Shown: positions 1-64,000 of the stretch, piece by piece | Numbering within the stretch: the first letter of the stretch is position 1 | Layout of the letters: each line of letters begins with the position of its first letter | Source: Escherichia coli | GTDB taxonomy: Bacteria > Pseudomonadota > Gammaproteobacteria > Enterobacterales > Enterobacteriaceae | NCBI RefSeq assembly: GCF_003019035.1 | Contig: NZ_CP027447.1 | Length of the DNA stretch: 64,000 bases | Strand: one strand, 5' to 3' | Translations under genes and position numbers: made by a program | Notes under the pieces: generated by a model | Database searches by the model: none | The model's input: only the letters and a program-made list of their open reading frames with translations | What the model was told of the DNA's origin: nothing

Positions 1-518
<518 letters not shown>

Positions 519-610
519 CTAATCCTTTGAATTTACATAGTAAAAAAGATACTTTTCCTCATAGTGTGAGCTAATTTTATGTTTCGTTTGATGATCGGAC
601 CGGTCTCAAA

Positions 611-712
611 AACCGCAGGCACGTTGTATGCAAGAACGTGCTGTGGCTGGCTGGTGAACTTCCAATAGTGCGAATATTGAATGATTTCTATCTGTTATAG
701 ATTTTACCGTAT
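611..712. repeat. Conserved ~100-bp element, copy A (homologous to 5170-5268)
   Basis: About 75% identity to copy B. Hairpin CACGTT(620-625)/AACGTG(635-640) around loop GTATGCAAG; copy B has compensatory changes in the stem. Confidence 0.4.
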
Positions 713-947
713 TTCGGCATGAATGAAACTGAATATCCTCCCACCGATTCTCCATGACTTTACGCCACTGTCTCTAGGGCTGCTATGTGCCAGAGGCGGA
801 CGTTGTTAAAATAGAAAATATCCCAACCTTGTATGAGTCGTGCAATAATTTCGAACTTTATACAAAGCTTTGGTTGTAAAGGTGTATAACCACAAGTGAC
901 ATTAATCACATTTGTAAAGGCAAAATGCAACAAACTGAATTAGTTAA

Positions 948-1099
948 TTGCGTAAATTTGAAGTTATGTTAAGGTGGTGATGGTTTATGGGCAGATTTTG
1001 GGTCGCGTTTCGCGATCAGTGAAAAAAATGTCCGATAGGATTGCCTTTCAGGATCTCATGTTCCTCGCATTTCTTAAGGTTCTTGTCAAGTTTGCGTAA
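948..1099 (+). ncRNA. Candidate retron msr-msd non-coding RNA (speculative)
   Basis: Retron RTs normally have a cognate ncRNA just upstream. 948-961 (TTGCGTAAATTTGA) can pair with 1086-1099 (TCAAGTTTGCGTAA) over 14 bp including 3 G-U pairs, enclosing 124 nt and ending 35 nt before the RT start. No long msd-like hairpin was identified by eye. Confidence 0.2.
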
Positions 1100-1133
1100 G
1101 AGTGCCCATAAACCCTTTTAGAGGCGATCTAAA

Positions 1134-2969
1134 GTGAAACGACTACAATCATTAAAAGAAGCAAAAACAAAACCAGACTTGGCTAAGCTATTAGGAATCA
1201 AACCTTCAGCGTTAACATACTGCCTATATGTATTAAAACCTGAAAATCAATACACACAGTTTAAGATACCAAAAAAAAATGGCGGCGAACGGATAATAAG
1301 TGCACCTAACGGAATATTAAAGACGATACAGTCATCCTTATCAAGACTGCTTCTAGATTGCTTAGACGAAATAGTTTGCATTAAGTTTCCAGACTCAGAG
1401 TTAGCAAGGCAGAAAGCAAAAAACTCAAAAATATTAAAGTTAAAATGTTCCAACTCAGAAATCAAACAACCCTCACTGTCTCATGGATTTGAAAGAAAGC
1501 GTTCAATTATTACAAATGCAATGATGCACTTGGGGAAAAAATATGTTTTTAATATAGACTTGGATAATTTTTTCGGCAGTTTTAACTTTGGTAGAGTCCG
1601 AGGTTTTTTCATAAAAAATAGAAACTTTGCACTCGATCCGGAAATCGCAACTGTAATTGCTAAAATTGCGTGCTACAACAATGAACTACCCCAAGGCAGC
1701 CCATGCTCCCCAGTAATCACTAATCTAATCACTCACTCGTTAGACATTAAACTGGCAGCGATTGCATCAAGAAACTCATCCACTTTTACAAGATATGCTG
1801 ATGATATTACATTCTCTACGAGGAAGGGGGAGTTTCCTTCTGCTATAGCAAAAAATCAAAATGGTAAATATATCGTTAGTAAGAAAATTAGGGGCGAGAT
1901 AACTCGCTCAGGTTTTATAATTAATGATGGGAAGACAAGAAATCAGTATAAAGACTCGAGGCAAGATGTAACAGGCTTAGTGGTTAATAAAAAGCCAAAC
2001 ACGAAAAAAGAATATTGGAGGCTTGTGCGTGCGCAATGTGACCATTTATTTAAACATGGTGAGTTCTTAGAGGTGATTGACGGCAAGGAAATAAAGGGGA
2101 ATGTTAATACCCTTGCAGGCAAACTTAACTTCATAGACCAAGTTGACCACTATAATAGATTGCGTCAAGGCGAAAAATTAAATCCAAAATATCACTTAAA
2201 AAAAGATGCCAATAAAAATGGCCATGCCAAAAAAAGGCGTTACTTACATAGTTCTAGAGAAAAAACGTTTAGTGAGTTTCTCTTCTATCGTTTATTTTAT
2301 GGCAATGAATTACCAACAATTCTTACGGAAGGTAAAACTGACAATATTTATCTGAAGGCAGCAATACATAAGTTAGCCTCATCATTCCCTAATTTGGCGG
2401 TCGCTGAAAGTCCAGGGCTCTCTTATAAGCCACGGACTAAATTTGTTAACTACAATGAGCGGACAAAATATTTACTTGAACTTTATGGTGGTGCTGATTA
2501 TTTAAAGGATTTTGTTATTCATTATAAACAACACTTTAATCGTTATAAGGCTCCCAAACCATCTAATCCAGTAATTATACTTGTTGATAATGATAGCGGA
2601 CCAAAAGATCTGATTAATTACGTTAGTAAAGTTGATAATATTGGTATTTTCCCCACAGGTGTTCCAGATATCCGCGCCTCTGAGTTTGTACATATTTTTT
2701 GTAATCTTTATTTAGTGCTTACCCCTCAAGTTAAGGGATATACAGGAACTGATATAGAGCATTTTTTTAAAGATGCAGATCGACTTAGACCACATAAAGG
2801 TAAGTTTTTCAATACAGTCTCTAAGCGTGATCATGATAATGATTTGAGCAAGGAATCTTTCGCAACTCATATTGTTCATGCCCACAAGCATGAAATTGAT
2901 TTTAGTGGATTTACAAGCCTGTTAGAACGGTTAGTAAAAGTCATAAATCACTTTGACACTGTTAAGTAA
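1134..2969 (+). CDS. Retron-type reverse transcriptase fused to C-terminal TOPRIM-like domain (611 aa)
   Basis: GTG start with GAGG 9 nt upstream. RT motifs: KKNGGERIISAP (aa 47-58), NAxxH as ITNAMMH (aa 126-132), IDLDNFF (aa 141-147), LPQGSPCSP (aa 185-193), YADD (aa 221-224, nt 1794-1805), VTG (aa 280-282). C-terminus: ILTEGKTD (E399, nt 2328-2330) and ILVDNDSGP (D485/D487, nt 2586-2594), the Glu plus DxD pattern of TOPRIM. Visibly AT-rich relative to flanking core genes. Confidence 0.8.
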   Translation: MKRLQSLKEAKTKPDLAKLLGIKPSALTYCLYVLKPENQYTQFKIPKKNGGERIISAPNGILKTIQSSLSRLLLDCLDEIVCIKFPDSELARQKAKNSKILKLKCSNSEIKQPSLSHGFERKRSIITNAMMHLGKKYVFNIDLDNFFGSFNFGRVRGFFIKNRNFALDPEIATVIAKIACYNNELPQGSPCSPVITNLITHSLDIKLAAIASRNSSTFTRYADDITFSTRKGEFPSAIAKNQNGKYIVSKKIRGEITRSGFIINDGKTRNQYKDSRQDVTGLVVNKKPNTKKEYWRLVRAQCDHLFKHGEFLEVIDGKEIKGNVNTLAGKLNFIDQVDHYNRLRQGEKLNPKYHLKKDANKNGHAKKRRYLHSSREKTFSEFLFYRLFYGNELPTILTEGKTDNIYLKAAIHKLASSFPNLAVAESPGLSYKPRTKFVNYNERTKYLLELYGGADYLKDFVIHYKQHFNRYKAPKPSNPVIILVDNDSGPKDLINYVSKVDNIGIFPTGVPDIRASEFVHIFCNLYLVLTPQVKGYTGTDIEHFFKDADRLRPHKGKFFNTVSKRDHDNDLSKESFATHIVHAHKHEIDFSGFTSLLERLVKVINHFDTVK

Positions 2970-3197
2970 TATTATGATGCGCACTGATTATTCCTTATTC
3001 AGCTAAAATTTCTACTGTAGTCCCAACTTCCGTTCCTCGCTCATAACAGACATTCACTACAGTTATGGTAGAAGGTATGCATGCTGGGTGGGGAAAGTAT
3101 GAAGGAAAAGAAGACTGCTGCGCCGTTTGTTGTCACATTTATCTTCATTGGCTATGCAAGTCGTAATACAAGGTGGGACAAAACTGAGACACATAAG

Positions 3198-3230
3198 GCC
3201 TCGCAATGACTTGCAAGGCTTTACATGTTT
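3198..3230 (+). terminator. Possible intrinsic terminator downstream of the RT gene
   Basis: Imperfect hairpin GCCTCGCAA/TTGCAAGGC (3198-3219, loop TGAC) followed by a T-rich stretch. Confidence 0.25.
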
Positions 3231-3298
3231 TGATGTGGTGGGACGTGTGAGCGCAGTGTTGATGGGGTAATGCTTTGAATTAGAAGCGGATTCTTATA

Positions 3299-3344
3299 AT
3301 TCGTAATGCGAAGGTCGTAGGTTCGACTCCTATTATCGGCACCA
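3299..3344 (+). pseudogene. thrW: 3' fragment (46 nt) of tRNA-Thr(CGU) thrW; island att junction
   Basis: ATTCGTAATGCGAAGGTCGTAGGTTCGACTCCTATTATCGGCACCA matches the anticodon loop (CGT), T-arm and acceptor 3' strand with CCA of thrW as I recall it. The 5' half (GCCGATATAGCTCAG...) is absent, so this is not an intact tRNA gene. Confidence 0.7.
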
Positions 3345-3707
3345 TTTAAATCAATAAGTTATCTCACATTTAAGTAAACTACGTTCTCCTCTTGTGCCTT
3401 TGATTTTGCTCGCGTGCGCGGTGAAATGCCTGACTGAAAGGTGAGCATATCGACGAACCATTTCGAGAGTTTCCCATCTGCTCATTTTTAAGTGCAAGCA
3501 GGAAAACACCGGACTAAACCAATCAGCTGTTCGAAAATGGCAAGCGGATTAATATGCCATGGCGGGGCAGCTTTGAGCCGCACGCATGGGGTGTGGCAAG
3601 CCTGATGGATTTTGCTGTGCCTGTGGTGGCGTGTTTGCTGGTTTGGCTGTTGGTTAAACGCGAAAGTCATAATGCCAGGGGAATACCGCAGGGTGTTCAG
3701 GTTTTGC

Positions 3708-3734
3708 ATAAAAAAGCCCACCATTAAGGTGGGC
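3708..3734 (-). terminator. Intrinsic terminator active on the minus strand
   Basis: GCCCACC(3716-3722)-ATTAA-GGTGGGC(3728-3734) with A6 at 3710-3715, giving a U6 tail only on the minus-strand transcript. Confidence 0.45.
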
Positions 3735-3941
3735 AAAAGGAATGATTTATATTCTCTGAGAGAAACATTACATTTCTCCTTGTCACTTCTAACATAAAAA
3801 TATGGAGAAATAATGGAGCTTATATTAATTGGCGATTAGGTAACCATGTGGTTATACAAAACAATACAGTTCTTTACATTTGCCTTGTTTTATGAATACT
3901 CCTGAAGAGGTGTACAACATAATTAAACAAACAGGGTAAAT

Positions 3942-4556
3942 ATGAATATATTTGAACAAACTCCACCGAACCGCAGACGTTATGGTCTTGCTGCATTCAT
4001 TGGGCTGATTGCTGGCGTTGTTTCCGCATTTGTGAAGTGGGGGGCTGAAGTTCCATTGCCGCCACGTAGCCCGGTGGATATGTTTAATGCAGCGTGTGGT
4101 CCGGAATCATTAATCAGGGCTGCTGGGCAAATTGATTGCTCCCGTAATTTTCTCAATCCTCCGTATATTTTTCTTCGAGACTGGCTGGGGCTGACAGATC
4201 CCAATGCGGCTGTTTATACCTTTGCCGGGCATGTCTTTAACTGGGTTGGTGTTACGCACATTATCTTTTCGATAGTGTTTGCTGTCGGTTATTGTGTGGT
4301 CGCTGAAGTATTTCCAAAAATTAAACTCTGGCAGGGCTTACTGGCAGGTGCTTTAGCCCAACTTTTTGTTCATATGATTTCATTCCCTCTCATGGGACTG
4401 ACGCCACCTCTGTTTGATCTCCCGTGGTATGAGAATGTTTCTGAAATTTTTGGACATTTAGTCTGGTTCTGGTCCATTGAAATTATTCGCAGAGATTTAC
4501 GAAACAGAATTACTCATGAGCCAGACCCTGAGATCCCTTTAGGCTCAAACAGATAA
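3942..4556 (+). CDS. yagU: Inner membrane protein YagU (DUF1440)
   Basis: 204-aa [28 protein letters not shown]..., recognised as YagU; hydrophobic segments. Confidence 0.9.
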
Positions 4557-4570
4557 TGCATTGAATGATA

Positions 4571-4600
4571 AAAATGGCGCAAATACAGCGCCATTTTTAT
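4571..4600. terminator. Bidirectional intrinsic terminator between convergent yagU and ykgJ
   Basis: Stem ATGGCGC(4574-4580)/GCGCCAT(4588-4594), loop AAATACA, flanked by A-run upstream and T-run downstream. Confidence 0.5.
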
Positions 4601-4805
4601 AGGTTAAAAACATTGTTTTTAACTTTCTGATGGCAGATAGCCAGTGAGTACATCGCGCTACTTCAGGATGCTGTAGATCCGGAGAACACTATAGAGGAAG
4701 AGGCATTGTTGCTGGCAGATGGAAGAAGTTTCGGGTTTTGTTATCCCTGAAAAACGAAGCCCCGCGATTATAGCTGGCGGGGCAGTGCAATTAATTATTG
4801 CATAT

Positions 4806-5135
4806 TTATAACGGTGTCAGCCCGTATTTAGCTCTTGCACGATTGCAAGCCTCATTGACGACTCCGTTCTCACCAGACATGGCGAATTCTCTGCACGTGG
4901 AAGATCGATTTTTATATATCGTGCAGCAGGCATTTTTGCCCGGTGTTCCTGCAAGGGCAATACATCGGGGGTTTTTCTGATTGGTACCGCTCATGCATCG
5001 GTGAAAAGGGGATATTTGTTCAGTGAGCCTGGCGGGAATGGTACCGCCAGCATCGTCGGCTTCGGCCCAGTAAAAAGAGACGCGGAAAAATGCACAACAG
5101 GCACCACACGTCATGCATGGATTCAGATTGCTCAT
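4806..5135 (-). CDS. ykgJ: YkgJ, putative zinc/iron-chelating (ferredoxin-like) protein
   Basis: 109-aa [20 protein letters not shown]... with CxxCxxCC motif. Confidence 0.85.
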
Positions 5136-5169
5136 AATTCACCAGTACAGCTATAAATCGTAAAGAGAA

Positions 5170-5268
5170 CTGCGGTACGTCGTATGCAGGGACGTATCGC
5201 GGTTGGCTGGTGTACTTTCGATAGTGTGAGTATTGAATGATTTCCAGCCGTTACCGATTTTACGTCCT
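5170..5268. repeat. Conserved ~100-bp element, copy B (ykgJ-ecpE intergenic)
   Basis: Hairpin TACGTC(5176-5181)/GACGTA(5191-5196) around loop GTATGCAGG, followed by GGCTGGTG...ATAGTG.GA.TATTGAATGATTTC shared with copy A. Confidence 0.4.
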
Positions 5269-5447
5269 AATTAGTGAAGAAACCACTCGTTAGCAGGCCG
5301 CCTGGTACCTTTCCGTGTCTCCTGAACACTATGGTGTACATATGAGAAAGCTCATCGTTACAGGTGACATTGACGATCGCTTCCACATCATTTAAACGAT
5401 TTTTGAGTCTCTGAGGTGGAATTCTTCCCTCGTCCGATGGATAAGTC

Positions 5448-6158
5448 TTAGTCCGCCGAAGGGGGCTTAGCAGGACAGGAATCGCTAATCTTAATGAATT
5501 TGTCGTTATAGACCAGATAATGATTCCCCGGCTGACGTAACTCAGGCTGATGAACCACGTCTCCCGGACGTAGATACCAGGCGTCGCCTTCCTCTTCGGT
5601 CGAATCACATCCTGGTTTAATCAGTAGCTTAAACCACGTGTTGCCGGTGTTACTTACCGTTCCTGTCACCTGGTCGAAGGACCATTTAAACTGAACCTGA
5701 CGTGGTCGTACTACCAGAATGGTATCCATCACCACCACCGGCTCCGTGCTGACCTCACCGCCGGTTGGGCTGCGTTTTGTCAGGTTACGAGTGGGGACCT
5801 CGCGAAATGAGACCCGGTAGTAGCGCTCGCGGTTATCCCGTGGACCATGATAGTAAAATTTAAAATACTCGCTCTCACCAGCCTGCAACGCCAGCTGGCG
5901 GGGGGCGAAAAGCAGTTCACCATCCACCGGTCGGGTGCGCAATTCACTGCTGCCCGGGCTATCAATAGCACTGATGGCAATACGGTATATCCGTGCGCTT
6001 TTGTTGTTATTCACTACACGTTTGCTGACAAAGTCAGTCTCGGACGGCAGCGAAAATGTCAGATTGCCGACCGAAATCGCCTGTGTCAAAGGTGCCGACA
6101 GCATACAGACCGCTGTCAGCAGGGCCTTAGTTAATGTTACGCCACGTCGCCTGAACAT
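5448..6158 (-). CDS. ecpE: E. coli common pilus chaperone EcpE
   Basis: ORF 5448..6203; start set at internal MFRRRG to give the 236-aa length I recall for EcpE. Signal peptide present. Confidence 0.85.
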
Positions 6159-7770
6159 GAATTTCTCCTGAAGCGCTGACTTCGCCAAACCAGCCGTTAT
6201 CATCTACCGTACGCAGCGAAATGGCGTTATCCATTGGAATCGAAAATTTGACTGTGGTCTTATCCATCTGCCCCACTTCGCCAGAGATATCAGTCCACGG
6301 TGTAGTCAGCCACAGCGCATCGGTCATATCCCGCCAGCTATCATCGCACCCGGCATCGTAGGTTTTTGTAGCTCCGTTGCGGGTAATAAAGGAAAGCGTC
6401 GCCGGGAACGGTACTTTCGCCTTACCGTCATCGGAGCTGAGGACACAATAGGAGCGTCCGCCAATCACCTGCGCGGGTCCGGTCACCTTGATCAGCACTT
6501 CGTCGGCAGCTGTTTTACCGCTGGTGGTTACGATATAGCCGAAATCGAGTGCCGACTCGCCGCTGCCAACATATCCCTCCCGCGACGGTGTCTGAGTATA
6601 TTCATCGGAGATAATACTGATGCTGAAATCACGGGGTTTGATAATCAGCGTGTTGGAGGTAGAAAATTCATACCAGCCAGACTCCGGTGATGTGGTGTTC
6701 TGAAAGCGAAAGTTGAACAGATCTTTGGTGTTGATATCGCTGATCCCAAGGTTCACCATTTGCTTAAAGAAGTTGCTCGAGAAGAAAACATAGATCGAGT
6801 CTGCGCTCTTCATCTCGTTGAAGGTGTAGTAATAGGCGGTATTGCTCACCGGTTTCCATGAACTGCCATTCAGACTGAACTGCATATCGTACGCCCCGAC
6901 GGCCGAGGCTAACGACGAGTTGGCGATCGCCGGGAAGATATGGATTGAGGTGTTGCTGAGCCCGTTTGTTTGCAGGGTATAGTTAACCATCTTACAACTT
7001 AATCCTGAACGGCTGCCGATGGTTTGCGTCCGGCAGTCGGCGTTCCCTTCGCCCAGAGTCGGAACTCCGTCGCTGTTGATAAATACTTCCGCCAGCGAGT
7101 GGGTATTTATCAACCGCAGATTTGCTGCTTTCGTATGGGTGACGTTGCGAACATACCAGTTGCCGGAGGCCTGATCCTTACAGCGTGCGCCGCTGCTGGC
7201 ATCATAGTTCACAGAGGTCTGGCAGGCATTGATGGTCATTGTAAAGCTGCTGCCGACGGGCATTTGTTGCAGATACTGGTAAAACGCGTCTGACAACATG
7301 CCGTGCATCCACTTCGCGCCGCCGCTGGTCACCGTCGCGCCATAAAATCCACTGGCGTCGGTGGTTTGCGGCAGGATAAGACTGGTGGTCATATTACACC
7401 CAGCGTACCAGTTGATGCAGCGCAAGCCAGTTAAAGGAGATGAAACTGGTGAATTTTCCAGCCACATATCAAACTTCCAGTTGGTATAAAGGCCGGTGTT
7501 GTAACCGTTATCAATGTAGCCGAGGCTTTGCTGATAGATGGTTCCTGAACCATTGTATTTTAAACCGGTCCAGCGGTTGGCACCGGTCAGGCGCGGATCC
7601 AGCGCCCCGCCAGGAGTGACGAAAAAGTTGTCGTCTGAGTTGTTTTCGACAAACACAAACTCGCGTGCCGGAGCATCCGCCCAGGTTGTTTTGCTCACTG
7701 CCGCTCTGAGCGCGGTTGCAGGCCAGATTAGCGCAAAGATTATCATCGCTATCAGTAGGTTAACTCTCAT
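6127..7770 (-). CDS. ecpD: E. coli common pilus tip adhesin EcpD
   Basis: 547-aa ORF with signal peptide, in the ecp operon order. Confidence 0.9.
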
Positions 7771-10285
7771 TCTCTTCTCCTGTCTGCGTCACCGCCGCCC
7801 ACGATGAGAGGCCGCTGCAGACCACATCACCGACCCAGACTGCACCGCGCGCCTGATTGAGTTCCAGTGCCACTTCGCAGGTTTTATTGCCACTGTAGCG
7901 AAAATCGATAGTGGGGTATTTCTTATCCACGTCCATGACAAACTCGCCGTTTTCATCGGTTCGGGTTCGGCCGATATGGTTGTTAATCCGTGCGTTAGCC
8001 AGCAGTGTGCCGTCTTCCGCACGGATACGACCGGAGACGGTAACCATCTGCTTCACCTCTGGCTCAATGACAGCGACATTGCCTGGATAGAGAGTCAGAT
8101 GACTTTTGCGACCGCTGACGATATCGTAACTGTCGAGTGAGTTTTTGCTGTTCTGTAACTCCACCTCATATCTTCCATAGGGAGAGAGCGGGAGATAGTT
8201 ACGCTTGCCGTTAAGCGGGAAAATCCGTCCGTTGATTTTGGCGCTGATCTGACCGTCGTCCTCCAGCCCGGTGTTGAATATCACCCCAGCGTTGCCATCA
8301 GTCCGCCCGCTGGCAGCAATGTTTTTACCCTGCCAGCCGACGCTGCCATTGGCGGTCAAGTTGGTATTGACGTAGCCGTCCGCCGCGCTATTGACGTTCA
8401 GCGTTCCGCTGGCGTAACGAGCGTCGAACTGTGCATACGCCCCACCGCTGAGGGTTTTGTCATCACCGGTATCGCCGGAGATGGCTCGTGACAGATTGGC
8501 ACCAACAGTGCGAATGGTTCCTTCATCAAACTGTTTGCGTGCTGACAGGTTTGCCATGGTGTAGCCGTTTTGATGGGTCATCCCTGCGCTAAACCAGTTG
8601 CCCAGTGGTAGCGAGAGATCGAGAGCGATATATTTCCCTGTATTGGCGCTGCTGTCGCCGTTGTTATAGCGCTGAATACCGGCCCGCAGGCCAAGCGAAC
8701 CAAAGGTACCGCTGTAGACACTTTGATAGTAATCTGCCGTGTAATAATGGCTGTTGTAACGGCGGTCATCATTGTAGCTGATGCTGAATGTGCCCAGCTT
8801 CGACCACAGTGAGTTCAGGTTGAGTGTGCCGCCGATTGCACGGTTGTCGGCATCGCTACGTCGCAATTGATTGCCAATGCGGGTTTTTTCCTGGTTAACC
8901 CACAGCGAACTGAAGCCTCCAGGTAGAGTGGCGCTGATGCTGGCGATGTTGCTCCATGAGCTGTCACTGGCCAGCATGTTTTGCAGGTTAACGTTGATCG
9001 CCCCCCCAAGCGGCAGCGTCAGACGGGTTTCACCCACCGCCTGATTATCGTATCCATATCCCGTTGCCGCCCAGCTAAGCGTACTCAGTGAGCCGGAGGT
9101 CGAGGCACCTGCCAGCCAACTCTCTTTAGCTGGTCGCGTCTTTTTCCCGTTTTCCGACCAGCGATCCATATGAAAGCTACCGCCCCATATCTGCCACGCC
9201 AGTGGTGCACCGACGCCGCGCCCCCGGCTAAACAGCTTATTGACCCGTTGAGTGCGTTTGCTAATCACGCGACCGTTAACGATGACCTCAACTTCCACAT
9301 CGTAAATACCGTACGGTAGACCCCGGGTATCCACTTCATGATTGCCCATGGTGAAGTTCTGAACGCTTAGTAACCGCCCATCACGGGTGAGATGTACTTC
9401 GCCCGCCGCCGGTAAAAAGGCGATCACTGGCGTGGCTGACTGGCTGCTGTCGAAGATGGTGGAGCTGGCCTGGTTTCCCCAGGAAAGGCCGTAAATCTTC
9501 CCTGCTGAAATGGCGGTCATCGGCCCTAAGGACTGCAAGTTCCAGGTGTCGAGCATTCCACCGGCAAATCGGTGACCGGCAAAATCGCGTTCATACATCG
9601 CTTTATATAATTCACTGTCCTGTTGACCGCTACCGATCCCGTACAGCGAGCCGTCGAGCACCACATGATGTTCGCGCAGTGCAGTAACGTTATTCAGCGA
9701 CAGATAGCTGGATGTGTTGCTCCCGCCGTTACGCAACTGGTTGTTATAGACGCCGAAGTTATAGCTCAGATTACTGCTGAGGGTGTTAACACTGGACTGC
9801 CCGATGTCTTCGCTACGTGAGCGTAGTACAGTGCCCAGCGCTTCGCGCTTGACCACCAGCTGCAGCAGCAGTTGGCGCAAGCTGAGATCCAGCTGCGCGT
9901 TGTCAGTCAGGGGGATGGTAAGGGCCTCATTGAACGGGGCGTTCGCCAGAGCCATCAGCTGCTGTCGAGTTTGTTCGCTGACACTGGCGTTATCTTCACT
10001 CTCTTCCAGCTGTATTTTCCGGATGCGTAGCTGTCCATCATCCAACCAGATAAAAGCGCTGCCGATTCGCTGATCGTCCTGGCGACCCTGGCTACCGGCG
10101 AGATGAATATAAAGCGGGACGCTCATGCCGTCCTGGAGCGCCTGACTGAAGGCCTGCGGAATAATCACCCCACCTATTTGCTGCGCACTTATGTCAGCAG
10201 CGCTGGCATCGGGCTGAACGAACAAAAAGACCATGCCGAAGGCAAACTGGGCTTTCAGTCCTGGGGAGAACCGTCGTAAAGGCAT
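7760..10285 (-). CDS. ecpC: E. coli common pilus outer membrane usher EcpC
   Basis: 841-aa ORF, usher-sized, between ecpD and ecpB. Confidence 0.9.
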
Positions 10286-10310
10286 TGTCGTTATCCATCT
10301 GCACAGCTAT

Positions 10311-10979
10311 CTATTTCACGGGAATGAACTTATCACCCTGCCAAAGTGCAACCCGTCCTTTGTTATCCGCCGTGTCCACGCGGGTAAAACGACGCGACTT
10401 GCCCGGCATCAGGTAGTAATTCTCTTTACACTCTTTACCATTGGCGGCTTTCAGGCAGGGGCCGTAGGCGAGGATCCGCAGCGTCGCATTTCCTGTATTT
10501 GTCAGGGAGCCGTTGGCGTACTGAAAGTGGTAGTTTGCCTGGCGGGGTGCGACGACCAGAATGGTGCCGATGCGGGCGGAAGCAGTGGCCACAGCGCTGC
10601 GGTTGGCATTATCGCGCTGCGCATCACTGAGGGCCTGATCAAACCAGACAATGCGGTAGTAGCGCTCTTTTTCATCTGCGGGTCCCTTATAGAAGAAGCG
10701 GATCACTTCGCTGGCTTGGGCGGGTAGCAGCAAGCTAGCGGGAGTGAGTAGCAACTCATCCGGCTTGTCCATTGAGATAACCTGCCCGTCGTCAAGCGGT
10801 GAAGAGAGCCGTTCGAGACGGATATTGATGAGGCGACCACTGTCGGTACTGTTTTTGATCGTTTTGCTCAGCGTGCTGCTGTCACTGTTCATAAACGATG
10901 ATATATCGCCGACATCCAGCGCCTGGGCCGGAGATATTCCGGATAACAGCAAAGCGAGAGGCAGAAGGTGCTTTTTCAT
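10311..10979 (-). CDS. ecpB: E. coli common pilus chaperone EcpB
   Basis: 222-aa ORF with signal peptide [20 protein letters not shown]. Confidence 0.9.
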
Positions 10980-11036
10980 AACAATTCCGTCCAGGAATAA
11001 AGCAGGGGGGCTACCCCTGCTGGTACATCAGAGAGA

Positions 11037-11624
11037 TTAACTGGTCCAGGTCGCGTCGAACTGTACGCTAACGTCGCCGCTCCAGATGCCTTCCGGTAGA
11101 GTGCTGTAATCGGTTACTGCGGTGGTACCATTGGTGGTGCCGCTGATGATGGAGAAAGTGAAACCATCCTGTGCGGTGGTACGATTGCTGGCATTGTAAC
11201 CGTTAGCCAGCGGGCTAAGGTTGCCGCCCAGTACGCCGTTGGCGGTATCGATCATCACGGTATCGCCAGTTTTTTCGACTGCCGCGCCGTTATAATCCAC
11301 GCCCACATTCAGTGTGGAACCTGAGGTATCCAACTGGGTTAAGGTGTTGGTGATAAGACGTGAGGTCAGTTTAAAGGCGGTAGCCGTTGAGTCACCCTCG
11401 ATAGCCACGTCAAATAGACCTTTCTGTGAGTTAAAACCTTTAATGCCTTCGGCATACTGGAACGCCAGGCTACCGAGTGGCGTCACAACCAGCTTACTGG
11501 TGGTGTCTTTTTTGGCTGTTGCTGACCAGGTCGCTACAGCCTGAGCTGTTACGTCAGCAGCCTGCGCCACACCTGTACCGGTAAACACCGTTACCAGAGC
11601 TATTGCCAGAACCTTTTTTTTCAT
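11037..11624 (-). CDS. ecpA: E. coli common pilus major subunit EcpA (MatB)
   Basis: 195-aa [38 protein letters not shown]... recognised as EcpA. Confidence 0.9.
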
Positions 11625-11698
11625 TGCTTTTCTTCCCGAGTTGAATTGAGGACATGAAGTCCCGGTGAGTCATTTTTTAAAACTAACTTGCCTGGAGT

Positions 11699-12310
<612 letters not shown>

Positions 12311-12693
12311 TTACAGGTACATTCAGTTTCTTTAGTAAATCGGAAGTAAATAAGATACGTAGCACATATCAATATAGGTTAAACGAGATTAAGTTTTAAT
12401 TATTTCGATTAGGTTTAAATTTATGTTTTTTTCCTGATGAGTGTCAATATGTGAACAGAAAATGAATTCCATGGTTAAGTCAATATTTACAAAAAATGAA
12501 AATATTGCTTTTTTGATAAGAAGAAAAAGACATTCAGTTTCATAAGGTTATTGGCAATATAACGTTCAATTCTTACTTGCATTTTATATTAGCCAGGAAC
12601 TTTGCCCTGAGGTGTTAGGAATAGTCTTAATGTGTTGTGTAATGGACTAGTAAAAAAACAAGTTTAAATGATAAGAAATGGAATATAAAACTA

Positions 12694-12918
12694 TCATAAG
12701 TCATAATTAAAGATGATTTGCCAATCAGTAAGGTGTTTTAATGGATTAACATGCCGCACAAAATGGTTATGGGTGTTCATTCCAATAAGTGATGAAAAAT
12801 TAAACAGGTGTAAGTACGTCATCTGTCCGGTAAGCCCCCTAAGAGCCAAATTAAGTGAAGTTAAACGAAGACTGCCAGTTGTCACAGGAACGATGGCCTC
12901 TTTGCCAGGGCACTGCAT
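12694..12918 (-). CDS. ykgL: Small hypothetical protein, possibly YkgL
   Basis: 74-aa ORF at the position where I recall ykgL (75 aa) in K-12; identity not verified. Confidence 0.35.
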   Translation of the reverse strand: MQCPGKEAIVPVTTGSLRLTSLNLALRGLTGQMTYLHLFNFSSLIGMNTHNHFVRHVNPLKHLTDWQIIFNYDL

Positions 12919-13324
12919 TCAGTCATCTGTGCGCGTTACTCTAGCTGGCACTCGAACGTCGGCGATGGGGTTACCGATGGATCAGGCCGTTCCTGTGGCG
13001 TAAACGTTTTTATGCCAGTACCAACAGATTTACCACATTTATCATCTTAATAGTTTGAGTGTAAATGCAGGCTGCGTCGCAAAGGGAGGAAACTGAGTGA
13101 CGTGTTCAGTCTAAAATAGAGTTGATGCCAGCATACAGGGCGAAGCTGGTCAACAAGTCAACATTAATATAATGGAATATTCGGAGAGAAACGTCAGGCA
13201 GTTGACCTTAAATGAACAGGAAGATACATCCCCAGAAAAATTAATGCTGGTGTAATAAATACACCAACATTAATCCGGTTTGATTATTAATCAGACAAAT
13301 ATCGTTAATTCGTCGAATTTTAAA

Positions 13325-13465
13325 TCAACGTTTTTTCTTACGACCCTGAACGGCCTTAAAACGTGGATTAGATTTACAAATCACATACAGCCGTCCTTTT
13401 CGCTTCACAATCTGACAGTCTGGATGGCGTTCTTTTGCGGTACGCAGAGAGTTAAGGACTTTCAT
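13325..13465 (-). CDS. rpmJ2: 50S ribosomal protein L36 paralog (zinc-independent)
   Basis: My translation: [46 protein letters not shown] (46 aa); the ATG overlaps the rpmE2 stop (ATGA). Below the ORF-track size cut-off. Confidence 0.85.
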
Positions 13466-13731
13466 CATGCCCCCTTTTTCGTGCTAACAAAACGACCAAA
13501 ACGTTGGGTGAATCGTGCAACATTTCCTTCTGATGCCACTGTTCTCAGCTTCCCTGTATAGAACGGGTGCGATTTAGAAGAGACATCAATTGTCACGTAC
13601 GGATACGTTACGCCATCCAGCTCAATCTCACGGTCTGTTTTGATAGTCGAGCCGATTTTAAAGTACTCATCAACACTGGTGTCGTGGAACACCACAGTAC
13701 GATACTCAGGATGGATATTGGGCTTCATCAT
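13465..13731 (-). CDS. rpmE2: 50S ribosomal protein L31 paralog (type B, zinc-independent)
   Basis: 88-aa [64 protein letters not shown]... Confidence 0.9.
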
Positions 13732-13739
13732 TTTTACCT

Positions 13740-13757
13740 GTTATGTTATAACATAAC
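13740..13757. promoter_or_regulatory. Zur box upstream of rpmE2-rpmJ2
   Basis: Perfect 18-bp palindrome GTTATGTTATAACATAAC immediately upstream of the rpmE2 start; this operon is known to be Zur-repressed. Confidence 0.6.
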
Positions 13758-14667
13758 TATAAAGATACATGCTCATCCGGATCATTTCAACACCCAATCC
13801 CTGTGACTATTTGTGGGATGTGGAATTTCCGCAACGGGGAAGTCTGAAATTGTTAGCAGCCATTGGCGACGCTCCCATAAACGCCTGGATGAGTGATTGA
13901 TGATGGTTTCGCTGAGAGTATGGATTTTTCGAGAATGGAGGCTATCTCCACTTTACTGGCCGATGATTTATCGCAGTTTGATTGATTACCTGACAGCGTA
14001 TATTCCTCTCCCACGGATATAATAATTACTTACAAAAAAGGGAGAGGATGCATATTTTAAATATCACTGAAGTGAACAGTTTATTGCCGTTATTAATAGA
14101 AATGGAGAAATAAATAGGCGTATTCTACAATTGCGACAAAAACAACGATATTAATCAGTTTATGACTGATTTGCTGTACTTTATTCTCTTTCATTGGTAC
14201 TTCCTCGCTTTAAAAAAGAGTGCACTTCGTAAGTGCCCTTATATAAATAACGAGTTTGGTCAACCAATTTTTTGACATGTATCACAAATTTGAATAGATG
14301 TATTACATCGGCTATCTTTTATTGCCCCAACGTCATTGATATATGTCGCCTGAAGTCAGTTCCGGGAATGAGTCTGATCTCAAGATTGGCCCAGCCCTGG
14401 CGTTGATTGGCGCTGAGGAGCATATCGCATCTCATCGTAATGTCGTATCTCCTGGGGTGTTATACAAGATATCGTTGTAGGTAACCAGGGAGAGGAATTG
14501 AGTTCTATTAAACCGTCAACTATGCCGGATACATACTGGATTACACTGCAGGCACGCCTTACGAGAGAACGTGCCGCAGTGACGGGTTAATTATCTGAAA
14601 GAATTTGTGAGGCTGTATCGGTTACTCATTGGTTTGATAGTTTTACTCTCGGGAGAGTAATAGATAT

Positions 14668-15810
14668 TTAATCCATTAACGGAAACCAGCCAGTTCCTTT
14701 CGATGTCTGAATTTGATCCCATAGTTTATCCGGAATGGTTAATTCATGAACAAGTTGTGGATTAAGGGTTGTTTGAATTTCATGGTCTCTACCTGATTCA
14801 GCTAAAGTCACCCATTCTGGATTTATCACCAGCCCTTTACCGATCGCAACAAGTGGCAGGCCAGTGGAAATTGCTTCTTGAGCCTGAGACGGTGTGCGTA
14901 TTTTACCTGCAGCGATTACCGGCACTCTGCCTGCAATATGATTTAAAATCAATTCAATAGTTCGGGGGCCATTTGGCGACTCAACAGGGTAGCTATCGTT
15001 AATACTGACCAGTGAGGTATGTATATACGAAATACCGGATGAAATGAGCCGATCAAGGAGTTTATAAGTATCCTCTATCCGCAGCCCCCCTGTTGCAGAT
15101 TCTTCAGGAGATATTCTGTAACCGATGGCAAAGGGCTTTGTCGCATATTCATAGACTACATTTTTTACTTCCTGTAATACGGCCAGCGGGAAGCGCATAC
15201 GTCCTTCGAGATCTCCTCCCCATCGGTCATTACGCTGGTTAAATAGAGGGGAGAAGAAATTCTGCAGAAGGAATCCGTGCGCACCATGAAGTTCAACGCC
15301 ATCAAAACCTGCTTTAATCGCCCTTTTTGTGACATCTCCGAATGCTCTAATGGTTTCCTGAATTTCGTTTTCAGTCATTTCCCTGCTTTGTACCACTCTC
15401 TTCATAAAGTCACCAGATTTTACGCTTGATGCGCTGGCACTAATAACATCGTTATTTGGCACAAGCTCCGGGATGGCTTTATTACCGGCGTGGAAAATCT
15501 GCAAAATAGCCGGAGCACCGCCACTTTTGGCTGCAGCTGCTAACTTTTCAAGGCTGTTAATGAAACGGTCGTCATACGCGGCAAATTCATGAGTAAACCC
15601 AATGCCGCTTGGCGTGACATAGGTGCATCCTGTTATTACTAAACCAACATTTTGTGAGCGACGTTTATAAAATTCGAGTTCTTGCTCAGAGATGGTTCCA
15701 TCAGGATTCGCTGACCAGGTCGTCATAGGAGCCATAACGATACGATTACGTAGCTTTATTTTTTCTGTCAGCATAAAAGGAGAAAACAATGATGGGTGTT
15801 TATTTGTCAT
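14668..15810 (-). CDS. NADH:flavin oxidoreductase, Old Yellow Enzyme family
   Basis: 380-aa ORF with OYE-like segments (IVMAPMTT, LQIFHAGNKA, FDGVELHGAHGFLLQNFFSP). Confidence 0.75.
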   Translation of the reverse strand: MTNKHPSLFSPFMLTEKIKLRNRIVMAPMTTWSANPDGTISEQELEFYKRRSQNVGLVITGCTYVTPSGIGFTHEFAAYDDRFINSLEKLAAAAKSGGAPAILQIFHAGNKAIPELVPNNDVISASASSVKSGDFMKRVVQSREMTENEIQETIRAFGDVTKRAIKAGFDGVELHGAHGFLLQNFFSPLFNQRNDRWGGDLEGRMRFPLAVLQEVKNVVYEYATKPFAIGYRISPEESATGGLRIEDTYKLLDRLISSGISYIHTSLVSINDSYPVESPNGPRTIELILNHIAGRVPVIAAGKIRTPSQAQEAISTGLPLVAIGKGLVINPEWVTLAESGRDHEIQTTLNPQLVHELTIPDKLWDQIQTSKGTGWFPLMD

Positions 15811-16054
15811 AACAATACCTCAAATGTTTATCTGATTTTGATGCGTATGTTTTAACTGGTTAGTTGTTGCCAGCTTTGGAACCAAGATTTATGGCTTTAT
15901 TTATAATTCCTTCAAAGGGTTTCTAATAATCTTAATAATTGAGTTGCTGCTTTTTTGTTTCTTTAATGAAATTTCTTTTTGAGTAATTTTATTATTGTTG
16001 TGTAGTCAATAAAGGATAAATGTCAGGGAGATAAGGAATCTCCCTGTAAGATTA

Positions 16055-16975
16055 TTACAAATGTGTTTTATAAAAAGGAATTAATTTGTCGAGTGCCTGT
16101 TTCACAGGTTCTGGCTTATCATACAGGTCGTAATGTGAATAACCTTCAACCACGACCAGCTCTTTATGTTTTGAGGCAGCGCGGCCAATAATTTCGCAGC
16201 CGTCACGGTAGGCACCAAATGCGCCCACTCTATCGCCCACCACAACCATTATTGGTTGAGTTAACAGGACTTCTGCAAGATGAAATGCATCCCAACCCAC
16301 GGCAACAGTCTGATGTGAGAATAGCGAACGATTTACCCCATTAGGTGCACAGCCTCGTGGCGAACGATAATATTCTGTTGCTTCAAAAAGGTCTATTTCT
16401 GTTAATCCCGCTTCAAGAGCTGCTTCCGGAGAAGAAGGGAGCAAATCATCTACGCGAAGTTTTGCGCCGTTAGCTTCGTCTGTTCTTTGTTGCGCCATTG
16501 CTTCGAGTGCTCCGATAGGATTAAACGCTGTAAATCCCTCACGCATAAGACGCCCGTAGTTTGCACCCGTGACAGTACCAATAGCTTTAATTCGACGTTC
16601 TGTCATTGCGGCATTAATGGCATATCCACCTCCACCACAAATACCCAGTACACCAATACGCCCGGCATCAACGTAAGGTAAGCTGGTAAGATAATCAACG
16701 ACAATGCTGAAGTCTTTTACTCGCATTGTTGGATCTTCCAGATAACGCGGTTCTCCACCGCTGCTTCCCTGAAAACTGGCATCAAAAGCAATGACGATAA
16801 AGCCAGCTTTTGCCAGGGCGGCACCATACACACTACCCGATGTCTGTTCTTTGCAGCTTCCAATTGGATGGGCGCTGATAATGGCAGGATACTTTTTTTC
16901 ACTATTAAAATCGTCAGGGAAATAGATATCAGCAGCTATATCCCAGTAAGTATGTTTTATCGAAACAGTTTTCAT
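16055..16975 (-). CDS. Alpha/beta hydrolase, dienelactone-hydrolase-like
   Basis: 306-aa ORF; nucleophile elbow with cysteine (GICGGGG) as in dienelactone hydrolases. Confidence 0.65.
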   Translation of the reverse strand: MKTVSIKHTYWDIAADIYFPDDFNSEKKYPAIISAHPIGSCKEQTSGSVYGAALAKAGFIVIAFDASFQGSSGGEPRYLEDPTMRVKDFSIVVDYLTSLPYVDAGRIGVLGICGGGGYAINAAMTERRIKAIGTVTGANYGRLMREGFTAFNPIGALEAMAQQRTDEANGAKLRVDDLLPSSPEAALEAGLTEIDLFEATEYYRSPRGCAPNGVNRSLFSHQTVAVGWDAFHLAEVLLTQPIMVVVGDRVGAFGAYRDGCEIIGRAASKHKELVVVEGYSHYDLYDKPEPVKQALDKLIPFYKTHL

Positions 16976-17131
16976 TTCAAGCTCCGGGGATTTGCCTAAA
17001 CAGATTTAAATATCATTTCTATTATCCGCAACTGGCATTCGTGTTCATATCGAGAACGGCGTAATAGTATGACTTGTATTGGTTATCATCAATGGTCTAA
17101 TATCTATCACAGTGTTAAGTTAAGGTTTACA

Positions 17132-18058
17132 ATGATGAAAATAGAGCCTTCAATTTTGCCTTCTCTTGCCTGGTTTGCGCTTATTGTTCGTGCCGGCAGT
17201 TTTTCCAGAGCCGCTTCTGAAATGGGTATTACGCGGGCCGCATTGTCCCAGAATTTAAAATCTCTTGAGGAACGTCTTAACACCAAGCTGATATACCGTA
17301 CGACCCGCAATATGTCGCTTACTGAGGAAGGACAGCGTCTGTATGAAGTGCTGGTGTCGGCTTTGGGGCAAATTGATGATGCGTTGAAAGATGTCGGTGA
17401 TACCCAACTTGAACCTACAGGACTGTTGAGAATAAATTCCTCCCGTGTTGCAGCAAGGATGCTTGTTGAGCCTCATATTGGCGAGTTTCTTACTCGTTAC
17501 CCCAAAACAAAGATAGAACTCATTATGGATGACGGTTTATCTAACATTATTGCGGACGGCTGTGATGTGGGCATACGTCTTGAGCAAGGACTGGATGAGC
17601 ATATGACTGCCGTTCCTGTTTCTCCGCTTATTAAACTGGTTACTGTGGCATCGCCAGATTATTTAAAAGAACACGGTATTCCTGAAACTCCTCAGGAATT
17701 GAGTAACCATAATTGTCTTCGGTTGCGGCATAAAAGTAGCGGTGCACTCTCAGCATGGGAGTTTTCGAATGTTGTGGGGGGTAATGAAGAGTTCGAAATA
17801 GAGGTGTCAGGTAAGTATATTTCTAATGATGACGAAAGCATGATACGAATGGCGCTGAATGGAACGGGTATCATTCAACATCTGGATTTTGCAATCGCTG
17901 AACATATCAATGCGGGCAAGTTACAGCCGATTCTTGAGGATTGGGCCGTTTCATTTCCTGGATTTTATATATATGTTTCATCACGGGTGAGAATGCCCTC
18001 TAAAGTTCGTGCTTTTATTGATTTTATGGTGGAGAAAAGAGTAAAAATAGAAAGTTAA
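17132..18058 (+). CDS. LysR-family transcriptional regulator
   Basis: N-terminal HTH (FSRAASEMGITRAALSQNLKSLEERL) and LysR substrate-binding domain; start set at the internal MMKIEPS. Confidence 0.8.
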   Translation: MMKIEPSILPSLAWFALIVRAGSFSRAASEMGITRAALSQNLKSLEERLNTKLIYRTTRNMSLTEEGQRLYEVLVSALGQIDDALKDVGDTQLEPTGLLRINSSRVAARMLVEPHIGEFLTRYPKTKIELIMDDGLSNIIADGCDVGIRLEQGLDEHMTAVPVSPLIKLVTVASPDYLKEHGIPETPQELSNHNCLRLRHKSSGALSAWEFSNVVGGNEEFEIEVSGKYISNDDESMIRMALNGTGIIQHLDFAIAEHINAGKLQPILEDWAVSFPGFYIYVSSRVRMPSKVRAFIDFMVEKRVKIES

Positions 18059-18140
18059 TGATGTGTGTCAGAATATCGGTAAGAAGAATGGCGCAATCGT
18101 GAGGATACGTTTATTCATAATAAATCTCCTGAAAGTTTAG

Positions 18141-21064
<2,924 letters not shown>

Positions 21065-21614
21065 TTATCGTTCATGAGAAGCATAACGTAAAGGGAAGAG
21101 CTCGATTAGACGGCAGGATTTGTCAGGGGTTATGAACGAAATTCATAAATCTGTTTGAGTGTTGAGATGAGTAGTGCAAGTTCGATATCCCCGGAATTTA
21201 CAGTTCGATGAAGGAAAATGAATATCCATAAAAAATATATTGGTTTATCCTGGCGTATATACCTACTTCGACGTATTGCCAATCGTGGTAAATTAAAGGT
21301 AGGTCATTATTATTCACTCTGAATAATGAATTATTCACTGTCCGCAGAGTAATAAATATAACTTAGGTATCTATTTAATGACTTGCACAAAAAGCTAAAT
21401 TTTCACCCATAAATAAAAATATAATCCCGCGCCCAACCACCTGATGAGTGGCTACAGGCACTGGATATATTAGGTGGCGGTGTACTTTCTTACATAAAGG
21501 TATTTCCTTTTCTGCGGAAAAGGAAACCGGGAAATCCCCGGTTTTTCTGACAAGCAGACGCCATTATTTGTGTCTGCCTATGTTCGTTAATTCGTTCATC
21601 AGGAAATTATCTCA

Positions 21615-24600
21615 ATGTCACGTTATAAAACAGGTCATAAACAACCACGATTTCGTTATTCAGTTCTGGCCCGCTGCGTGGCGTGGGCAAATATCTCTGT
21701 TCAGGTTCTTTTTCCACTCGCAGTCACTTTTACCCCAGTAATGGCGGCACGTGCGCAGCATGCGGTTCAGCCACGGTTGAGCATGGGAAATACTACGGTA
21801 ACTGCTGATAATAACGTGGAGAAAAATGTCGCGTCGTTTGCCGCAAATGCCGGGACATTTTTAAGCAGTCAGCCAGATAGCGATGCGACACGTAACTTTA
21901 TTACCGGAATGGCCACCGCTAAAGCTAACCAGGAAATACAGGAGTGGCTCGGGAAATACGGTACTGCGCGCGTCAAACTGAATGTCGATAAAAATTTCTC
22001 GCTGAAGGACTCTTCGCTGGAAATGCTTTATCCGATTTATGATACACCGACAAATATGTTGTTCACTCAGGGGGCAATACATCGTACCGACGATCGTACT
22101 CAGTCAAATATTGGTTTTGGCTGGCGCCATTTTTCAGAAAATGACTGGATGGCGGGGGTGAATACTTTTATCGATCATGATTTATCCCGTAGTCATACCC
22201 GCATTGGTGTTGGTGCGGAATACTGGCGTGATTATTTGAAACTGAGCGCCAATGGTTATATCCGGGCTTCTGGCTGGAAAAAATCGCCGGATGTTGAGGA
22301 TTATCAGGAACGCCCGGCGAATGGCTGGGATATTCGTGCTGAGGGCTATTTACCTGCCTGGCCGCAGCTTGGCGCAAGCCTGATGTATGAACAGTATTAT
22401 GGCGATGAAGTCGGGCTGTTTGGTAAAGATAAACGCCAGAAAGATCCACATGCGATTACCGCTGAAGTGAATTACACGCCAGTGCCTCTTCTGACCCTGA
22501 GTGCCGGGCATAAGCAGGGCAAGAGTGGTGAGAATGACACTCGCTTTGGCCTGGAAGTTAATTATCGTATTGGCGAACCCCTGGAAAAACAACTCGATAC
22601 AGACAGCATTCGCGAGCGTCGAATGCTGGCAGGCAGCCGCTATGACCTGGTTGAGCGTAATAACAATATCGTTCTTGAGTATCGCAAATCTGAAGTGATC
22701 CGTATTGCTCTGCCTGAGCGTATTGAAGGCAAGGGCGGCCAGACGGTTTCCCTGGGGCTTGTGGTCAGCAAAGCAACTCACGGTCTGAAAAATGTGCAAT
22801 GGGAAGCGCCGTCTTTGCTGGCCGCAGGCGGAAAAATTACGGGGCAGGGCAATCAGTGGCAAGTGACGCTCCCGGCTTATCAGGCAGGCAAAGACAATTA
22901 TTATGCGATTTCAGCGATTGCCTACGATAACAAAGGCAATGCCTCGAAACGTGTGCAGACAGAAGTGGTTATTAGCGGAGCTGGTATGAGCGCCGATCGT
23001 ACGGCGTTAACGCTTGACGGTCAGAGCCGTATTCAAATGCTTGCTAACGGTAATGAGCAAAAGCCGCTGGTGCTGTCTCTGCGCGACGCCGAGGGCCAGC
23101 CAGTCACGGGCATGAAAGATCAGATCAAGACTGAACTAACCTTCAAACCGGCTGGAAATATTGTGACTCGTACCCTGAAGGCCACTAAATCACAGGCAAA
23201 GCCAACACTGGGTGAGTTCACCGAAACTGAAGCAGGGGTGTATCAGTCTGTCTTTACTACCGGAACGCAGTCAGGTGAGGCAACGATTACTGTTAGCATT
23301 GATGGCATGAGCAAAACCGTCACTGCAGAATTGCGCGCCACGATGATGGATGTGTCGAAGTCTACCCTGAGCGTGAATGAACTCTCAGGAGACGTGGTTG
23401 CTGATGGTCAGCAATCCCACACGCTGACGCTTACTGCGGTGGATACTGATGGTAACCCGGTGACGGGAGAAGCCAGCCGCCTGCGACTTGTTCCGCAAGA
23501 CACTAATGGTGTAACCGTTGGTGCCATTTCGGAAATAAAACCAGGGGTTTACAGCGCCACGGTTTCTTCGACCCGTGCCGGAAACGTTGTTGTGCGTGCC
23601 TTCAGCGAGCAGTATCAGCTGGGCACATTACAACAAACGCTGAAGTTTGTTGCCGGGCCGCTTGATGCAGCACATTCGTCCATCACACTGAATCCTGATA
23701 AACCGGTGGTTGGCGGTACAGTTACGGCAATCTGGACGGCAAAAGATGCTAATGACAACCCTGTAACCAGCCTCACGCCGGAAGCGCCGTCATTAGCGGG
23801 TGCTGCGGCTGTAGGTTCTACGGCATCTGGCTGGACAAATAATGGTGATGGAACATGGACTGCGCAGATTACTCTCGGCTCTACGGCGGGTGAATTAGAC
23901 GTTATGCCGAAGCTAAATGGACAGGATGCGGCAGCAAATGCGGCAAAAGTAACCGTGGTGGCTGATGCATTATCTTCAAACCAGTCGAAAGTCTCTGTCG
24001 CAGAAGATCACGTAAAAGCCGGTGAAAGCACAACCGTGACGCTTATTGCAAAAGATGCGCATGGCAACGCTATCAGTGGCCTTTCCCTGTCGGCAAGCCT
24101 GACGGGTGCTGCGTCTGAAGGGGCGACGGTATCCAACTGGACCGAGCAGGGCGATGGTTCCTATGTCGCTACGCTGACCACAGGGGGAAAGACGGGTGAG
24201 CTTCTCGTTATGCCGCTATTCAACGGTCAGCCAGCAGCCACCGAAGCCGCGCAGCTGACTGTTATTGCCGGAGAGATGTCATCAGCGAACTCTACGCTTG
24301 TTGCGGACAATAAGGCTCCGACCGTCAAAGCGACGACGGAACTTACCTTCACCGCGAAGGATGCGTATGGGAACCCTGTTAGTGGCCTGAAGCTCGATGC
24401 ACCAGTGTTTAGCGGTGCCGCCAGCACGGGATCAGAGCGACCTTCAGCAGGAAGCTGGACAGAGCAAAGTAATGGGGTCTACGTGGCGACCTTAACGCTG
24501 GGATCGGCTGCAGGCCAGCTATCAGTCATGCCGCGCGTGAACGGCCAAAATGCCGTTGCTCAACCACTGGTGCTGAATGTTGCAGGTGACGCTTCCCGGG

Positions 24601-25868
24601 CAGTGATCAGTGATATGGCGGTGAAGGTGAATAACCAACTGGCAAATGGACAGTCTGCTAACCAGGTAACCCTGACCGTCGTGGACAGCTATGGTAACCC
24701 GTTGCAGGGGCAAGAAGTTACGCTGACTTTACCGCAGGGTGTGACCAGCAAGACGGGGAATACAGTAACAACCAATGCGGCAGGTAAAGCGGATATTGAG
24801 TTGATATCAACCGTTGCAGGGGAACTTGAAATCGCGGCCGCGGTGAAAAACTCTAAGAAGACGGTCACGGTGAAATTCAACGCGGATGCCAGCACCGGTC
24901 AGGCAAACCTGCAGGTAGACACCGCCGTTCAAAAAGTGGCAAACGGCAAAGATGCCTTTACGCTGACGGCGACCGTTGAGGATAAAAACGGTAACCCTGT
25001 TCCAGGAACTCTGGTGACCTTTAATCTGCCTCGGGGTGTCAAGCCGCTTACAGGCGATAATGTCTGGGTGAAAGCCAACGATGAGGGGAAAGCAGAGTTG
25101 CAGGTGGTTTCAGTGACTGCCGGAACGTATGAGATCACGGCATCGGCAGGGAATAGCCAGCCTTCGAATACGCAGACTATAACGTTTGTAGCCGATAAGG
25201 CTACCGCAACCGTCTCCGGTATTGAGGTGATTGGCAACTATGCACTGGCGGACGGCAAAGCCAAACAAACGTATAAAGTTACGGTGACTGATGCCAATAA
25301 GAATTTGGTGAAAGATAGCGAAGTGACGCTGACCGCCAGCCCGGCTTCGTTAAACCTGGAACCGAATGGCACTGCGACAACGAATGAGCAAGGGCAGGCT
25401 ATTTTCACCGCCACGACCACTGTCGCAGCGACATATACACTCACAGCGAAAGTGGAACAGGCCAACGGTCAGGAATCGACGAAAACTGCTGAATCTAAAT
25501 TCGTCGCGGATGATAAAAACGCGGTGCTCGCCGCATCATCTGATGTGACTTCTCTGGTGGCGGATGGGGTACAGACCGCAACAATGACGGTTACCCTGTT
25601 CTCGGCAAATAACCCTGTTGGGGGGAATGTGTGGGTCGACATTGAGGCTCCGGAAGGGGTGACAGAGGCGGATTATCAGTTCCTGCCGTCGAAGGCCGAC
25701 CATTTCGCGAGCGGGAAAATCACGCGTACATTTAGTACCAACAAGCCAGGTACATACACATTCACATTCAACTCTTTGACATATGGAGGGTATGAAATGA
25801 AACCAGTGACTGTGACCATTACCGCGGTGGATGCCAATACGGCAACGGGCGAGGAGGCGATGAAATAA
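21615..25868 (+). CDS. eaeH: Intimin/invasin-like adhesin EaeH (FdeC), apparently intact
   Basis: Single 1417-aa ORF with an N-terminal beta-domain-like region and a long repetitive Ig-like C-terminus; no insertion sequence interrupts it. Confidence 0.85.
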   Translation: MSRYKTGHKQPRFRYSVLARCVAWANISVQVLFPLAVTFTPVMAARAQHAVQPRLSMGNTTVTADNNVEKNVASFAANAGTFLSSQPDSDATRNFITGMATAKANQEIQEWLGKYGTARVKLNVDKNFSLKDSSLEMLYPIYDTPTNMLFTQGAIHRTDDRTQSNIGFGWRHFSENDWMAGVNTFIDHDLSRSHTRIGVGAEYWRDYLKLSANGYIRASGWKKSPDVEDYQERPANGWDIRAEGYLPAWPQLGASLMYEQYYGDEVGLFGKDKRQKDPHAITAEVNYTPVPLLTLSAGHKQGKSGENDTRFGLEVNYRIGEPLEKQLDTDSIRERRMLAGSRYDLVERNNNIVLEYRKSEVIRIALPERIEGKGGQTVSLGLVVSKATHGLKNVQWEAPSLLAAGGKITGQGNQWQVTLPAYQAGKDNYYAISAIAYDNKGNASKRVQTEVVISGAGMSADRTALTLDGQSRIQMLANGNEQKPLVLSLRDAEGQPVTGMKDQIKTELTFKPAGNIVTRTLKATKSQAKPTLGEFTETEAGVYQSVFTTGTQSGEATITVSIDGMSKTVTAELRATMMDVSKSTLSVNELSGDVVADGQQSHTLTLTAVDTDGNPVTGEASRLRLVPQDTNGVTVGAISEIKPGVYSATVSSTRAGNVVVRAFSEQYQLGTLQQTLKFVAGPLDAAHSSITLNPDKPVVGGTVTAIWTAKDANDNPVTSLTPEAPSLAGAAAVGSTASGWTNNGDGTWTAQITLGSTAGELDVMPKLNGQDAAANAAKVTVVADALSSNQSKVSVAEDHVKAGESTTVTLIAKDAHGNAISGLSLSASLTGAASEGATVSNWTEQGDGSYVATLTTGGKTGELLVMPLFNGQPAATEAAQLTVIAGEMSSANSTLVADNKAPTVKATTELTFTAKDAYGNPVSGLKLDAPVFSGAASTGSERPSAGSWTEQSNGVYVATLTLGSAAGQLSVMPRVNGQNAVAQPLVLNVAGDASRAVISDMAVKVNNQLANGQSANQVTLTVVDSYGNPLQGQEVTLTLPQGVTSKTGNTVTTNAAGKADIELISTVAGELEIAAAVKNSKKTVTVKFNADASTGQANLQVDTAVQKVANGKDAFTLTATVEDKNGNPVPGTLVTFNLPRGVKPLTGDNVWVKANDEGKAELQVVSVTAGTYEITASAGNSQPSNTQTITFVADKATATVSGIEVIGNYALADGKAKQTYKVTVTDANKNLVKDSEVTLTASPASLNLEPNGTATTNEQGQAIFTATTTVAATYTLTAKVEQANGQESTKTAESKFVADDKNAVLAASSDVTSLVADGVQTATMTVTLFSANNPVGGNVWVDIEAPEGVTEADYQFLPSKADHFASGKITRTFSTNKPGTYTFTFNSLTYGGYEMKPVTVTITAVDANTATGEEAMK

Positions 25869-25988
25869 TATTAAGAGTATGAAAGTAACATTCTAATAAA
25901 CAATAATGGCGTTGACATCTTCAACGCCATTATTTATTGAATTGCCTGACAGTAGTCTCGTTATAAATTCATTTAGATATAGCGATAA

Positions 25989-26879
25989 CTAAACCGGACG
26001 AACAGGGATAAATATTTCGCAAACAACATCATTGCTATCCTTTTCTACGAAATCTTCATTGTAATAAAATCGCTCAATATCACTGCCGTTCATTCTGGCT
26101 AACCTCCTGGCGGGTAATTCCATCAGATAGAGGTTTCGCGCCCATTCAGGGTAGTGCTCCCACTCACCTTCATAGCGGAAAGAGGCATACAGTCCTCGGT
26201 TAATTGTCCACTCTTTCGACATCTCTGAATCGGTTTGTTTGCATACCGTACCGGCAAAAGTTTCAACTGTGAGCAAATCGACCGATTTTGTTGACGGTTC
26301 GAACGTGGAGACGAAATAGATATCCGTCTTAAAATTCTTCATACATCTGGCTAAATGATGACGTCGCAGTTTGACTTCTTCATCCGGTGATTTATTCGAC
26401 ACTTCAATATCATATTTAAATGAATTGCCAAAAATAGGTGTCTCAGGAAAGTTGACTAATCTACACTCCGTCTTTTGCTGTTGACGTATTAAAAAAGAAG
26501 GGAAGATATTTGCGAGATCCCAATAATCACGGTGGCGGTATTCACGGGGAGAGCAGCCGAATAACTTTTTAAATTCGCGGCTGAATGATTGCTGTGAATC
26601 AAAATGCAAAGAGAGTGCAATATCAAGCATAGATTTCGCGGAGAGCCGGACAAGAATGGCGGCACGACAAAGCCTTCGTTTGCGAATGTATTCTCCCAAA
26701 GGCACATGCATGAAATTTCGGAAAAGAAGCTGGATGTTGCGTCTGCTGTAGCCAGATTTCTGTGCGATATCTTCGATTGAAATAGGGTGCTCAAGATTGC
26801 ACTCAATCCACTCCAGGAGCTGCTGTAGAATCTTCTGCCTGATCATCACATTCTCCGTTAATTCTTTGTCATATCGCAC
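25989..26879 (-). CDS. ykgA: AraC-family regulator with GyrI-like effector domain (YkgA)
   Basis: HTH_AraC segments (IEDIAQKSGYSRRNIQLLFRNF, FDSQQSFSREFKKLFGCSPREYR) plus C-terminal domain; true start may be internal. Confidence 0.7.
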   Translation of the reverse strand: MRYDKELTENVMIRQKILQQLLEWIECNLEHPISIEDIAQKSGYSRRNIQLLFRNFMHVPLGEYIRKRRLCRAAILVRLSAKSMLDIALSLHFDSQQSFSREFKKLFGCSPREYRHRDYWDLANIFPSFLIRQQQKTECRLVNFPETPIFGNSFKYDIEVSNKSPDEEVKLRRHHLARCMKNFKTDIYFVSTFEPSTKSVDLLTVETFAGTVCKQTDSEMSKEWTINRGLYASFRYEGEWEHYPEWARNLYLMELPARRLARMNGSDIERFYYNEDFVEKDSNDVVCEIFIPVRPV

Positions 26880-27078
26880 ATTTTCGTTATGTCCTGGGCC
26901 CTAAGTGTATCAAAAACAGCAAGGGCGAAGGCAAAAGCACTGATAGCGTCTGCTTCATTGCCCCAAAAATAGAGAGATTTCTGCCCTACATTATTAATGA
27001 ATTTTTTGCATAAGTGATATCAAAATCCACATACTAATTTGAGGTTACGTTTTAACGTAGACTCATTGTTCATACCTA

Positions 27079-27963
27079 ATGGAGGGACTGACAGTGGAAT
27101 TTTCCGTATTAAGTAACAATCTGAAAATGCCGATGATGGGATTTGGTGTTTTTCAGGTTACCGATAAAGACGTGTGCAAACAGTCAGTGTTGAATGCTAT
27201 CCGCACGGGTTATCGACTCATCGACACTGCAGCGGTATACGGTAATGAAGATGCCGTCGGTGAAGCCGTTCGTGAAGCCATATCTGAAGGTTTATGTACC
27301 CGAGATGAGTTATTTATAACGTCTAAATTGTGGGTGCAGGATATGTTGAATCAGGATACGGCAAAAGCAGGTATTGAAGCGTCATTAAAAAAATCGGGAC
27401 TAGAATACTTCGACCTCTATTTATTGCACCAGGCTATGCGCGATTATTTCAGTGCGTGGCGTGCACTCGAAGATACCTATGAAGAGGGGAAATTAAAAGC
27501 AATTGGGGTTTCCAATTTCTATCCTCATGTTCTGGCGAACTTTTGTGAAACGGTAAGAGTTAAACCGATGGTCAACCAGGTCGAGTTGCATCCCTATTTT
27601 GCCCAACCAGAGGCGCTGGCTACCATGAAGTATTATAGCGTGCAGCCTGAAGCATGGGCTCCGTTAGGTGGTGGACGACATAAACCCTTTGAAAATAATC
27701 TGCTTCAGAGTATTGCAGATGCCCATCAAAAATCGATTTCTCAAGTCATTCTGCGTTGGAATATTCAACGGGGAGTAGTCGTTATTCCGAAATCGACACA
27801 TCAACAGCGTATCGAAGAAAATTTTGCTATCTGGGATTTCTCACTGACAGAGAAAGAAATGGCACAAATTAGCTCGCTTGATTTGGGTTATGTTGGCGAA
27901 TCGGTAAAACATTTTAATCCTGAGTTTGTTCGTGGTTGTCTTGCTGTAAAAATACATGGTTGA
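27079..27963 (+). CDS. Aldo-keto reductase (294 aa)
   Basis: MPMMGFGVFQ...LIDTAAVYGNE...AIGVSNF; lies where I recall a K-12 dehydrogenase pseudogene (ykgQ). Confidence 0.75.
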   Translation: MEGLTVEFSVLSNNLKMPMMGFGVFQVTDKDVCKQSVLNAIRTGYRLIDTAAVYGNEDAVGEAVREAISEGLCTRDELFITSKLWVQDMLNQDTAKAGIEASLKKSGLEYFDLYLLHQAMRDYFSAWRALEDTYEEGKLKAIGVSNFYPHVLANFCETVRVKPMVNQVELHPYFAQPEALATMKYYSVQPEAWAPLGGGRHKPFENNLLQSIADAHQKSISQVILRWNIQRGVVVIPKSTHQQRIEENFAIWDFSLTEKEMAQISSLDLGYVGESVKHFNPEFVRGCLAVKIHG

Positions 27964-28124
27964 TATTAATCACTTATTTTACCTGAGATGACATAAATGT
28001 TTTAATAAGGGAGTTATATTGAACCTTACATTGTCCTGTTTCAGGTAATATGGCGTCAGGCTTCACCCATTAGCAAGGAAAGCCTGACGCCTGAAAAAGT
28101 GAACAACAGACAGTGTTCGGATTA

Positions 28125-28718
28125 TCAATATTCAGTTTTTAACGTTGAACTGGATTCATTACTGCGTTGTTTAAGAATGTCCCGCGCCGAATCTGCCATT
28201 ATCATGACAGCACCTGCCAGCATCAGAGTATCTTTCAATACCAGGCGACCAGCACCGGATAAATAAGGGAAACCATGATGAGCGTCACCCAATGCGGGTA
28301 CCCATGCCTCCGGGGTGGTGATTAAAAATGAGAGTGTTACCAGCGGCGTGGTAAATGCCATCAGCCCACCCAATAAACCTAACCAGCGATTGACAGGATT
28401 AGCCAAAACCAGCAGAGCAATAATCACCTCCACGACGCCAAGACCGTTGGAAAAACCATAGGTATTATTAGCCGTTTGCCATGCTCTTGCTTCTGGTTTG
28501 TATTCGCCTTCGTGAGTCAGATACTGTTTATAGTCTTCTGGGTGTTCATAAAAGAACGACATTAGTGGACTGTTTGCGACGAATGGTGTAATGCTGTCTG
28601 CCTCGTAAGGGACAAACTTTAATAACCCAATCCACATAAAAACAATCGCAATACTCAGACGAATCAATGTCAGGCCAATTTTATCTCCCCGACTTAACAG
28701 GTGCAGGTATTTCTCCAT
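28125..28718 (-). CDS. rclC: Reactive chlorine resistance inner membrane protein RclC
   Basis: Multi-pass membrane ORF downstream of rclB-rclA; start set at MEKYLHLL. Confidence 0.8.
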   Translation of the reverse strand: MEKYLHLLSRGDKIGLTLIRLSIAIVFMWIGLLKFVPYEADSITPFVANSPLMSFFYEHPEDYKQYLTHEGEYKPEARAWQTANNTYGFSNGLGVVEVIIALLVLANPVNRWLGLLGGLMAFTTPLVTLSFLITTPEAWVPALGDAHHGFPYLSGAGRLVLKDTLMLAGAVMIMADSARDILKQRSNESSSTLKTEY

Positions 28719-28729
28719 TGTAAACATCC

Positions 28730-28966
28730 TTATTTATACAATACTGCTGTTGCGGTTGAATTATTATCAATTCGCATCGATGTGACTTTCCAGGATGAAG
28801 CATTATATTTTCTGGCCATATCAGCAATGGCATCCTCAAGAACTGTCGGTGATGCTGATACTGACGAGACGCTGATATGTTTCAGAATTATTTTATCATC
28901 TGCATTGGTGGAAAATGCCATAACGCCAGATAATAGTGTTGCAAATAAAACAGATTTTTTAAACAT
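28730..28966 (-). CDS. rclB: Periplasmic DUF1471 protein RclB
   Basis: Small secreted protein MFKKSVLFATLLSGVMAFSTNA...; start set at MFKK. Confidence 0.8.
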   Translation of the reverse strand: MFKKSVLFATLLSGVMAFSTNADDKIILKHISVSSVSASPTVLEDAIADMARKYNASSWKVTSMRIDNNSTATAVLYK

Positions 28967-29074
28967 ATAAAATACCATCAATGAAGTGATTAAGAAGTTA
29001 TAAAGTAACAGGGAATTAATAAGATTCTTTTCTCTGAGACGCCAGAATATTTGTTCTGGCGTCTGATTTTGAGT

Positions 29075-30400
29075 TTATTTGACTAATGAAAATAGATCAT
29101 TGAGTGATTCGCTCATCGACGGATGAGTAAATATCTGATCGCGTAATATGCTATAAGGCAGCCCGGCATCCATCACCATTTTCACTATATTGATCATCTC
29201 GTGGGAGTCAACACACAGCAGTGATGCCCCTAATATACGTTGGGTTTTATTATCAACAATCGCTTTTAATACCCCACGAGTATCATTCATCACTCTGGCA
29301 CGCGGAATTGCAGCTACAGGCAATGTCACCACCTGAATATCAGCACCACTCTCTCTGGCCTGTTCTTCTGTCATACCAACCCTGGACAGTGGCGGTGTCA
29401 TGAATACGGAATAAGGCACATTTTTCCGATCATCAGTACTACGTCTGCCTTCTCCCAGCAATTCATCACGCACAATGCGGTAATCATCCAGTGAAATGTA
29501 AGTAAATTGCAGCCCGCCGGTAACATCTCCCATCGCCCAAATATTGTTTGCGGTGGTATGTAATTGCTTGTCAACGACAATTGCCCCGCGCTCGTTTACT
29601 GCGATACCTGCATTTTCTGGATGTAACGAAGCGGTAGCCGGTTGACGACCGGAAGCTATTAACAGTGCATCCACCGCCAGTTGGGCGTGCTCGCTATGCA
29701 CTTGCACTTGATTTTCATGGTGACTGATTCGCTCCACATGGGCATTGAGGATTATATCGACGCCCTGATCGCGTAAAATCGTCGCGATATTATCAGCAAT
29801 ATCCCGATCTTCCCGAGGCAAAAACAGCGAAGCTGCCTCTAAAATGGTTACTTTGCTGCCAAAATTAGCGAATATAGAGGCGAACTCAACGCCAATATAT
29901 CCGCCGCCCAAAATACCTAAATGTGCAGGCAATTCTTTTAGATGAAGTAATCCGGTGCTGTCATATACACCAGGCGTGGTGGTAATTCCAGGAATTGGCG
30001 GAACCACGGTTTGTGCACCGGTATTAATAAAAATTTTCTCGCCATGAATCTCCTGATTTCCCTCAGGCCGATGAACACGCAGGCTATGATTATTGATAAA
30101 CTCCGCCTGGCCGTCGATCACGTCGATATTGGGCATATCCGCAAGATTATGAAAATTCTTATTACGTAAAAAATTAACCACTTCATTTTTACGCTGTATG
30201 GCACGGACAAAATCTGTGTGCTGCTGTGCGTCATGAACCAATGTTTTGGTTGGGATACAGCCGATATTAATACAGGTCCCGCCATACATTGCATTTGATT
30301 GTTCGATGAGAGCCACACGCCAACCTGCTTTTGCCAGCGTGACGGCTAATGTTTTTCCAGCCTTGCCAAAACCAATAATAACTGCCTGATATTTATTCAT
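29075..30400 (-). CDS. rclA: Pyridine nucleotide-disulfide oxidoreductase RclA
   Basis: FAD-binding GFGKAG and redox-active CINIGCIPTK motif; start set at MNKYQAVIIG. Confidence 0.85.
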   Translation of the reverse strand: MNKYQAVIIGFGKAGKTLAVTLAKAGWRVALIEQSNAMYGGTCINIGCIPTKTLVHDAQQHTDFVRAIQRKNEVVNFLRNKNFHNLADMPNIDVIDGQAEFINNHSLRVHRPEGNQEIHGEKIFINTGAQTVVPPIPGITTTPGVYDSTGLLHLKELPAHLGILGGGYIGVEFASIFANFGSKVTILEAASLFLPREDRDIADNIATILRDQGVDIILNAHVERISHHENQVQVHSEHAQLAVDALLIASGRQPATASLHPENAGIAVNERGAIVVDKQLHTTANNIWAMGDVTGGLQFTYISLDDYRIVRDELLGEGRRSTDDRKNVPYSVFMTPPLSRVGMTEEQARESGADIQVVTLPVAAIPRARVMNDTRGVLKAIVDNKTQRILGASLLCVDSHEMINIVKMVMDAGLPYSILRDQIFTHPSMSESLNDLFSLVK

Positions 30401-30626
30401 GATGATTTCCTGTCTAAACGCGTTCATTTGACATCATGACTATAGACGCAAAAGAGCAAATAACATTTCTTCACAACGCTTGATATTTTGTCTTATCGTC
30501 TGGTATTTTCTTTTTCTTAATCAGAATCACAAAACAAAAATCATGATTAACCATTTGATGGTATTAGATTAATTATTGACTAAGATTGTTGGTGTTTGTA
30601 ATCAAAAACCCACTCAGGAGTCTAAT

Positions 30627-31481
30627 ATGGATGCTCTTAGCCGTTTGTTGATGCTTAACGCTCCACAAGGAACGATCGATAAGAATTGCGTGTTAGGAAG
30701 TGACTGGCAACTTCCACATGGTGCCGGGGAATTGTCGGTTATTCGTTGGCATGCGTTAACGCAAGGAGCGGCGAAGCTGGAAATGCCGACGGGAGAGATT
30801 TTTACATTACGCCCGGGAAATGTGGTCCTGCTACCACAAAATTCAGCTCATCGCCTGAGTCATGTCGATAATGAATCGACCTGTATTGTCTGTGGCACTC
30901 TTCGGCTGCAACATTCGGCGCGTTATTTTTTAACGTCTTTGCCGGAAACGCTGTTTGTAGCACCAGTGAACCATAGCGTGGAATATAACTGGCTGAGGGA
31001 GGCGATCCCGTTTTTACAACAGGAATCCAGATCGGCAATGCCGGGAGTGGATGCTCTGTGTAGCCAGATCTGCGCTACATTCTTTATCCTCGCGGTGCGT
31101 GAATGGATTGCACAGGTTAATACAGAGAAAAACATTCTCAGTTTGCTTCTGCATCCACGTCTTGGTGCGGTAATACAGCAAATGATGGAAATGCCAGGAC
31201 ACGCCTGGACCGTCGAATCGCTGGCCAGCATCGCCCACATGTCCCGGGCAAGTTTTGCCCAGCTTTTCCGTGATGTTTCCGGAACCACGCCGCTGGCTGT
31301 ATTAACAAAGTTGCGTCTACAAATAGCGGCCCAGATGTTTTCCCGGGAAATGCTCCCTGTTGTGGTGATCGCTGAGTCAGTAGGCTATGCCAGCGAATCA
31401 TCTTTTCACAAGGCGTTTGTCCGCGAGTTTGGTTGTACTCCGGGAGAATATCGGGAAAGGGTCAGACAGCTTGCACCCTGA
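30627..31481 (+). CDS. rclR: Redox-sensing AraC-family activator RclR
   Basis: Divergent from rclA; C-terminal AraC HTH; start set at MDALSRLL. Confidence 0.85.
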   Translation: MDALSRLLMLNAPQGTIDKNCVLGSDWQLPHGAGELSVIRWHALTQGAAKLEMPTGEIFTLRPGNVVLLPQNSAHRLSHVDNESTCIVCGTLRLQHSARYFLTSLPETLFVAPVNHSVEYNWLREAIPFLQQESRSAMPGVDALCSQICATFFILAVREWIAQVNTEKNILSLLLHPRLGAVIQQMMEMPGHAWTVESLASIAHMSRASFAQLFRDVSGTTPLAVLTKLRLQIAAQMFSREMLPVVVIAESVGYASESSFHKAFVREFGCTPGEYRERVRQLAP

Positions 31482-32006
31482 ATAAAATCGCCAGAAATCG
31501 GGGCAAAGATAATCCGCATTCCGGGAGTTGTGAGCCTTTCGACTATTTCTATTTCCAACGGTGGTTTTGGGCTTTATATATTTTTTTGATGGACTCTAGT
31601 TCAGTTTTTAAATAAAAATGCAAACTAAATTGCTTCAATTAAATAAAATCCCGACTATTACTTGATACGTGATTATTGTCGGTGATTTTTTTGTACACCA
31701 TCAGTGTATATCTCAATAACCCCTGAATAAGTAGCTCTGAATAGGTATAAGGGATGTAGCCTTTTTAAATGGATTTCTTATGCCAAAAATGATCGTCGAT
31801 TTCCCTATAAAATGTGAGCGATGCCGAAAGAAATAAAATTAGTTATTGCATTTGAAGTTTAGATGAAAGATTATCATTTGTCATACAAATGAGGGGTGGT
31901 ATGTTGCTAGCCAATTAAAAAAGAACGCCATATTTATTGATGATTGATCCCCCGGAAGGGGGGAACCATCGGGCATAAATGGGTATGAAGTAATGGAGTA
32001 TTAGTT

Positions 32007-32726
32007 GTGAATGTCAATTTCTTTGTCACCTGTATTGGTGACGCCCTGAAATCAAGAATGGCACGAGACTCCGTGCTGCTACTGGAAAAACTCGGCTGTC
32101 GCGTAAATTTCCCGGAGAAACAGGGATGCTGCGGTCAGCCTGCGATCAATAGTGGTTATATCAAAGAAGCGATTCCAGGGATGAAAAATCTGATCGCCGC
32201 ACTGGAGGATAACGACGATCCCATTATTTCACCGGCTGGCTCTTGCACCTATGCCGTAAAAAGTTACCCGACGTATCTGGCGGGTGAACCTGAATGGGCA
32301 TCACGTGCCGAAAAGGTTGCCGCGCGTATGCAGGATCTCACCTCTTTTATTGTTAATACATTAGGGGTAGTCGATGTAGGTGCCAGTTTGCAAGGGAGAG
32401 CGGTGTATCACCCATCTTGTAGCCTGGCCCGTAAGCTGGGGGTGAAGGACGAACCACTTACGCTGCTGAAAAATGTGCGTGGACTGGAGCTGTTGACCTT
32501 TGCTGAACAGGATACCTGCTGCGGATTTGGCGGCACGTTCTCGGTCAAAATGGCCGAAATATCCGGCGAGATGGTGAAAGAAAAGGTTGCGCACCTGATG
32601 GAAGTCCGCCCTGAGTATTTAATTGGTGCTGACGTGAGTTGCCTGCTGAACATCAGTGGACGATTACAACGGGAAGGGCAGAAAGTCAAAGTGATGCATA
32701 TTGCTGAAGTGCTGATGAGCCGCTGA
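32007..32726 (+). CDS. ykgE: LutA-like Fe-S oxidoreductase subunit YkgE
   Basis: 239-aa cysteine-rich ORF, first of the ykgEFG operon. Confidence 0.85.
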   Translation: MNVNFFVTCIGDALKSRMARDSVLLLEKLGCRVNFPEKQGCCGQPAINSGYIKEAIPGMKNLIAALEDNDDPIISPAGSCTYAVKSYPTYLAGEPEWASRAEKVAARMQDLTSFIVNTLGVVDVGASLQGRAVYHPSCSLARKLGVKDEPLTLLKNVRGLELLTFAEQDTCCGFGGTFSVKMAEISGEMVKEKVAHLMEVRPEYLIGADVSCLLNISGRLQREGQKVKVMHIAEVLMSR

Positions 32727-32736
32727 GGATATAAAG

Positions 32737-34164
32737 ATGTCGATCAAAACCAGTAATACAGATTTTAAGACACGCATCCGTCAGCAAATTGAAGATCCGA
32801 TCATGCGCAAAGCGGTGGCAAACGCGCAGCAGCGTATCGGGGCAAATCGGCAAAAAATGGTCGATGAATTGGGGCACTGGGAGGAGTGGCGCGATCGGGC
32901 CGCCCAGATACGTGATCATGTTCTGAGTAATCTCGACGCTTATCTGTACCAGCTCTCAGAAAAAGTGACACAAAACGGCGGTCACGTCTATTTTGCAAAA
33001 ACCAAAGAAGACGCCACCCGCTACATTTTACAGGTTGCCCAACGCAAAAATGCCCGGAAGGTGGTGAAATCTAAATCAATGGTGACCGAAGAGATTGGTG
33101 TCAATCATGTGTTGCAGGATGCTGGGATTCAGGTGATTGAAACCGATCTGGGTGAATACATTCTCCAGCTGGATCAAGATCCGCCCTCTCATGTTGTGGT
33201 CCCGGCAATTCATAAAGATCGCCATCAGATCCGTCGGGTGCTACACGAACGTCTGGGCTATGAGGGGGCGGAAACGCCTGAAGCAATGACCTTATTCATC
33301 CGGCAAAAAATCCGCGAAGATTTCCTCAGTGCTGAAATAGGTATTACCGGCTGTAATTTCGCGGTGGCAGAGACCGGTTCGGTATGCCTGGTGACCAATG
33401 AAGGTAATGCGCGAATGTGTACCACGCTGCCTAAAACGCATATTGCAGTGATGGGAATGGAGCGTATTGCCCCCACGTTTGCCGAGGTAGATGTATTGAT
33501 CACCATGCTGGCGCGCAGTGCCGTTGGTGCACGTTTGACGGGATACAACACCTGGCTGACAGGACCGCGCGAAGCGGGGCACGTTGATGGTCCTGAAGAG
33601 TTTCATCTGGTTATTGTCGATAACGGGCGTTCTGAGGTGCTGGCCTCTGAATTTCGGGATGTGCTGCGCTGTATTCGCTGCGGGGCTTGTATGAATACTT
33701 GTCCGGCATATCGCCATATTGGCGGTCATGGATATGGCTCTATTTATCCAGGGCCAATTGGTGCGGTGATTTCTCCGCTACTTGGCGGCTATAAAGATTT
33801 TAAAGATTTACCCTACGCCTGCTCTTTATGCACTGCTTGTGACAACGTGTGTCCGGTGCGTATTCCGCTGTCAAAACTGATTTTGCGTCATCGTCGGGTG
33901 ATGGCTGAAAAAGGGATCACCGCAAAAGCAGAGCAACGGGCGATAAAAATGTTCGCTTATGCCAATAGTCATCCAGGATTGTGGAAAGTCGGGATGATGG
34001 CCGGCGCTCATGCGGCAAGCTGGTTTATCAATGGCGGCAAAACACCACTCAAATTTGGCGCGATTAGCGACTGGATGGAAGCACGCGATCTTCCTGAAGC
34101 TGACGGAGAGAGTTTCCGTAGTTGGTTTAAGAAACATCAGGCGCAGGAGAAAAAGAATGGATAA
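32737..34164 (+). CDS. ykgF: LutB-like 4Fe-4S protein YkgF
   Basis: 475-aa ORF with ferredoxin-type cysteine clusters (CIRCGACMNTCP, CSLCTACDNVCP). Confidence 0.85.
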   Translation: MSIKTSNTDFKTRIRQQIEDPIMRKAVANAQQRIGANRQKMVDELGHWEEWRDRAAQIRDHVLSNLDAYLYQLSEKVTQNGGHVYFAKTKEDATRYILQVAQRKNARKVVKSKSMVTEEIGVNHVLQDAGIQVIETDLGEYILQLDQDPPSHVVVPAIHKDRHQIRRVLHERLGYEGAETPEAMTLFIRQKIREDFLSAEIGITGCNFAVAETGSVCLVTNEGNARMCTTLPKTHIAVMGMERIAPTFAEVDVLITMLARSAVGARLTGYNTWLTGPREAGHVDGPEEFHLVIVDNGRSEVLASEFRDVLRCIRCGACMNTCPAYRHIGGHGYGSIYPGPIGAVISPLLGGYKDFKDLPYACSLCTACDNVCPVRIPLSKLILRHRRVMAEKGITAKAEQRAIKMFAYANSHPGLWKVGMMAGAHAASWFINGGKTPLKFGAISDWMEARDLPEADGESFRSWFKKHQAQEKKNG

Positions 34165-34852
34165 TCGGAGCGAATTTTTGAATAACGTTGCTCAGGCACT
34201 GGGTCGCCCGCAGCGACTTGAACCGCAAGCAGAAGATGCGCCGCTAAACAACTATGCTAACGAGCGGCTTACCGAACTTAACCAACAGCAGCGCTGTGAC
34301 GCGTTTATCCAGTTTGCCAGCGATGTTATGTTGACGCGCTGTGAACTGACCAGCGAGGCGCAGGCCGCAGAAGCTGCAATACGTCTGTGTAAAGAGCTGG
34401 GAGATCAGTCGATCGTGATTAGCGGTGACACGAGGCTGGAGGAATTGGGGATTAGCGAACGTTTGCAGCAGGAATGCAATGCCGTTGTTTGGGATCCGGC
34501 GAAAGGTATTGAGAACATATCACAAGCAGAGCAGGCTAAAGTTGGCGTAGTGTATGCTGAATATGGTTTAACCGAATCGGGAGGCGTGGTTCTTTTTTCC
34601 GCCGCCGGGCGCGGGCGTTCATTGAGCCTGCTCCCGGAATCTTCTCTTTTTATCCTGCGTAAAAGCACTATCCTGCCGCGTGTAGCGCAACTCGCAGAAA
34701 AATTGCATCAGAAAGCGCAGGCCGGTGAACGAATGCCTTCCTGCATTAACATCATTAGCGGCCCCAGTTCAACGGCGGATATTGAGCTTATCAAAGTCGT
34801 CGGGGTTCATGGTCCGGTGAAAGCGGTGTATCTGATTATTGAGGATTGTTGA
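34157..34852 (+). CDS. ykgG: LutC-like protein YkgG
   Basis: ORF-track entry 34010.. overlaps ykgF; real start taken as ATG 34157 (MDNRSEF), overlapping the ykgF stop. Confidence 0.8.
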   Translation: MDNRSEFLNNVAQALGRPQRLEPQAEDAPLNNYANERLTELNQQQRCDAFIQFASDVMLTRCELTSEAQAAEAAIRLCKELGDQSIVISGDTRLEELGISERLQQECNAVVWDPAKGIENISQAEQAKVGVVYAEYGLTESGGVVLFSAAGRGRSLSLLPESSLFILRKSTILPRVAQLAEKLHQKAQAGERMPSCINIISGPSSTADIELIKVVGVHGPVKAVYLIIEDC

Positions 34853-35383
34853 GAGAGATATGAAGTCTGGACATAAACCTGAAGAAGGCATACGAGGTTG
34901 AAAATAGCGTTTAGGACAACCTGACTTAACCCCGTTCCGTCATGGTTATGCTGCTCTTCTGTAAATATCCTGGCATTACTAATGCCAGGATATTTAAATT
35001 GAAAAAGACAGGCATCCATTCCTGAAAACGGGTTCCCTTCCCGGTCATTGTCACTTCAGCTTTATACAGGCACTCTCTATCAGAATGCTGTTTATTACTG
35101 CCCAGAGTTTTGTTGGTATTCATCTACCTTTTTCTTCAGATAAAATAAAATCTCAATCAGATCGATATCCTGTTTGATTTGTTCACTCATAATATATCCA
35201 GAAAATAAAATCTGCCGCAGATAAATGAATTAATAGTCTGTATCAGGAATGTTCGGGTTAAATATCAGCAAAAAGCCAGCATCATGAATACTGGATATGA
35301 AGCATGAGAGTTACCTCAGTGTTTTATATAAGGATTCGGTCCTCATAGTAGAACGGTAACTCTCAATCTGATAGGTTCCTGAG

Positions 35384-37072
35384 TCAGTTCACATCACGAC
35401 TCATTTTTTTCGCTCTCACCGGCATCCCATTTGCCACATAATATCCCGCCGTGCTCCTCGGCAACGCATCCTTCCCGCGAATCATATCCGCCATTTTCTC
35501 GCCAATCATAATCGTCGTGGCGTTCAGATTGCCGGTGATAATCTGCGGCATAATTGACGCATCGACTACGCGTAATCCTTCCAGCCCGTGCACGCGGCCT
35601 TCGCCATCCACAACGGACATCTCGTCGTACCCCATTTTGCACGTACCGCATGGGTGGAAGGCGGTTTCGGCGTGATTACGCACAAACTCATCGAGCTGCT
35701 CATCCGTCTGGCATTCGACACCGGGGCTGATTTCGCGGCCACGATACTGATCCAGCGCCGGTTGATGCATGATCTCCCGGGTGATGCGAATTGCGTCGCG
35801 GAACTCCTGCCAGTCCTGCTCGTGCGACATGTAGTTAAACAGAATTCCCGGATGCTGGTGCGGGTCGCGGGATTTAATCCGCACATGCCCACGGCTTGGC
35901 GAGCGCATCGATCCGACGTGGCACTGGAAGCCGTGCTCTTTCACTGCGTTCGAGCCGTTATAGTTAATCGCCACTGGCAGGAAATGGTACTGAATATTCG
36001 GCCACGCAAATTCCTCACGGCTGCGAATAAATCCGCCTGCTTCAAAGTGGTTGCTGGCACCAACGCCGGTGCCGCCAAACAGCCACTCCGCACCGATTTT
36101 CGGCTGATTCCACCACTGCAGGGCAGGGTAGAGGGAAACCGGTTCTTTGCACTCATATTGCAGATACATCTCCAGGTGATCCTGAAGATTTTCGCCGACG
36201 CCAGGTAATTCATGCACCAGCGGAATATCAAACTCCGCCAGCAGTTCAGCGTTGCCGACGCCGGAGCGTTGCAGGATCTGCGGTGAAGCAATCGCGCCTG
36301 CACATAACAGCACTTCTTTATTCGCCGCCGCGCGGGTCGGAATGGTGCTGTCGCCTTCCAGCCACTCGACGCCCACCGCGCGTTTGCCGTCAAAAATGAT
36401 GTGATCGGTCATGGCGTGAGTACGAATAGTCAGGTTAGGGCGCGATTTGGCCTGATCGAGATAGCCACGCGCGGTGCTGGCGCGACGGCCATGCGGCGTG
36501 ACGGTGCGATCCATCGGGCCAAAACCTTCTTGCTGATAGCCGTTGAGATCGTCCGTGCGCGGGTAGCCCGCCTGCACGCCCGCTTCAATCATCGCTTCAA
36601 ACAGCGGATTGACGCCGGGTTTGGAGGTGGTGACGCTCACCGGGCCATCACCGCCGTGGTAGTCGTTCTCGCCCACATCGCGAGTCTCGGCCTTGCGGTA
36701 GTAGGGCAGGCAGTCGAGATAACTCCAGTTCTCCAGACCAGGTTCTTGTGCCCAGTTATCGAGATCCAGCGCATTGCCACGGATGTAGCACATACCATTG
36801 ATCAGCGATGAACCGCCCAGACCTTTGCCGCGTCCGCACTCCATGCGACGGTTGTTCATAAACGGTTCCGGTTCCGTCTCATAGGCCCAGTTATAGCGTT
36901 TACCCTGTAACGGGAACGCCAGCGCGGCGGGCATCTGGGTGCGGAAGTCAAAGCGATAGTCCGGGCCGCCTGCTTCAAGCAGCAGCACGGTTATGTTCGG
37001 ATCTTCAGTCAGACGGGTAGCGAGGACGTTGCCGGCTGAGCCGGCACCAATAATGATGTAGTCAAATTGCAA
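35384..37072 (-). CDS. betA: Choline dehydrogenase BetA
   Basis: GMC oxidoreductase with FAD motif [11 protein letters not shown]; start taken as the TTG (LQFDYIIIG) with AGGAGG upstream, coordinate +/-1 nt. Confidence 0.85.
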
Positions 37073-37085
37073 ATAAACCTCCTGG

Positions 37086-38558
37086 TTAGAATATGGACTG
37101 GAATTTAGCCATCTCAACCTGGATGGACTTCACCTGGGTGTAACTCTGGAGCGTCATCACGCCGTTCTCGCGACCAATGCCGGAGTGTTTGTAGCCGCCA
37201 ACGGGCATCTCAGCAGGGGATTCGCCCCAGGTGTTGATCCAGCAAATACCCGCTTCCAGCTGATGAATGACGCGATGCGCGAGGTTCAGGTCCGCCGTCA
37301 CAATACCCGCCGCCAGACCGTAGTCGGTATCGTTAGCGCGGCGAATGACTTCGTCTTCCGACTCGTAGGTCAGAATGGACATCACCGGCCCGAAAATTTC
37401 TTCGCGCACAATGGTCATATCGTCGCTGCAATCGGTGAACACGGTCGGTGCAACCCATGCGCCGTTATCGAAGCTATCCCCCTTCAGTACATCGCCGCCG
37501 CACAGTACGCGCGCGCCTTCCTCTTTGCCTTTGGCGATATAGCGCAGCACGTTATCGCGATGCGGGAAGCTGACCAGCGGGCCGAAGTTAGTTTGCGGAT
37601 CGAAAACGTCGCCCGCGCGAATGCGCTCAACGCGCGCCAGAATCTTTTGTTCAAATGCGGCTTTGCATTTCGTCGGAACGAAGACGCGAGTGCCGTTGGT
37701 ACACACCTGACCGGAGCTGAAGAAATTCGCCATCATGGCGATATCGGCGGCGAGATCGAGATCCGCATCGTCAAAAACGATCAGCGGTGATTTACCGCCC
37801 AGCTCCATGGTCACTTCTTTCAGGGAAGAGGCCGCCGAGTTAGCCATCACTTTTTTGCCGCTGGCGACACCGCCGGTAAATGACACTTTGGCAATGCCCG
37901 GATGCTCGGTCAGATACTGCCCGGTCTCCGCGCCCACGCCCGGCAGCACGTTAAATACGCCGTCCGGCAGGCCCGCTTCGCTGTAAATGTCGGCCAGCTT
38001 TAACGCGGTAAGCGGGGTGACTTCGCTCGGTTTGAAAATCATCGCGTTGCCTGCCGCCAGCGCCGGTGCGGATTTCCACAAGGCAATCTGGATCGGGTAG
38101 TTCCATGCGCCAATCCCTGCCACTACGCCCAGCGGTTCGCGGCGGGTATAAACAAATGACGTCTCACGCAATGGGATCTGGCTGCCTTCCAGCGCCGGGA
38201 TCAGCCCGGCGTAGTACTCCAGCACGTCCGCACCGGTAACGATATCGACGGTTGAGGTTTCCGAATATGCTTTTCCGGTGTCGAGGGTTTCCAGTTTTGC
38301 GAGTTCGTCATTGCGTTCACGCAGAATATCAACGGCCCGACGCAGAATACGCGAGCGCTCCATAGCGGTCATCGCCGCCCAGATTTTTTGCCCCTGTTGG
38401 GCACTCTTCACGGCGCGATCGACATCCTCACGCCCGGCGGCCTGCACGGTCGCCAGCACGTTACCGTTGGCCGGGTTAATGGTCTCGAAGGTGCGACCGC
38501 TGGTGGCGGAGGTATAACCACCATGTATATAAAGCTGCTGTTCTGCCATTCGGGACAT
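37086..38558 (-). CDS. betB: Betaine aldehyde dehydrogenase BetB
   Basis: Aldehyde dehydrogenase family; start set at [15 protein letters not shown]. Confidence 0.9.
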
Positions 38559-38571
38559 CACGTCTCCTCGG

Positions 38572-39159
38572 TTAATCGGTGGGTAAATGCTGAGTAATAA
38601 AGTGACGGGTCAGCGAGTGTGCGAGAGGTTTATCCAGCGGTTTGCCGCTCAGTGCCGCGCGCAGCCATAATCCGTCAATTAGCGCAGCAAGGCCGTAGCC
38701 CGCTTCCTGTGCCTGTTGGCGCGGTAACTCGCGGCGAAATTCGCTCACCAGATTCGACAATAAGCGGCGGCTACTGACCTGCTGCAAGCGATAGAGCATC
38801 GGCTGATGCATACTGCTGGCCCAGAAGGCCAGCCAGGCTTTCATCGCCGCACTGCTCACCTGGGTTTCATCGAAGTTTCCGCCAACAATCGCCTGTAATC
38901 GCAGCTCTGCACTGCCCTGCGGAAGTGCATGTAATCGATTCAAAACCGCGTCACGCAGCTGACTGGTGATATCGCGCATGGTTGCTTCCAGCAGACCATT
39001 TTTGTCCCTGAAATAGTGGCTGATGATCCCCGTAGAAACGCCTGCACGGCGGGCGATCTGCGCGATCGTTGCATCGTGCATGCCCACTTCATTTATTGCT
39101 TCCAGCGTGGCGTCGATCAGTTGTCTGCGCCGGATCGACTGCATCCCCAATTTGGGCAT
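38572..39159 (-). CDS. betI: TetR-family repressor BetI
   Basis: TetR HTH ([21 protein letters not shown]); start set at MPKLGMQ. Confidence 0.9.
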
Positions 39160-39287
39160 TTTCGCCACTCCATTCATCAGCGTTGTTTATCTATTAAAGC
39201 GGTTATTGATTGGACGTTCAATATAAAATGTGTCTTAATTGTTACGAATTTGATTTTAAATGGTAACAATAACATTGGGGATACTGG

Positions 39288-41321
39288 ATGACAGACCTTT
39301 CACACAGCAGGGAAAAGGACAAAATCAATCCGGTGGTGTTTTACACTTCCGCCGGACTGATTTTGTTGTTTTCCCTGACAACGATCCTGTTTCGCGACTT
39401 CTCGGCCCTGTGGATTGACCGCACGCTGGACTGGGTTTCTAAAACCTTCGGTTGGTACTATCTGCTGGCGGCAACGCTCTATATTGTCTTTGTGGTCTGT
39501 ATCGCTTGTTCGCGTTTTGGTTCGGTGAAGCTCGGGCCAGAACAATCAAAACCGGAATTCAGTCTGCTGAGTTGGGCGGCGATGCTGTTTGCTGCCGGGA
39601 TCGGTATCGACCTGATGTTCTTCTCCGTAGCCGAACCGGTCACGCAGTATATGCAGCCGCCGGAAGGCGCGGGTCAGACGATTGAGGCCGCGCGTCAGGC
39701 GATGGTCTGGACGCTGTTTCACTACGGCTTAACCGGCTGGTCGATGTATGCGCTGATGGGCATGGCGCTCGGATACTTTAGCTATCGTTATAATTTGCCG
39801 CTCACCATCCGCTCAGCGCTGTACCCGATCTTCGGTAAACGGATTAACGGGCCGATAGGTCACTCAGTGGATATTGCAGCGGTGATCGGCACCATCTTCG
39901 GTATTGCCACTACGCTCGGTATTGGTGTGGTGCAGCTTAACTATGGCTTGAGCGTACTGTTTGATATTCCCGATTCAATGGCGGCGAAAGCGGCACTGAT
40001 CGCCTTGTCGGTGATCATCGCAACGATCTCTGTCACCTCCGGTGTCGATAAGGGCATTCGCGTGTTATCGGAACTTAACGTTGCGCTGGCGCTGGGGTTG
40101 ATCCTGTTTGTGCTGTTTATGGGCGACACCTCGTTCCTGCTTAATGCGCTGGTGCTGAACGTTGGCGACTATGTGAATCGCTTTATGGGCATGACGCTCA
40201 ACAGTTTTGCCTTCGACCGTCCGGTTGAGTGGATGAATAACTGGACGCTCTTCTTCTGGGCATGGTGGGTGGCATGGTCGCCGTTTGTCGGCCTGTTCCT
40301 GGCGCGTATCTCGCGTGGGCGTACCATTCGCCAGTTCGTGCTGGGCACGTTGATTATTCCGTTTACCTTCACGCTGTTATGGCTCTCGGTATTCGGCAAT
40401 AGCGCGCTGTATGAAATCATCCACGGCGGCGCGGCATTTGCCGAGGAAGCGATGGTCCATCCGGAGCGCGGCTTCTACAGCCTGCTGGCGCAATATCCGG
40501 CGTTTACCTTTAGCGCCTCCGTCGCCACCATTACTGGCCTGCTGTTTTATGTGACCTCGGCGGACTCCGGCGCGCTGGTGCTGGGGAATTTCACCTCGCA
40601 GCTTAAAGATATCAACAGCGACGCCCCCGGCTGGCTGCGCGTCTTCTGGTCGGTGGCGATTGGTCTGCTGACGCTTGGCATGCTGATGACCAACGGGATA
40701 TCCGCGCTGCAAAACACCACGGTAATCATGGGGCTGCCGTTCAGCTTTGTGATTTTCTTCGTGATGGCGGGGTTGTATAAATCTCTGAAGGTAGAAGATT
40801 ACCGCCGTGAAAGTGCCAACCGTGATACCGCGCCGCGACCGCTGGGGCTTCAGGATCGCCTGAGCTGGAAAAAACGTCTCTCGCGCCTGATGAATTATCC
40901 GGGCACGCGTTACACTAAACAGATGATGGAGACGGTCTGTTACCCGGCAATGGAAGAAGTGGCGCAGGAGCTGCGGTTGCGCGGCGCGTACGTGGAGCTA
41001 AAAAGCCTGCCGCCGGAAGAGGGACAACAGTTGGGGCATCTGGATTTGTTGGTGCATATGGGCGACGAGCAAAACTTTGTCTATCAGATTTGGCCGCAGC
41101 AATATTCGGTGCCGGGCTTTACCTACCGCGCACGTAGCGGTAAATCGACCTACTACCGGCTGGAAACCTTCCTGTTAGAAGGCAGCCAGGGCAACGACCT
41201 GATGGACTACAGCAAAGAGCAGGTGATCACCGATATTCTCGACCAGTACGAGCGGCACCTTAACTTTATCCATCTCCATCGTGAAGCGCCGGGCCATAGC
41301 GTGATGTTCCCGGACGCGTGA
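39288..41321 (+). CDS. betT: Choline transporter BetT (BCCT family)
   Basis: 677-aa multi-pass membrane ORF divergent from betIBA. Confidence 0.9.
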   Translation: MTDLSHSREKDKINPVVFYTSAGLILLFSLTTILFRDFSALWIDRTLDWVSKTFGWYYLLAATLYIVFVVCIACSRFGSVKLGPEQSKPEFSLLSWAAMLFAAGIGIDLMFFSVAEPVTQYMQPPEGAGQTIEAARQAMVWTLFHYGLTGWSMYALMGMALGYFSYRYNLPLTIRSALYPIFGKRINGPIGHSVDIAAVIGTIFGIATTLGIGVVQLNYGLSVLFDIPDSMAAKAALIALSVIIATISVTSGVDKGIRVLSELNVALALGLILFVLFMGDTSFLLNALVLNVGDYVNRFMGMTLNSFAFDRPVEWMNNWTLFFWAWWVAWSPFVGLFLARISRGRTIRQFVLGTLIIPFTFTLLWLSVFGNSALYEIIHGGAAFAEEAMVHPERGFYSLLAQYPAFTFSASVATITGLLFYVTSADSGALVLGNFTSQLKDINSDAPGWLRVFWSVAIGLLTLGMLMTNGISALQNTTVIMGLPFSFVIFFVMAGLYKSLKVEDYRRESANRDTAPRPLGLQDRLSWKKRLSRLMNYPGTRYTKQMMETVCYPAMEEVAQELRLRGAYVELKSLPPEEGQQLGHLDLLVHMGDEQNFVYQIWPQQYSVPGFTYRARSGKSTYYRLETFLLEGSQGNDLMDYSKEQVITDILDQYERHLNFIHLHREAPGHSVMFPDA

Positions 41322-42196
41322 TTGTTTTTGCATAAAACCGCGCCATGTCTGCATATGGCGCGGTTTCTCTTACCTCTTGATATGTTATATCTGTACAGTT
41401 AAGCCCTTAGTATCGATTGATGATTGCCAGGCAACAGATAATAAAAAAGAAAAGAACTATTGAAGCCCAAAACCTACGTTTGGACTGTTGTGAATGTTCA
41501 ATAAGCTTAGTCTTATTTAATGTAAATATTGGTGCTAATTTGAAATGACGCTTTATTCATGGGGAACGCGTAGCGCAAATCAACTAAAATCAATGTAACC
41601 GTTTGTTGTTTAAGGTTTAATTGTCTGTGTCTGATATTTTATTGATTGTTTTAAATATTGTTTTTATTGTCATTGTTATAATGTTGGCTATCTATTGCTG
41701 AATGGATTCAGTCTTAAAAAGCAGGTTGTTAAGAGATAGGCATAGAGTAATGACGTGTATGCATAACCAACATCTTTACTCATTATGTCATTGAATGTTG
41801 ACGCTATGTGTTTATGAGGTTGAGGTATTTTCAGTTGATCTGGATTGTTAAATTCATATAATGCGCCTTTACTCATGAATGGGCGTCAATACGTAGTGGG
41901 AAATTATAAATATCGAAATAGTCCAACTACTTCTTTATTACCAAAAATGAGTATCTGAATTTTAATATTGCATTCTTGCGTGATTATCTCCTGAGTTTGA
42001 CTTGTGATTACCTTTTTAAGGTATTTAGCGTAACTGTTTTTGAGCGAGCATCAGAGGTAAAGATAATCTTCTTGATAGTGATGTGGGATGTTATACGTAT
42101 GGCATCGCTAATGTTTATGGTTACCCCTTATGTGTGCTCAGGAATCCACAGGTAATCACTCATACTGAACAGCGATAAAAGATAAAAGGTGTGTTC

Positions 42197-43285
42197 ATGA
42201 ATTCATGTGATTTTCGTGTTTTTCTGCAAGAGTTCGGTACAACGGTTCATTTGTCATTGCCTGGTAGCGTATCCGAGAAAGAACGACTGCTACTCAAGCT
42301 GCTGATGCAGGGAATGTCTGTAACAGAAATATCACAGTACAGAAATCGCAGTGCAAAGACCATTTCACATCAAAAGAAACAGCTCTTTGAGAAACTGGGG
42401 ATTCAGAGCGATATTACTTTCTGGCGGGATATTTTCTTTCAGTACAATCCGGAGATCATATCCGCCACGGGTAATAATAGTCACAAATATATTAATGATA
42501 ATCACTATCACCATATCGTCACGCCTGAAGCCATCAGTCTGGCGTTGGAAAACCATGAATTTAAACCGTGGATCCAACCGGTTTTCTGCGCGCAGACTGG
42601 GGTACTGACGGGCTGTGAGGTGCTTGTTCGCTGGGAACATCCGCAAACGGGAATTATCCCACCGGATCAGTTTATTCCTCTGGCGGAGTCATCTGGTCTT
42701 ATCGTCATAATGACTCGCCAGCTGATGAAACAGACTGCGGATATTCTGATGCCAGTAAAACATTTGCTGCCGGATAATTTCCATATTGGCATCAACGTCT
42801 CGGCAGGATGTTTTTTGGCCGCAGGATTTGAAAAAGAGTGTCTGAACCTGGTTAAGAAATTAGGTAACGATAAAATCAAACTGGTTCTCGAGTTAACGGA
42901 ACGTAACCCTATTCCGGTAACGCCAGAAGCCAGAGCGATATTTGACAGCCTTCATCAGCACAACATTACCTTTGCGCTGGATGACTTTGGTACGGGTTAT
43001 GCAACCTATCGTTACTTGCAGGCGTTCCCGGTCGATTTTATTAAGATCGATAAGTCATTTGTGCAAATGGCGAGCGTGGACGAAATATCCGGTCATATTG
43101 TGGACAATATTGTCGAACTGGCGCGTAAGCCTGGTCTGAGTATCGTGGCGGAAGGGGTAGAAACCCAGGAGCAGGCGGATTTAATGATCGGCAAAGGCGT
43201 TCACTTTTTGCAGGGCTATTTGTACTCTCCGCCAGTACCGGGTAATAAATTTATCTCTGAATGGGTAATGAAAGCCGGTGGTTGA
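42197..43285 (+). CDS. pdeL: c-di-GMP phosphodiesterase PdeL (YahA), LuxR HTH plus EAL domain
   Basis: N-terminal LuxR-type HTH (LLMQGMSVTEISQY) and C-terminal EAL domain; preceded by an ~870-bp AT-rich non-coding region. Confidence 0.85.
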   Translation: MNSCDFRVFLQEFGTTVHLSLPGSVSEKERLLLKLLMQGMSVTEISQYRNRSAKTISHQKKQLFEKLGIQSDITFWRDIFFQYNPEIISATGNNSHKYINDNHYHHIVTPEAISLALENHEFKPWIQPVFCAQTGVLTGCEVLVRWEHPQTGIIPPDQFIPLAESSGLIVIMTRQLMKQTADILMPVKHLLPDNFHIGINVSAGCFLAAGFEKECLNLVKKLGNDKIKLVLELTERNPIPVTPEARAIFDSLHQHNITFALDDFGTGYATYRYLQAFPVDFIKIDKSFVQMASVDEISGHIVDNIVELARKPGLSIVAEGVETQEQADLMIGKGVHFLQGYLYSPPVPGNKFISEWVMKAGG

Positions 43286-43326
43286 TGTAAACCGCTATTC
43301 ACAGCGCATCGGGAGGTTGGCAGCGA

Positions 43327-44259
43327 TTAATTCTCCCGATGCAGTAAATCCTGATAGATCCCCGTTAATATGCCATTTGGCGCAAATTGTTTTTTAATCC
43401 ACTGCGTCACCTGACCGGTGGCAGAGTGCTGGGTCGCCAGTAACATGCGTGAATCCTGGCGCGGATTATGGATTTGTCGGGTAACCAGCAGGGATTGCGC
43501 CATCGCCTCACGGACCATGTAATCCGGCAAAAAACCAATTCCTTCGCCTAAAATCTGGCACTGACATTTGGTGTTGAAATCTGGCACCAGAATCGACTCC
43601 TGCCCATGCAGCAACCAGCCCACTTTTTTATTAATCGTATGCGCGGTGTCTTCCACCATGATATTAGGATAGAGACGCAGCTGGCTTTCGGCGATGGGTT
43701 CCGGCACAAAGGCTAACGGGTGATCCGGGGCGATAGCAAAAGCCCAGCGAATCGCGCCAATCTCCGTGTAATCAATGCCGCCGCCGTCCAGCAGTGTGTC
43801 GGGCGCGCCGATAGCAATATTCGCCTGATTATTAATAATCGCATCCCAGACGCCGTTATACACTTCGGTCGTCACGGTAATCTGGCAGGTTGGAAACTGC
43901 TTTTTCAGTACCTGTAATAAGCGTGCGGTGTGTTTGGGCGTATAAAGCAGTTGGTTAATACAAATGCGCACCCGTGCTTCTATACCCTGCGAAATAGTAT
44001 CGATGCTGCGTTTGATGGCGTGAAAATCATTCAGCAGGTCGGTAGCTTTGCGGAAAAAATAACGCCCGGACTCCGTTAACTCAATGCTTCGGGTACTGCG
44101 AGTGAACAGCACCACATCCAGCCCTGTTTCCATTCGCTTGATGGTGTAGCTAATGGCGGAAGTGGTTAAACCCAACTCTTCTGCGGCTTTACTGAAACTG
44201 CCAAAACGCGCAGCGGTAGTAAATGCCAACAGATTCTCTTCGGTAAAAATTGAGTTCAT
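43327..44259 (-). CDS. yahB: LysR-family regulator YahB
   Basis: 310-aa ORF with LysR HTH (FGSFSKAAEELGLTTSAISYTIKRMETGL). Confidence 0.85.
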   Translation of the reverse strand: MNSIFTEENLLAFTTAARFGSFSKAAEELGLTTSAISYTIKRMETGLDVVLFTRSTRSIELTESGRYFFRKATDLLNDFHAIKRSIDTISQGIEARVRICINQLLYTPKHTARLLQVLKKQFPTCQITVTTEVYNGVWDAIINNQANIAIGAPDTLLDGGGIDYTEIGAIRWAFAIAPDHPLAFVPEPIAESQLRLYPNIMVEDTAHTINKKVGWLLHGQESILVPDFNTKCQCQILGEGIGFLPDYMVREAMAQSLLVTRQIHNPRQDSRMLLATQHSATGQVTQWIKKQFAPNGILTGIYQDLLHREN

Positions 44260-44350
44260 TAAACCATTCCCGCCATTATCGAATATGAATTTCTCCAGCC
44301 ATGACTGTAGAGGTATCGGTTAAAGATAGATAATCATTTTTGAATAACTT

Positions 44351-44848
44351 TTAATACCCGTCGCGTTTAGTCGTCGCTTCGCTTAATTTTTGTCCGCCAT
44401 ATTCTGAAATTATCCCCACGCAGTTACCCGCCAGAAAACCCAGTAATGTCACCGTCCAGTTCATCCCGCTGGCAAAAAATAGCGTCATGCCGAGAAAGCC
44501 TCCGGGAATAAAAGACAGTAACCAGAAACGCCCTTGCCAGACCACTACCGCTGAGAAGGGCACGGTGGTAATCACGCTTGCCCAGAAGCCGGAAAGCCCA
44601 CTTACAGAGGCCAGCCCGCCGGCAGCCAGCGCGGCGAAAAACGCCCACACCATCCCGGAATAATTAACCGCCAGGCTTCTGATAAACCCCGATTTACCGC
44701 CGCCTGCGGCATAAAAACTGCAAAAGGCGACGAAGCCAATGGTTCCTAATAATTCCCATCCCTGAGAGAGCCCGACATGTGAAGACACTAACTGCCAAAG
44801 CCCTGCACAAATACCGACGGTGACACCCGTTGCCGTGAGTCCGTTCAT
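44351..44848 (-). CDS. yahC: Inner membrane protein YahC
   Basis: 165-aa hydrophobic ORF. Confidence 0.8.
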   Translation of the reverse strand: MNGLTATGVTVGICAGLWQLVSSHVGLSQGWELLGTIGFVAFCSFYAAGGGKSGFIRSLAVNYSGMVWAFFAALAAGGLASVSGLSGFWASVITTVPFSAVVVWQGRFWLLSFIPGGFLGMTLFFASGMNWTVTLLGFLAGNCVGIISEYGGQKLSEATTKRDGY

Positions 44849-45105
44849 CTTGTTCCCCTCTGGTTAGACATGGACGAAAGCTACTCTTACATGTGCAGAC
44901 TATAGAGAAATAAAACCTGATTGAGTGAAAGGGTATCGGGTCAAAGAAACAAATATTGCACTACCGCACACTGCGAAAAGATTGTTGAACATCATTCAAC
45001 AAAAAGGCGAAATACGGCGAATTAAATTTAAGCGGGTTCTTTTATCAGATTATCGTTGCTATTCTCAATTCATCGAAAACAGCCACAAAAACCAGGGGAA
45101 TGTGA

Positions 45106-45711
45106 ATGACTATAAAAAATCTACCTGCCGACTATTTATTGGCTGCGCAACAGGGTGATATCGATAAAGTAAAAACCTGCCTTGCGCTGGGTGTCGATAT
45201 TAATACCTGCGATCGTCAGGGGAAAACGGCAATTACGCTGGCAAGTTTATATCAGCAATATGCTTGCGTTCAGGCATTAATTGACGCCGGAGCGGATATT
45301 AATAAGCAAGATCATACCTGTTTAAATCCTTTTTTAATTAGCTGCCTGACCGGCGATTTAACCCTGTTACGGATTATTTTACCGGCTAAACCCGATCTTA
45401 ATTGCGTAACCCGTTTTGGCGGTGTCGGCCTGACGCCTGCCTGCGAAAAAGGCCATTTAAGTATTGTAAAAGAGCTTTTGGCGCATACGGAGATTAACGT
45501 TAACCAGACCAACCATGTAGGCTGGACGCCGCTACTGGAAGCGATTGTGCTTAATGATGGCGGGATTAAACAGCAGGCGATTGTCCAGTTATTGCTGGAA
45601 CACGGTGCCAGTCCGCATCTGACGGATAAATATGGCAAAACGCCGCTGGAACTGGCGCGGGAACGAGGCTTTGAAGAGATTGCGCAGTTACTGATTGCCG
45701 CAGGTGCATAA
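45106..45711 (+). CDS. yahD: Ankyrin-repeat protein YahD
   Basis: 201-aa ORF with ankyrin repeats (GKTAITLAS, GWTPLLEA, GKTPLELA). Confidence 0.85.
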   Translation: MTIKNLPADYLLAAQQGDIDKVKTCLALGVDINTCDRQGKTAITLASLYQQYACVQALIDAGADINKQDHTCLNPFLISCLTGDLTLLRIILPAKPDLNCVTRFGGVGLTPACEKGHLSIVKELLAHTEINVNQTNHVGWTPLLEAIVLNDGGIKQQAIVQLLLEHGASPHLTDKYGKTPLELARERGFEEIAQLLIAAGA

Positions 45712-45750
45712 ACCGGGAGGCTTGCTATCAACACACCAGAAAGACGGTGT

Positions 45751-46614
45751 GTGTGGTCGCTAACTGCGGATGCTGATTTTCTGGCGCAGCGGGGGCAAGG
45801 ACAGGTTGAACAGGTCTTTGCCAGAGCGGTAAATATCGCACTTCCGGCCCGCCAGCAGTTGCTGACGCTGCTTTGTGAAGAGTACGACAATGCGCCAAAC
45901 AGTTGTCGGTTGGCACTCACTCACTTTAATGGTCTGTTCCGGCATGGTGATAAGGTTCAGTTTGACGATCAAGGCATTACGGTTGGTCAACATCTTCATA
46001 TAGAGATGAGTCATTGCCAGCGTTGGCTGTCCCCAACCTTGCAAATGACCGCTGTGAATTTTCACCTTATCGTCTGGCAACAGTGGCATGACATTATTCA
46101 TCAGCACCTGGGGGAAAATGAAACCCTGTTTAATTATTGCGGCGATAATCCGTTTTATCAGGCGTTAAATAAAGAATTACATATTAAACGACGGGCAGTT
46201 ATTCAGGCCGTAAACGATAAACAAAATATCGCCTCAGCAGTCGCCAGTATGATGGGCTTAGGGATTGGCCTTACGCCATCAGCCGACGATTATTTAACAG
46301 GTCTGGCGCTTATTTTATTTATTTCCGGACATCCGGCGGAAAAATACAAAGAGGAATTTTATCTCGGTCTGCAACGCGGCAGAAATAATACCACGTTATT
46401 AAGTGCCATAACGCTGGAAGCCGCATTACAACAACGCTGCCGGGAAAATATTCATCGTTTTATTCATAACATTATTTATGACATCCCTGGGAACGCAACT
46501 CAGGCAATAGAAAAAATTAAACATATTGGCTCCAGTTCCGGCTGCGACATGCTGTATGGCATGGCCGATGGTTGTGCGCTGAGCCAAACCTACGGAGGGA
46601 ATTATGTCAGTTAA
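45751..46614 (+). CDS. yahE: YahE (DUF2877)
   Basis: 287-aa ORF in conserved yahEFG order. Confidence 0.8.
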   Translation: MWSLTADADFLAQRGQGQVEQVFARAVNIALPARQQLLTLLCEEYDNAPNSCRLALTHFNGLFRHGDKVQFDDQGITVGQHLHIEMSHCQRWLSPTLQMTAVNFHLIVWQQWHDIIHQHLGENETLFNYCGDNPFYQALNKELHIKRRAVIQAVNDKQNIASAVASMMGLGIGLTPSADDYLTGLALILFISGHPAEKYKEEFYLGLQRGRNNTTLLSAITLEAALQQRCRENIHRFIHNIIYDIPGNATQAIEKIKHIGSSSGCDMLYGMADGCALSQTYGGNYVS

Positions 46615-48151
46615 AATAGTCATTAAACCGAATACCTATTTTGATTCTGTCTCGCTGATGTCTATCTCTACGCGTGCAAATAAACTCGACGGCGTCGAGC
46701 AGGCATTTGTGGCGATGGCGACCGAAATGAACAAAGGCGTACTGAAGAATTTAGGGCTGCTGACGCCGGAGCTGGAGCAGGCGAAAAACGGCGACCTGAT
46801 GATTGTCATCAACGGCAAAGCGGGCGCAGACAACGAGCAGTTGCTGGTGGAGATTGAAGAACTGTTCAACACCAAAGCGCAAAGCGGCTCGCACGAGGCG
46901 CGTTACGCCACTATTGCCAGCGCCAAAAAGCATATCCCGGAAAGTAACCTGGCAGTGATTTCGGTCAACGGTCTGTTTGCCGCTCGCGAAGCGCGTCAGG
47001 CGCTGCAAAATGATCTTAACGTGATGCTGTTTTCCGATAACGTCTCGGTTGAAGATGAACTGGCGCTCAAACAGTTGGCCCATGAAAAAGGGCTGCTGCT
47101 GATGGGGCCAGACTGCGGCACGGCGATTATCAACGGCGCGGCGCTCTGCTTTGGTAACGCCGTGCGTCGCGGCAACATCGGTATTGTTGGCGCATCCGGC
47201 ACCGGTAGCCAGGAACTGAGCGTCCGTATCCATGAATTTGGCGGCGGCGTTTCGCAACTGATTGGCACCGGTGGGCGCGACCTGAGCGAGAAAATCGGCG
47301 GCCTGATGATGTTCGACGCCATCGGGATGCTGGAAAACGATCCGCAAACTGAAATCATTGTGCTTATCTCCAAACCGCCTGCGCCTGCGGTGGCCCGCAA
47401 AGTGCTGGAACGCGCACGTGCCTGCCGCAAGCCGGTGGTGGTCTGCTTCCTCGGTCGTGGCGAAACGCCAGTGGATGAGCAAGGGCTACAGTTTGCTCGC
47501 GGCAGCAAAGAGGCGGCGCTGAAAGCGGTAATGCTCTCCGGCGTGAAACAGGAACATCTCGATCTGCATACCCTGAACCAGCCATTGATTGCTGACGTGC
47601 GCGCTCGCCTGAAGCCGCAACAGAAATACATTCGTGGCCTGTTCTGCGGAGGTACGCTGTGTGACGAAACCATGTTCGCGGTGATGGAAAAACACGGCGA
47701 TGTCTACAGCAACATCCAGCCCGATCCTGAATTCCGCCTGAAAGATATCAACCGCAGCGTCAAACATACCTTCCTCGACTTTGGCGATGACGATTTTACC
47801 AACGGCAAGCCGCATCCAATGATTGACCCCACCAACCGTATCAGCCGCTTGATCGAAGAGGCGCGCGATCCAGAAGTGGCGGTGATCGTGATGGATTTTG
47901 TGCTCGGGTTTGGATCGCATGAAGATCCGGTCGGTTCCACCATCGAGGCGATCAAAGAGGCGAAAGCGAACGCCGCTGCCGAAGGACGTGAGTTGATCAT
48001 TCTCGCCTATGTGCTGGGTACCGATCTTGATACGCCATCATTAGAACAACAAAGCCAGATGCTGCTTGATGCCGGAGTGATTCTGGCGAGCAGCAGCACC
48101 AATACCGGATTGCTGGCGCGTGAATTTATCTGCAAAGGGGAGGAAGCCTGA
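46604..48151 (+). CDS. yahF: FdrA-like CoA-binding protein YahF
   Basis: 515-aa ORF resembling succinyl-CoA synthetase alpha-type proteins. Confidence 0.85.
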   Translation: MSVKIVIKPNTYFDSVSLMSISTRANKLDGVEQAFVAMATEMNKGVLKNLGLLTPELEQAKNGDLMIVINGKAGADNEQLLVEIEELFNTKAQSGSHEARYATIASAKKHIPESNLAVISVNGLFAAREARQALQNDLNVMLFSDNVSVEDELALKQLAHEKGLLLMGPDCGTAIINGAALCFGNAVRRGNIGIVGASGTGSQELSVRIHEFGGGVSQLIGTGGRDLSEKIGGLMMFDAIGMLENDPQTEIIVLISKPPAPAVARKVLERARACRKPVVVCFLGRGETPVDEQGLQFARGSKEAALKAVMLSGVKQEHLDLHTLNQPLIADVRARLKPQQKYIRGLFCGGTLCDETMFAVMEKHGDVYSNIQPDPEFRLKDINRSVKHTFLDFGDDDFTNGKPHPMIDPTNRISRLIEEARDPEVAVIVMDFVLGFGSHEDPVGSTIEAIKEAKANAAAEGRELIILAYVLGTDLDTPSLEQQSQMLLDAGVILASSSTNTGLLAREFICKGEEA

Positions 48152-49569
48152 TGAGCCAGTCACTGTTTAGCCAACCGTTGAACGTTATTAACGTCGGCAT
48201 CGCCATGTTTAGCGATGATCTGAAAAAGCAGCATGTAGAAGTGACCCAACTCGACTGGACGCCGCCGGGGCAGGGCAATATGCAGGTGGTGCAGGCGCTG
48301 GACAACATTGCCGATTCGCCGCTGGCAGACAAAATCGCCGCCGCTAACCAGCAGGCGCTGGAACGCATTATCCAGTCGCATCCGGTGCTGATTGGTTTTG
48401 ATCAGGCGATTAATGTGGTGCCGGGCATGACGGCGAAAACCATTCTTCACGCCGGGCCGCCGGTCACCTGGGAAAAAATGTGCGGCGCGATGAAAGGCGC
48501 GGTCACCGGGGCGCTGGTGTTCGAAGGACTGGCGAAAGATCTCGACGAGGCGGCTGAACTGGCGGCTTCCGGGGAGATCACCTTCTCGCCGTGCCACGAG
48601 CATGACTGCGTGGGATCGATGGCGGGCGTCACCTCGGCCTCGATGTTTATGCACATCGTGAAAAACACAACCTACGGCAACATCGCTTACACCAACATGA
48701 GCGAGCAGATGGCGAAGATTTTGCGTATGGGCGCCAACGATCAGAGCGTGATTGACCGCCTCAACTGGATGCGTGATGTGCAGGGGCCAATGCTGCGCGA
48801 CGCGATGAAAATTATCGGCGAAATCGATCTGCGCTTAATGCTGGCGCAGGCGCTGCACATGGGCGATGAGTGCCATAACCGCAATAACGCCGGGACGACG
48901 CTGCTGATTCAGGCGCTGACACCGGGGATTATTCAGGCAGGTTATTCCGTCGAACAACAGCGCGAAGTGTTTGAGTTTGTCGCCAGCAGCGACTACTTCT
49001 CCGGCCCGACGTGGATGGCGATGTGTAAAGCGGCGATGGATGCGGCGCACGGCATCGAATACAGCACCGTGGTGACCACCATGGCGCGTAACGGCGTCGA
49101 GTTCGGCCTGCGGGTCAGCGGCCTGCCGGGGCAATGGTTTACCGGCCCGGCGCAGCAGGTGATCGGCCCGATGTTTGCCGGTTATAAGCCGGAAGATTCG
49201 GGGCTGGATATCGGCGACAGCGCCATCACAGAAACCTACGGTATTGGTGGATTTGCCATGGCGACCGCGCCTGCAATCGTCGCGCTGGTAGGCGGTACGG
49301 TGGAAGAGGCTATCGATTTCTCCCGCCAGATGCGTGAAATCACTCTCGGTGAAAACCCCAACGTCACCATTCCGCTGCTCGGTTTTATGGGCGTGCCGTC
49401 GGCAATCGACATCACCCGCGTGGGCAGCAGCGGCATTCTGCCGGTGATCAACACCGCCATCGCCCATAAAGATGCGGGCGTCGGCATGATTGGTGCGGGC
49501 ATTGTGCATCCCCCCTTCGCCTGCTTCGAGAAAGCCATTCTTGGCTGGTGCGAACGTTACGGCGTCTGA
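48151..49569 (+). CDS. yahG: YahG (DUF1116)
   Basis: 472-aa ORF overlapping the yahF stop. Confidence 0.85.
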   Translation: MSQSLFSQPLNVINVGIAMFSDDLKKQHVEVTQLDWTPPGQGNMQVVQALDNIADSPLADKIAAANQQALERIIQSHPVLIGFDQAINVVPGMTAKTILHAGPPVTWEKMCGAMKGAVTGALVFEGLAKDLDEAAELAASGEITFSPCHEHDCVGSMAGVTSASMFMHIVKNTTYGNIAYTNMSEQMAKILRMGANDQSVIDRLNWMRDVQGPMLRDAMKIIGEIDLRLMLAQALHMGDECHNRNNAGTTLLIQALTPGIIQAGYSVEQQREVFEFVASSDYFSGPTWMAMCKAAMDAAHGIEYSTVVTTMARNGVEFGLRVSGLPGQWFTGPAQQVIGPMFAGYKPEDSGLDIGDSAITETYGIGGFAMATAPAIVALVGGTVEEAIDFSRQMREITLGENPNVTIPLLGFMGVPSAIDITRVGSSGILPVINTAIAHKDAGVGMIGAGIVHPPFACFEKAILGWCERYGV

Positions 49570-49592
49570 CCTGCAAAGTGCGCGTTGTCTCT

Positions 49593-49766
49593 GCCGGATG
49601 CGGCGTGAACGCCTTATCCGGCCTACGGATGGCGCAAGAATCTGTAGGCCTGATAAGCGTAGCGCATCAGGCATTTGTCACCATTGCCGGTTGCGGCGTG
49701 AACGCCTTATCCGGCCTACGAGTGGCGCAAGAATTTGTAGGCCTGATAAGCGTAGCGCATCAGGCA
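49593..49766. repeat. Tandem REP/BIME elements between yahG and yahI
   Basis: Two near-identical ~80-bp units (49593-49672, 49687-49766), each an inverted pair of REP-like sequences (GCCGGATGCGGCGTGAACGCCTTATCCGGCCTAC ... GTAGGCCTGATAAGCGTAGCGCATCAGGC). Confidence 0.8.
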
Positions 49767-49815
49767 ATTTGGCATTGGTCATAACCCCATCACCCTCTGT
49801 AGCGGACATAACAAC

Positions 49816-50766
49816 ATGAAAGAGCTTGTGGTCGTTGCCATTGGTGGCAACAGCATTATCAAAGATAACGCCAGCCAGTCGATTGAGCATCAGGCGGAGG
49901 CGGTGAAAGCCGTCGCCGATACGGTGCTGGAAATGCTGGCTTCCGATTACGACATTGTGCTGACCCACGGCAACGGGCCGCAGGTCGGGCTGGATTTACG
50001 CCGTGCGGAGATTGCCCACGAGCGCGAAGGGCTGCCCTTAACGCCGCTGGCGAACTGTGTGGCGGATACGCAAGGCGGCATTGGCTATCTGATCCAGCAG
50101 GCGCTGAATAACCGGCTGGCGCGTCACGGCGAGAAAAAAGCCGTCACCGTGGTGACTCAGGTGGAAGTGGATAAAAACGATCCGGGGTTTGCCCATCCCA
50201 CCAAGCCCATCGGCGCATTCTTTAGTGAAAGCCAGCGTGACGAACTACAAAAGGCAAACCCTGACTGGCGTTTTGTTGAAGATGCCGGACGTGGCTATCG
50301 CCGCGTGGTCGCCTCGCCGGAACCGAAACGTATTGTCGAAGCACCTGCCATTAAGGCGCTGATCCAACAAGGTTTTGTGGTGATTGGCGCGGGCGGCGGT
50401 GGAATTCCGGTAGTGCGTACTGAAGCGGGGGATTACCAAAGCGTGGACGCGGTTATCGACAAAGATCTCTCTACCGCGCTATTGGCCCGTGAAATTCACG
50501 CCGACATTCTGGTGATCACCACTGGCGTCGAAAAAGTGTGTATTCACTTTGGCAAACCGCAGCAGCAGGTGCTGGATCGGGTGGATATTGCCACCATGAC
50601 CCGCTATATGCAGGAAGGGCATTTCCCACCCGGCAGCATGTTGCCAAAAATCATCGCCAGCCTGACGTTCCTGGAGCAGGGCGGTAAAGAAGTGATTATC
50701 ACCACGCCGGAATGCCTGCCTGCGGCGCTGCGCGGTGAAACGGGCACCCATATTATTAAAACGTAA
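49816..50766 (+). CDS. yahI: Carbamate kinase-like protein YahI
   Basis: 316-aa ORF with carbamate kinase-like N-terminus (VVVAIGGNSI). Confidence 0.85.
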   Translation: MKELVVVAIGGNSIIKDNASQSIEHQAEAVKAVADTVLEMLASDYDIVLTHGNGPQVGLDLRRAEIAHEREGLPLTPLANCVADTQGGIGYLIQQALNNRLARHGEKKAVTVVTQVEVDKNDPGFAHPTKPIGAFFSESQRDELQKANPDWRFVEDAGRGYRRVVASPEPKRIVEAPAIKALIQQGFVVIGAGGGGIPVVRTEAGDYQSVDAVIDKDLSTALLAREIHADILVITTGVEKVCIHFGKPQQQVLDRVDIATMTRYMQEGHFPPGSMLPKIIASLTFLEQGGKEVIITTPECLPAALRGETGTHIIKT

Positions 50767-50775
50767 GGACGTAAG

Positions 50776-52158
50776 ATGAAAGAAAACAATAGCCGCCGTG
50801 AATTTCTGAGCCAGAGCGGTAAGATGGTCACCGCCGCCGCGCTGTTTGGTACGTCTGTGCCGCTCGCCCATGCGGCAGTCTCTGGCACAACCCATTGCGA
50901 CGCGAATAACACCATGAAAATCACTGACCCGCATTACTATCTCGAAAACGTGCTGCTGGAAACCGGTTTTGACTACGAAAATGGCGTGGCGGTGCAGACC
51001 CGCACGGCGCGCCAGACTGTGGAAATTCAGAACGGCAAAATTGTTGCACTGCGCGAGAACAATCAGCATCCGGACGCCACGCTGCCGCACTATGACGCTG
51101 GCGGTAAGCTGATGCTGCCCACCACCCGCGACATGCATATTCATCTCGACAAAACCTTCTACGGCGGGCCGTGGCGCTCGCTCAATCGTCCGGCAGGCAC
51201 CACCATCCAGGACATGATTAAGCTTGAGCAGAAAATGCTGCCGGAACTGCAACCGTACACGCAGGAACGGGCGGAAAAACTGATCGATTTATTGCAGTCG
51301 AAAGGCACCACCATTGCCCGCAGCCACTGCAATATCGAACCGGTTTCCGGCCTGAAAAATCTGCAAAATTTGCAGGCGGTGCTGGCGCGACGTCAGGCGG
51401 GCTTCGAGTGTGAAATCGTCGCCTTCCCGCAGCACGGTTTGCTGCTGTCGAAATCGGAACCCTTAATGCGTGAAGCAATGCAGGCGGGCGCGCATTACGT
51501 CGGCGGTCTGGACCCGACCAGTGTTGATGGCGCGATGGAAAAATCCCTCGACACCATGTTCCAGATTGCCCTTGACTATGACAAAGGCGTCGATATTCAC
51601 CTGCACGAAACCACTCCGGCAGGCGTGGCAGCTATCAATTATATGGTTGAAACGGTAGAGAAAACGCCGCAACTGAAGGGCAAGCTGACCATCAGCCACG
51701 CCTTCGCGCTGGCAACGCTCAACGAACAACAGGTAGATGAACTGGCGCACCGGATGGCGGCGCAGCAAATTTCTATCGCCTCGACGGTGCCGATTGGCAC
51801 GCTGCATATGCCGCTCAAACAGTTGCACGACAAAGGCGTAAAAGTCATGACCGGCACCGACAGCGTTATCGACCACTGGTCTCCCTACGGCCTGGGCGAC
51901 ATGCTGGAAAAAGCCAATCTGTACGCGCAGCTCTATATTCGTCCTAACGAACAGAATTTGTCCCGTTCGCTGTTTTTAGCCACTGGCGATGTATTGCCGC
52001 TCAACGAAAAAGGCGAGCGCGTGTGGCCCAAAGCGCAGGATGACGCCAGCTTTGTGCTGGTGGACGCCTCCTGTTCCGCCGAGGCGGTGGCGCGTATCTC
52101 GCCGAGAACCGCAACGTTCCATAAAGGGCAACTGGTGTGGGGGAGTGTGGCAGGTTGA
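50776..52158 (+). CDS. yahJ: Amidohydrolase/deaminase YahJ
   Basis: 460-aa ORF with Tat-like N-terminus (RREFLSQSG) and metal-dependent amidohydrolase fold motifs. Confidence 0.85.
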   Translation: MKENNSRREFLSQSGKMVTAAALFGTSVPLAHAAVSGTTHCDANNTMKITDPHYYLENVLLETGFDYENGVAVQTRTARQTVEIQNGKIVALRENNQHPDATLPHYDAGGKLMLPTTRDMHIHLDKTFYGGPWRSLNRPAGTTIQDMIKLEQKMLPELQPYTQERAEKLIDLLQSKGTTIARSHCNIEPVSGLKNLQNLQAVLARRQAGFECEIVAFPQHGLLLSKSEPLMREAMQAGAHYVGGLDPTSVDGAMEKSLDTMFQIALDYDKGVDIHLHETTPAGVAAINYMVETVEKTPQLKGKLTISHAFALATLNEQQVDELAHRMAAQQISIASTVPIGTLHMPLKQLHDKGVKVMTGTDSVIDHWSPYGLGDMLEKANLYAQLYIRPNEQNLSRSLFLATGDVLPLNEKGERVWPKAQDDASFVLVDASCSAEAVARISPRTATFHKGQLVWGSVAG

Positions 52159-52455
52159 TGCGCATTTGAAACGCCTGCAACGGTGAATAGTAAGAGATTT
52201 AAGCCCCAGGGAGTGGGGCGGCAATGGTTTGCTAATGAATCATCCTGAACTTTATAATCTCCATGCATAATTTCCAGGGGGGTATTTGAGAGAAATACAC
52301 AAAAGTGAGTTTTAACAAAGATATTTATCAAGCCATAAATGTGACCTGCTTCGGATAAAAAGATTAAACATAGAAAAACCAATGATACTCTTGCTGATGG
52401 TTACCAACAGTAATTAAGATGTGATTTGTTTTTCCGTAATCGCGAAAATATTCTC

Positions 52456-52866
52456 ATGACCATAAAAGAAAAAATCTTACAAAAATATCCCCATGCTTCC
52501 TTTTGTACTTTTGGCGATTCAGCAGCGTTGGCCGATCACCTCGCAACGTTGATTGCGACTGGTGTTAAAACTGCTTCCTGTGGTTCGCTGGCGGGATGTA
52601 TTGAAGACAACATATTTCCGATGATTGGTGAGTATAAGATTGTAGAAAATAGCCGTGGTGAGCCTGTCTGTGTTATCAGAGTGATTGGCCTGCATTTACT
52701 GCGCTTTTCTGATGTCACCGCGGAGCTTGCCCGTAAGGAAGGTGAAGGTGACCTCAGTCTTGAATATTGGCGTAATGAACACCGTCGTTTTTTCCAGGTA
52801 GAAGGAAGTTATTCACCAGAAATGGACGTTATCTTTGAAGAATATGCCCTTATTGACGTTGTGTAG
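52456..52866 (+). CDS. ASCH (PUA-like) domain protein
   Basis: Small ORF; ASCH call is a weak motif-level guess (GVKTAS); start set at MTIKEKIL. Confidence 0.45.
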   Translation: MTIKEKILQKYPHASFCTFGDSAALADHLATLIATGVKTASCGSLAGCIEDNIFPMIGEYKIVENSRGEPVCVIRVIGLHLLRFSDVTAELARKEGEGDLSLEYWRNEHRRFFQVEGSYSPEMDVIFEEYALIDVV

Positions 52867-53116
52867 ATAACTATTTATCTACACGAAATAAGCTCACAAA
52901 CATAAAATATCGCTAATTTTGCTTATTTTGCTATTTTTTACGTGATGAATGTCACACTTATTGTTGCTGCCCGTTTTGTCCATATTTATAACCATATTTT
53001 TAATAGCTGCCTGAAATAGGGCTGTTTATTCTGCATAAAAATATTAGAAAATTCTTATTCTCTCCAGCGCGCTAATTTGGGCGAACACTTCCTGACTACC
53101 CTGCAATGAGGCTGAA

Positions 53117-54103
53117 ATGATGAATAAACGTTTTGTTATCAATATGGTGTCTTCGCTGTTATTAGGCGCTGCGCTAATTTCTGCGCCGCTCCAGGCAGCG
53201 GAAAAAGTCGTGGTGAATATCTCTAAAGTCGATGGTATGCCGTGGTTTAATCGCATGGGCGAAGGTGTGGTTGAGGCGGGTAAAGCCTTTGGTGTTAATG
53301 CGTCACAGGTGGGGCCTTCAAGTACTGATGCTCCGCAACAGGTTAAAATTATTGAGGATTTAATCGCCCGTAAGGTTAATGCAATTACTATCGTGCCAAA
53401 CGATGCCAACGTGCTGGAACCGGTATTCAAAAAAGCGCGAGATGCCGGAATTGTGGTTCTGACCAACGAATCTCCCGGTCAGCCAAGTGCTAACTGGGAT
53501 ATCGAAATCATTGATAACGAAAAATTTGCCGCTGAATATGTTGAGCATATGGCGAAACGCATGGGGGGCAAGGGCGGCTATGTGATTTACGTGGGGAGTT
53601 TGACCGTGCCGCAGCATAACTTATGGGCTGACTTGCTGGTGAAATACCAGAAAGAGCATTACCCGGATATGCATGAAGTTACCCGCCGCATGCCGGTTGC
53701 CGAGAGTGTGGATGACTCACGTCGTACCACACTGGACCTGATGAAAACCTATCCTGACTTGAAAGCGGTTGTCTCCTTTGGTTCAAACGGTCCGATTGGC
53801 GCGGGACGTGCAGTGAAAGAGAAACGGGCGAAAAATAAAGTCGCAGTCTATGGCATGATGATCCCTTCACAGGCGGCATCACTGATTAAAAGTGGTGATA
53901 TCACCGAAGGGATTACTTACGATCCGGCCTCTGCAGGTTACGCACTCGCGGCCGTCGCCAGCACGTTGCTGAAGGGTGAAGAGATCAAACCTGGATTAGA
54001 AATGGAGAATCTCGGTAAGGCCGACGTAGATATGGATAAGCGAATTATCCGTTTCCATAAGGTATTACTGGTCAACAAAGACAATATCGACTCACTTTAT
54101 TAA
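53117..54103 (+). CDS. Periplasmic monosaccharide-binding protein (LsrB/RbsB-like, CUT2 ABC)
   Basis: 328-aa ORF with signal peptide; C-terminus LLVNKDNIDSLY resembles the LsrB C-terminus as I recall it. Confidence 0.75.
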   Translation: MMNKRFVINMVSSLLLGAALISAPLQAAEKVVVNISKVDGMPWFNRMGEGVVEAGKAFGVNASQVGPSSTDAPQQVKIIEDLIARKVNAITIVPNDANVLEPVFKKARDAGIVVLTNESPGQPSANWDIEIIDNEKFAAEYVEHMAKRMGGKGGYVIYVGSLTVPQHNLWADLLVKYQKEHYPDMHEVTRRMPVAESVDDSRRTTLDLMKTYPDLKAVVSFGSNGPIGAGRAVKEKRAKNKVAVYGMMIPSQAASLIKSGDITEGITYDPASAGYALAAVASTLLKGEEIKPGLEMENLGKADVDMDKRIIRFHKVLLVNKDNIDSLY

Positions 54104-54151
54104 TCCATTTCTTCGGGGCGAAAGCCCCGATTCTTATTGCCAGGGGATGCT

Positions 54152-55636
54152 ATGGAAACCTTCCTTTCCCTTCGTCATATCAACAAAACGTTTCATGCCA
54201 CGCGAGCGCTGCGCGATGTTTCTCTCGACTTTATGTCGGGTGAGGTGCACTGCCTTGCCGGGCAAAACGGCTGTGGTAAATCGACGTTGATTAAAATTAT
54301 GTCCGGTGTTTATCGCCCGGATGAGGGGGCGGAAATTACGCTTGGTGGGAAAAACTGGTCAAAGCTGACACCCGCCGCTTCGGTGGCGCAGGGGATTCAG
54401 GTGATTTATCAGGACCTCTCTTTATTTCCTAACCTGAGTGTCTGGGAGAATATCGCCGTGAATCACTATCACCACGGTCTGTTTGTTAACCGACGTCGTC
54501 TGCGTGAGGTGGCGCAGGCGGCAATGACCAGTATTAACGTCACATTGCCATTGGATACGCTCGTTTCTGAGCTTTCAATTGCCCGCTGTCAGCTGGTGGC
54601 AATTTGCCGTGCACTGGCGCAGGACGCACGGTTGATCGTGATGGATGAACCAACCGCTTCGCTGACCCATCAGGAAGTGCAAGGGTTATTACAGGTGGTG
54701 CATCAATTGCGGGAACGCGGGATCTGCGTGGTCTTCGTCAGTCATCGTCTGGAAGAAGTGATGGAAGTTTCCGACCGTATTTCAGTGCTGAAAGATGGTG
54801 AGCTGGTCGGGACTTTTCCGGCTGCAGAGATGACCACAAAACAACTCGGTTTCCTGATGACCGGCCAGGAGTTTGAATATCAGGTGCGAGAGTTGTGGCA
54901 GGGAAAATCCAGCACCCCAGTGCTGGAGGTGCGTAATTTAAGTCGTCATGGGGAATATCAAAATATTAACTTGCGGGTGGAAGCGGGCGAAGTGGTGTCG
55001 ATTGTTGGCCTGCTTGGTGCGGGGCGCACGGAATTATGTCTGAGTCTGTTTGGTATGACCCGACCGGATGCTGGAGAGATCCTCATCAACGGTCAGCCGG
55101 TTACACTGCATAGTAACCAGGACGCCATCCGCCACGGTATTGGTTATGTTTCGGAAGATCGCATGTCGCGCGGTTTGGTGATGGCGCAATCTATTGAAGA
55201 CAACATCATTAGCACTGTTTTTCACAAGGTAAAAGATCGCTTCGGCTTTCTGAGTGAAGCTAAAGTGCGTGACCTGGTGGACAGGCTAATCAAGGCATTG
55301 ACCATCAAAGTCTCTGACCCACATCTCCCGGTGAATACGCTTTCTGGTGGTAACGCGCAGCGAGTATCGATCGCCAAATGGCTGGCGATTGGGCCACGAC
55401 TGTTGATTCTCGATAGCCCGACAGTCGGTGTTGATATCGCCAACAAAGCAGGAATATACGGCATTATCAGCGATCTGGCGGCTCATGGCATTGCGGTATT
55501 GATGATCTGCGATGAAATTGAAGAAGCGTGGTATCAAAGCCACCGTATTTTGGTAATGCAAAAAGGTCAGATCACCCATAGCTTCCTGCCTGACAGCAGT
55601 TCTCAGGCCAGGATTGCGGAGGTGGTAAATGGCTGA
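54152..55636 (+). CDS. Sugar ABC transporter ATP-binding protein, two fused nucleotide-binding domains
   Basis: Walker A GQNGCGKST in the first half, signature LSGGNAQRVSIA in the second. Confidence 0.85.
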   Translation: METFLSLRHINKTFHATRALRDVSLDFMSGEVHCLAGQNGCGKSTLIKIMSGVYRPDEGAEITLGGKNWSKLTPAASVAQGIQVIYQDLSLFPNLSVWENIAVNHYHHGLFVNRRRLREVAQAAMTSINVTLPLDTLVSELSIARCQLVAICRALAQDARLIVMDEPTASLTHQEVQGLLQVVHQLRERGICVVFVSHRLEEVMEVSDRISVLKDGELVGTFPAAEMTTKQLGFLMTGQEFEYQVRELWQGKSSTPVLEVRNLSRHGEYQNINLRVEAGEVVSIVGLLGAGRTELCLSLFGMTRPDAGEILINGQPVTLHSNQDAIRHGIGYVSEDRMSRGLVMAQSIEDNIISTVFHKVKDRFGFLSEAKVRDLVDRLIKALTIKVSDPHLPVNTLSGGNAQRVSIAKWLAIGPRLLILDSPTVGVDIANKAGIYGIISDLAAHGIAVLMICDEIEEAWYQSHRILVMQKGQITHSFLPDSSSQARIAEVVNG

Positions 55637-56600
55637 ACTGAAAAAACGCCATGAATTCTGGCTGGCATTACTGATTGTGGTGCTGTTTGTTGGCCTTGCC
55701 TGGCGCAGCGACGAGTTTCTGACATTCGGTAATTTGTACGATCTCGCCAATAACTATGCCATGTTGACTATTCTCGCCTGTGGTTTGTTTGTGGTGTTGA
55801 TTTCCGGTGGAATTGATATTTCGTTTCCGGCAATGACCATCATTGCGCAATACGGCATGGTGCTGTTGCTACAAAAAATTGGTGGTAACTTTGCTGTCGC
55901 GTTTGCCCTGGCGGGCGGCATCGGCATTTTACTTGGCTTAATTAACGCCTTACTGGTTAATCGCCTACGGGTGCCTTCTATCATCATCACTATCTCGACG
56001 CTGAATATTTTTTATGGCCTGCTGTTATGGTTGAGTAAAGGTGTGTGGCTGTACGACTTTCCGCCGTGGTTTGAGCAGGGGGTAATGTTGTTCAAGTACA
56101 CCGATGCTGATGGCTATGACTATGGCCTTGGTCTGCCGCTGATCGCCATGATTACGGTGGTGCTGCTGACAGCGTTTATCATGAATTTCACCAGTGTAGG
56201 GCGCAAAATTTATGCCCTTGGCGGGAACCGTGAATCCGCCAGTCGCATCGGCTTTAGCGTGCTGAAACTGCAACTTTTCGTCTACGGCTATATGGGATTG
56301 ATGTCTGGTGCTGCGGGTGTAGTGCAGTCGTGGACGGTGATGACTGTCGCCCCCGATTCTCTTCTGGGTTATGAGCTGACAGTACTGGCTGCGGTGGTGC
56401 TTGGCGGCACTAGTTTGCTCGGCGGGCGCGGCACGTTAACCGGTACTTTGCTCGGCGTGGTGTTGTTGGCAGTGATGCAAAACGGGCTAAATTTATTGGG
56501 AGTCTCGTCTTACTGGCAAACATTGATCACCGGCATCATCATCGTTGCCAGCATTAGCGCCACGGCGTGGAGTCAGCATCAGAACCGGAGTCTGCTATGA
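55629..56600 (+). CDS. Sugar ABC transporter permease
   Basis: 323-aa multi-pass membrane ORF, RbsC/LsrC-like. Confidence 0.8.
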   Translation: MAELKKRHEFWLALLIVVLFVGLAWRSDEFLTFGNLYDLANNYAMLTILACGLFVVLISGGIDISFPAMTIIAQYGMVLLLQKIGGNFAVAFALAGGIGILLGLINALLVNRLRVPSIIITISTLNIFYGLLLWLSKGVWLYDFPPWFEQGVMLFKYTDADGYDYGLGLPLIAMITVVLLTAFIMNFTSVGRKIYALGGNRESASRIGFSVLKLQLFVYGYMGLMSGAAGVVQSWTVMTVAPDSLLGYELTVLAAVVLGGTSLLGGRGTLTGTLLGVVLLAVMQNGLNLLGVSSYWQTLITGIIIVASISATAWSQHQNRSLL

Positions 56601-57553
56601 AAAAATCGTGGCGTAATAACGTTGAGTTTTACTTGATCGGCCTGCTGGTGCTAACTGTTGCCGCCTTCAGCATTACTATGCCGGAGATTTTCTGGTCGAT
56701 AAGTAATTTCCAGTCCGTCGCTTCGCAAATGCCCGTGCTGGGCATTCTGGCGTTGGCTATGGCGGTGACCATGCTTTGCGGTGGCATTAACTTGTCAATT
56801 ATTGCCACTGCTAACGCCTGTTCACTGGTGATGGCGTGGGTGGCGACTCAGTATCCACCGGGTATTGCTACGGTTGTCGCTACGTTACTGGCGGGCGCTG
56901 GCGCGGCGGTGATAATCGGTTTATGTAACGGCGTATTGATTGCTGGTATTCGAGTGTCGCCAATTCTTGCAACGCTTGGGATGATGACGTTGCTCAAAGG
57001 GATAAATATTCTGGTGACAGGCGGTAGCGCCATTGCCAATTATCCCTCATGGGTGCTGTGGTTGAATCATGCGCAATGGTTCGGTATTCCGCTACCGATG
57101 TGGTTGTTTGCCGCAGTGGCGCTGGGGCTGTGGATATTGCTGGAGAAAACGCCGCTCGGTAAATCCATTTATCTGATTGGTTCTAACGAACGAGCAACAC
57201 TTTACTCCGGTATTAACACTCGTCGGGTGCTGATTTGGGTTTATGTCATTTCCGCCTTGCTTTGTGCGGTAGCGGCATTTTTGATGATGTCGAAACTCAA
57301 CTCGGCTAAGGCCTCTTATGGCGAATCGTACTTGCTGGTGTCAATCCTCGCGGCAGTACTCGGCGGGGTTAATCCGGACGGCGGCAGCGGGCGGATAATT
57401 GGTATGGTGCTGGCGCTGTTTCTTCTGCAAATTATTGAAAGCGGCTTCAATATTCTCGGTATAAGCCCCTACCTGACGATGGCCTTATGGGGAACGTTGC
57501 TGCTCTGTTTCATTCAGGCTCGCGGCATGTTGGGGCTGGATCGGGTGGTTTAA
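56597..57553 (+). CDS. Sugar ABC transporter permease
   Basis: Second permease; start set at MKKSWRNN. Confidence 0.8.
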   Translation: MKKSWRNNVEFYLIGLLVLTVAAFSITMPEIFWSISNFQSVASQMPVLGILALAMAVTMLCGGINLSIIATANACSLVMAWVATQYPPGIATVVATLLAGAGAAVIIGLCNGVLIAGIRVSPILATLGMMTLLKGINILVTGGSAIANYPSWVLWLNHAQWFGIPLPMWLFAAVALGLWILLEKTPLGKSIYLIGSNERATLYSGINTRRVLIWVYVISALLCAVAAFLMMSKLNSAKASYGESYLLVSILAAVLGGVNPDGGSGRIIGMVLALFLLQIIESGFNILGISPYLTMALWGTLLLCFIQARGMLGLDRVV

Positions 57554-57639
57554 ATATTGGCTATATTCAATGGACGCGTTTTGCCGCGATGACATATCAG
57601 GCATCGCCAAATACACATAGCTAATCAGGAGTAAACACA

Positions 57640-58689
57640 ATGAAGATCAAAGCTGTTGGTGCATATTCCGCTAAACAACCGCTGGAACCGATGGATATCA
57701 CCCGGCGTGAACCGGGACCGCATGATGTCAAAATCGAAATCGCTTACTGTGGCGTCTGCCATTCCGATATCCACCAGGTCCGTTCCGAGTGGGCGGGGAC
57801 GGTTTACCCCTGTGTGCCGGGTCATGAAATTGTGGGGCGTGTGGTAGCCGTTGGTGATCAGGTAGAAAAACATGCGCCGGGCGATCTGGTCGGTGTCGGC
57901 TGCATTGTCGACAGTTGTAAACATTGCGAAGAGTGTGAAGACGGGCTGGAAAACTACTGTGATCACATGACCGGCACCTATAACTCGCCGACGCCGGACG
58001 AACCGGGCCATACTCTGGGCGGCTACTCACAACAGATCGTCGTTCATGAGCGATATGTTCTGCGTATTCGTCACCCGCAAGAGCAGCTGGCGGCGGTGGC
58101 ACCTTTGTTGTGTGCAGGGATCACCACGTATTCGCCGCTACGTCACTGGCAGGCCGGGCCGGGAAAAAAAGTGGGCGTGGTCGGCATCGGCGGTCTGGGA
58201 CATATGGGGATTAAGCTGGCCCACGCGATGGGGGCGCATGTGGTGGCATTTACCACTTCTGAGGCAAAACGCGAAGCGGCAAAAGCCCTGGGGGCCGATG
58301 AAGTTGTTAACTCACGCAATGCCGATGAGATGGCGGCTCATCTCAAGAGTTTCGATTTCATTTTGAATACAGTAGCTGCGCCACATAATCTCGACGATTT
58401 TACCACCTTGCTGAAGCGTGATGGCACCATGACGCTGGTTGGTGCGCCTGCGACACCGCATAAATCACCGGAAGTTTTCAACCTGATCATGAAACGCCGT
58501 GCGATAGCCGGCTCTATGATTGGCGGCATTCCAGAAACACAGGAGATGCTCGATTTTTGCGCCGAACATGACATCGTGGCTGATATAGAGATGATTCGGG
58601 CCGATCAAATTAATGAAGCCTATGAGCGAATGCTGCGAGGTGATGTGAAATATCGTTTTGTTATCGATAATCGCACACTAACAGACTGA
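57640..58689 (+). CDS. yahK: Zn-dependent aldehyde reductase YahK
   Basis: 349-aa ORF with GHE.VG zinc motif and GIGGLGHMG NADP-binding motif. Confidence 0.9.
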   Translation: MKIKAVGAYSAKQPLEPMDITRREPGPHDVKIEIAYCGVCHSDIHQVRSEWAGTVYPCVPGHEIVGRVVAVGDQVEKHAPGDLVGVGCIVDSCKHCEECEDGLENYCDHMTGTYNSPTPDEPGHTLGGYSQQIVVHERYVLRIRHPQEQLAAVAPLLCAGITTYSPLRHWQAGPGKKVGVVGIGGLGHMGIKLAHAMGAHVVAFTTSEAKREAAKALGADEVVNSRNADEMAAHLKSFDFILNTVAAPHNLDDFTTLLKRDGTMTLVGAPATPHKSPEVFNLIMKRRAIAGSMIGGIPETQEMLDFCAEHDIVADIEMIRADQINEAYERMLRGDVKYRFVIDNRTLTD

Positions 58690-58931
58690 AACAATTAATA
58701 AATATCCTGTGGTTTAACATATTAACTTCGCTCTCCACTTAACTTTTTAGTTAAGGAGAGCGAAATAATATCAAAGTAGCAGTAAAACCTATAACGTAAA
58801 TTCAAATTGTTAAATTAACTCCCTCCAGTACACAATACTTCACACGTTAGTTATGAGCGATTTCTGATAGTGCCTGGTTTAATCAGGGCTTTATTATCTG
58901 CGACGTTTATTTTTATTTAAGAGAGATCGCG

Positions 58932-59747
58932 ATGATATCATTAAAAGCTCCGCACAATAATTTGATGCCATATACGCAACAAAGCATACTTAATACTGTT
59001 AAAAACAATCAGTTATCAGAGGATATCAAAAGCTCCCTGGTTTCCTGTGTCGATATATTCAAGGTTTTGATTAAACAATATTATGATTATCCTTATGATT
59101 GTCGTGATGATTTAGTCGATGACGACAAACTCATTCATCTCATGGCTGCCGTACGAGACTGTGAGTGGTCAGACGATAACGCACTCACCATAAATGTGCA
59201 GTTTAATGATTTCCCTGGGTTTTATGACTGGATGGATTACCCTGATCACCCGGTTAAGTTTGTTTTTCGCATACTTGAAAATCAAAAAGGGACAGTTTGG
59301 GTATATGACCAGGATGATGCGTTTCTTGATATTAAAGCAAATGTGCAGGCTGGACGCTTTACCGGGCTTAAGAAATTAGAGCAGTTTATCGATTCAGTGC
59401 GAACAGATTGCAAATGTATTCTTCTTGAACACCATATGCCTTTGCTGAGACTTTTCCCTAAAGGGAAAGAGTGTATGCATGTGGAAAAATGGCTTCGCGA
59501 AATGTCGTCTATCCCGGAGACCGACGCGCCCATTAAGCAGGCGCTTGCGCATGGATTATTATTACACTTAAAAAATATCTACCCTGTTTTTCCTGAATCA
59601 CTGGTGAGGTTATTGCTCTCTGTTCTGGACGTAAAAACATACAGAGATGATGCGCGATTAAATGAATGGATATCTAATAGAGTGCAGGAGTTAGGTGACA
59701 GATATTATCCTGTAAATAAGCACGTTAAAATCCGCTACACTCTTTAG
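58932..59747 (+). CDS. yahL: Hypothetical protein YahL
   Basis: 271-aa ORF at the syntenic position. Confidence 0.75.
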   Translation: MISLKAPHNNLMPYTQQSILNTVKNNQLSEDIKSSLVSCVDIFKVLIKQYYDYPYDCRDDLVDDDKLIHLMAAVRDCEWSDDNALTINVQFNDFPGFYDWMDYPDHPVKFVFRILENQKGTVWVYDQDDAFLDIKANVQAGRFTGLKKLEQFIDSVRTDCKCILLEHHMPLLRLFPKGKECMHVEKWLREMSSIPETDAPIKQALAHGLLLHLKNIYPVFPESLVRLLLSVLDVKTYRDDARLNEWISNRVQELGDRYYPVNKHVKIRYTL

Positions 59748-60160
59748 TTCAGAAAGGGTTCCACCTGCGAGTTGTTATTCCACCAGAGAGTGAATCGCAA
59801 AGCAGGTGATCATTTCATCTGTATATCCGTATGCCAAATGGCATTCCACCGCCTTTTTCGCCGATATTTTGTTGTGATCGGCGACGCTTCGCTTAAAAAA
59901 GCATCAGCAGTGGTTTCGCAGCTATACGGTGTATAAAAAAATGATCTCATGCAGATGTTTTGTGAATGTGTGGGTTGACATTCATATGAAAAAAATCATA
60001 ATTCCATCATGTTTGTGTGGGGGCTTTTCTGTATCTTACGCATCGCACTCAAGCCTGACAGAAAATATGCTGTAAGGCTCATATCAAAAACCGCCATTAG
60101 CTCATCAGGAAGAGCAGACGACAACCAGGATTGTTGTATGGTACGGGGTTCGAGGCCTCG

Positions 60161-60406
60161 ATGGCGGTCCAACTTTTCATAACTCTTCTGAATCAGATCC
60201 CCTTATTATCATCCCTGCAAAGTGAAACATTGCCATTGTTTGGCTATTCAGGACGGGTCAGAGCAATGAAAAAAGCCCACACAGGGGAGAGTGGGCTGAA
60301 ATGGGAAGCTAAAGACTCAAGTAAACTTATCGGAAATAAGGACCACGCATTACGGGGGCTATCATCGCCGATGGTCGGGATCCGGCAAATCAGGTTGATT
60401 ACGTAG
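60161..60406 (+). CDS. yahM: Small protein YahM
   Basis: ORF 60131..60406; start set at the internal Met to give 81 aa. Confidence 0.5.
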   Translation: MAVQLFITLLNQIPLLSSLQSETLPLFGYSGRVRAMKKAHTGESGLKWEAKDSSKLIGNKDHALRGLSSPMVGIRQIRLIT

Positions 60407-60422
60407 AGAGTAAATTATCTGC

Positions 60423-61094
60423 TCACCGCTGCGTCACCCCTTCGTAAATCAGGCGTAGCGCGAATACACCAATAATTGCACCAATAACCCGACTGGCAAC
60501 GCGTTGTATACGCCCATAAGCACGACGCACAGCAGGCAAAGAAAACGCCTGACTAAGAAAGACTCGCCAGATAACTGATGCGAGCACAATCCCCGCCCAG
60601 GCCATTAAACGTGCCCATGTTGGTGTTTCGGCATTTAATGTTACTGAGAAAATACTGATAAAAAATAACACGGTTTGCGGGTTAGAGAGATCGGTAATTA
60701 ATCCGCGGCGAAAAAAGACATACCAGGGGGCGTTAATCGGTTGTTGTAGTGTGCTCATTTGCGGTGTTGACTGGCGGCGCATGCTGCACCACGCAAACCA
60801 TAAGAGATAAGCGCCGCCGACGATTCTGATAAGCGAAAAAATCTCCTCACACTGCGTAATTAGCGTTGCAAGACCAAACAAACCCAACCCGGAATAAAAT
60901 GCATCGCCCAGCGCCACGCCCAGCCCGGTCAGCACCCCTGCGCGTCGACCGGAAGCCAGGCTGGTTTGTACTACCACAAAGAGATTGGCTCCCGGATTAA
61001 AAAAAGTAATCACGAACAGTCCTACGGTCAGGTAAACGGCGTGCAAAGGATCCATAGTGATTTCATCCATAAATAAGTGAAGTAACTTCATCAT
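60423..61094 (-). CDS. yahN: LysE/RhtB-family amino acid exporter YahN
   Basis: 223-aa membrane ORF. Confidence 0.85.
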   Translation of the reverse strand: MMKLLHLFMDEITMDPLHAVYLTVGLFVITFFNPGANLFVVVQTSLASGRRAGVLTGLGVALGDAFYSGLGLFGLATLITQCEEIFSLIRIVGGAYLLWFAWCSMRRQSTPQMSTLQQPINAPWYVFFRRGLITDLSNPQTVLFFISIFSVTLNAETPTWARLMAWAGIVLASVIWRVFLSQAFSLPAVRRAYGRIQRVASRVIGAIIGVFALRLIYEGVTQR

Positions 61095-61240
61095 ATTTCT
61101 ACCAAAAATAATCGGGTGCGAGAGAGATCACAAAGTGTCTTATTTCCGGTTACTGGCGTTTATGCCCTGACTGAACTAATTATTAATCAACCCAATAATG
61201 TGGGTGGGTGATAGTGTGATAACAACTCTGGAGCCGTAAT

Positions 61241-61516
61241 ATGAAAATAATCTCTAAAATGTTAGTCGGTGCGTTAGCGTTTGCCGTTACCAATGTCTAT
61301 GCCGCAGAATTAATGACCAAAGCGGAATTTGAAAAGGTTGCATCGCAATATGAAAAAATAGGTGATATTTCAACCAGTAATGAAATGTCGACCGCAGATG
61401 CGAAAGAAGATTTGATCAAAAAAGCGGATGAAAAAGGGGCTGATGTGTTGGTACTGACCTCCGGTCAAACTGACAATAAGATCCACGGCACGGCAAATAT
61501 TTATAAGAAGAAGTAA
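61241..61516 (+). CDS. yahO: Periplasmic DUF1471 protein YahO
   Basis: 91-aa ORF with signal peptide [21 protein letters not shown]. Confidence 0.85.
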
Positions 61517-61616
61517 TTCTGAATCCTATGTAAACATCCCCGATGCGTAAGTTTATCGGTGATCATCATCTATTGAAATTTATGCCGGATAAAGCGTTCG
61601 CGCTGCATTCGGCAGT

Positions 61617-63203
61617 TCAGCTTTTCAGCCGCCGCCAGAACGTCGTCCGGCTGATACCTAAATAATTCGCCGCTGCTGTTTTATCGCCTTTAAATTTCTC
61701 CAGTGCCTGTTGTGGTGTCAGTAAGCGGGGAGCGGGAATTTTCGCCGACTCGCGCGCCAGCTCCGGCAGTAGCAGCTGCAAAAACTGCGGCGTTAAATCC
61801 GGCGTCGGTTCCACACTTAAAAACAGCGCCAGTCGCTCCATCATATTGCGCAGTTCACGAATATTGCCCGGCCAGTCGTAGTGCACCAGCACGGTTTCGC
61901 TTGCCTGTAATCCCTGGCGTAATGCGGCAGAAAACGGGGCGGAGAGCGCCGCCAGAGACACTTTCAAAAAGCTTTCCGCCAGCGGCAGAATATCCGTCAC
62001 CCGCTCGCGCAGTGGTGGCAATTGCAGACGCAAAATACTCAGCCGATAAAACAGATCACGGCGAAACTGCCCTTGCCGCATATCTTCTTCCAGATTGCAG
62101 TGAGTGGCGCTAATGACTCGCACATCCACCGGAACAGGCTGATGCCCGCCGACGCGGGTGACCTCTTTTTCTTCCAGCACCCGTAACAGGCGAGTCTGCA
62201 AAGGTAGCGGCATTTCGCCAATCTCATCCAGAAACAGCGTACCGCCGTGGGCGATTTCGAACAGCCCGGCGCGACCTCCGCGTCGCGAGCCGGTAAACGC
62301 CCCTTCTTCATAGCCAAACAGCTCCGCTTCCAGCAGCGATTCGGCAATCGCTCCGCAGTTGACGGCAACAAACGGATGCGACTTTTTGCCCTGTCGCGCA
62401 TCGTGGCGGGCAAAATATTCCCGATGAATCGCCTGGGCCGCCAGCTCTTTGCCCGTCCCCGTTTCCCCCTCAATCAACACCGCCGCACTGGAGCGGGCAT
62501 ACAGCAAAATAGTCTGCCGTACCTGTTCCATCTGTGGTGATTGACCGAGCATATCGCCCAGCACGTAACGAGTACGCAGGGCATTGCGGGTGGCATCGTG
62601 AGTGTTATGGCGTAACGACATGCGCGTCATATCCAGCGCATCGCTGAATGCCTGGCGCACGGTGGCGGCGGAATAGATAAAAATTCCGGTCATTCCGGCT
62701 TCTTCTGCCAGATCGGTAATCAGCCCCGCGCCGACCACCGCTTCGGTGCCGTTAGCTTTCAGCTCGTTAATCTGCCCGCGCGCGTCTTCTTCGGTAATGT
62801 AGCTACGTTGGTCGAGGCGCAAATTAAAGGTTTTTTGAAACGCCACCAGTGCCGGAATAGTTTCCTGATAAGTGACAACGCCGATAGAAGAGGTGAGTTT
62901 TCCGGCTTTTGCCAGTGCCTGTAACACATCGTAGCCGCTCGGTTTAATCAAAATAACTGGCACTGACAGGCGGCTTTTCAGGTACGCGCCGTTAGAGCCA
63001 GCGGCGATGATGGCGTCGCAGCGTTCGTTTGCCAGTTTCTTGCGGATGTAGGTCACTGCTTTTTCAAAGCCAAGCTGAATAGGGGTAATGTTCGCCAGGT
63101 GATCAAACTCGAGGCTGATATCGCGAAACAGCTCGAATAAGCGCGTCACCGATACCGTCCAGATAACCGGTTTGTCGTCATTCAGCCGTGGTGGATGTGC
63201 CAT
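61617..63203 (-). CDS. prpR: Sigma54-dependent propionate regulon activator PrpR
   Basis: AAA+ sigma54-activator motifs ([14 protein letters not shown]) and C-terminal HTH; start set at MAHPPRLN. Confidence 0.9.
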
Positions 63204-63379
63204 AGCGCACCGCAAAGTTAAGAAACCGAATATTGGGTTTAGCCTTGTTTCATAATTGTTGCAATGAAACGCGGTGAAACATTGCCTGAAACGTTAACTG
63301 AAACGCATATTTGCGGATTACTTCATGACTTTATTTATAACAAATTGAAATTAAACATTTAATTTTATTCAGTCAATTG

Positions 63380-63394
63380 TGGCACACCCCTTGC
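63380..63394 (+). promoter_or_regulatory. Sigma54 promoter (-24/-12) of prpB
   Basis: TGGCAC-ACCCC-TTGC, about 48 nt upstream of the prpB ATG. Confidence 0.7.
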
Positions 63395-63441
63395 TTTGTC
63401 TTTATCAACGAAAATAACAAGTTGATAACAAAGGATGGGCT

Positions 63442-64000
63442 ATGTCTCTACACTCTCTAGGTAAAGCGTTTCGCGCTGCACTGTCTAAAGAAAATCCATT
63501 GCAGATTGTTGGCACCATTAACGCCAACCATGCGCTGTTGGCGCAGCGTGCCGGATATCAGGCAATTTATCTCTCCGGCGGTGGCGTGGCGGCAGGGTCG
63601 CTGGGGCTGCCCGATCTCGGTATTTCTACTCTTGATGACGTGCTGACAGATATTCGCCGTATCACCGACGTTTGTTCGCTGCCGCTGCTGGTGGATGCGG
63701 ATATCGGTTTTGGTCCTTCTGCTTTTAACGTGGCGCGCACCGTGAAATCGATGATTAAAGCCGGTGCGGCAGGATTGCATATTGAAGATCAGGTTGGTGC
63801 GAAACGCTGCGGTCATCGTCCGAACAAAGCGATCGTCTCGAAAGAGGAGATGGTGGATCGGATCCGTGCGGCGGTGGATGCGAAAACCGATCCTGATTTT
63901 GTGATCATGGCGCGCACCGATGCGCTGGCGGTAGAGGGGTTGGATGCGGCGATTGAGCGTGCGCAGGCCTATGTTGAAGCGGGTGCCGAGATGTTGTTCC
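63442..64000 (+). CDS. prpB: 2-methylisocitrate lyase PrpB, N-terminal part (runs off window end)
   Basis: My translation: [48 protein letters not shown]...; not in the ORF track because no stop lies in the window. Confidence 0.85.

Follow-up and report, generated by a model that had tools for sequence, protein, structure and literature searches.

What is the sequence of about 100 bp that occurs twice within 64,000 nt of Escherichia coli DNA (contig NZ_CP027447.1; the whole analysed stretch is called the window below), and does it belong to the genes before it, to the genes after it or to neither? An earlier note, made from the sequence alone, had paired positions 611-712 with 5170-5268. BLASTN recovered this pair as 618-707 and 5174-5263, with 78.9% identity over 90 nt (E = 9e-17), and MAFFT recovered it as well; the shared block described in the note reappeared in the alignment as GGCTGGTG...TATTGAATGATTTC. 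The two stretches could be kept as units, with their limits corrected as listed in Table 1, where they are called copy A and copy B. The 6-bp stem noticed in both copies was real, but it was just the inner part of a hairpin of 11 to 12 pairs with one bulge. A BLASTN search of the 64-kb window with positions 590-820 as the query gave no third related stretch better than E = 0.04. In the ecp region (14545-14579, minus strand), the hairpin model gave a weak match of 14 bits, probably to an unrelated hairpin.

Table 1. Positions of the two copies, their parts and the neighboring features in the window
Feature	Position	Strand	Evidence or remark
Copy A, core element	about 604-709	-	nhmmer hit 707-604, E = 4e-30; alignments; sequence read
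Copy A, GTAAAATC	707-700	-	
Copy A, conserved block	699-647	-	
Copy A, hairpin CCACAGCACGTT / CTTGCATAC / AACGTGCCTGCGG	646-613	-	sequence, covariation, folding
Copy A, TTTTT	612-608	-	
Upstream extension of copy A, ~95 nt	713-806	-	common to lambda (between ea31 and the element) and EC7-type prophages; absent from copy B
PD-T4-3 (GIY-YIG) defense gene, 5' part, downstream of copy A	1-423	-	PADLOC PD-T4-3, 2.4e-140 on the EC7 orthologue
Retron type I-C RT-Toprim (Ec67 family), upstream-side cargo, divergent	1134-2969	+	NCBIfam retron_Ec67_fus, 742 bits against a cut-off of 450; PADLOC RT-Toprim_I-C; EC7 RefSeq annotation
Copy B, core element, ecpE-ykgJ intergenic region	about 5160-5265	-	nhmmer hit 5265-5158, E = 1.5e-29
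Copy B, GTAAAATC	5263-5256	-	
Copy B, conserved block	5255-5203	-	
Copy B, hairpin	5202-5170	-	followed by a weak T-tract
Decayed 3' end of a dinI-like gene, ~65 nt	5271-5335	-	aligns with the intact dinI-like genes of L004 and L005
ykgJ, gene downstream of copy B	4806-5135	-	

A BLAST survey of complete E. coli genomes with 141 nt around copy A as the query located 16,175 places in 5,407 of 5,426 genomes, with a median of 3 and up to 9 per genome, and nearly all of them were chromosomal. Matches were also found in 219 records of the phage collection, including lambda derivatives, HK97, phi80, mEpX2, and many Stx phages. In a collection with one genome per species, the exact core pattern was, among the matches listed, confined to Escherichia apart from a few contigs that were short or looked like contamination. 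Diverged copies were present in Salmonella phages. The element sits between ea31 and ea47 in lambda and abuts the annotated sib/tI site in HK97, and it is an unnamed non-coding module in the accessory ("b") region of lambda-like prophages, with the tail-fiber genes on one side and the attachment site on the other. The genes seen next to it were tail-fiber, pin, dinI, and phage integrase genes. Of the Salmonella copies, the one in phage ZC-S1_prp (L143, 2440-2660) lies between a sopE effector cassette and integrase fragments, and the other (L144) lies between tfa and the chromosomal sitD.

The view that the element belongs to no named family was upheld by our searches. In Rfam 15, on either strand and at E-value limits of 1 to 10, no family other than CssrB overlapped copy A or copy B, and the CssrB match was confined to the hairpin and below the threshold. 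Literature searches for a name of the element found none. The REP, BIME, and ERIC repeats are, we assume, unlike the element in sequence and also in context, as the element is found at prophage ends only. The family itself appears undescribed, though it is present in phage lambda; its kind is familiar from phage terminators, from mosaic joints, and from the boundaries of morons (the concept of Juhala et al. 2000).

The anatomy of the element was determined from an alignment of 89 distinct contexts, taken from 120 viral contigs and the annotated loci and oriented as the window minus strand. The homology starts with GTAAAATC, followed by GGTAACGGCTGGAAATCATTCAATACTCGCACTATCGAAAGTTCACCAGCC, a short linker and the hairpin, which reads CCGCAGCACGT-TCTTGCATAC-GACGTG(n)CTGCGG in the alignment. 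A conserved block of ~60 nt lies between GTAAAATC and the hairpin. Both edges were sharp, and the homology stopped at GTAAAATC on one side and at the last stem pair on the other, with at least 22 types of upstream flank and at least 43 types of downstream flank beyond them. As the conservation of the block might have been an artifact of the search pattern, the contexts were resampled by the hairpin alone. The block was found in 70 of the resulting 74 distinct contexts (one to four changes were seen in 12 of them, and 20 formed a diverged subfamily), and was absent from the other 4. Motifs of the IHF, LexA, and CRP-like kinds were looked for by eye, and no convincing match was seen. A Chi-like site on the plus strand, GCTGGTGA, was rejected, as it departs from Chi at its eighth base and the adjacent T and A are not constant from copy to copy (TG, TT, TA).

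Single-base insertions and deletions in both the block and the hairpin rule out a conserved reading frame, and the starts and stops were inconsistent among the copies. We also considered whether individual copies encode a small protein, either in the 63-aa ORF of lambda imm21, in a 49-aa ORF at positions 606-755 or in the plus-strand fragment annotated by PGAP as a capsid protein. Some frames are indeed open in some copies, and, as judged by eye, one open frame is common to lambda and copy A. However, the lambda frame meets a stop in copy A, and the variable sites showed no obvious three-base pattern by eye, so that a coding function is hardly credible. The two annotations concerned, namely the 63-aa ORF drawn across the element in the lambda imm21 record and the 81-bp "capsid protein" pseudogene on its plus strand (L002 7043-7123 and other RefSeq genomes), look spurious.

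The compensatory difference between the stems of copies A and B, pointed out in the earlier note, was found to be general. Across 53 distinct variants, changes on both sides were seen at 7 of the 11 hairpin pairs, and 92% of the cells were paired. None of 500 shuffles reached the observed covariation, and sliding the register reduced the pairing to 27 to 57%, indicating that the covariation holds on a wide alignment. The loop TGCATAC was strongly conserved. The mean folding energy over the 53 variants was -16.4 kcal/mol, and the hairpin is thus a G+C-rich stem-loop of the kind seen in intrinsic terminators. Its stability was even between the strands: the leftward fold was the more stable one in 20 variants and the rightward fold in 21. 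In the two window copies, pairing was better on the plus strand; in copy A, the one A.C mismatch on the minus strand becomes a G.U wobble on the plus strand. A wobble test for the strand, with 36 G.U against 18 A.C, was not decisive.

The T-tract, the mapped RNA ends and the upstream stop codon orient the element, and all of them are on the window minus strand. Five or more T residues in the 8 nt after the stem were found in 29 of the 53 variants, spread over 34 different tails, and three or fewer were found in 17, including that of lambda; both Salmonella copies were also without a T-tract. The tail of copy A is TTTTT, and that of copy B is TTCTCTTT. On the opposite strand, every variant continues with CTGGCTGG or TTGGCTGG. 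A simple terminator scan flagged no copy because the loop exceeds the 8-nt limit of the scan. RNA 3' ends were taken from the published Term-seq data of strain MG1655 (Adams 2021, PMC7815308), which list one site at 304212/304213 (minus strand), found under each of the three growth conditions, and another at 1632571/1632574 (plus strand). The 61-nt strings of that table, covering -50 to +10, were read against the K-12 sequence to place the ends. Both sites are located 6 to 8 nt after the stem, on the strand of the leftward element. The first belongs to the orthologue of copy B and projects near window position 5165, and the second belongs to the copy in prophage Qin; for copy A, an RNA 3' end is predicted near 606. 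The site at 304212/304213 has a Rho score of 1.44 ("No") and an intrinsic-terminator score of 2.78 against a cut-off of 3.0 (PMC7815308). The published K-12 data thus place an in vivo, Rho-independent 3' end shortly after the stem, as a terminator would, although trimming to the hairpin would also fit. The hairpin-only copy in prophage Rac had no mapped 3' end in the K-12 Term-seq data. We regard the leftward strand as the functional one because of the dinI-like stop codon upstream, the T-tails on one strand only and the mapped 3' ends.

A second set of MG1655 3' ends was noticed downstream of the hairpin, at 1632744 (plus strand) and 1434540/1434552 (minus strand), in the ynfT/ynaM-ydfK/ynaE leaders (L132, L133). 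These ends match Hfq-bound "riboswitch-like" leader fragments mentioned by Bilusic (2014).

Transcription in the other direction has some evidence of its own. CssrB (RF02799) of Shigella flexneri, detected as a ~180-nt northern band, ends in the same hairpin with a ykgJ-type flank, and EcOnc47 of E. coli O157 Sakai is probably situated on the hairpin and tail of the copy in prophage Sp15, a placement that assumes that the coordinate offset of +142 measured at stx2B holds at 2.9 Mb. Copy B and the Sp15 copy also pair better on the plus strand. An Hfq-bound RNA of the CssrB/EcOnc47 type could accordingly have the hairpin as its 3' end and run rightward from the ykgJ-type flank, opposite to the leftward reading of the element. 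However, the plus-strand matches to the CssrB covariance model were restricted to the terminal hairpin, in the last ~50 of 180 model positions, and scored 27.3 bits for copy B, 19.5 bits for the Qin copy and 15.2 bits for copy A, far below the gathering threshold of 76 bits; the conserved block does not occur in CssrB. In addition, no variant has a T-tract after the hairpin on that strand, and the K-12 Term-seq data contain no plus-strand 3' end in the ecpE-ykgJ region. We consider a functional plus strand improbable. For the leftward strand, Table S2 of Tree (2014) lists no sense-strand Hfq peak at the Sp15 copy, but sense peaks up to 100 bp from a coding region had been filtered out of it, and the copy is this close to dinI, so that the table speaks neither for nor against Hfq binding. 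The AgvB/AsxR-type anti-sRNAs and other EcOnc RNAs of O157, which were tried as relatives, were rejected, as they are located at the PR' moron site and not at the element.

Both window copies are located upstream of minus-strand genes, and the earlier note had offered a regulatory RNA or operator as one reading. The element would then be a cis-acting leader, attenuator or operator of the GIY-YIG gene PD-T4-3 at copy A and of ykgJ at copy B. The K-12 3' end indeed lies 30 to 31 nt before the ykgJ start codon and is listed among possible 5'-UTR ends (PMC7815308). The wider set of contexts spoke against this reading. The downstream genes fall into ~37 unrelated ORF families, as counted with a crude ORF caller, or are convergent tail-fiber assembly genes; the homology does not extend past the end of the hairpin and stops short of the downstream unit; and HK97 has nothing downstream on that strand. 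Hairpin-only copies are also found downstream of genes. In most prophages, the element is directly preceded by a dinI-like gene, identified in its intact form by NCBIfam, and starts a few nucleotides after the stop codon of this gene (L004, L005, and Sakai Sp15). A role in the control of the downstream genes is therefore very unlikely. Because the element starts a few bases past the dinI-like stop codon and the homology ends at the hairpin, its anatomy is that of the 3' end of the upstream unit and not that of a leader of the downstream one.

We consider it probable that the element works as a 3'-UTR/terminator module in the leftward direction and, in addition, as a recombination joint between accessory-gene cassettes. 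On the window minus strand, the element would form the 3'-terminal part of a transcript, consisting of ~60 nt of untranslated sequence and an RNA-ending stem-loop, which would act as an intrinsic terminator or as a hairpin protecting the 3' end. The module would close the upstream unit, most often the dinI-like gene, and insulate the next gene. The mapped 3' ends presumably arise by termination rather than by trimming. The intrinsic terminators of lambdoid morons and accessory genes are comparable in several ways. They also consist of a G+C-rich stem-loop, usually followed by T residues, which ends a leftward accessory unit, with 3' ends 6 to 8 nt past the stem, and they separate independently acquired genes. 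However, the element differs from them in being one homologous family at many junctions, with a 60-nt block and a conserved loop, and its T-tract lies outside the homology. The tI/sib site is unrelated in sequence and is located immediately upstream of the element in HK97.

Some observations are not explained by a terminator module. A plain terminator leaves the conservation of the 60-nt block and of the loop TGCATAC unaccounted for, there is no strand bias in the hairpin stability, and about one third of the variants are without a T-tract. The intrinsic-terminator score in K-12 falls just below the cut-off, the Rac copy lacks a mapped end, and EcOnc47 in Sakai and CssrB in Shigella suggest opposite-strand transcripts at some copies. 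The conserved block, the conserved loop and the strand-neutral pairing thus keep alive both a small RNA and a function at the DNA level, two readings that the earlier note had already raised.

A trans-acting small RNA of ~85 to 95 nt would have two stem-loops, the second of them the terminator, and would be either processed out of the upstream gene's 3' UTR or transcribed from a promoter of its own, with AAAUCAUUCAAUACUCGCACUAUCG as a seed or protein-binding site. The architecture of the element is like that of small RNAs, RNA 3' ends are mapped, and the block is conserved beyond the needs of a terminator, also in the copies selected by the hairpin and in the Salmonella phages. For typical copies, the folding z-scores were about -3.1 to -3.6. 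The first stem of such an RNA, GGCTGG/CCAGCC, had weak support in the main set of contexts, but in the diverged subfamily it changed compensatorily to GGCTGA/TCAGCC and GGCTGAC/GTCAGCC. On the other hand, many variants of this stem are one-sided breaks, copy A does not form it (z = -0.6), and the U-tails are often short. The promoter evidence was similarly divided. A scan tool found no sigma-70 promoter near either window copy. In a systematic search for -35 sequences, one flank family provided a candidate, TTGAAT, 18 nt before the TAAAAT of the element (a 9/12 promoter match), whereas the other flank clusters were at or below the shuffled expectation, indicating that most copies have no promoter of their own. 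Taken together, a small RNA is possible, though we think it rather unlikely. A promoter-bearing flank in L148, L150, and their relatives contains, ~60 nt upstream of the block, the sequence GTATTGAATAATTCC, an imperfect inverted copy of GGAAATCATTCAATAC in the block, and places two ATTCAA/TTGAAT motifs in opposite orientation ~40 nt apart.

Small RNAs derived from 3' UTRs, such as CpxQ, SroC, and DapZ, are a general class in enterobacteria. The element resembles them in having an over-conserved sequence just before an mRNA terminator and a mapped 3' end. It differs from them in moving between unrelated upstream genes.

The second part of the proposed explanation concerns the genes around the element. 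Additional hairpin-only copies were found with an HMM of the hairpin, and they revealed a recurrent layout, in which a full element is followed by one gene on the same strand (a pair of genes in one case) and then by a copy of the hairpin. The genes bracketed in this way were lambda ea47, PD-T4-3, a gene for a 222-aa protein, an SDH/ClpP-like gene, and a pair of an HTH and an ImmA/CapP-like gene. Loci L038 and L052 had three hairpin-bearing copies, full or near-full and hairpin-only, enclosing two cassettes. Empty sites were also found. In HK97, the element is directly followed by the flank that in EC7 comes after the second hairpin, and in contig L033 it is followed by the flank that in lambda comes after ea47. 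The comparison of the filled and empty sites showed that the segment present twice in the former is the hairpin. Furthermore, two types of upstream flank and two types of downstream flank were seen in every one of their four possible pairings (c1, c22, c43, and c82), indicating reassortment of the flanks. The ~100 bp common to unrelated flanks could thus provide a homology patch for swapping accessory and defense genes, with the inserted genes bracketed by two hairpin copies, and recombination at the element would be the process that moves the cassettes.

These data would also fit a recombination joint that acts at the DNA level only, in which the hairpin is selected as a DNA or single-stranded DNA structure, or is simply hitch-hiking homology, and the RNA ends are incidental. 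The pairing is kept equally on both strands, the breakpoints cluster at the two edges while the flanks reassort, the gene insertions duplicate the hairpin, and two-cassette arrays exist. However, in the examined loci, no dedicated recombinase travels along with the element, and the 5' edges of the hairpin-only copies vary by 3 to 9 nt, so that there is no single crossover point. T-rich tails occur in many unrelated flanks on one strand only, and the RNA ends are at the distance from the stem expected of a terminator. We therefore judge a joint without an RNA function to be unlikely, somewhat more so than a small RNA.

Two known kinds of genetic exchange were compared with the combined terminator and joint. 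Integron gene cassettes are bounded by attC hairpins. Like these cassettes, the genes at the element are single genes bracketed by an imperfect hairpin repeat, can form arrays of two, and have their pairing conserved over their sequence. Unlike integrons, the examined neighbors contained no integron integrase or attI, the hairpin-only edges vary with no fixed crossover, and the element is found in phage genomes, where general recombination suffices for exchange. In lambdoid phages, conserved boundary or linker sequences have been proposed as guides of module exchange. These resemble the element as short conserved intergenic stretches between mosaic modules with reassorting flanks, but the covarying hairpin and the mapped RNA ends of the element indicate that it is not mere homology. 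As a more tentative extension, which we put forward as a rather unlikely possibility, the hairpin element may define a cassette system in lambda-like prophages, in which single accessory or defense genes end in the same hairpin and are gained, lost, and shuffled by recombination there, in the manner of integrons but without an integrase. The 60-nt block might also yield an unnamed phage-borne regulatory RNA, lambda included. The cassettes of such a system might comprise PD-T4-3, ea47, methyltransferase-like, protease-like, and regulator-pair genes, with the retron or transporter cargo adjoining.

Copy A would be this module as found in a prophage with PD-T4-3 and a retron. The prophage looks alive and contains pinE as well as Mu-like baseplate and tail-fiber genes. 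Window positions 1-3398 are 99.6% identical to strain EC7, which has a second, hairpin-only copy after PD-T4-3, with the two hairpin copies at L001 7021-7062 and 6002-6039. Beyond the core, the upstream extension of copy A is shared with lambda, and blastn aligned window positions 613-804 with the ea31-ea47 region at 80% identity and positions 1-809 with L002 at 92.8%. The cargo insertion starts at 809-810, and its content varies by strain, with a retron here and a BCCT transporter and other genes in L002. The msr/msd non-coding RNA of the retron should presumably lie in the ~320 nt upstream of it (810-1133), beside the extension of copy A, and an Rfam search of positions 810-1133 gave no match. 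Judged from gene content, PD-T4-3 and the retron probably make this prophage end a two-system defense locus. A C-terminal integrase fragment lies at 3351-3509 on the minus strand, and position 3398 is the limit of the near-identity with EC7. In EC7 and K-12, yagU is preceded by yagP'-paoDCBA, whereas the window reaches yagU (3942) almost directly; the pao genes seem to be missing in the strain of the window.

Copy B lies in the ecpE-ykgJ intergenic region, directly after the decayed dinI-like gene, whose stop codon is the complement of positions 5271-5273. The order of dinI, element, and a truncated ykgJ also exists in Sakai prophage Sp15 and in viral contigs. Because of the dinI stump and this shared order, we interpret the ecpE-ykgJ region as a fossil prophage end, and copy B would be a module that stayed behind together with ykgJ and the dinI stump and has become fixed in almost every E. 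coli. The comparison further suggests that the "core" gene ykgJ itself may be of prophage origin. Pseudogenes resembling ykgJ were seen after the element in prophages, at ~1165-1300 of L130 (Sakai Sp15) and at 1452-1646 of L150. On the other side of ykgJ, the yagU-ykgJ intergenic region contains a full-length match to Rfam IS009 (window 4562-4763, plus strand, 191.7 bits), which corresponds to the sRNA EcsR2 of Raghavan et al. (2015). EcsR2/IS009 was considered as an identity for the element and rejected, as it is a separate element in the yagU-ykgJ region.

These results provide a short signature for the variable accessory locus at the tail-fiber end of lambda-like prophages. In the examined loci, this accessory locus carries PD-T4-3, a retron, the T3SS effectors EspW, EspM2, and SopE, and dinI, and the signature could let such cargo be harvested systematically across thousands of genomes. 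They also point out an unannotated conserved non-coding element between ea31 and ea47 of phage lambda, and they suggest that a "core" E. coli intergenic region, ecpE-ykgJ, with a formerly unexplained Term-seq 3' end, is a prophage fossil. If the conserved block is indeed a regulatory RNA, it would be a new player in phage-host regulation in almost every E. coli.

What the first reader, a model, noticed from the sequence alone, without database searches (positions are those of the whole stretch)
948..1099. Possible cognate retron ncRNA in the 700-bp leader of the RT gene
A retron RT needs an msr-msd RNA, normally immediately upstream and co-directional. The region 423-1133 has no ORF. Positions 948-961 and 1086-1099 can pair over 14 bp (3 G-U), the arrangement expected of a1/a2 flanking repeats, and the enclosed 124 nt is in the size range of known msr+msd. 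A small hairpin TCGCG-TTT-CGCGA lies inside. I could not see a long msd stem, so the exact ncRNA boundaries remain unresolved.
Basis: inference. Interest (0 to 1): 0.6.

Follow-up and report, generated by a model that had tools for sequence, protein, structure and literature searches.

The report
Retron Ec67-type ncRNA, boundaries corrected
The stretch just upstream of the reverse-transcriptase gene does encode the retron's template RNA, at 980-1116 rather than 948-1099, and it is an ordinary, unannotated member of the well-studied Ec67/Eco2 (type I-C) retron family.

Summary
The ORF at 1134-2969 is a retron Ec67-family RT-Toprim fusion (type I-C): NCBIfam NF038237 scores 742 bits against a cutoff of 450, and it is 41% identical to the Eco2 RT. 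Its cognate msr-msd ncRNA lies directly upstream on the same strand, at about 980-1116.

The true flanking repeats are a2 982-993 (GGTTTATGGGCA) and a1 1103-1114 (TGCCCATAAACC), a perfect 12-bp pairing. G994 sits in the family-invariant 'CAGAUUU' context of the Eco2 branching G15.

In 61 homologous loci from other species these two helices are 97% paired, and 18 of 19 pairs show compensatory changes. A covariance model built without the window hits only 980-1116 in all 64 kb (116 bits, E about 1e-27).

However, an equally long helix arises in 12% of shuffles, it is not conserved in the closest relatives, and its left arm lies in the -35/spacer region of the inferred promoter.

The missing long msd stem is normal for this family. 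The predicted msDNA is about 72 nt (template 1030-1101).

Verdict: a new member of a known kind, of low interest.

The parts
948..953 (+). -35-like hexamer TTGCGT of the inferred ncRNA/RT promoter.
   Evidence: Inference. T/T/G are enriched at G-48 to G-46 across 62 loci, and the hexamer lies 16 nt upstream of the -10 element. It is below the threshold of the consensus scan.
967..975 (+). Extended -10-like element TGtTAAGGT. The implied transcription start is about 980-982.
   Evidence: A TAnnnT hexamer starts at G-25 or G-24 in 35 of 62 homologous loci, against about 1 per other offset. The window's hexamer starts at G-24 (970). The Eco2 RNA 5' end is 14 nt before its branching G (PMC12916289, PMC12405507). 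The start site is inferred, not shown.
980..1116 (+). Retron type I-C msr-msd ncRNA gene (a2, msr, msd, a1).
   Evidence: Covariance model R1, built from 61 homologs without the window, gives a single hit in 64 kb: 980-1116, 116 bits, E about 1e-27, covering all 136 model positions. The segment aligns with Ec67/Eco2 ncRNA.
982..993 (+). a2 inverted repeat GGTTTATGGGCA.
   Evidence: It is 12/12 complementary to 1103-1114. The helix is 99% paired in 61 homologs, and 11 of 12 pairs show compensatory changes.
994..994 (+). Predicted branching guanosine (2'-OH primer), equivalent to Eco2 G15.
   Evidence: The A-G at these columns is invariant in 62 sequences. It is in the same register as Eco2 G15 (PMC12405507, PMC12916289). 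The branch itself is not testable here.
   Evidence: RNAalifold consensus. All 7 pairs show compensatory changes and 94.6% of cells are paired. It corresponds to the single RNA stem-loop of Eco2 msr (PMC12405507).
1030..1101 (+). Predicted msd template (72 nt). The msDNA would be its reverse complement, 5'-TCTTACGCAAAC...CCTATCGGAC-3'.
   Evidence: The ends are set by alignment register with the Eco2 template G52-A118. They agree, to within a nucleotide or two at each end, with the sequenced RT-DNA of census retron 1016 (CTTACGCAT...TTGGACA; PMC10849725 supplement). Both ends are uncertain by 1-2 nt and are inferred. The DNA fold is weak, -6.8 kcal/mol, z -1.5.
1103..1114 (+). a1 inverted repeat TGCCCATAAACC, preceded by the invariant GAG.
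1134..2969 (+). RT-Toprim fusion gene (611 aa, GTG start, GAGG at 1121-1124). Motifs present: YADD, NAMMH, VTG, Toprim EGKTD and DND.
   Evidence: PADLOC RT-Toprim_I-C, E 5e-222. NCBIfam NF038237, 742 bits against a cutoff of 450. 41% identity to the Eco2 RT over its full length. The motifs are read from the translation.

Best explanation
Window 980-1116 (+) is the msr-msd ncRNA gene of a type I-C1 (Ec67/Eco2-like) retron, whose single protein is the RT-Toprim fusion at 1134-2969.

Inferred mechanism:
1. A promoter (TTGCGT, 16-nt spacer, TGtTAAGGT at 948-975) starts one transcript near 980-982. This transcript carries the ncRNA and then the RT mRNA.
2. a2 (982-993) pairs with a1 (1103-1114). 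This places G994 next to the template end at about A1101.
3. The RT primes from the 2'-OH of G994. It copies 1101 down to about 1030 into an msDNA of about 72 nt that stays hybridised to the msr 3' end.
4. The msr hairpin (1001-1017) is the RT-recognition and bridging element.

By homology with Eco2, the msDNA-RT-Toprim complex would be a self-inhibited trimer. Its Toprim RNase would be released when a phage nuclease degrades the msDNA, cleaving tRNA/RNA and aborting the infection.

Shown here: family membership of the RT, and the position, strand, helices and conserved motifs of the ncRNA.
Inferred: the transcription start, the exact msDNA ends, branching, trimer formation and the defence function.
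For: - RT family assignment.
- A perfect 12-bp inverted repeat, the best in the leader.
- The same-position repeat is the top inverted repeat upstream of the RT in about 63 of 75 related loci analysed from other species. It is always followed by GA(U/A)U, with a1 preceded by (A/G)GAG.
- Alignment with the experimentally defined Ec67 ncRNA puts G994 on G15 (PMC12405507, PMC12916289).
- Covariation: 97.4% of cells paired, against 80% in shuffles and 32-38% with slid partners. 18 of 19 pairs show double changes, and no shuffle reached the observed value for any measure (0/500).
- An independent covariance model has a single hit, 116 bits.
- The -10 element is positionally conserved.
- Relatives with near-identical a2/a1 arms are listed as type I-C1 in the retron census, one with sequenced RT-DNA in essentially the same register.
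- The segment 782-3013 travels as a unit in at least three E. coli genomic contexts, and 896-2977 is shared with Yersinia similis.
Against: - No expression or msDNA data exist for this locus.
- The promoter hexamers are weak and missed by the consensus scan.
- The predicted msDNA fold is not better than shuffles.
- Two close ncRNA relatives gave '0 by PAGE' RT-DNA when expressed heterologously, so msDNA yield may be low.
- Rfam has no family that matches, so there is no curated model to confirm against.
Confidence: 0.9

Rival explanations
1. The reader's helix 948-961/1086-1099 is the functional a1/a2 stem, so the ncRNA is 948-1099.
For: The helix exists and is the outer stem of the MFE fold when 940-1133 is folded as one RNA.
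Against: - A helix at least as long arises in 12% of shuffles.
- It is not conserved in L013, L002 or L004, although the right arm is conserved there.
- No G follows the left arm in the family context.
- It crosses the covarying a2/a1 helix.
- The left arm overlaps the inferred -35/spacer, upstream of the likely start site.
- The covariance-model hit starts at 980.
Confidence: 0.02
2. The ncRNA is correctly placed but the retron is inactive or makes little msDNA. It would be a decayed passenger of a prophage.
For: Census relatives 991 and 1016 gave no PAGE-visible RT-DNA. The promoter hexamers are weak. The element sits beside an att-like tRNA fragment (identified from memory).
Against: - The 611-aa ORF is intact, with all catalytic motifs.
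- Every conserved ncRNA position and both helices are intact.
- Copies 98.9-99.9% identical occur in 18 E. coli genomes in three contexts.
- Census retron 1016 still yielded RT-DNA reads.
Confidence: 0.1
3. The cognate ncRNA lies elsewhere, for example downstream in 2970-3298 or on the other strand.
For: None, beyond the existence of a non-coding stretch after the RT.
Against: - The covariance model finds nothing else in 64 kb on either strand at E up to 10.
- Homology with the Yersinia similis module ends at 2977.
- The E. coli contexts diverge from 3013-3043 onward.
Confidence: 0.01

Closest known systems
Retron-Eco2 (Ec67), type I-C1, E. coli
   Same: - Single-gene RT-Toprim architecture.
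- ncRNA directly upstream on the same strand.
- 12-13-bp a2/a1 repeats.
- Invariant ...CAG(branch)AUUU after a2, and GAG before a1.
- One msr stem-loop, then CAGUG...AAU|G at the msr-msd junction.
- msd begins 5'-TC(C/T)T..GC.
- Weak msd hairpin.
- YADD, NAxxH and VTG motifs, the F46 equivalent (F43), and Toprim EGxxD/DxD.
- Prophage carriage.
(PMC12405507, PMC12916289)
   Different: - The RT is only 41% identical and 25 aa longer, with an insertion after residue 83.
- The a2/a1 and msr-stem sequences differ through compensatory changes.
- The predicted msd is 72 nt rather than 67 nt and unrelated in its central part.
- The GUCCGAUAGGAU mini-hairpin replaces the GGAGG-AAUCG-CCUCC hairpin of Eco2.
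Census type I-C1 retrons 991/1000 (Pseudoalteromonas) and 1016 (Mariprofundus ferrooxydans M34), Khan et al., PMC10849725
   Same: Near-identical a2/a1 arms (GGTTTATGGGCA / TGGCTTATGGGCA), the same msr hairpin type and the GCGTA(A/G)GAG template start. The RT-DNA of retron 1016 was sequenced from CTTACGC... to ...GGACA, essentially the register predicted here.
   Different: Different hosts and different central msd sequence. Retrons 991 and 1016 gave no PAGE-visible RT-DNA in the census; retron 1000 was not assayed.
Type XI (RT-protease) and type XII (RT-TIR) retrons, Mestre clade 8
   Same: The RT domain is related: PADLOC hits at E 1e-94 to 1e-97 over residues of about 83-354.
   Different: The C-terminal effector domain is Toprim, not TIR or protease. 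Full-length matches are only to RT-Toprim models.

Membership tests
Retron type I-C (Ec67/Eco2 family) | Retron-clade RT with YADD, NAxxH and VTG motifs, scoring above the curated family threshold. | tested here: met
   NF038237 scores 742 bits against a cutoff of 450. PADLOC RT-Toprim_I-C, E 5e-222. RYADD 220-224, NAMMH 128-132 and VTG 279-281 are in the translation.
Retron type I-C (Ec67/Eco2 family) | C-terminal Toprim domain fused to the RT, with EGxxD (motif IV) and DxD (motif V; DxD indicates I-C1 or I-C3, DxE indicates I-C2). | tested here: met
   EGKTD at 399-403 and DND at 485-487, aligned to the Eco2 Toprim. Motif definitions are from PMC7736814.
Retron type I-C (Ec67/Eco2 family) | Single protein gene, with no separate effector travelling with it. 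| tested here: met
   The neighbours differ completely between contexts. In EC7 they are a GIY-YIG gene and the end of a prophage tail/baseplate gene block; in H6 they are DUF977 and hokD in a lambdoid prophage. The shared module is 782-3013.
Retron (general) | ncRNA adjacent to and co-directional with the RT, flanked by a1/a2 inverted repeats. | tested here: met
   982-993/1103-1114, ending 19 nt before the RT start. 11 of 12 pairs covary in homologs.
Retron (general) | Conserved priming guanosine at the 3' end of a2, with the template starting just 5' of a1. | tested here: met
   G994 is invariant in 62 sequences and in register with Eco2 G15. This is a positional test only.
Retron (general) | [quoted passage not shown] | not testable with these tools
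   This needs nucleic-acid extraction with RNase and debranching treatment. Only a relative's RT-DNA reads are available.
Retron type I-C (Ec67/Eco2 family) | Anti-phage abortive defence, with the Toprim RNase released by msDNA decay. | not testable with these tools
   Known for Eco2 (PMC12916289, PMC12405507). Here it is inferred by homology.
Rfam-curated RNA family | A match above gathering score to any Rfam 15 model. | tested here: not met
   No hit overlaps 980-1116 even at E up to 10. I take this to mean the family is not represented in Rfam.

The most novel reading that the evidence does not exclude
The 611-aa subclade to which this RT belongs is 53-86% identical to the window RT but only about 41% to Eco2. 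It carries its own conserved msd features: the GUCCGnnnGGAUUGCC mini-hairpin next to the termination site, a conserved UGUCAAGUUUGCGUA template start, and a 72-nt msd. This subclade may sense a different phage trigger or form a different msDNA architecture than the Eco2 three-way junction. In addition, the conserved palindrome at the module's left edge (895-910, CRP-like) may place retron expression under host regulation.
Probability: 0.15. Interest if true: 0.35.

Novelty: new member of a known kind. Interest (0 to 1): 0.15.

Why it matters
It matters mainly for annotation. RefSeq annotates the RT but no ncRNA, and Rfam has no model that finds it. The covariance model built here locates type I-C ncRNAs precisely. 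The corrected boundaries (a2, branching G, msd template) are what anyone would need to test this retron for defence or to re-engineer its msd for editing. Biologically it adds one more prophage-borne Eco2-like defence module, seen in 18 of 5,426 complete E. coli genomes, and no new principle.

Tried and rejected
- Rfam cmscan of 1-4000 at E up to 10: only chance-level hits, none in the ncRNA.
- Sigma-70 consensus scan: it did not call the promoter. The promoter is inferred from positional conservation instead.
- Search for a long msd stem: RNA and DNA folds show only short stems. This is judged normal, because Eco2 and 60 relatives fold equally weakly and Eco2 msDNA forms an intermolecular three-way junction (PMC12916289).
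- CRP-like site at 895-910: one mismatch to TGTGA-N6-TCACA, but 4 such sites in 64 kb against 1.8 expected, and 14 of 100 shuffles have at least 4. Not significant on its own.
- Phage database megablast with the module: no match.
- About a dozen distant loci were left out of the alignments. These were the Streptococcus and Brachyspira loci and L025, L040, L050, L058 and L064, where the automatic inverted-repeat picker failed or the ncRNA is much longer. L081 was picked correctly but excluded for its 195-nt length.

Full report
**The gene.** The ORF at 1134-2969 (+, GTG start, 611 aa) matches the PADLOC RT-Toprim_I-C models end to end (E 5e-222). It also matches NCBIfam NF038237, 'retron Ec67 family RNA-directed DNA polymerase/endonuclease', at 742 bits against a curated cutoff of 450. 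Its translation carries RYADD, NAMMH, VTG, and the Toprim motifs EGKTD and DND. It is 41% identical to the Eco2/Ec67 RT over its full length, including the F46 equivalent. RefSeq annotates the 98.9-99.9% identical copies in 18 complete E. coli genomes the same way, but annotates no RNA upstream.

**The observation.** However, a G-U-tolerant helix of at least 14 bp spanning 80-220 nt appears in 23 of 200 dinucleotide shuffles of 423-1133. The inverted-repeat scan finds a better repeat that crosses it: 982-993 GGTTTATGGGCA with 1103-1114 TGCCCATAAACC, 12/12 Watson-Crick. A perfect helix that long occurs in 1 of 200 shuffles.

**Anchoring on the known retron.**
- The Ec67 ncRNA sequence, which I recalled from memory, was confirmed at 100% identity directly upstream of the Ec67-family RT in 14 E. 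coli genomes. One of these is strain S10, the source used for the Eco2 structure (PMC12405507).
- In Eco2 the RNA starts 14 nt before the branching G15. a2 and a1 flank the RNA, msr forms one stem-loop, and reverse transcription runs from A118 to G52, with U51 flipped out (PMC12405507, PMC12916289; register checked).
- The window shares the same skeleton. After a2 it reads GGCAG|AUUUUGG, where Eco2 has GGCAG|AUUUGUUGG. A 7-bp hairpin follows, then CAGUG...AAU|G, and ...GCGUAAGA-G-UGCC, where Eco2 has GCGAAGGA-G-UGCC.
- This places the branching G at 994.

**Comparative test.**
- A scan of one genome per species returned 80 loci encoding relatives of the RT, 34-86% identical.
- In about 63 of the 75 loci analysed, the strongest inverted repeat in the 320 nt around the RT start is at the same position. 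It is followed by GA(U/A)U, and the a1 arm is preceded by (A/G)GAG, while the arm sequences themselves differ.
- In the MAFFT alignment of 62 sequences, RNAalifold recovers exactly two helices, a2/a1 and the msr hairpin.
- On the 61 sequences without the window, the 19 pairs are 97.4% paired. This compares with 79.9% in column shuffles and 32-38% when partners are slid by 1-3 columns.
- 18 of 19 pairs have changes on both sides, giving 237 compensated cells against 59 expected. No shuffle reached the observed value on any measure (0 of 500).
- A covariance model built from those 61 sequences, so independent of the window, was searched over the whole 64-kb window on both strands. It has one hit: 980-1116 (+), 116 bits, E about 1e-27, covering the full model.

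- Its right arm (1086-1099) lies inside the conserved 5' part of the msd template (UCAAGUUUGCGUAA). That is why it is conserved in L013, L002 and L004.
- The sequence upstream of a2 in those loci shows only 10-11 of 14 complementarity, at shifted offsets.
- Upstream of a2 the 62 loci share no sequence, only a positional promoter signal. This consists of T-T-G near G-48 to G-46, TG near G-28/-27, and a TAnnnT hexamer starting at G-25 or G-24 in 35 of 62 loci, against about one per other offset.
- In the window this signal reads TTGCGT (948-953), a 16-nt spacer, and TGtTAAGGT (967-975). It predicts a start at about 980-982, which matches the Eco2 RNA 5' end at G-14.
The hexamers are weak and were not called by the consensus scan, so the start site remains an inference.

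**The msd.**
- By register with Eco2 the template is 1030-1101. This gives a 72-nt msDNA, 5'-TCTTACGCAAACTTGACAAGAACCTTAAGAAATGCGAGGAACATGAGATCCTGAAAGGCAATCCTATCGGAC-3'.
- The retron census (PMC10849725) lists type I-C1 relatives with near-identical arms. For retron 1016 it gives sequenced RT-DNA running from CTTACGC... to ...GGACA, the same register to within a nucleotide or two at each end.
- The predicted DNA fold is weak: -6.8 kcal/mol, z -1.5. The same is true of Eco2 (-6.2) and most relatives. In the Eco2 cryo-EM structure the central msDNA forms an intermolecular three-way junction rather than a hairpin (PMC12916289).
- The absence of a long stem is therefore a family trait, not evidence against the ncRNA.

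**Module and context.**
- Homology with the Yersinia similis locus L013 runs from window 896 to 2977 at 83% identity.
- In E. coli the module occurs with left breakpoints at 423, 640 or 782 and right breakpoints at about 3013, 3043 or 3350.
- It sits at the end of a block of prophage baseplate and tail-fibre genes, next to pinE and a GIY-YIG gene, in strain EC7. I read that prophage as Mu-like, but did not test this.
- In strain H6 it sits between DUF977 and hokD/rem in a lambdoid prophage.
- The unit is thus ncRNA plus RT-Toprim only, as expected for type I-C (PMC7736814). No record in the phage collection matches it.

**Mechanism and verdict.**
- By homology with Eco2, the ncRNA folds through a2/a1, and the RT primes at the 2'-OH of G994 and copies the msd. 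The msDNA-RT-Toprim particle is then held inactive until a phage nuclease degrades the msDNA, which frees the Toprim RNase (PMC12916289, PMC12405507).
- Shown here: the family, position, strand, helices and conserved motifs.
- Inferred: the start site, the msDNA ends, branching and defence.
- This is an unannotated but ordinary member of a well-characterised family.

Noticed in passing
window 892-915 (core 895-910): The near-palindrome ACAAGTGACATTAATCACATTTGT has a core that matches the CRP consensus TGTGA-N6-TCACA with one mismatch. It lies exactly at the left edge of homology with the Yersinia similis module, where it reads cGTGATATTAATCACA. It is centred about 78-80 nt upstream of the inferred start site. 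It is not significant by count alone: 4 sites in 64 kb against 1.8 expected.
   Followed up: partly
window 1-423 (-): The N-terminal part of a gene running off the window's left end, divergent from the retron. In the 99.6% identical EC7 locus it is annotated as a LEM-3-like GIY-YIG domain protein, next to pinE and prophage tail genes. It may be another prophage cargo or defence gene.
   Followed up: partly
window about 3297-3345 (+) and 3351-3509 (-): The sequence ATTCGTAATGCGAAGGTCGTAGGTTCGACTCCTATTATCGGCACCA looks like the 3' part of a tRNA-Thr (thrW-like) gene. I recognised this from memory; ARAGORN finds no complete tRNA there. It is followed on the minus strand by a 52-aa ORF ending ...LEMVRRYAHLS..., which resembles a tyrosine-integrase C-terminus. 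Together they look like an att-site remnant marking an island border.
   Followed up: no
window 423-3400 compared with E. coli genomes: The retron module has at least three different junctions in complete E. coli genomes: left ends at 423, 640 or 782 and right ends at about 3013, 3043 or 3350. It lies in two different prophage types. The 782-895 stretch travels with the module in E. coli but is not shared with Yersinia.
   Followed up: partly
window 974-1099 (+): A 41-aa GTG ORF lies entirely inside the ncRNA gene. It is probably spurious. A gene caller could mis-annotate it as a hypothetical protein.
   Followed up: no
window 1037-1041 and 1050-1054: The direct repeat AGGAT occurs twice within the msd template, so GUCC (1030-1033) could pair with either copy. 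The first gives the mini-hairpin conserved in the subclade. The second would enclose the conserved UUGCC, as in more distant relatives.
   Followed up: no
window 3186-3219 (-): Two terminator-like hairpins on the minus strand lie between the RT stop and the tRNA fragment. They have no obvious gene to terminate.
   Followed up: no
L067, L068, L072, L078, L079, L081, L057 (Streptococcus and Brachyspira loci): The distant RT-Toprim relatives in Firmicutes and Brachyspira keep the GCGTATGAT(T)AGATTTTTGAC...GAGT...ATCATACGC skeleton but have a much longer msr-msd, about 190 nt between the arms.
   Followed up: no

Follow-up and report, generated by a model that had tools for sequence, protein, structure and literature searches.

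The window analysed here, a 64,000-nt stretch of Escherichia coli DNA, contains 46 nucleotides at positions 3299-3344 (plus strand) that read as the 3′ end of a tRNA gene. This raises the question of what the fragment is, and how it came to stand between the DNA on its left and the chromosomal genes on its right. A first-pass annotation had proposed that it is a 3′ fragment of thrW lacking its 5′ half, and that it is the repeat left by an integrase at the right edge of a foreign element. Comparison with phages, with K-12 and with other E. coli genomes supports a more specific answer with high confidence. The fragment is very probably the attR core of an SfI/SfV/e14-type lambdoid prophage integrated in thrW via a P22-type tyrosine integrase. 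The window starts inside this prophage, and just the last 3.3 kb of the element lie within its left edge.

The fragment itself is exact. Window positions 3299-3344 (ATTCGTAATGCGAAGGTCGTAGGTTCGACTCCTATTATCGGCACCA) are identical at 46 of 46 positions to bases 31-76 of K-12 thrW. The match begins with the last base of the 5′ strand of the anticodon stem and continues through the anticodon loop (CGT), the variable region, the T arm and the 3′ strand of the acceptor stem to the CCA end. The 5′ 30 nt of thrW were not found in the window with up to three mismatches, ARAGORN calls no tRNA at 3299-3344, and Rfam returned no match of any kind in window positions 1-4000 at E≤1. The complete cloverleaf by which tRNA finders recognize a functional tRNA-Thr is therefore missing at 3299-3344, as the proposal of a fragment without its 5′ half had anticipated. 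The 46-mer is not a chance match, a possibility raised in the first-pass annotation: it occurs once in the window when up to three mismatches are allowed and in none of 100 shuffles. The repeat is exactly 46 bp long because the last base before the fragment, at 3298, is an A that differs from C30 of thrW.

The same 46 bases have been printed for phage SfI as the sequence common to attP, attL and attR, and this 46-bp core is described as identical in SfII, SfV, SfX and P22 (PMC3636060). All five phages integrate into thrW, beside proA, and thrW is among the tRNA integration sites used most often in E. coli (PMC7545054). The GenBank record of SfI carries an 'attP core' feature that aligned with window 3299-3344. 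The sequence at the junction is thus both the 46-bp attP/attB core and the 3′ end of thrW.

The DNA directly 5′ of the core is that of a phage attachment site. The 125 bp at 3174-3298 (plus strand) form a P arm 96-98% identical to the attP arm of SfI and SfII, and arm and core together (3174-3344) match the attP regions of SfI, SfII and SfIV at 96.5-97.7% identity. In the SfII GenBank record, attP is annotated inside the stretch aligned to 3174-3344. A P arm homologous to an experimentally defined attP therefore abuts the core, as expected of an attR. The hexamer TGGGAC lies at 3020, 3174 and 3239, the last two within the P arm, and occurs only six times in the 64-kb window compared with about 23 expected from shuffles. 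A tandem pair of the same motif is found in the P′ arm of the prophage of strain 20, an intact relative discussed below. From their sequence and placement, these motifs are probable arm-type Int sites.

The P arm belongs to a longer segment (3029-3298, plus strand) that appears as the conserved right end of thrW-integrating prophages and at which their variable cargo ends. Of 5426 complete E. coli genomes, 1018 contain at least 80% of 3029-3298. In genomes with other cargo, such as LR-62-2, the match to the window begins at 3029-3039. A part of this DNA just outside the SfI-like P arm, at 3037-3233, shares about 90% identity with a segment found in phage 21 and many lambda-like phages, which indicates mosaic exchange next to attP.

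The most familiar occupant of this locus is CP4-6 of K-12. There, the order is thrW, the 34-kb CP4-6, a further copy of the thrW 3′ end (called ptwF in phage records), yagP-paoDCBA and yagU, so that CP4-6 and then the pao genes precede yagU, as the first-pass annotation had correctly stated. This invites a reading in which 3299-3344 is the second thrW 3′-end copy of a CP4-6-like cryptic island with a P4-family intF, which acquired the retron and the GIY-YIG gene at 1-3298 later, inside the island. The two loci share the tRNA gene, the chromosomal hot spot and a duplicated thrW 3′ end at the right boundary. In addition, about 54 bp following the CCA in the window are homologous (89%) to the K-12 right flank. 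The repeat of K-12, however, is 49 bp long (CGC plus the 46), rather than 46 bp as in the window. CP4-6 is a P4-like cryptic island with its integrase, intF, at its right end, and yagP-paoDCBA follows it, whereas the lineage of the window lacks yagP-paoDCBA. None of the marks of a CP4-6-type right end, namely the 49-bp repeat, intF before it and yagP-pao after it, is found here, and no P4-type integrase is adjacent to the core. Alignment rejects the CP4-6 reading, since the DNA to the left of the K-12 repeat (the intF upstream region) is unrelated to window 3200-3298. The left arm in the window matches instead the attP of SfI and SfII and the ends of SfV-like prophages. A CP4-6-like origin is thus very improbable.

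The position at which phage DNA gives way to chromosome was mapped with two relatives. Window positions 1-3398 match E. coli EC7 at 99.6%, with one difference in 1-3298, none in the core and 19 mismatches in the next 56 bp. Strain SCU-301 (NZ_CP051751.1) gives the reverse pattern. Over 58,702 bases compared, it has no mismatch to the window at 3299-12000 and a single one over 14001-64000, located at position 40370, and left of 3299 its identity falls to the random level (24 of 100 positions). The SCU-301 site consists of proA, an intact thrW, a 155-bp integrase pseudogene and yagU, with no prophage. The B′ DNA 3′ of the core is therefore identical to the DNA that follows an intact thrW in an unoccupied site. 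Because the left side matches EC7 and the right side SCU-301, the change from phage to chromosome is placed within the 46-bp core, which is where site-specific recombination would put it. Core, attP arm and empty-site flank all agree with an integrase-made repeat of a tRNA 3′ end that bounds a foreign element on the right, and the island-free strain that the first-pass annotation had sought for comparison is provided by SCU-301. One difference in 58,702 bases further implies that the prophage was gained or lost very recently. The strain of the window and SCU-301 form a near-isogenic pair of lysogen and non-lysogen. Their near-identity also lends indirect support to a predicted Int/Xis-dependent excision, which would regenerate attP and attB.

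The junction had to be reconstructed from two separate relatives, since no complete genome has the exact combination. The retron cargo joined to the flank without pao occurs in none of 5426 complete E. coli genomes, none of which covers at least 80% of window 1-6000. Likewise, the pao-less flank is not found among 10 loci encoding an identical RT protein (23 of 435 listed index blocks covered). Could the junction then be a chance match, or an assembly chimera in which the end of a prophage contig was joined to a chromosomal contig via a short repeat? Each side is near-identical to a different strain, the exact junction is absent from all 5426 complete genomes, and a shared repeat of 46-63 bp can in principle mislead short-read assemblers. 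Against this stand the 46/46 match, for which the shuffle expectation is 0, and the order of P arm, core and chromosomal flank, which is the attR structure predicted by site-specific integration. Moreover, the unit of P arm and core is joined to many flanks in independent assemblies, including complete genomes, and strain 20 has the pao-less flank joined to the same P arm. It is highly unlikely that either chance or misassembly produced the junction.

Strain 20 also indicates which half of the tRNA gene ended up on which side. It carries a 42-kb prophage with the layout of EC7, an intact thrW and integrase beside proA, and the same kind of pao-less right flank as the window. The core at its attR (L003 46139-46185) differs from the canonical sequence in having T50G together with A64C, two changes that compensate each other within the T stem, and a G following the CCA, whereas the copy at attL, inside thrW, is canonical. 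At least four other genomes (H136-H139) carry the same variant, at 100% identity, within a complete thrW that is annotated as tRNA-Thr. With the variant at attR and the canonical sequence at attL, the resident 3′ half was displaced to attR while the phage copy completed the tRNA. Since the variant of strain 20 lies entirely at attR, strand exchange would take place on the 5′ side of core position 20, at or close to the anticodon loop, a placement inferred from the strain 20 alleles. If the resident half goes to attR, the 46-mer in the window derives mostly from the thrW 3′ end that the chromosome had at the outset. Two thrW 3′ halves are thus in circulation, probably spread by phage-borne copies.

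These comparisons fit a simple scheme of integration. The terminal 46 nt of thrW would be duplicated in the phage attP. With the probable help of IHF, Int would exchange strands near the 5′ end of the common core, at or close to the anticodon loop. The phage-borne 3′ half would then complete the tRNA at attL, beside int. The resident 3′ half would remain at attR without a 5′ half, joined on its left to the P arm (3174-3298) and to the last genes of the phage. Those genes would be accessory cargo, namely a GIY-YIG nuclease of the PD-T4-3 family and an RT-Toprim retron of type I-C. The right side would be the pre-existing chromosome of a lineage without yagP-paoDCBA, in which the decayed integrase stub of an earlier occupant already lay directly after thrW. 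Binding of Int and IHF at attR is predicted from the motifs described here.

The right flank shows that the site was not a plain stretch of chromosome before this prophage entered it. The 17 bp after the CCA (3345-3361, plus strand) are shared with the P′ arm of intact prophages, and 3299-3361 is 100% identical to attL of strain 20. This short stretch contains both a match to the IHF consensus and the stop codon of an integrase remnant. The sequence AATCAATAAGTTA at 3349-3361 fits the consensus WATCAANNNNTTR and is a plausible IHF site at the motif level. Immediately beyond, 3359-3513 (minus strand) holds the remaining 3′ part, frameshifted, of an older tyrosine integrase gene of the thrW type. 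An integrase pseudogene is annotated by PGAP at the equivalent position in SCU-301, strain 20 and LR-62-2. The translation of 3359-3513 keeps the sequence ...EMVRRYAHL..., as in the intact integrase of strain 20, and its DNA is about 75% identical to the int 3′ ends of the thrW-type phages HK75, mEpX2, SfX and HK542. The remnant is a fossil of an earlier occupant and was already present in the unoccupied site. A second, degenerate copy of the core, such as would mark the right end of this older element, was not found between 3345 and yagU with up to three mismatches.

Homology to K-12 stops at 3398 and restarts at 3781 (K-12 locus L005, 36808 and 42331). The 382 bp between them (3399-3780) form a lineage-specific segment in place of the 5.5-kb yagP-paoDCBA of K-12. 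Of the 5426 complete E. coli genomes, 175 cover 3345-3800 to 80% or more. Rightwards of the junction, intact chromosomal genes begin with yagU (3942-4556, plus strand), identified by the Pfam domain DUF1440 and annotated as yagU in all compared genomes. It starts 597 bp after the fragment. The spacing of about 600 bp given in the first-pass annotation is thus accurate, but the interval is not plain chromosome, as it holds the integrase remnant at 3359-3513 and the 382 bp that replace yagP-pao.

Further to the right, Rfam at gathering score detects IS009 at 4562-4763 (191.7 bits), between yagU and ykgJ, and naRNA4 at 49647-49716 (72.1 bits). ARAGORN calls a tRNA-Ser(gga) at 60091-60171, between yahM and yahL. 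The PGAP annotation of the near-identical SCU-301 sequence has no tRNA at this place, nor does Rfam report one at gathering score. This call is probably a false positive.

The element to which the left side belongs can be seen whole in relatives. In EC7, the DNA matching the window forms the right-hand end of a prophage some 40 kb long, with an intact thrW beside proA and a convergent tyrosine integrase at the other end. The absence of an intact thrW or an integrase from the far end, which the first-pass annotation named as refuting its proposal, is thus not seen in the closest relatives, EC7 and strain 20. The order in EC7 is thrW, int, early genes, lysis genes, terminase, an HK97-type head, a Mu-like contractile tail, tail fibres, pinE, the GIY-YIG gene, the RT gene and the core. 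In both the EC7 and strain 20 prophages (about 40-42 kb), a xis-like gene follows int. Judged by gene content and order, this architecture is SfV/SfI/e14-like.

The identical RT protein is encoded in at least 10 further assemblies (23 of 435 listed index blocks covered). In 10 of 10 loci with this protein, the core lies at a constant distance from the RT gene, and the end of the P arm is the same or nearly the same, with one base differing in L020. These loci have at least five different right flanks, some of which lead into further integrated elements. In L012 and L014, tandem elements that include P4-type integrase, AlpA and Zorya genes follow the core. Across L012-L021, the identical RT cassette with its near-invariant P-arm end and core stands behind at least three tail modules (Mu-like, other contractile, and lambda J/Lom), and the upstream partner of the cassette is either a GIY-YIG gene or a GmrSD-type gene.

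Not every relative is whole. The prophages of L014 and L019 are internally deleted, so that a truncated terminase abuts the GIY-YIG gene. In JX21CE8 (L010 9029-10046), the RT gene is bordered immediately by an IS1, with betA next to it. This strain seems to have lost the attR core together with the entire yagU-ecp-ykg region, through an IS1-associated deletion that reaches betA. The element in the window may have been reduced to a remnant in the manner of L014 and L019. The junction would then be real, while the DNA on its left would be a decayed prophage or a short, cargo-only stub, a fossil without present function. The large internal deletions that place terminase next to GIY-YIG, the loss of attR in JX21CE8 and the presence of one integrase fossil already at the site are all compatible with such decay. 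The degree of identity to relatives argues in the other direction: one difference in 58.7 kb to SCU-301 and one in 3.3 kb to the full-length prophage of EC7 point to a gain or loss so recent that no time was left for decay. The P arm is also intact relative to the functional attP of SfI and SfII. Decay to a remnant is therefore rather unlikely, though less so than the CP4-6 and misassembly readings, and the attR of an SfI/SfV/e14-type prophage remains the preferred account.

The genes at the end of this prophage (1-3298) differ in composition from the chromosome beyond. The GC content is 33-42% across positions 1-3250, compared with 52-57% for most of the chromosome from about 5.5 kb on. The description of 1-3298 as AT-rich, foreign DNA was accurate, and this DNA matches the prophage end of EC7 with one difference. 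The leftmost gene (1-422, minus strand) encodes a GIY-YIG nuclease (PADLOC PD-T4-3, E 1.4e-77; Pfam LEM-3_GIY-YIG). It is cut by the start of the window, which leaves its 5′ part with the N-terminal 140 codons. In EC7, a full GIY-YIG gene of 257 aa occupies the equivalent place, directly after pinE and the tail-fibre genes.

The second gene (1134-2969, plus strand) encodes a 611-aa fusion of a retron reverse transcriptase with a Toprim domain, type I-C of the Ec67 family. The PADLOC model RT-Toprim_I-C is matched over its full length (E 4.8e-222), together with Pfam RVT_1. The EC7 gene at the aligned coordinates is named 'retron Ec67 family RNA-directed DNA polymerase/endonuclease' in RefSeq. 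Upstream of it, a perfect 12-nt inverted repeat (GGTTTATGGGCA at 982-993 and TGCCCATAAACC at 1103-1114) spans 133 nt and ends 20 bp before the RT start. The enclosed region (982-1114, plus strand) is a probable msr-msd, the non-coding part of the retron, to judge from a layout that is as expected for one. No Rfam retron RNA family matched 982-1114 in the search of 1-4000 at E≤1. This retron is present in 18 of the 5426 complete E. coli genomes.

Both PD-T4-3 and RT-Toprim I-C are families listed as anti-phage defence systems. The GIY-YIG gene and the retron are phage cargo, with a putative defence role that follows from this family listing. The RT-TOPRIM and GIY-YIG genes reported for the site are both present. 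They do not, however, make up a generic island, since the DNA that holds them is just the last 3.3 kb of an SfI/SfV/e14-type prophage.

The cargo sits in a slot between the tail-fibre/pin genes and attP, and other phages and lysogens fill the same slot differently. SfI and SfII carry gtrABC there. The slot holds ImmA, HTH and BRO-N genes in LR-62-2, two hypothetical genes in strain 20, and a cytosine methyltransferase with a type II endonuclease in ECE313.

How does this site compare with known systems? The lambda attR (P-O-B′) is the established paradigm of tyrosine-integrase site-specific recombination. As in lambda, a long phage arm with repeated arm-type motifs lies on one side of a short core. 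In both, int is transcribed towards attP and so comes to lie at attL in the prophage, and a site fitting the IHF consensus flanks the core. The lambda core, however, is 15 bp long and intergenic, whereas the core here covers 46 bp of a tRNA gene, and the tRNA is regenerated by the phage copy.

The closest likeness is to the attR of the Shigella flexneri serotype-converting phages SfI, SfII, SfIV, SfV and SfX and of Salmonella phage P22. These share with the window the 46-bp core and the gene order of tail fibres, accessory genes, attP, int and xis. The likeness extends to the attP region in SfI, SfII and SfIV, with the identity over 3174-3344 given above, and to the SfV/e14-like myovirus backbone in the closest relatives of the window. 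The Shigella phages differ in their accessory slot, which holds gtrABC rather than the GIY-YIG (PD-T4-3) gene and type I-C retron found here. They differ also in their host, S. flexneri, and in their right flank, which is yaiC, used as the right-hand PCR anchor (PMC3636060), in contrast to the integrase remnant and yagU of the E. coli window.

An attR at thrW is already known biology of an ordinary kind. The finding is of little importance alone, being a correctly read case of tRNA-targeted prophage integration at a well-known E. coli hot spot. Its value lies partly in annotation. It fixes the right boundary of the prophage at 3344, assigns the retron and the GIY-YIG gene to a phage rather than to the chromosome, and supplies SCU-301 as a near-isogenic, prophage-free comparator. 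The comparison of strains also offers a clean natural illustration of a resident tRNA 3′ half moved to attR while a phage copy completes the tRNA.

A modestly new angle is confined to the interchangeable cargo slot next to attP. Prophage-borne defence hot spots are known, for example the variable accessory loci of P2-like and P4-like elements. The slot described here resembles them in its fixed position in the backbone and in cargo that is interchangeable among lysogens: a retron with PD-T4-3, GmrSD with a retron, a methyltransferase with a type II restriction enzyme, or ImmA/HTH/BRO-N genes. It differs from them in adjoining the attP of thrW-integrating lambdoid phages. No paper was found in open-access text that names this attP-side locus a defence hot spot. 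Tentatively, the slot from pin and the tail fibres to attP may be a general, swappable hot spot that moves between unrelated phage backbones in company with the P arm and core, a proposal that stands somewhat short of an even chance. If true, phages that integrate at thrW would form a major vehicle, as yet unnamed, by which genes for O-antigen conversion are traded for genes of anti-phage defence.

Follow-up and report, generated by a model that had tools for sequence, protein, structure and literature searches.

The element and its surroundings

The element described here lies between an island junction and yagU in the window, the whole stretch of 64,000 nucleotides of Escherichia coli DNA that was analysed (contig NZ_CP027447.1). 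The features of this region are collected in Table 1. The earlier note had placed an island junction on one side of the element and a divergent yagU on the other, and both are confirmed. The junction is a copy of the 3' end of thrW, with the intact tRNA absent, and the identity of yagU is given by the RefSeq annotation and by Pfam DUF1440. The label 'orphan', which had been given to the terminator, is fair, as upstream of it there is no annotated gene.

The right end of the island (1134-2969 on the plus strand and on to about 3290), up to its junction at the thrW copy, is formed by two genes. One encodes a 611-aa retron Ec67-family reverse transcriptase-Toprim protein, which matches PADLOC RT-Toprim_I-C (E 4.8e-222) and Pfam RVT_1. 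It is adjoined by a LEM-3-like GIY-YIG gene, according to the RefSeq annotation of identical DNA.

The sequence from 3350 to 3945 occurs in identical form in many complete E. coli genomes, and their RefSeq annotation shows an integrase pseudogene and yagU there. In intact prophages, the gene of family phrog_1443 follows the tail-fibre genes. The DNA between 3530 and 3935 is leftover lambdoid-prophage DNA that comprises the end of a tail-region gene, a leftward terminator and a rightward cargo promoter. The 'hypothetical proteins' of 45 or 61 aa that RefSeq reports at 3536-3797 (+) in B2 genomes (locus L003, 2977-3114; locus L005, 2388-2573) are phrog_1443 remnants. The 61-aa version reads through the hairpin, and both calls are probably annotation artefacts.

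To the right of the element, the ATACAAAACAATACAGTTCTTTACAT block and a -10-like GAATACT are conserved 5' of yagU in Escherichia and Citrobacter and 5' of cdtA in CDT-I phages. This conservation suggests a promoter or operator shared by unrelated cargo genes. The yagU gene itself matches PHROG phrog_25162 (E 2.9e-115), and proteins with 85-97% identity to its product are present in Vibrio, Aeromonas, Pectobacterium, Providencia, Kluyvera and other genera. A 91% identical copy lies in a Klebsiella lambdoid phage, between the nin-region genes and the holin/lysozyme (lysis) genes. Thus, yagU appears to be a horizontally spread phage cargo and not an old core gene.

In K-12, the pao operon is found to the left of yagU, and the homology with the window begins at about 3781, exactly at the AAGGAG hexamer. 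An origin of the segment from elsewhere in K-12, for example from the end of the pao operon, was rejected, because the segment has no match in K-12.

Table 1. Features at the thrW-yagU junction, in window coordinates, with the chimeras recorded for the minus-strand RNA in EPEC E2348/69
Feature	Position	Strand	Remarks
thrW (tRNA-Thr) 3' end, 46-nt copy	3299..3344	+	Right junction repeat of the island filling the left part of the window
Integrase pseudogene fragment	3359..3513	-	RefSeq annotation of identical sequence
Phage gene remnant, 3' part, PHROG phrog_1443 (unknown function)	3530..3660	+	Truncated
Hfq-associated transcript, minimum extent	3710..3848	-	139 nt; mapped from E2348/69 273198-273336
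Rho-independent terminator	3710..3734	-	7-bp stem (6 G-C pairs), 5-nt loop, U6 tail
Hairpin stem arms	3734-3728, 3722-3716	-	GCCCACC, GGUGGGC
Hairpin loop	3727-3723	-	UUAAU
U6 tail	3715-3710	-	
Micro-ORF	3724..3768	-	MFLSENINHSFCPP, 14 codons, with the stop codon in the hairpin loop
U-rich single-stranded stretch	3735..3745	-	UCAUUCCUUUU; directly 5' of the hairpin; unpaired in the predicted fold
Candidate seed region	3738..3762	-	CUCUCAGAGAAUAUAAAUCAUUCCU; predicted mostly unpaired; best local duplex with the escC chimera fragment
AAGGAG, Shine-Dalgarno-like hexamer	3776..3781	-	At the end of K-12 homology; predicted to be paired with CUCC 3818-3815
yagU promoter region	3854..3900	+	Block ATACAAAACAATACAGTTCTTTACAT; -35 TTTACA 3873-3878; -10 AATACT 3895-3900
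yagU	3942..4556	+	DUF1440 inner-membrane protein; cargo gene travelling with the cassette
Chimera with sroC	3710-3732		36 fragments; RNA second; NC_011601 273198-273220 (PMC8550237)
Chimera with escC	3710-3746		14 fragments; RNA second; 273198-273234; odds ratio 148, p 1.6e-19 (PMC8550237)
Chimera with E2348C_1409.E2348C_1408.IGR (candidate sRNA)	3743-3848		12 fragments; RNA first; 273231-273336 (PMC8550237)

The terminator and the RNA that ends at it

The earlier note had described a strong minus-strand intrinsic terminator with a G+C-rich stem of 7 bp followed by six U residues, and this structure is present as claimed. The hairpin folds with an energy of -15.2 kcal/mol (z = -4.3), a value equalled by none of 200 shuffled sequences. 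Among the six terminator-like matches between 2500 and 5500, it ranks strongest; shuffled sequences give 3.0 +/- 2.1 matches. Outside E. albertii, which has CUUCU at this place, the U-rich stretch UCAUUCCUUUU that precedes the hairpin is conserved. This stretch and the U tail together resemble the module by which enterobacterial sRNAs bind Hfq, which was reportedly defined in work by Otaka in 2011 and by Ishikawa in 2012.

The note's suggestion that a small RNA is encoded here is supported by published data. The Hfq RIL-seq of EPEC E2348/69, which carries a near-identical sequence at the same locus (window position equals NC_011601 position minus 269488), contains a minus-strand RNA with its 3' end at the last U of the terminator (PMC8550237). 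This end, at 273198, corresponds to window position 3710, and on the 5' side the fragments reach at least 3848. In the supplementary tables of that work (Pearl Mizrahi et al. 2021, PMC8550237) the RNA is listed as the minus-strand 'yagU.E2348C_0240.IGR', with a longest U tract of 6. Its three partners account for 62 chimeric fragments in total, and the rows of Table S3 give about 900 further fragments for this RNA (PMC8550237). Its fraction as the second RNA of chimeras is 1 under the activating condition, a pattern typical of sRNAs (PMC8550237). The authors left it unnamed and did not include it among their new sRNAs (PMC8550237).

The motif GGCAAGG, listed for the pairing with E2348C_1409.E2348C_1408.IGR, overlaps the SD-like hexamer in E2348/69 (PMC8550237). 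That partner, from prophage PP6 of E2348/69, is itself an unnamed RIL-seq RNA with ten partners and is always second in its chimeras. Its target motif GGCAGGG/GGCAAGG fits the SD region of the yagU-side RNA of E2348/69; the window reads GACAAGG.

The supplementary files of a UTI89 Hfq co-immunoprecipitation have no entry for yagU or thrW, no usable start site for pao or yagU was found in the literature, and a later survey of Pas sRNAs and the paper on EcsR2 (PMC4350180) do not cover the yagU-side terminator RNA. A consensus scan of the minus strand from 3735 to 3941 found no sigma-70-like promoter, and manual inspection gave weak candidates only.

Duplex prediction for the whole RNA with sroC and with escC was no better than with shuffled sequences. 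A windowed search paired the escC fragment with positions 3762-3738 at -18.2 kcal/mol, which is weakly significant, as 2 of 60 shuffles did as well. The AAUCAUU core of this region, CUCUCAGAGAAUAUAAAUCAUUCCU, is invariant across lineages.

The 139-nt RNA is predicted to fold with -34.1 kcal/mol (z = -3.6). In this fold the AAGGAG hexamer is paired with CUCC at 3818-3815, and the start codon of the micro-ORF lies in a small hairpin. The minus strand of 3802-3839 supplies the bases paired with AAGGAG in the predicted fold. On the plus strand, the same positions hold a conserved near-repeat, ATGGAGAAATAATGGAG, with an SD-like GGAG followed by a mini-ORF of eight codons, MELILIGD, which K-12 and the divergent Escherichia genome L040 retain and which is reduced to two codons in E. 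albertii.

Distribution and contexts of the cassette

The segment 3655-3800 is found in 1299 of 5426 complete E. coli genomes (about 24%), once per genome and always beside yagU. The remaining 76% or so, K-12 included, do not have the cassette. Judging by the named strains, among them Nissle 1917, E2348/69 and those of ST95, the E. coli carriers presumably belong mainly to phylogroups B2 and F, that is, to extraintestinal-pathogenic lineages; EPEC E2348/69 belongs to phylogroup B2. The F-type and B2-type copies differ at many positions between 3500 and 3700 and are identical from about 3700 to 3905.

ST95-type strains such as IHE3034 carry a second copy in a lambdoid prophage, which has diverged from the window and is 81.8% identical with it over 236 nt. 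In the CDT-I prophage of IHE3034 the order is J, lom, tail fibre, phrog_1361, phrog_1443, the hairpin with its upstream sequence, the promoter region, about 230 bp, and cdtABC. The window from 3530 to 3935 is colinear with this prophage over about 400 bp, and the cargo there is cdtABC, not yagU. Both loci have the arrangement of a moron-type cassette: phrog_1443 (a remnant in the window), the cassette, and then a cargo that differs, yagU in one case and cdtABC in the other. A search of a phage collection with the segment 3655-3800 of the window gave no match. The ST95 prophage copy, used in the same way, matched E. coli phage cdtI (from EPEC) over no more than the 105 bp nearest the promoter, and this promoter-proximal stretch is all that the phage has in common with the cassette.

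The yagU cassette is also found away from thrW. In the divergent Escherichia genome L040 (SCPM-O-B-8794) it adjoins fliF/fliE and an integrase remnant, and this placement (L040 900-4000) suggests either a rearrangement between integrase remnants or an independent insertion. In E. albertii it is located between dsbB and a gene for a PPC-domain protein, bor and a porin gene. The cassette thus has four unrelated neighbourhoods (thrW/integrase remnant, fliE/integrase remnant, dsbB/bor/porin and tail-fibre/cdtABC), and in every one of them 45-110 nt upstream of the hairpin are kept together with it. When 80 loci from other genera were inspected upstream of yagU, the hairpin proved to be confined to Escherichia; beyond this genus the recognisable part is the core of the yagU promoter only.

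The hairpin is kept and the peptide is not

The 7-bp stem is retained in seven sequences that represent five lineages: E. coli F, E. coli B2, the divergent Escherichia, the CDT-I prophage and E. albertii. The loop is variable, with four versions (UUAAU, CUAGU, UCACU and CCACC). In most E. albertii copies the stem reads GCCCGCU/AGCGGGC, which differs from that of E. coli by two compensatory pairs (A-U to G-C and C-G to U-A). In the stem alignment, 97.6% of the cells are paired, compared to 31-56% when the partners are slid. Covariation is seen at two pairs and stems essentially from a single split between lineages, the other five pairs being invariant. The evidence for conservation of the hairpin is modest, yet consistent.

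The micro-ORF described in the earlier note is borne out in most respects. The AAGGAG hexamer is followed, after a gap of 7 nt, by an ATG at 3768-3766 that opens the 14-codon frame MFLSENINHSFCPP, and a 23-codon version begins at the ATG at 3795 (3724..3795 in the list of open reading frames). The note was mistaken in placing the stop codon in the terminator stem: the TAA at 3726-3724 is in the loop of the hairpin. The combination AAGGAG-N5-9-ATG is found twice in the window, where 2.39 occurrences are expected, so that an SD with an ATG is here at chance level.

Conservation of the frame, which the note had named as a check, is not found. The 14-aa peptide MFLSENINHSFCPP is shared by the F copies and most B2 copies, and E2348/69 has MSLSENINHSFCPP, with the change F2S. 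In L040 the frame encodes MFLSEIINHSFCPP, also of 14 aa or, from an extra upstream in-frame ATG, of 15 aa, and the SD is weakened to AAAGAG. The copy in the CDT prophage has lost the stop and would encode 31 aa, or 32 from an extra upstream ATG. In E. albertii, a 1-nt deletion at codon 10 shifts the frame and produces one of 47 aa with a hypervariable tail. A 24-bp deletion in a single genome, Z1323HEC0477 (L005, about 2550-2560), removes the start and the first eight codons and leaves the terminator intact. The ATG at 3795 is missing in L040 and in E. albertii. Retained in most lineages are the ATG and the first three codons; in other lineages the SD is weakened to AAAGAG or AGAGG. Neither the reading frame, nor its length, nor its stop is thus conserved among relatives, as would be expected of a small protein. 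An exact look-up of the 23-aa form in a collection of 15 billion proteins did not find it, although gene callers rarely call ORFs so short, and the peptide string has no occurrence in the literature searched.

With a length and frame that differ in every lineage examined and an SD and ATG at chance frequency, the micro-protein proposed in the note is not supported. The pairing of both SD and ATG in the predicted fold is a further argument against efficient translation. The 14-codon ORF is probably an incidental reading frame inside the RNA, and it serves as a caution that a textbook arrangement of SD, ATG and stop can be incidental.

A possible mechanism and its alternatives

By combining these data, the element is probably best described as a candidate for a prophage-derived Hfq-binding sRNA, in which a working terminator ends a short leftward transcript and the 14-codon ORF is a chance frame. 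The element combines a terminator with a U tail, a U-rich single-stranded stretch 5' of the hairpin and in vivo association with Hfq, the last documented in the literature for E2348/69. The leftward transcript would start within or beside the yagU promoter region, from a promoter that is presumed to lie there, and would end at the hairpin and its U6, giving an RNA of at least about 139 nt (3848 to 3710), possibly with shorter processed forms. The U-rich stretch, the G+C-rich hairpin and the U tail would then load Hfq. The RNA would most likely base-pair by means of the unpaired stretch at about 3762-3738, just upstream of the terminator, which is the putative seed. In E2348/69 the RNA appears to behave like an sRNA, as it takes the second place in its chimeras with the mRNA of escC and with SroC, a sponge RNA. 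It would presumably be expressed in the strain of the window as it is in E2348/69, and some regulatory outcome might follow from such pairing.

The most serious rival, possible but clearly on the unlikely side, is that the terminator serves as an insulator only. It would stop divergent or pervasive leftward transcription from the region of the cargo promoter, originally shielding the phage tail genes from antisense RNA, and the transcript would be a by-product that sticks to Hfq by its hairpin and U tail and regulates nothing. The CDT-I prophage has the terminator precisely at the boundary of a phage late gene and the cargo promoter, both of them rightward; this position agrees with such a role, as do the small number of RIL-seq partners, the failure to find a clear minus-strand promoter, the loss of the element from most E. 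coli and the tolerance of the RNA body for a 24-bp deletion. A mere by-product, however, would not readily account for the high enrichment of the escC chimera, for the sRNA-typical second position of the RNA in all chimeras under the activating condition, or for the retention of sequence 5' of the hairpin in every context. It is quite improbable that the 14-codon ORF is translated from its strong SD into a functional peptide, possibly in addition to an sRNA activity. Such a micro-protein or dual-function RNA would fit the 7-nt spacing of AAGGAG to the ATG, the first codons kept in most lineages and the precedent of 15-aa peptides in Hfq-binding sRNAs, such as SpfP in Spot 42, but it is at odds with an ORF of 14, 14-15, 31-32 or 47 aa depending on the lineage (by way of a frameshift, a stop loss, F2S and one deletion of the start), with a weakened SD that is paired, like the ATG, in the predicted fold, and with the absence of the 23-aa form from the protein collection, the rarity of gene calls for such short ORFs notwithstanding.

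Even less probable is a relic with no present role, left behind by the deletion of a leftward gene of the phage or island; the earlier note, too, had proposed the fossil 3' end of a deleted operon. The part of this proposal that holds is the origin of the surroundings, which are degraded prophage DNA with an integrase pseudogene and a truncated phrog_1443 gene. The same hairpin and upstream sequence are, however, present in an apparently intact prophage, where no gene lies between the hairpin and the cargo promoter, and in E2348/69 the RNA is made and bound to Hfq. Compensatory changes preserve the stem in E. albertii, and the hairpin moves together with the adjacent promoter, which argues for a maintained element rather than decaying debris. 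Scarcely credible is a leader-peptide attenuator. In this case translation of the micro-ORF, on reaching the hairpin, would prevent termination, and transcription would continue into a leftward gene beyond it. In favour of this, the window and L040 have the stop codon within the loop, and in E. albertii and the CDT prophage copy the frame continues through the hairpin; yet the DNA 3' of the terminator is different in all four contexts, being in the window the antisense of the gene remnant and then the integrase pseudogene, and no alternative anti-terminator pairing is seen in the folds.

A bolder version of the sRNA reading, which we regard as unlikely, is that lambdoid phages carry the cassette as a portable two-way unit, with a leftward Hfq-binding sRNA gene back-to-back with a rightward promoter for differing cargo (yagU, cdtABC). 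The RNA might then link the locus of the cargo to networks of the host, for example by repressing escC in EPEC while being titrated by SroC, and the micro-ORF with its stop in the loop may make translation and termination, with Hfq loading, mutually exclusive.

Comparison with known systems

The closest relatives of the candidate sRNA in kind are the Hfq-dependent sRNAs of prophages in pathogenic E. coli, such as PasA-D of EPEC E2348/69, AgvB, AsxR, the EcOnc RNAs and Esr41 of EHEC, and DicF. Like them, it is intergenic in lambdoid prophage DNA beside structural or cargo genes, is probably a short transcript ending in a Rho-independent terminator and has a patchy, lineage-linked distribution, with survival after decay of the prophage as proposed for PasB. 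The association of the Pas RNAs with Hfq was found by RIL-seq in the same E2348/69 experiment. The Pas RNAs differ in having 21-41 recorded partners, against three for the yagU-side RNA.

Identity with one of the known RNAs was considered and rejected in three cases. PasB had been suspected, since it is common in ExPEC and its own flanks contain IS009, but PasB is located at 1466261-1466343 in prophage PP6 of E2348/69. A permissive Rfam scan of 3000-4700 found nothing relevant at the element, and no match to AgvB, AsxR, Esr41 or STnc100; Esr41 was rejected on this ground. The only Rfam match at the element is to Hrs1, whose 20.4 bits (E 0.5) fall short of the gathering score of 56.4. EcsR2 was identified as the IS009 element beyond yagU, where the match to Rfam IS009 (RF02111) at 4562-4700 (+) scores 120.6 bits and reaches the end of the scanned stretch. 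EcsR2 is an intergenic sRNA between yagU and ykgJ, reported to derive from vestigial phage DNA (PMC4350180). It shares with the yagU-side element a position in an intergenic region flanking yagU and this reported phage origin, but it has a different sequence, is encoded on the plus strand and is found in all E. coli, compared to about 24% for the element.

Dual-function sRNAs with very small ORFs include Spot 42, which encodes SpfP of 15 aa, SgrS with SgrT, and AzuCR. They resemble the yagU-side RNA as Hfq-binding RNAs with a small ORF, which here is SD-led and has about 14 codons. In those systems, however, a conserved peptide is known to be translated, whereas the yagU-side ORF conserves neither frame nor length. 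With leader-peptide attenuators, for example that of pyrBI, the element has in common a small ORF that would be translated as far as the terminator hairpin; it differs in having neither a conserved downstream gene nor an alternative structure.

Phage morons are cargo genes with their own promoter and terminator, located between phage genes. The element is similar, as yagU and cdtABC occupy the same slot behind a promoter-bearing cassette. The classical moron has its terminator downstream of the cargo; here an oppositely oriented terminator lies upstream of the cargo promoter and yields an Hfq-bound RNA. The most distinctive feature of the element is this back-to-back pair, common to yagU and cdtABC, of an sRNA terminator that faces left and a cargo promoter that faces right.

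Implications

The element is best filed as an unnamed candidate addition to the known kind of prophage Hfq-dependent sRNAs; it is not a new kind of system, and by sequence and Rfam it matches none of the named members. Its absence from K-12 would explain why the RNA has no name and is present only as an unnamed row in RIL-seq tables. The value of the finding is that of a well-delimited, testable and clinically widespread sRNA candidate, whose biology is of a familiar type.

About one quarter of complete E. coli genomes carry a candidate regulatory RNA, with escC, a type III secretion gene, and the sponge SroC among its recorded partners. One and the same phage-derived promoter/terminator cassette precedes yagU, an acid-resistance gene, and cdtABC, a toxin operon, and the locus provides a concrete example of how the decay of a prophage leaves expressed non-coding genes behind.

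Follow-up and report, generated by a model that had tools for sequence, protein, structure and literature searches.

The conserved element between ykgJ and ecpE in the 64,000-nt stretch of Escherichia coli DNA analyzed here (the window, to which all positions refer unless another sequence is named) is probably a module of prophage ends that combines a terminator for leftward transcripts with a block of recombination homology, and its copy at ykgJ would be the relic of such an end rather than a region controlling ykgJ. In substance, the element is already known, as it belongs to the same sequence family as the 96-bp “attB-in-PP_2”, which Nakamura et al. (PLoS Pathog 2021) described as the att sequence of prophage-in-prophage clusters (PMC8112680). 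Judged from its sequence and surroundings, the chromosomal copy most likely serves today as a terminator or insulator between the ecp operon and a dinI remnant on one side and ykgJ on the other, and in addition as a homology patch for recombination.

Two copies of the element in the window

The original prediction of two copies of a conserved element proved correct. In a repeat search of the window, 618-707 pairs with 5174-5263 at 79% identity over 90 nt, and a profile built from 95 family members matches 5159-5268 and 604-713 with E = 1.6e-31 each (nhmmer). A 22-mer taken from the hairpin had 0 chance matches in 100 shuffles. In plus orientation, the element consists of an A-rich stretch, a GC-rich hairpin (hairpin 1) and a block of ~60 nt (Table 1), an anatomy drawn from 87-95 unique variants of the family. 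On the coding strand, copy 2 precedes the ykgJ start by 35-133 nt and follows ecpE, which is where it had been placed. Copy 1 sits in a prophage remnant, flanked by a GIY-YIG gene on one side and a retron Ec67-family reverse transcriptase on the other, and its right flank continues to match phage lambda for ~120 nt beyond the block. Since the two copies are only 79% identical and enclose yagU and ykgJ, they do not form an attL/attR pair.

Table 1. Features of the two copies of the element and of their surroundings (window positions).
Feature	Position	Strand	Description	Basis
Copy 1 element	613-707			
Hairpin 1, copy 1	613-646		followed by TTTTTGAGACC on the minus strand	
Conserved block, copy 1	647-707			
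Right-hand extension of copy 1	708-830		shared with phage lambda 24,258-24,370; lambda-class right flank	sequence comparison
yagU	3942-4556	+		
IS009 RNA (Rfam RF02111)	4562-4763	+	191.7 bits	
tfa remnant	4627-4740	+	114 nt; ~77% identical to lambda tfa, tfaQ and tfaR	
ykgJ	4806-5135	-	downstream of the hairpin on the minus strand	
T-rich tract after hairpin 1, copy 2	5150-5169	-	5'-TTCTCTTTACGATTTATAGC	
Copy 2 element	5170-5263		between ykgJ and ecpE	
Hairpin 1, copy 2	5170-5202		stem 5170-5181 / 5191-5202, 12 bp	sequence and folds
Hairpin 1 loop, copy 2	5182-5190		GTATGCAGG	
Conserved block, copy 2	5203-5263		TTGGCTGGTGTACTTTCGATAGTGTGAGTATTGAATGATTTCCAGCCGTTACCGATTTTAC; imperfect dyad	
dinI-like remnant	5271-5428	-		tblastn and blastn against prophage DinI-like genes
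ecpE	5448-6203	-		

A family at the tail-fibre end of lambdoid prophages

A blastn search with window 5140-5300 against 5,426 complete E. coli genomes located the element at 16,499 places in 5,393 of them, with a median of 3 and a maximum of 10 per genome; K-12 holds three. The element was also matched in 197 phage records, lambda and Stx phages among them. When one genome per species was scanned for the exact pattern (100,044 species), matches were confined to Escherichia, besides tiny contigs that are probably contaminants. The comparison with other strains that had been suggested alongside the original prediction finds the element anything but absent from the ykgJ-ecpE spacer, as the arrangement ykgJ-element-ecpE is intact in 4,951/5,426 genomes (~91%). 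In the literature, a search for the literal sequence of the element gave no matches, and nothing was found on the lambda ea47-ea31 spacer.

The surroundings of the copies are diverse. The lambda copy (24,160-24,257) lies between ea47 and ea31, the Qin copy of K-12 between ynfT/ydfK and a truncated ydfJ, and that of a lambdoid prophage adjoining prfC between tail-fibre genes and a DinI-like gene. Copies in Stx phages have nleC or tail-fibre genes on one side and dinI on the other, and in Salmonella phage FSL SP-016 the element separates a gin fragment from the dinI-family gene msgA. The commonest right neighbour is a minus-strand DinI-like gene (82 aa), which comes within 10 nt of the block in 50/112 contexts and typically has its stop codon about 4-7 nt from it. 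On the left, 50 of 117 contexts have a plus-strand gene, coding for a tail-fibre assembly protein (Tfa), a Pin/Gin invertase, a tail fibre or a lipoprotein, that ends between -15 and +35 nt from the hairpin. The element therefore sits where converging genes meet at the tail-fibre end of lambdoid prophages, a region in which effector genes and other cargo collect. In IMG/VR contigs of prophages of the dinI class, the element is often situated 298 nt from the end of the locus, a distance that fits dinI plus an att site.

Taken together, the element may be viewed as a module of the tail-fibre (b-region, attR-proximal) end of lambdoid phages, placed where rightward late, tail-fibre or invertase genes would meet leftward accessory genes, mostly dinI-like ones. 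Its hairpin would act as an intrinsic terminator for the leftward strand (minus in the window) and could provide a stable 3'-end structure for rightward transcripts, with the block lying between the dinI stop codon and this terminator. As the block is carried by many otherwise different prophages, it would at the same time constitute a shared homology patch, via which flanking cargo could be exchanged and prophages could insert into one another.

The ykgJ-ecpE locus as a probable decayed prophage end

The chromosomal copy bears the same neighbourhood in degraded form. Window 5022-5328 aligns with Sp15-type prophage ends at 84% identity over 309 columns, and 5345-5428 with the 5' half of dinI. 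The dinI remnant retains its stop codon (5271-5273), 7 nt from the block, and the C-terminus VQETRKGTRRPANEWFLH in front of it; its upstream part is degraded. Beyond ykgJ, the tfa remnant marks the left part of the relic; it lies within the IS009 RNA, i. e. EcsR2 in the yagU-ykgJ spacer (Raghavan et al. 2015, PMC4350180). IS009/EcsR2 is hence a neighbouring non-coding feature of the same relic, but it differs in sequence, lies across ykgJ from the element and is not a copy of it. The tfa remnant, ykgJ, the element and the dinI remnant follow one another as at a lambdoid right end, which identifies the supposed core-genome copy as an old prophage relic. Thus, the distinction originally drawn between a core copy and an island copy stands insofar as both copies exist, but the former is itself phage material, and the two are merely two of ~16,500. 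The relic tfa-ykgJ-element-dinI probably became fixed beside the ecp operon.

Nakamura et al. propose a transfer from the chromosome to phages (PMC8112680). Several findings speak instead for a phage origin of the chromosomal locus, namely the tfa and dinI remnants, the ykgJ-like genes that adjoin the element in some prophages (full-length at 81% identity, or truncated in several forms) and the copies of the element carried by lambda and by a Salmonella phage, though exchange in both directions is possible. For annotation, this would mean that the ykgJ-ecpE spacer, ykgJ and IS009/EcsR2 are best read together as one decayed lambdoid prophage end and not as native core regulatory DNA.

A comparison of this strain with K-12 gives identities of 98.5% for ykgJ, 98.1% for ecpE, 93.5% for the dinI remnant, 96.7% for the block and 84.4% for the hairpin. 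With 96.7% against 93.5%, the chromosomal block is not clearly more constrained than the adjacent pseudogene; the chromosomal hairpin, by this measure, appears to change fast.

The hairpin as a putative leftward terminator

The conservation of structure that had been noticed in the two copies holds for the family as a whole. Within hairpin 1, whose loop usually reads CGTATGCAAGA, 89.8% of the cells of the stem alignment are paired and compensatory changes occur in 8 of 11 pairs, a level reached by 0/500 shuffles. The hairpin is under structural selection. The stem comprises 12 bp in copy 2 and 11-13 bp in relatives, with a mean free energy of about -17 kcal/mol on either strand. Counts of G.U against A.C in the stem are about equal and indicate no strand preference.

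A strand is indicated by the sequence that follows the stem. In the 10 nt that follow the hairpin, the family has a mean of 5.5 T on the minus strand vs 2.5 on the plus strand, and at least five T are found in 31/49 cases on the minus strand vs 1/49 on the plus strand. This T-run on one strand only is characteristic of an intrinsic terminator that acts on minus-strand transcripts, and it is present in both window copies (minus strand: TTCTCTTTAC in copy 2 and TTTTTGAGAC in copy 1). The early suggestion of a terminator-associated structure downstream of the ecp operon is thus supported, as the T-run occupies the strand that codes for ecp and ykgJ. Hairpin 1 of copy 2 and the tract at 5150-5169 are presumed to form the intrinsic terminator of transcripts arriving from ecpE and the dinI remnant. 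At this locus, the hairpin would end or attenuate transcription leaving ecpE and may so insulate ykgJ.

The element shares several properties with the intrinsic terminators of convergent genes, namely a GC-rich stem of 10-13 bp with compensatory changes, an A-rich tract on one side that equals a T-run on the minus strand, and a location directly after stop codons on both strands. It differs from them by a long loop (9-11 nt) of conserved sequence, by the lack of a plus-strand T-run and by the attached 60-nt conserved block. A terminator consensus scan of 4700-5700 and 300-1200 flagged neither window copy, because their loops of 9-11 nt exceed the loop limit of the scan (8 nt). In copy 2, two G.T pairs on the plus strand turn into two A.C mismatches on the minus strand, where the hairpin reaches -12.5 kcal/mol vs -22.7 kcal/mol on the plus strand, and the minimum-energy fold of the minus strand favours another pairing.

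That other pairing bears on an alternative explanation, in which the element is a leader, attenuator or operator of ykgJ with a conserved 5' region and a terminator hairpin that gates read-through. The order on the minus strand, i. e. block, hairpin with T-run and, 35 nt further on, ykgJ, would suit such a device. Moreover, ykgJ-like genes follow the element in several prophages, and in the minus-strand fold of copy 2 GGACGUA (5260-5266) pairs with the 5' arm of the terminator (UACGUCC, 5191-5197) in an antiterminator-like manner. As this pairing exists in this strain only, it is here alone that a minus-strand fold lacking the terminator hairpin is predicted; it requires strain-specific bases (TCC instead of the consensus GTG at 5264-5266). 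At most copies, however, other genes or convergent gene ends follow the element, the block displays neither covariation nor strand bias, and no Rfam cis-regulatory family matches. Neither a constant association with one gene nor conserved alternative structures, as expected of a cis-regulatory leader, were found, and a promoter scan yielded no promoter-like minus-strand site for ykgJ. Control of ykgJ by the element is therefore highly improbable. The same applies to the original proposal of a ykgJ leader or operator or a site for a shared regulator, which does not agree with an element that adjoins dozens of unrelated genes. Nor is the element specific for ykgJ: genes of many kinds are found next to it, a ykgJ-like gene follows only a minority of copies, and the chromosomal copy is embedded in prophage remnants.

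As side observations, both K-12 and the prophage consensus deviate from this strain in the GGACGUA bases. The start region of ykgJ (5124-5150, minus strand; ACUGGUGAAUUAUGAGCAAU), which is outside the element, appears by eye to be complementary to the core of RyhB (AUUGCUCA ... CCAGU), and ykgJ has been listed as a RyhB-repressed target (Wang et al. 2015).

The conserved block

That the 60-nt block is nearly invariant is not accounted for by a terminator alone. The family consensus of the block is GGCTGGTGAACTTTCGATAGTGCGAGTATTGAATGATTTCCAGCCGTTACCGATTTTAC, of which the central ~40 nt hardly vary, and the flanks of the element become unrelated on one side right at the hairpin base and on the other just past GATTTTAC. 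At the centre, 7-bp inverted arms (TTCGATA and TATTGAA) enclose a 7-bp spacer (GTGCGAG); in copy 2, the imperfect dyad consists of these same arms with a 7-nt centre between them. Hairpin variants travel together with the left flank and variants of the 3' end of the block with the right flank. Two further helices are predicted within the block on the plus strand (GGCTGG/CCAGCC and TTCGATA/TATTGAA). These helices 2 and 3 were rejected, with G.U about equal on both strands and only 3 compensatory cases, and among the family variants the block pairings show no consistent covariation or strand bias.

That the block might encode a small protein was considered as well. Candidate frames are a plus-strand one (...LAGELSIVRVLNDF...), minus-strand ones (RKIGNGWKSFNT... 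or VKSVTAGNHSILAL...) and the peptides of 9 and 18 aa initiated in the hairpin loop. In some genomes, a PGAP “capsid protein” pseudo-fragment is annotated under the block in the plus-strand LAGELSIVRVLNDF frame, and 84 of 95 variants keep one of the minus-strand frames open. Yet the substitutions lack a three-base periodicity, most classes have no start codon, the plus-strand frame of copy 2 carries a stop codon, and none of the frames matches PHROGs or NCBIfam. The ATG in the loop of both copies and the tiny ORFs that start from it, with 18 aa (MQGRIAVGWCTFDSVSIE) and 9 aa (MQERAVAGW), are present as first reported. These peptides vary in length and sequence between copies, match neither PHROGs nor NCBIfam families and lack codon periodicity, in line with the earlier view that they are incidental. 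A coding function of the block is accordingly scarcely credible.

Two minor observations concern the block. At the right end of the K-12 prophage Rac (locus L127, 4230-4269), hairpin 1 is kept and the block is swapped for an unrelated sequence, which lies ~190 nt before the annotated prophage end. Furthermore, the block starts with GCTGGTGT in copy 2 (5206-5213) and with GCTGGTGA both in copy 1 (650-657) and in lambda (24,199-24,206), octamers that are one base off the Chi octamer GCTGGTGG. Since the last positions of this octamer are among the most variable ones of the family, it is probably not functional.

Recombination and the relation to attB-in-PP_2

The attB-in-PP_2 sequence is located at the effector-exchange, tail-fibre end of prophages, where other lambda-like phages have inserted (PMC8112680). 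It is homologous to the ykgJ/ecpE intergenic region with ~81% identity over 96 bp, and in Sp15 and six other prophages the homology extends to 309 bp at 84% (PMC8112680), which corresponds to the alignment of window 5022-5328 described above. The 96 bp are duplicated at both ends of lambda-like prophages that are inserted into Stx1 and ydfJ prophages, and an ompW-type att of 121 bp remains intact beside the int gene of the inserted phages (PMC8112680). The published sequence and our element are not fully congruent. From the published segment lengths (184 + 96 + 29), the 96 bp would be expected at ~5206-5301, so that they would comprise the block and the 3' end of dinI without the hairpin. The hairpin, lambda itself, the chromosomal dinI and tfa relics and the near-universal spread in multiple copies are not addressed in the paper. 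Of the original idea of a sequence used for site-specific recombination, one part is hence supported by the literature, as the block region has been published as attB-in-PP_2 (PMC8112680), but mediation by an integrase is only a candidate mechanism.

In its strict form, this idea states that the block is a true site-specific site, i. e. the att core for the integrase of some lambda-like phages, with the crossover in the invariant centre. It can draw on the duplication of the 96 bp at both ends of the inserted prophages (PMC8112680), on the layout of arm, spacer and arm in the block centre, which is that of a tyrosine-recombinase core, and on the left and right variants that travel with their own flanks, which implies that exchanges fall in the invariant centre. 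Against this, the neighbours of the element do not consistently include any one integrase family, the limits of the 96 bp fall on those of the homology, and the spacer varies between copies (GTGCGAG vs GTGTGAG). In the phage records from the Nakamura study, the annotated att duplications of dinI-class phages lie beyond dinI. Given this position and the intact ompW-type att of the inserted phages, the 96-bp insertion may instead represent a Campbell-type homologous recombination via the shared sequence. Nearby integrases are Rac/IntS-like or lambda-like, each with its own att, and annotated att repeats are found elsewhere. Neither the adjacent cognate integrase nor the defined crossover of a tyrosine-integrase att site was found. 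A direct link to an integrase was tried and rejected, as no more than 33 genomes have an element-integrase junction, with a Rac/IntS-like integrase. On balance, a site-specific att core is an unlikely explanation.

A further variant, according to which the invariant centre is a dedicated anchor for some recombinase or is favoured by phage Red/Rad52-type recombinases, is improbable as well. If it applied, the lambdoid b region would serve as a hotspot at which cassettes of effectors, retrons and other defence genes are exchanged, and the ykgJ-ecpE copy would offer a chromosomal docking site in every E. coli. Our preferred reading, in which the block acts as plain homology, makes the element a nearly universal homology patch that is shared by lambda, Stx phages and, at the ykgJ-ecpE locus, ~91% of E. 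coli chromosomes. This patch would be situated where effector and defence cargo is swapped and where prophages stack into one another. Whether the exchange is homologous or site-specific would bear on the duplication of Stx phages and on the spread of effector loci.

Small RNAs at the hairpin

Another function could reside on the plus strand, if a small RNA included or ended at hairpin 1, as in Shigella CssrB or the Hfq-bound EcOnc47 of EHEC. In the window, such an RNA would be antisense to the ykgJ start, and in prophages its read-through would be antisense to the 3' end of dinI, comparable to IsrC/msgA, a convergent pair of Salmonella (Padalon-Brauch et al. 2008, PMC2330248). On the plus strand, CssrB (Rfam RF02799) aligns through its 3' end with the hairpin and the flank to the left of it. 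EcOnc47 is an Hfq CRAC peak in Sp15 of EHEC Sakai (Tree et al. 2014, PMC4104026), whose coordinates (“-” strand, 2,896,476-2,896,522 of an old genome version) land on the A-rich flank and hairpin of the Sp15 copy after an approximate shift of +128 to +146, calibrated on AgvB; its strand is equivalent to the plus strand of the element. Together, CssrB and EcOnc47 suggest that in relatives rightward transcription runs across the hairpin or stops there. In addition, the plus-strand fold of copy 2 is much the more stable one (-42.4 kcal/mol, z = -3.3).

These likenesses are partial, however. Both CssrB and EcOnc47 involve the A-rich left flank and hairpin 1 on the plus strand, but neither covers the block. 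The CssrB scores of 27.3 and 23.6 bits compare with a gathering score of 76, and only the region of the 3' hairpin aligns. EcOnc47 is not northern-confirmed and its mapping hangs on the estimated offset. IsrC and msgA are convergent with overlapping 3' ends (PMC2330248), and the order hairpin, block and dinI at the element resembles this layout of a convergent small RNA over the 3' end of a dinI-family gene; the likeness is one of layout only, as Rfam IsrC matches neither the window nor the copy of the Salmonella phage locus. Overall, Rfam searches of the window, the Sakai prophage end and the Salmonella phage copy at gathering and permissive thresholds returned at the element only the sub-threshold CssrB match and no IsrC, AgvB or AsxR. 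Upstream of the element, no promoter-like plus-strand site is found, the hairpin is not followed by a plus-strand U-run, and the left flanks are unrelated between the copies, so that there is no common RNA body. A small RNA is thus rather improbable as the function of the element.

Two further groups of small RNAs were set apart. The Pas sRNAs (Zhu et al. 2026 preprint) were considered as PasB is reported near IS009; by description, PasB is usually present as a single copy, found mainly in pathogenic lineages and located within structural operons, unlike the element. EcOnc22-24 (~85 nt, Hfq-dependent) were ruled out, as they are found between tail genes and not at prophage ends.

Other observations in the window

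Several further features lie around copy 1. On its right, 1134-2969 (plus strand) encodes a reverse transcriptase of 611 aa with a YADD motif and a C-terminal extension, which holds the place of lambda ea31/ea59; RefSeq names the identical gene of strain EC7 “retron Ec67 family RNA-directed DNA polymerase/endonuclease”. The retron msr/msd RNA is expected in the ~370 nt upstream (760-1130). To the left, 1-430 (minus strand) holds the 5' part of a gene with a LEM-3-like GIY-YIG domain that runs off the window start. In EC7, this gene is preceded by pinE and by baseplate and tail-fibre genes of an e14/Mu-like prophage. Further on, 3177-3222 matches the integrase-side flank of Rac-type phages, and 3290-3345 (plus strand; ending in ...GGTTCGACTCCTATTATCGGCACCA) resembles the 3' end of a tRNA gene, with no complete tRNA detected there by ARAGORN. 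This tRNA-like end is followed by a C-terminal integrase fragment (3351-3509, minus strand); 3290-3509 is probably the scar of the att site of another island.

A weak third match to the element profile (14540-14592, plus strand; E = 0.0018) is limited to the hairpin part (ACTGCAGGCACGCCTTACGAGAGAACGTGCCGCAGT). It is located between ykgM and an oxidoreductase gene, has no block after it and may be an unrelated terminator or a relic. Two sets of repeats lie elsewhere in the window. At 49592-49769, two tandem 85-nt repeats are 94% identical, one of which matches Rfam naRNA4 (REP/BIME-type). The direct repeats at 23739-24388, with a period of ~306-309 nt, probably encode repeated domains in a large gene.

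Follow-up and report, generated by a model that had tools for sequence, protein, structure and literature searches.

The window analysed here, a stretch of 64,000 nucleotides of Escherichia coli DNA, is identical to E. coli SCU-301, which was isolated as a human commensal. A reading of the sequence alone had proposed that a single uninterrupted open reading frame of 1417 codons in it is an intact eaeH/fdeC adhesin gene. The open reading frame list and the translation agree with this: the frame begins with ATG and contains no internal stop codon, and the RefSeq annotation of the identical SCU-301 sequence places the same start and stop under the name 'fdeC: inverse autotransporter adhesin FdeC'. 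The gene and the parts of its product are as follows.

21615..25868, + strand: fdeC (eaeH) coding sequence, 1417 amino acids plus stop, an intact type Ve inverse autotransporter adhesin gene
21615..21755, + strand: signal-peptide-like region, amino acids 1 to about 47, with a basic n-region, the hydrophobic core VAWANISVQVLFPLAVTFTPVMA and AxA-type motifs at 43-47 (read by eye from the translation)
21840..22664, + strand: beta-barrel translocator domain PF11924 (IAT_beta), amino acids 76-350 (Pfam, E 6.1e-110)
22686..23012, + strand: first Ig-like domain, D00-like, amino acids 358-466, adjoining the barrel (intimin D00 structure 6tqd, E 6.5e-12)
23034..25805, + strand: nine tandem Ig-like (Big_1 / Invasin_D3) repeats of about 105 amino acids each, amino acids 474-1397 (iterative self-HMM)
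23397..24638, + strand: equivalent of the crystallised, protective 'fragment B' (PDB 4e9l), amino acids 595-1008 (phmmer, gap-free, E 1.6e-239)

The domain searches confirmed the N-terminal beta-domain and the long repetitive Ig-like C-terminus that had been read from the sequence. IAT_beta scored 367.6 bits on the barrel against a Pfam cut-off of 22.3, and amino acids 113-357 were aligned by the beta-domain crystal structures 4e1t and 4e1s (invasin, intimin) with E values of 1e-73 to 1e-85. Pfam gave no match at E<=1 to amino acids 1-76; within the first 75 residues, 71 to 75 are identical to those of exported reference proteins. The self-HMM placed the starts of the tandem repeats near amino acids 474, 594, 700, 803, 899, 1007, 1106, 1209 and 1313, and Pfam recognized Invasin_D3 in nine stretches of the passenger and Big_1 in six. 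The D00-like domain and the nine repeats thus make ten Ig-like modules, and ten Big domains have been described for FdeC (PMC4943183). Two hallmarks of type Ve secretion are present, an N-terminal PF11924 barrel and a C-terminal passenger of immunoglobulin superfamily (Big) domains.

The last Ig-like repeat is the tip of the rod. A lectin-like or otherwise novel tip domain was considered and ruled out: Pfam matched the terminal 109 amino acids only with Invasin_D3 (E 1e-7) and Big_1, the AlphaFold model of amino acids 1000-1417 (mean pLDDT 78) shows four sandwich modules, all-beta and free of lectin-type helices, and the best Foldseek matches of this model in the PDB were invasin 1cwv and FdeC 4e9l. 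Neither LysM nor a C-type lectin domain was matched by Pfam in the whole protein or in its end fragments. FdeC resembles intimin (Eae) and Yersinia invasin in type Ve secretion, homologous barrel and Ig-like rod, but it lacks LysM and a C-type-lectin-like receptor-binding domain at the C-terminus, its Ig-like domains number ten instead of four, and it is not linked to LEE or Tir.

The best NCBIfam models on the open reading frame are those of IatC, Ilp and the intimin N-terminus, and FdeC proteins have older database names such as 'attaching and effacing protein' (as in the title of PDB 4e9l), on which grounds it could be assigned to another member of the intimin/invasin family (intimin Eae, YeeJ, IatC etc.). 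The NCBIfam matches to other families, however, cover merely the common barrel and fall far short of the curated cut-offs for IatC (NF040978, 632.8 bits against 2400) and intimin (NF033627, 381.3 bits against 1400, over amino acids 58-478 only), and the Ilp, YrIlm, SinH and YchO models also score below theirs. Besides the lack of LysM and lectin domains, it is synteny and full-length identity of 90-100% to annotated or characterised FdeC that decide, and membership of another family is practically out of the question. NCBI and UniRef both list the exact protein as FdeC, and every named member of its cluster at 90% identity bears that name.

The order of genes in the window (aldo/keto reductases, fdeC, HTH regulator, aldo/keto reductase, rclCBA-rclR) matches that of IHE3034. 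Overall, the gene lies between ykgR or the reductase block on one side and the ykgA-like HTH regulator with the rcl genes on the other, in the same order in SCU-301, IHE3034, H10407, O157, SMS-3-5 and K-12. The window FdeC is 100% identical to that of SCU-301 and, over its full length and collinearly, 92.6% identical to that of IHE3034, 93.3% to that of O157:H7 and 90.4% to EaeH of enterotoxigenic H10407; the published identity between strains is above 91% (PMC3324786). The FdeC of IHE3034 (ECOK1_0290; Nesta et al. 2012, PMC3324786; PDB 4e9l) has 1416 amino acids to the 1417 of the window protein, and shares its locus, its neighbours and its architecture of putative signal peptide, IAT barrel and ten Ig-like domains with neither LysM nor lectin. 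The barrel and linker (amino acids 76-357) are identical at 282 of 282 positions, and fragment B at 384 of 414 without a gap. Most of the 105 substitutions in 1415 aligned positions fall in Ig6-Ig9 and the tail, amino acids 1009-1417 being identical at 341 of 407 positions; there is a one-residue indel near amino acid 1311, and the last eight or so residues differ. This concentration of substitutions in amino acids 1009-1417 means that ligand specificity at the tip could differ between the two proteins. EaeH of H10407 is the same gene under an older name, collinear at 1418 amino acids in the same position, and its C-terminal third is identical to the window protein at just 321 of 409 positions. 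H10407 and the other phylogroup-A-type genomes examined differ from the window in lacking a 6.3-kb block of six genes that precedes fdeC (window 14760-21063), and the greater part of the aldo/keto reductase gene downstream of it. On this evidence, 21615-25868 is almost certainly the fdeC (eaeH) orthologue, undamaged and at its usual place in the chromosome of a commensal-type strain that matches SCU-301 exactly.

The absence of any insertion sequence or frameshift, noted in the sequence-only reading, held in comparison with five intact reference alleles, and no internal deletion was found in that comparison either. Alignment with functional FdeC, which that reading had named as the comparison able to overturn it, is collinear. 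Gain or loss of domains, frameshift and internal deletion relative to functional FdeC are ruled out, the only differences in length from the characterised alleles being one indel of a single amino acid and the final two residues.

The pseudogene state of eaeH in K-12 has already been published (PMC3324786), and the statement that an insertion element disrupts the K-12 copy was broadly correct: the K-12 remnant, which encodes 295 amino acids, ends at nucleotide 876 against an element called IS3 on the strength of its RefSeq annotation, but there is no simple insertion. Instead, IS3 stands at the edge of a deletion of about 3.7 kb (roughly window 22491-26241) that has taken the 3' 3378 nucleotides of fdeC and runs into the adjacent HTH regulator gene, whose 3' end is also lost. 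No terminal inverted repeats of this element were found by an exact 10-mer search. In BL21(DE3), fdeC has an internal deletion of about 3 kb with no insertion sequence. Homology to the window, at about 96.5% identity, extends over the first 876 nucleotides in K-12 or 957 in BL21 and over all of the upstream region; the window gene has neither lesion. A by-product of the comparison is therefore a precise account of the loss of fdeC in these two strains, by deletion in both and with an insertion sequence in only one.

These natural disruptions in K-12 (IS3 and deletion) and BL21 (internal deletion), together with a frameshift in the fdeC of EC581, lend some plausibility to a lesion of a kind that inspection of the reading frame would miss, such as a substitution that inactivates the barrel or linker, or a promoter defect. 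Against this, residues 76-357 are those of the IHE3034 protein, which is surface-exposed by experiment (PMC3324786), the 570 bp upstream of the gene align with those of O157 and IHE3034 without indels, both halves of the gene are identical to alleles of other genomes, and 100 public contigs encode exactly this protein. A hidden pseudogene is accordingly very improbable.

The sequences flanking the coding region contain three further features.

21050..21614, + strand: AT-rich intergenic control region (38% GC) between the divergent aldo/keto reductase gene and fdeC (sequence, GC content)
21497..21553, + strand: conserved structured element 60-115 nucleotides before the ATG, a putative fdeC leader (RNA fold, five-strain comparison)
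25902..25934, no strand assigned: perfect hairpin with a 14-bp stem between the convergent fdeC and HTH regulator genes (terminator scan)

An AGGA Shine-Dalgarno sequence lies 10 nucleotides upstream of the ATG. The control region is collinear with those of O157, IHE3034, H10407 and K-12 at a mean identity of 97%, and its last 250 or so nucleotides are identical to those of O157. No sigma-70-like promoter was found on the + strand upstream of fdeC by a consensus scan, in which total matches did not exceed the shuffled expectation. The element in the putative leader includes the hairpin CCGGGAAAUCCCCGG followed by UUUUU, resembling an intrinsic terminator; the fold of 21495-21560 has a minimum free energy of -25.3 kcal/mol (z = -4.3), which none of 200 shuffled sequences equalled. 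The element is nearly invariant across five strains, but the entire 5' part of the locus has diverged so little that this may be no more than background conservation. It matched no Rfam family at the gathering threshold or at E<=1, and no published description of it was found. The hairpin downstream of the gene, which resembles a terminator acting in both directions, folds at -18.7 kcal/mol (z -6.4) on one strand and at -19.3 kcal/mol (z -5.2) on the other.

By its near-identity to proteins described in the literature, the window FdeC would be exported by the Sec pathway on its putative N-terminal signal peptide; its beta-domain (amino acids ~76-357) would insert into the outer membrane with the aid of BAM and TAM, and the C-terminal passenger would pass outward through the barrel to be exposed as a rod of ten Ig-like domains without a lectin tip. 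This rod would be expected to bind collagens I, III, V and VI and epithelial cells, and to promote cell-cell aggregation and biofilm formation. TAM-assisted assembly has been reported for FdeC (PMC4943183), and adhesion, collagen binding and surface display have been demonstrated for the FdeC of IHE3034 (PMC3324786); surface display and binding to collagen and epithelial cells are predicted properties of the window allele also.

Expression would be conditional, with silencing by H-NS or other nucleoid proteins in ordinary culture and induction at 39 °C or above or on contact with host cells. Native FdeC was undetected under many in vitro conditions and appeared only upon host-cell contact (PMC3324786), and fdeC of enterohaemorrhagic E. 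coli is repressed by H-NS and detected only at >=39 °C, according to the accounts of Easton 2014 given in PMC11143625 and PMC6714894. The prediction that the strain probably expresses a functional adhesin stands as far as coding capacity and an intact upstream control region go, but is too strong in view of the published silence of fdeC in ordinary culture. It is defensible to say that the window gene can encode a functional, conditionally expressed adhesin. That the putative leader is a transcription attenuator or RNA thermosensor, aiding the switch-on at >=39 °C or on host contact alongside H-NS, is a speculative proposal with little probability.

An intact gene could nevertheless be cryptic, permanently silenced by H-NS or other nucleoid proteins and contributing to no phenotype. 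Such a state would fit the failure to detect native protein in many in vitro conditions (PMC3324786), the low GC content (38%) of the upstream region and the absence of a + strand sigma-70-like match there in the consensus scan, and the location of K-12 eaeH within a tsEPOD, where transcription is silent and even a lac promoter placed in it is shut down (PMC4191405). Permanent silence is not easily reconciled, however, with the purifying selection along the gene, where dN/dS is 0.19 over the full length and 0.04 for the barrel, or with its retention in about 85% of complete genomes; a gene never used would hardly be kept in this way. Moreover, the stretch of control region shared with O157 belongs to a strain in which expression at >=39 °C is reported (Easton 2014, as described in PMC11143625), and a mutant in fdeC was attenuated in mouse urinary tract infection (PMC3324786). 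A cryptic gene is therefore unlikely, and conditional expression is preferred. The same dN/dS values, in an open reading frame of 4.25 kb, far longer than expected by chance, indicate a real gene under selection.

At least 80% of fdeC was present in 4585 of 5426 complete E. coli genomes, and prevalence in the species has been covered before (PMC6714894). An intact fdeC is thus the already known, normal state for most E. coli, in contrast to the broken copies of laboratory strains such as K-12 and BL21, and no distinguishing mark of this strain, which keeps the adhesin capacity of most natural E. coli; the finding has little weight beyond correct annotation.

Compared with its flanks, fdeC is locally hypervariable: a megablast search with the gene returned 1 record at an identity of at least 99%, as against 335 and 1257 for the two flanking sequences. 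A unique allele was considered and rejected, the flanks being ordinary, the allele recombinant and the exact protein present on public contigs. Counts of mismatches per 200 nucleotides placed a crossover within the gene.

23447..24047, + strand: inferred recombination crossover zone inside fdeC (mismatch counts per 200 nucleotides)

Upstream of this zone, the E7-1N7 allele had no mismatch to the window in any bin from 19893 through 23447, with one mismatch each in the bins at 19520 and 19718 further upstream; downstream of it, the WP2-W18 allele had none from 24047 to 28825, save one in the bin at 24847. The window fdeC is thus a mosaic of two circulating allele types, E7-1N7-type and WP2-W18-type, joined by homologous recombination.

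FdeC is known both as a vaccine antigen and as a factor in colonisation. Its distal Ig domains are its most variable part, as expected of an exposed antigen, with dN/dS of 0.29-0.39 in Ig6-9. Positive selection was considered and rejected at the level of region-wide averages over 8 alleles, in which no region of the gene had dN/dS >1, the maximum being 0.39 in Ig6-7. Intragenic recombination and distal variation are both relevant to the use of FdeC fragments as broadly protective antigens.

The fdeC gene, known earlier as eaeH, is present as a single ORF in the ORF listing and its translation:

21615..25868, + strand: fdeC ORF, ATG start, 1417 codons and stop

The sequence-only reading had the same coordinates, strand and length for one uninterrupted 1417-aa ORF. 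Its layout of an N-terminal beta-domain-like region and a repetitive Ig-like C-terminus is also correct, because Pfam matches place the inverse-autotransporter beta-domain (PF11924) at residues 76-350 (E 6e-110) and cover the remainder with nine stretches of Invasin_D3 and six of Big_1. Iterative self-HMM searching found nine repeats of about 105 residues, starting near residues 474, 594, 700, 803, 899, 1007, 1106, 1209 and 1313; together with a domain resembling D00, the first Ig-like domain beside the barrel, these make ten, in agreement with the 10 Big domains described for FdeC (PMC4943183). The terminal 109 residues had only Invasin_D3 and Big_1 matches in Pfam and residues 1-76 had none, and thus the protein has neither a LysM nor a C-type lectin domain. 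Read by eye, the start of the translation resembles a long Sec signal peptide. An AlphaFold model of residues 1000-1417 shows only beta structure, in four sandwich modules, with a mean pLDDT of 78 and values mostly of 80-95 in the terminal domain; among PDB structures, invasin 1cwv ranks first by E-value and FdeC 4e9l ranks first by TM-score. The ORF has 52% GC, compared with 38% in the intergenic 565 bp upstream of it and 48% in the window as a whole.

The identification as eaeH/fdeC held up by annotation, gene order and structural alignment. The matched gene is annotated in the database as "fdeC: inverse autotransporter adhesin FdeC", and residues 595-1008 align gap-free with the crystallised FdeC fragment (PDB 4e9l; E 1.6e-239); the barrel structures of invasin and intimin match residues 113-357, and intimin D00 matches residues 358-466. 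The gene encodes FdeC and none of its paralogues, because NCBIfam models of intimin, IatC, Ilp, SinH and YchO match the shared barrel region only, far under their cut-offs. The neighbourhood is the standard one, in the order ecp operon, ykgMO, ykgR, a six-gene reductase/hydrolase/LysR block, fdeC, a convergent HTH regulator, an aldo/keto reductase, rclCBA-rclR and ykgEFG, as in IHE3034, the ExPEC strain in which FdeC was defined. The window is identical across 20,254 nt to SCU-301, a commensal isolate from a rectal swab of a healthy student.

Intact reference alleles were extracted from five strains and their proteins aligned to the window FdeC.

Reference FdeC proteins (length; amino acid identity to the window)
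IHE3034 FdeC: 1416 aa; 92.6%
ETEC H10407 EaeH: 1418 aa; 90.4%
O157:H7 strain 7409 FdeC: 1417 aa; 93.3%
SCEC020007 FdeC: 1418 aa; 90.4%
AHM8C212RI FdeC: 1417 aa; 93.8%

The proteins differ in length only by a one-residue indel at alignment column 1311 and, compared with IHE3034, by the two C-terminal residues. The protein alignment to these five alleles revealed no frameshift, internal stop, or domain loss or gain, and so neither an internal deletion nor a frameshift relative to functional FdeC, the defects that the sequence-only reading had named as telling against it; the observation of an intact gene is confirmed. The barrel and linker (residues 76-357) are identical to IHE3034 FdeC at 282 of 282 positions and residues 358-594 at 232 of 237, and divergence lies mostly in residues 1009-1417 (341/407 identical).

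Broken copies are found elsewhere. In a K-12 derivative, the annotation gives fdeC as an 876-nt partial pseudogene (a remnant ORF of 295 aa), followed directly by an IS3 transposase and then a truncated HTH gene. BLAST homology to the window ends at 22490 and restarts at about 26242; therefore the IS3 marks the edge of a deletion of about 3.7 kb, in which fdeC lost its 3' 3378 nt and the neighbouring gene its 3' end. The earlier statement that an insertion element disrupts the K-12 gene thus stands in that the remnant adjoins IS3, but not as a simple insertion. BL21(DE3) fdeC lacks roughly window positions 22572-25620 and has no IS; a 410-aa ORF in its remnant (6001-7230 of the extracted locus) spans the junction of the deletion of about 3 kb, joining most of the barrel to the final ~90 residues, so that this deletion may be in frame. 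The RefSeq annotation of this remnant, a partial pseudogene, covers only the first 957 nt. In the pig isolate EC581 (NZ_AP027432.1; 3001-7255 of the extracted locus), a 95% identical fdeC of 4255 nt is annotated as a frameshifted pseudogene, a case of natural inactivation beyond laboratory strains. Intact fdeC is the rule in E. coli: megablast matched the gene in 5077 of 5426 complete genomes, over at least 80% of its length in 4585 (84.5%). Published prevalences of fdeC or a complete copy are 99% in ExPEC and 83% in commensal/fecal isolates (PMC3324786), and 67% among 126 complete genomes and 83% in ECOR (PMC6714894). The founding FdeC paper already reported the K-12 pseudogene and noted full-length fdeC in commensals (PMC3324786). 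Both the identification and the K-12 contrast are right and already published, and fdeC here offers nothing of a new kind.

Over the 570-bp control region, the window, O157, IHE3034, H10407 and K-12 are collinear with 97% identity; the window's final ~250 nt there equal those of O157, and no sign of a regulatory defect is apparent. Native FdeC was undetected in vitro and seen only on bacteria touching host cells (PMC3324786); in EHEC, H-NS and temperature control it, and it is detected only at 39 C or above (Easton 2014, as cited by PMC6714894 and PMC11143625); expression in APEC is temperature-induced (PMC11143625); and the eaeH locus of K-12 forms a transcriptionally silent protein-occupancy domain, in which even a lac promoter is repressed once inserted (PMC4191405). 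Because of these data, the proposal that the strain probably expresses a functional adhesin is overstated, although coding capacity and control region are intact: fdeC here encodes an adhesin that is apparently functional and is conditionally expressed. From steps established at the family level we infer that the window FdeC would be exported by Sec and its barrel inserted via BAM with the assistance of TAM, as demonstrated for FdeC (PMC4943183); the Ig rod at the C-terminus would then pass outward through the barrel, and once exposed would bind collagens I, III, V and VI and epithelial cells and promote aggregation, activities reported for FdeC (PMC3324786).

Two structured elements flank the gene:

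21497-21553, + strand: conserved structured element, 60-115 nt 5' of the fdeC ATG
25902-25934: hairpin with a perfect 14-bp stem, in a spacer of 29% GC that separates fdeC from the convergent HTH-regulator gene

The upstream element consists of two neighbouring hairpins, the second of which (CCGGGAAAUCCCCGG, then UUUUU) looks like an intrinsic terminator. It is nearly invariant across five divergent strains, and positions 21495-21560 fold with an MFE of -25.3 kcal/mol (z = -4.3). There is no Rfam match to the element, and no description of it was found in the literature; this strongly folding, conserved putative leader is the sole feature of the locus for which that is so. It could act as an attenuator or thermosensor, since fdeC reportedly switches on at 39 C or above. 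The downstream hairpin is probably a bidirectional terminator.

The exact nucleotide sequence of fdeC occurs in only one of the 5426 complete genomes; the next closest matches are at 98.8%, 97.7% and 95.6%, and most genomes are at 90-95%. Flank matches of at least 99% number 335 records downstream and 1257 upstream, and SMS-3-5-like genomes have flanks at 99.5-99.7% with fdeC at just 95.6%. In mismatch counts per 200 nt, E7-1N7 has none against the window from the 19893 bin through the 23447 bin (gene nt ~2030) and one each in the upstream 19520 and 19718 bins, and WP2-W18 agrees from gene nt ~2430 onwards, as far as 3 kb past the gene, save one mismatch in the 24847 bin. This pattern indicates that the allele is an intragenic recombinant of two circulating types, which accounts for its rarity. 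The exact protein, named FdeC, is found on 100 contigs of public assemblies, and 17,949 sequences belong to its 90% cluster.

dN/dS by region (Nei-Gojobori, eight alleles)
Barrel: 0.04
D00 to Ig5: 0.10-0.17
Ig6-7: 0.39
Ig8-9 and tail: 0.29
Whole gene: 0.19

Purifying selection acts along all of fdeC and is weakest at the exposed distal end, the usual profile for a surface antigen.

Several other features of the window were noted:

~3269-3344: tRNA-Thr (thrW position, beside proA)
~3359-3513: frameshifted integrase remnant
4562-4763, + strand: IS009 (Rfam gathering-level match, 191.7 bits)
14760-21063: 6.3-kb six-gene block upstream of fdeC
27110-27834: most of an aldo/keto reductase gene downstream of fdeC
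~34900-35200: ykgG-betA interval, small hypothetical ORFs only
49647-49716, - strand: naRNA4/CssrE, a REP-derived nucleoid-associated RNA (Rfam gathering-level match, 72.1 bits)
~52450-57550: four-gene sugar or AI-2-type ABC transporter block and ASCH-domain gene, between yahK and yahJ

The thrW tRNA-Thr is a well-known integration site; no prophage or island is present there in this strain, and only the integrase remnant adjoins the tRNA. The six-gene block encodes an NADH-dependent flavin oxidoreductase, an alpha/beta hydrolase, two LysR regulators and two aldo/keto reductases. The block and the downstream aldo/keto reductase gene are present in SCU-301, IHE3034 and SMS-3-5, whereas K-12, BL21, H10407 and SCEC020007 lack the block and most of that gene, and the version in O157:H7 7409 is a different one and partly degraded. 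In contrast to the window, the ykgG-betA interval contains ykgH and the hyxR-hyxA-hyxB-ipbA island in IHE3034, and ykgH in H10407. The transporter block and ASCH-domain gene are presumably not part of the K-12 gene order.
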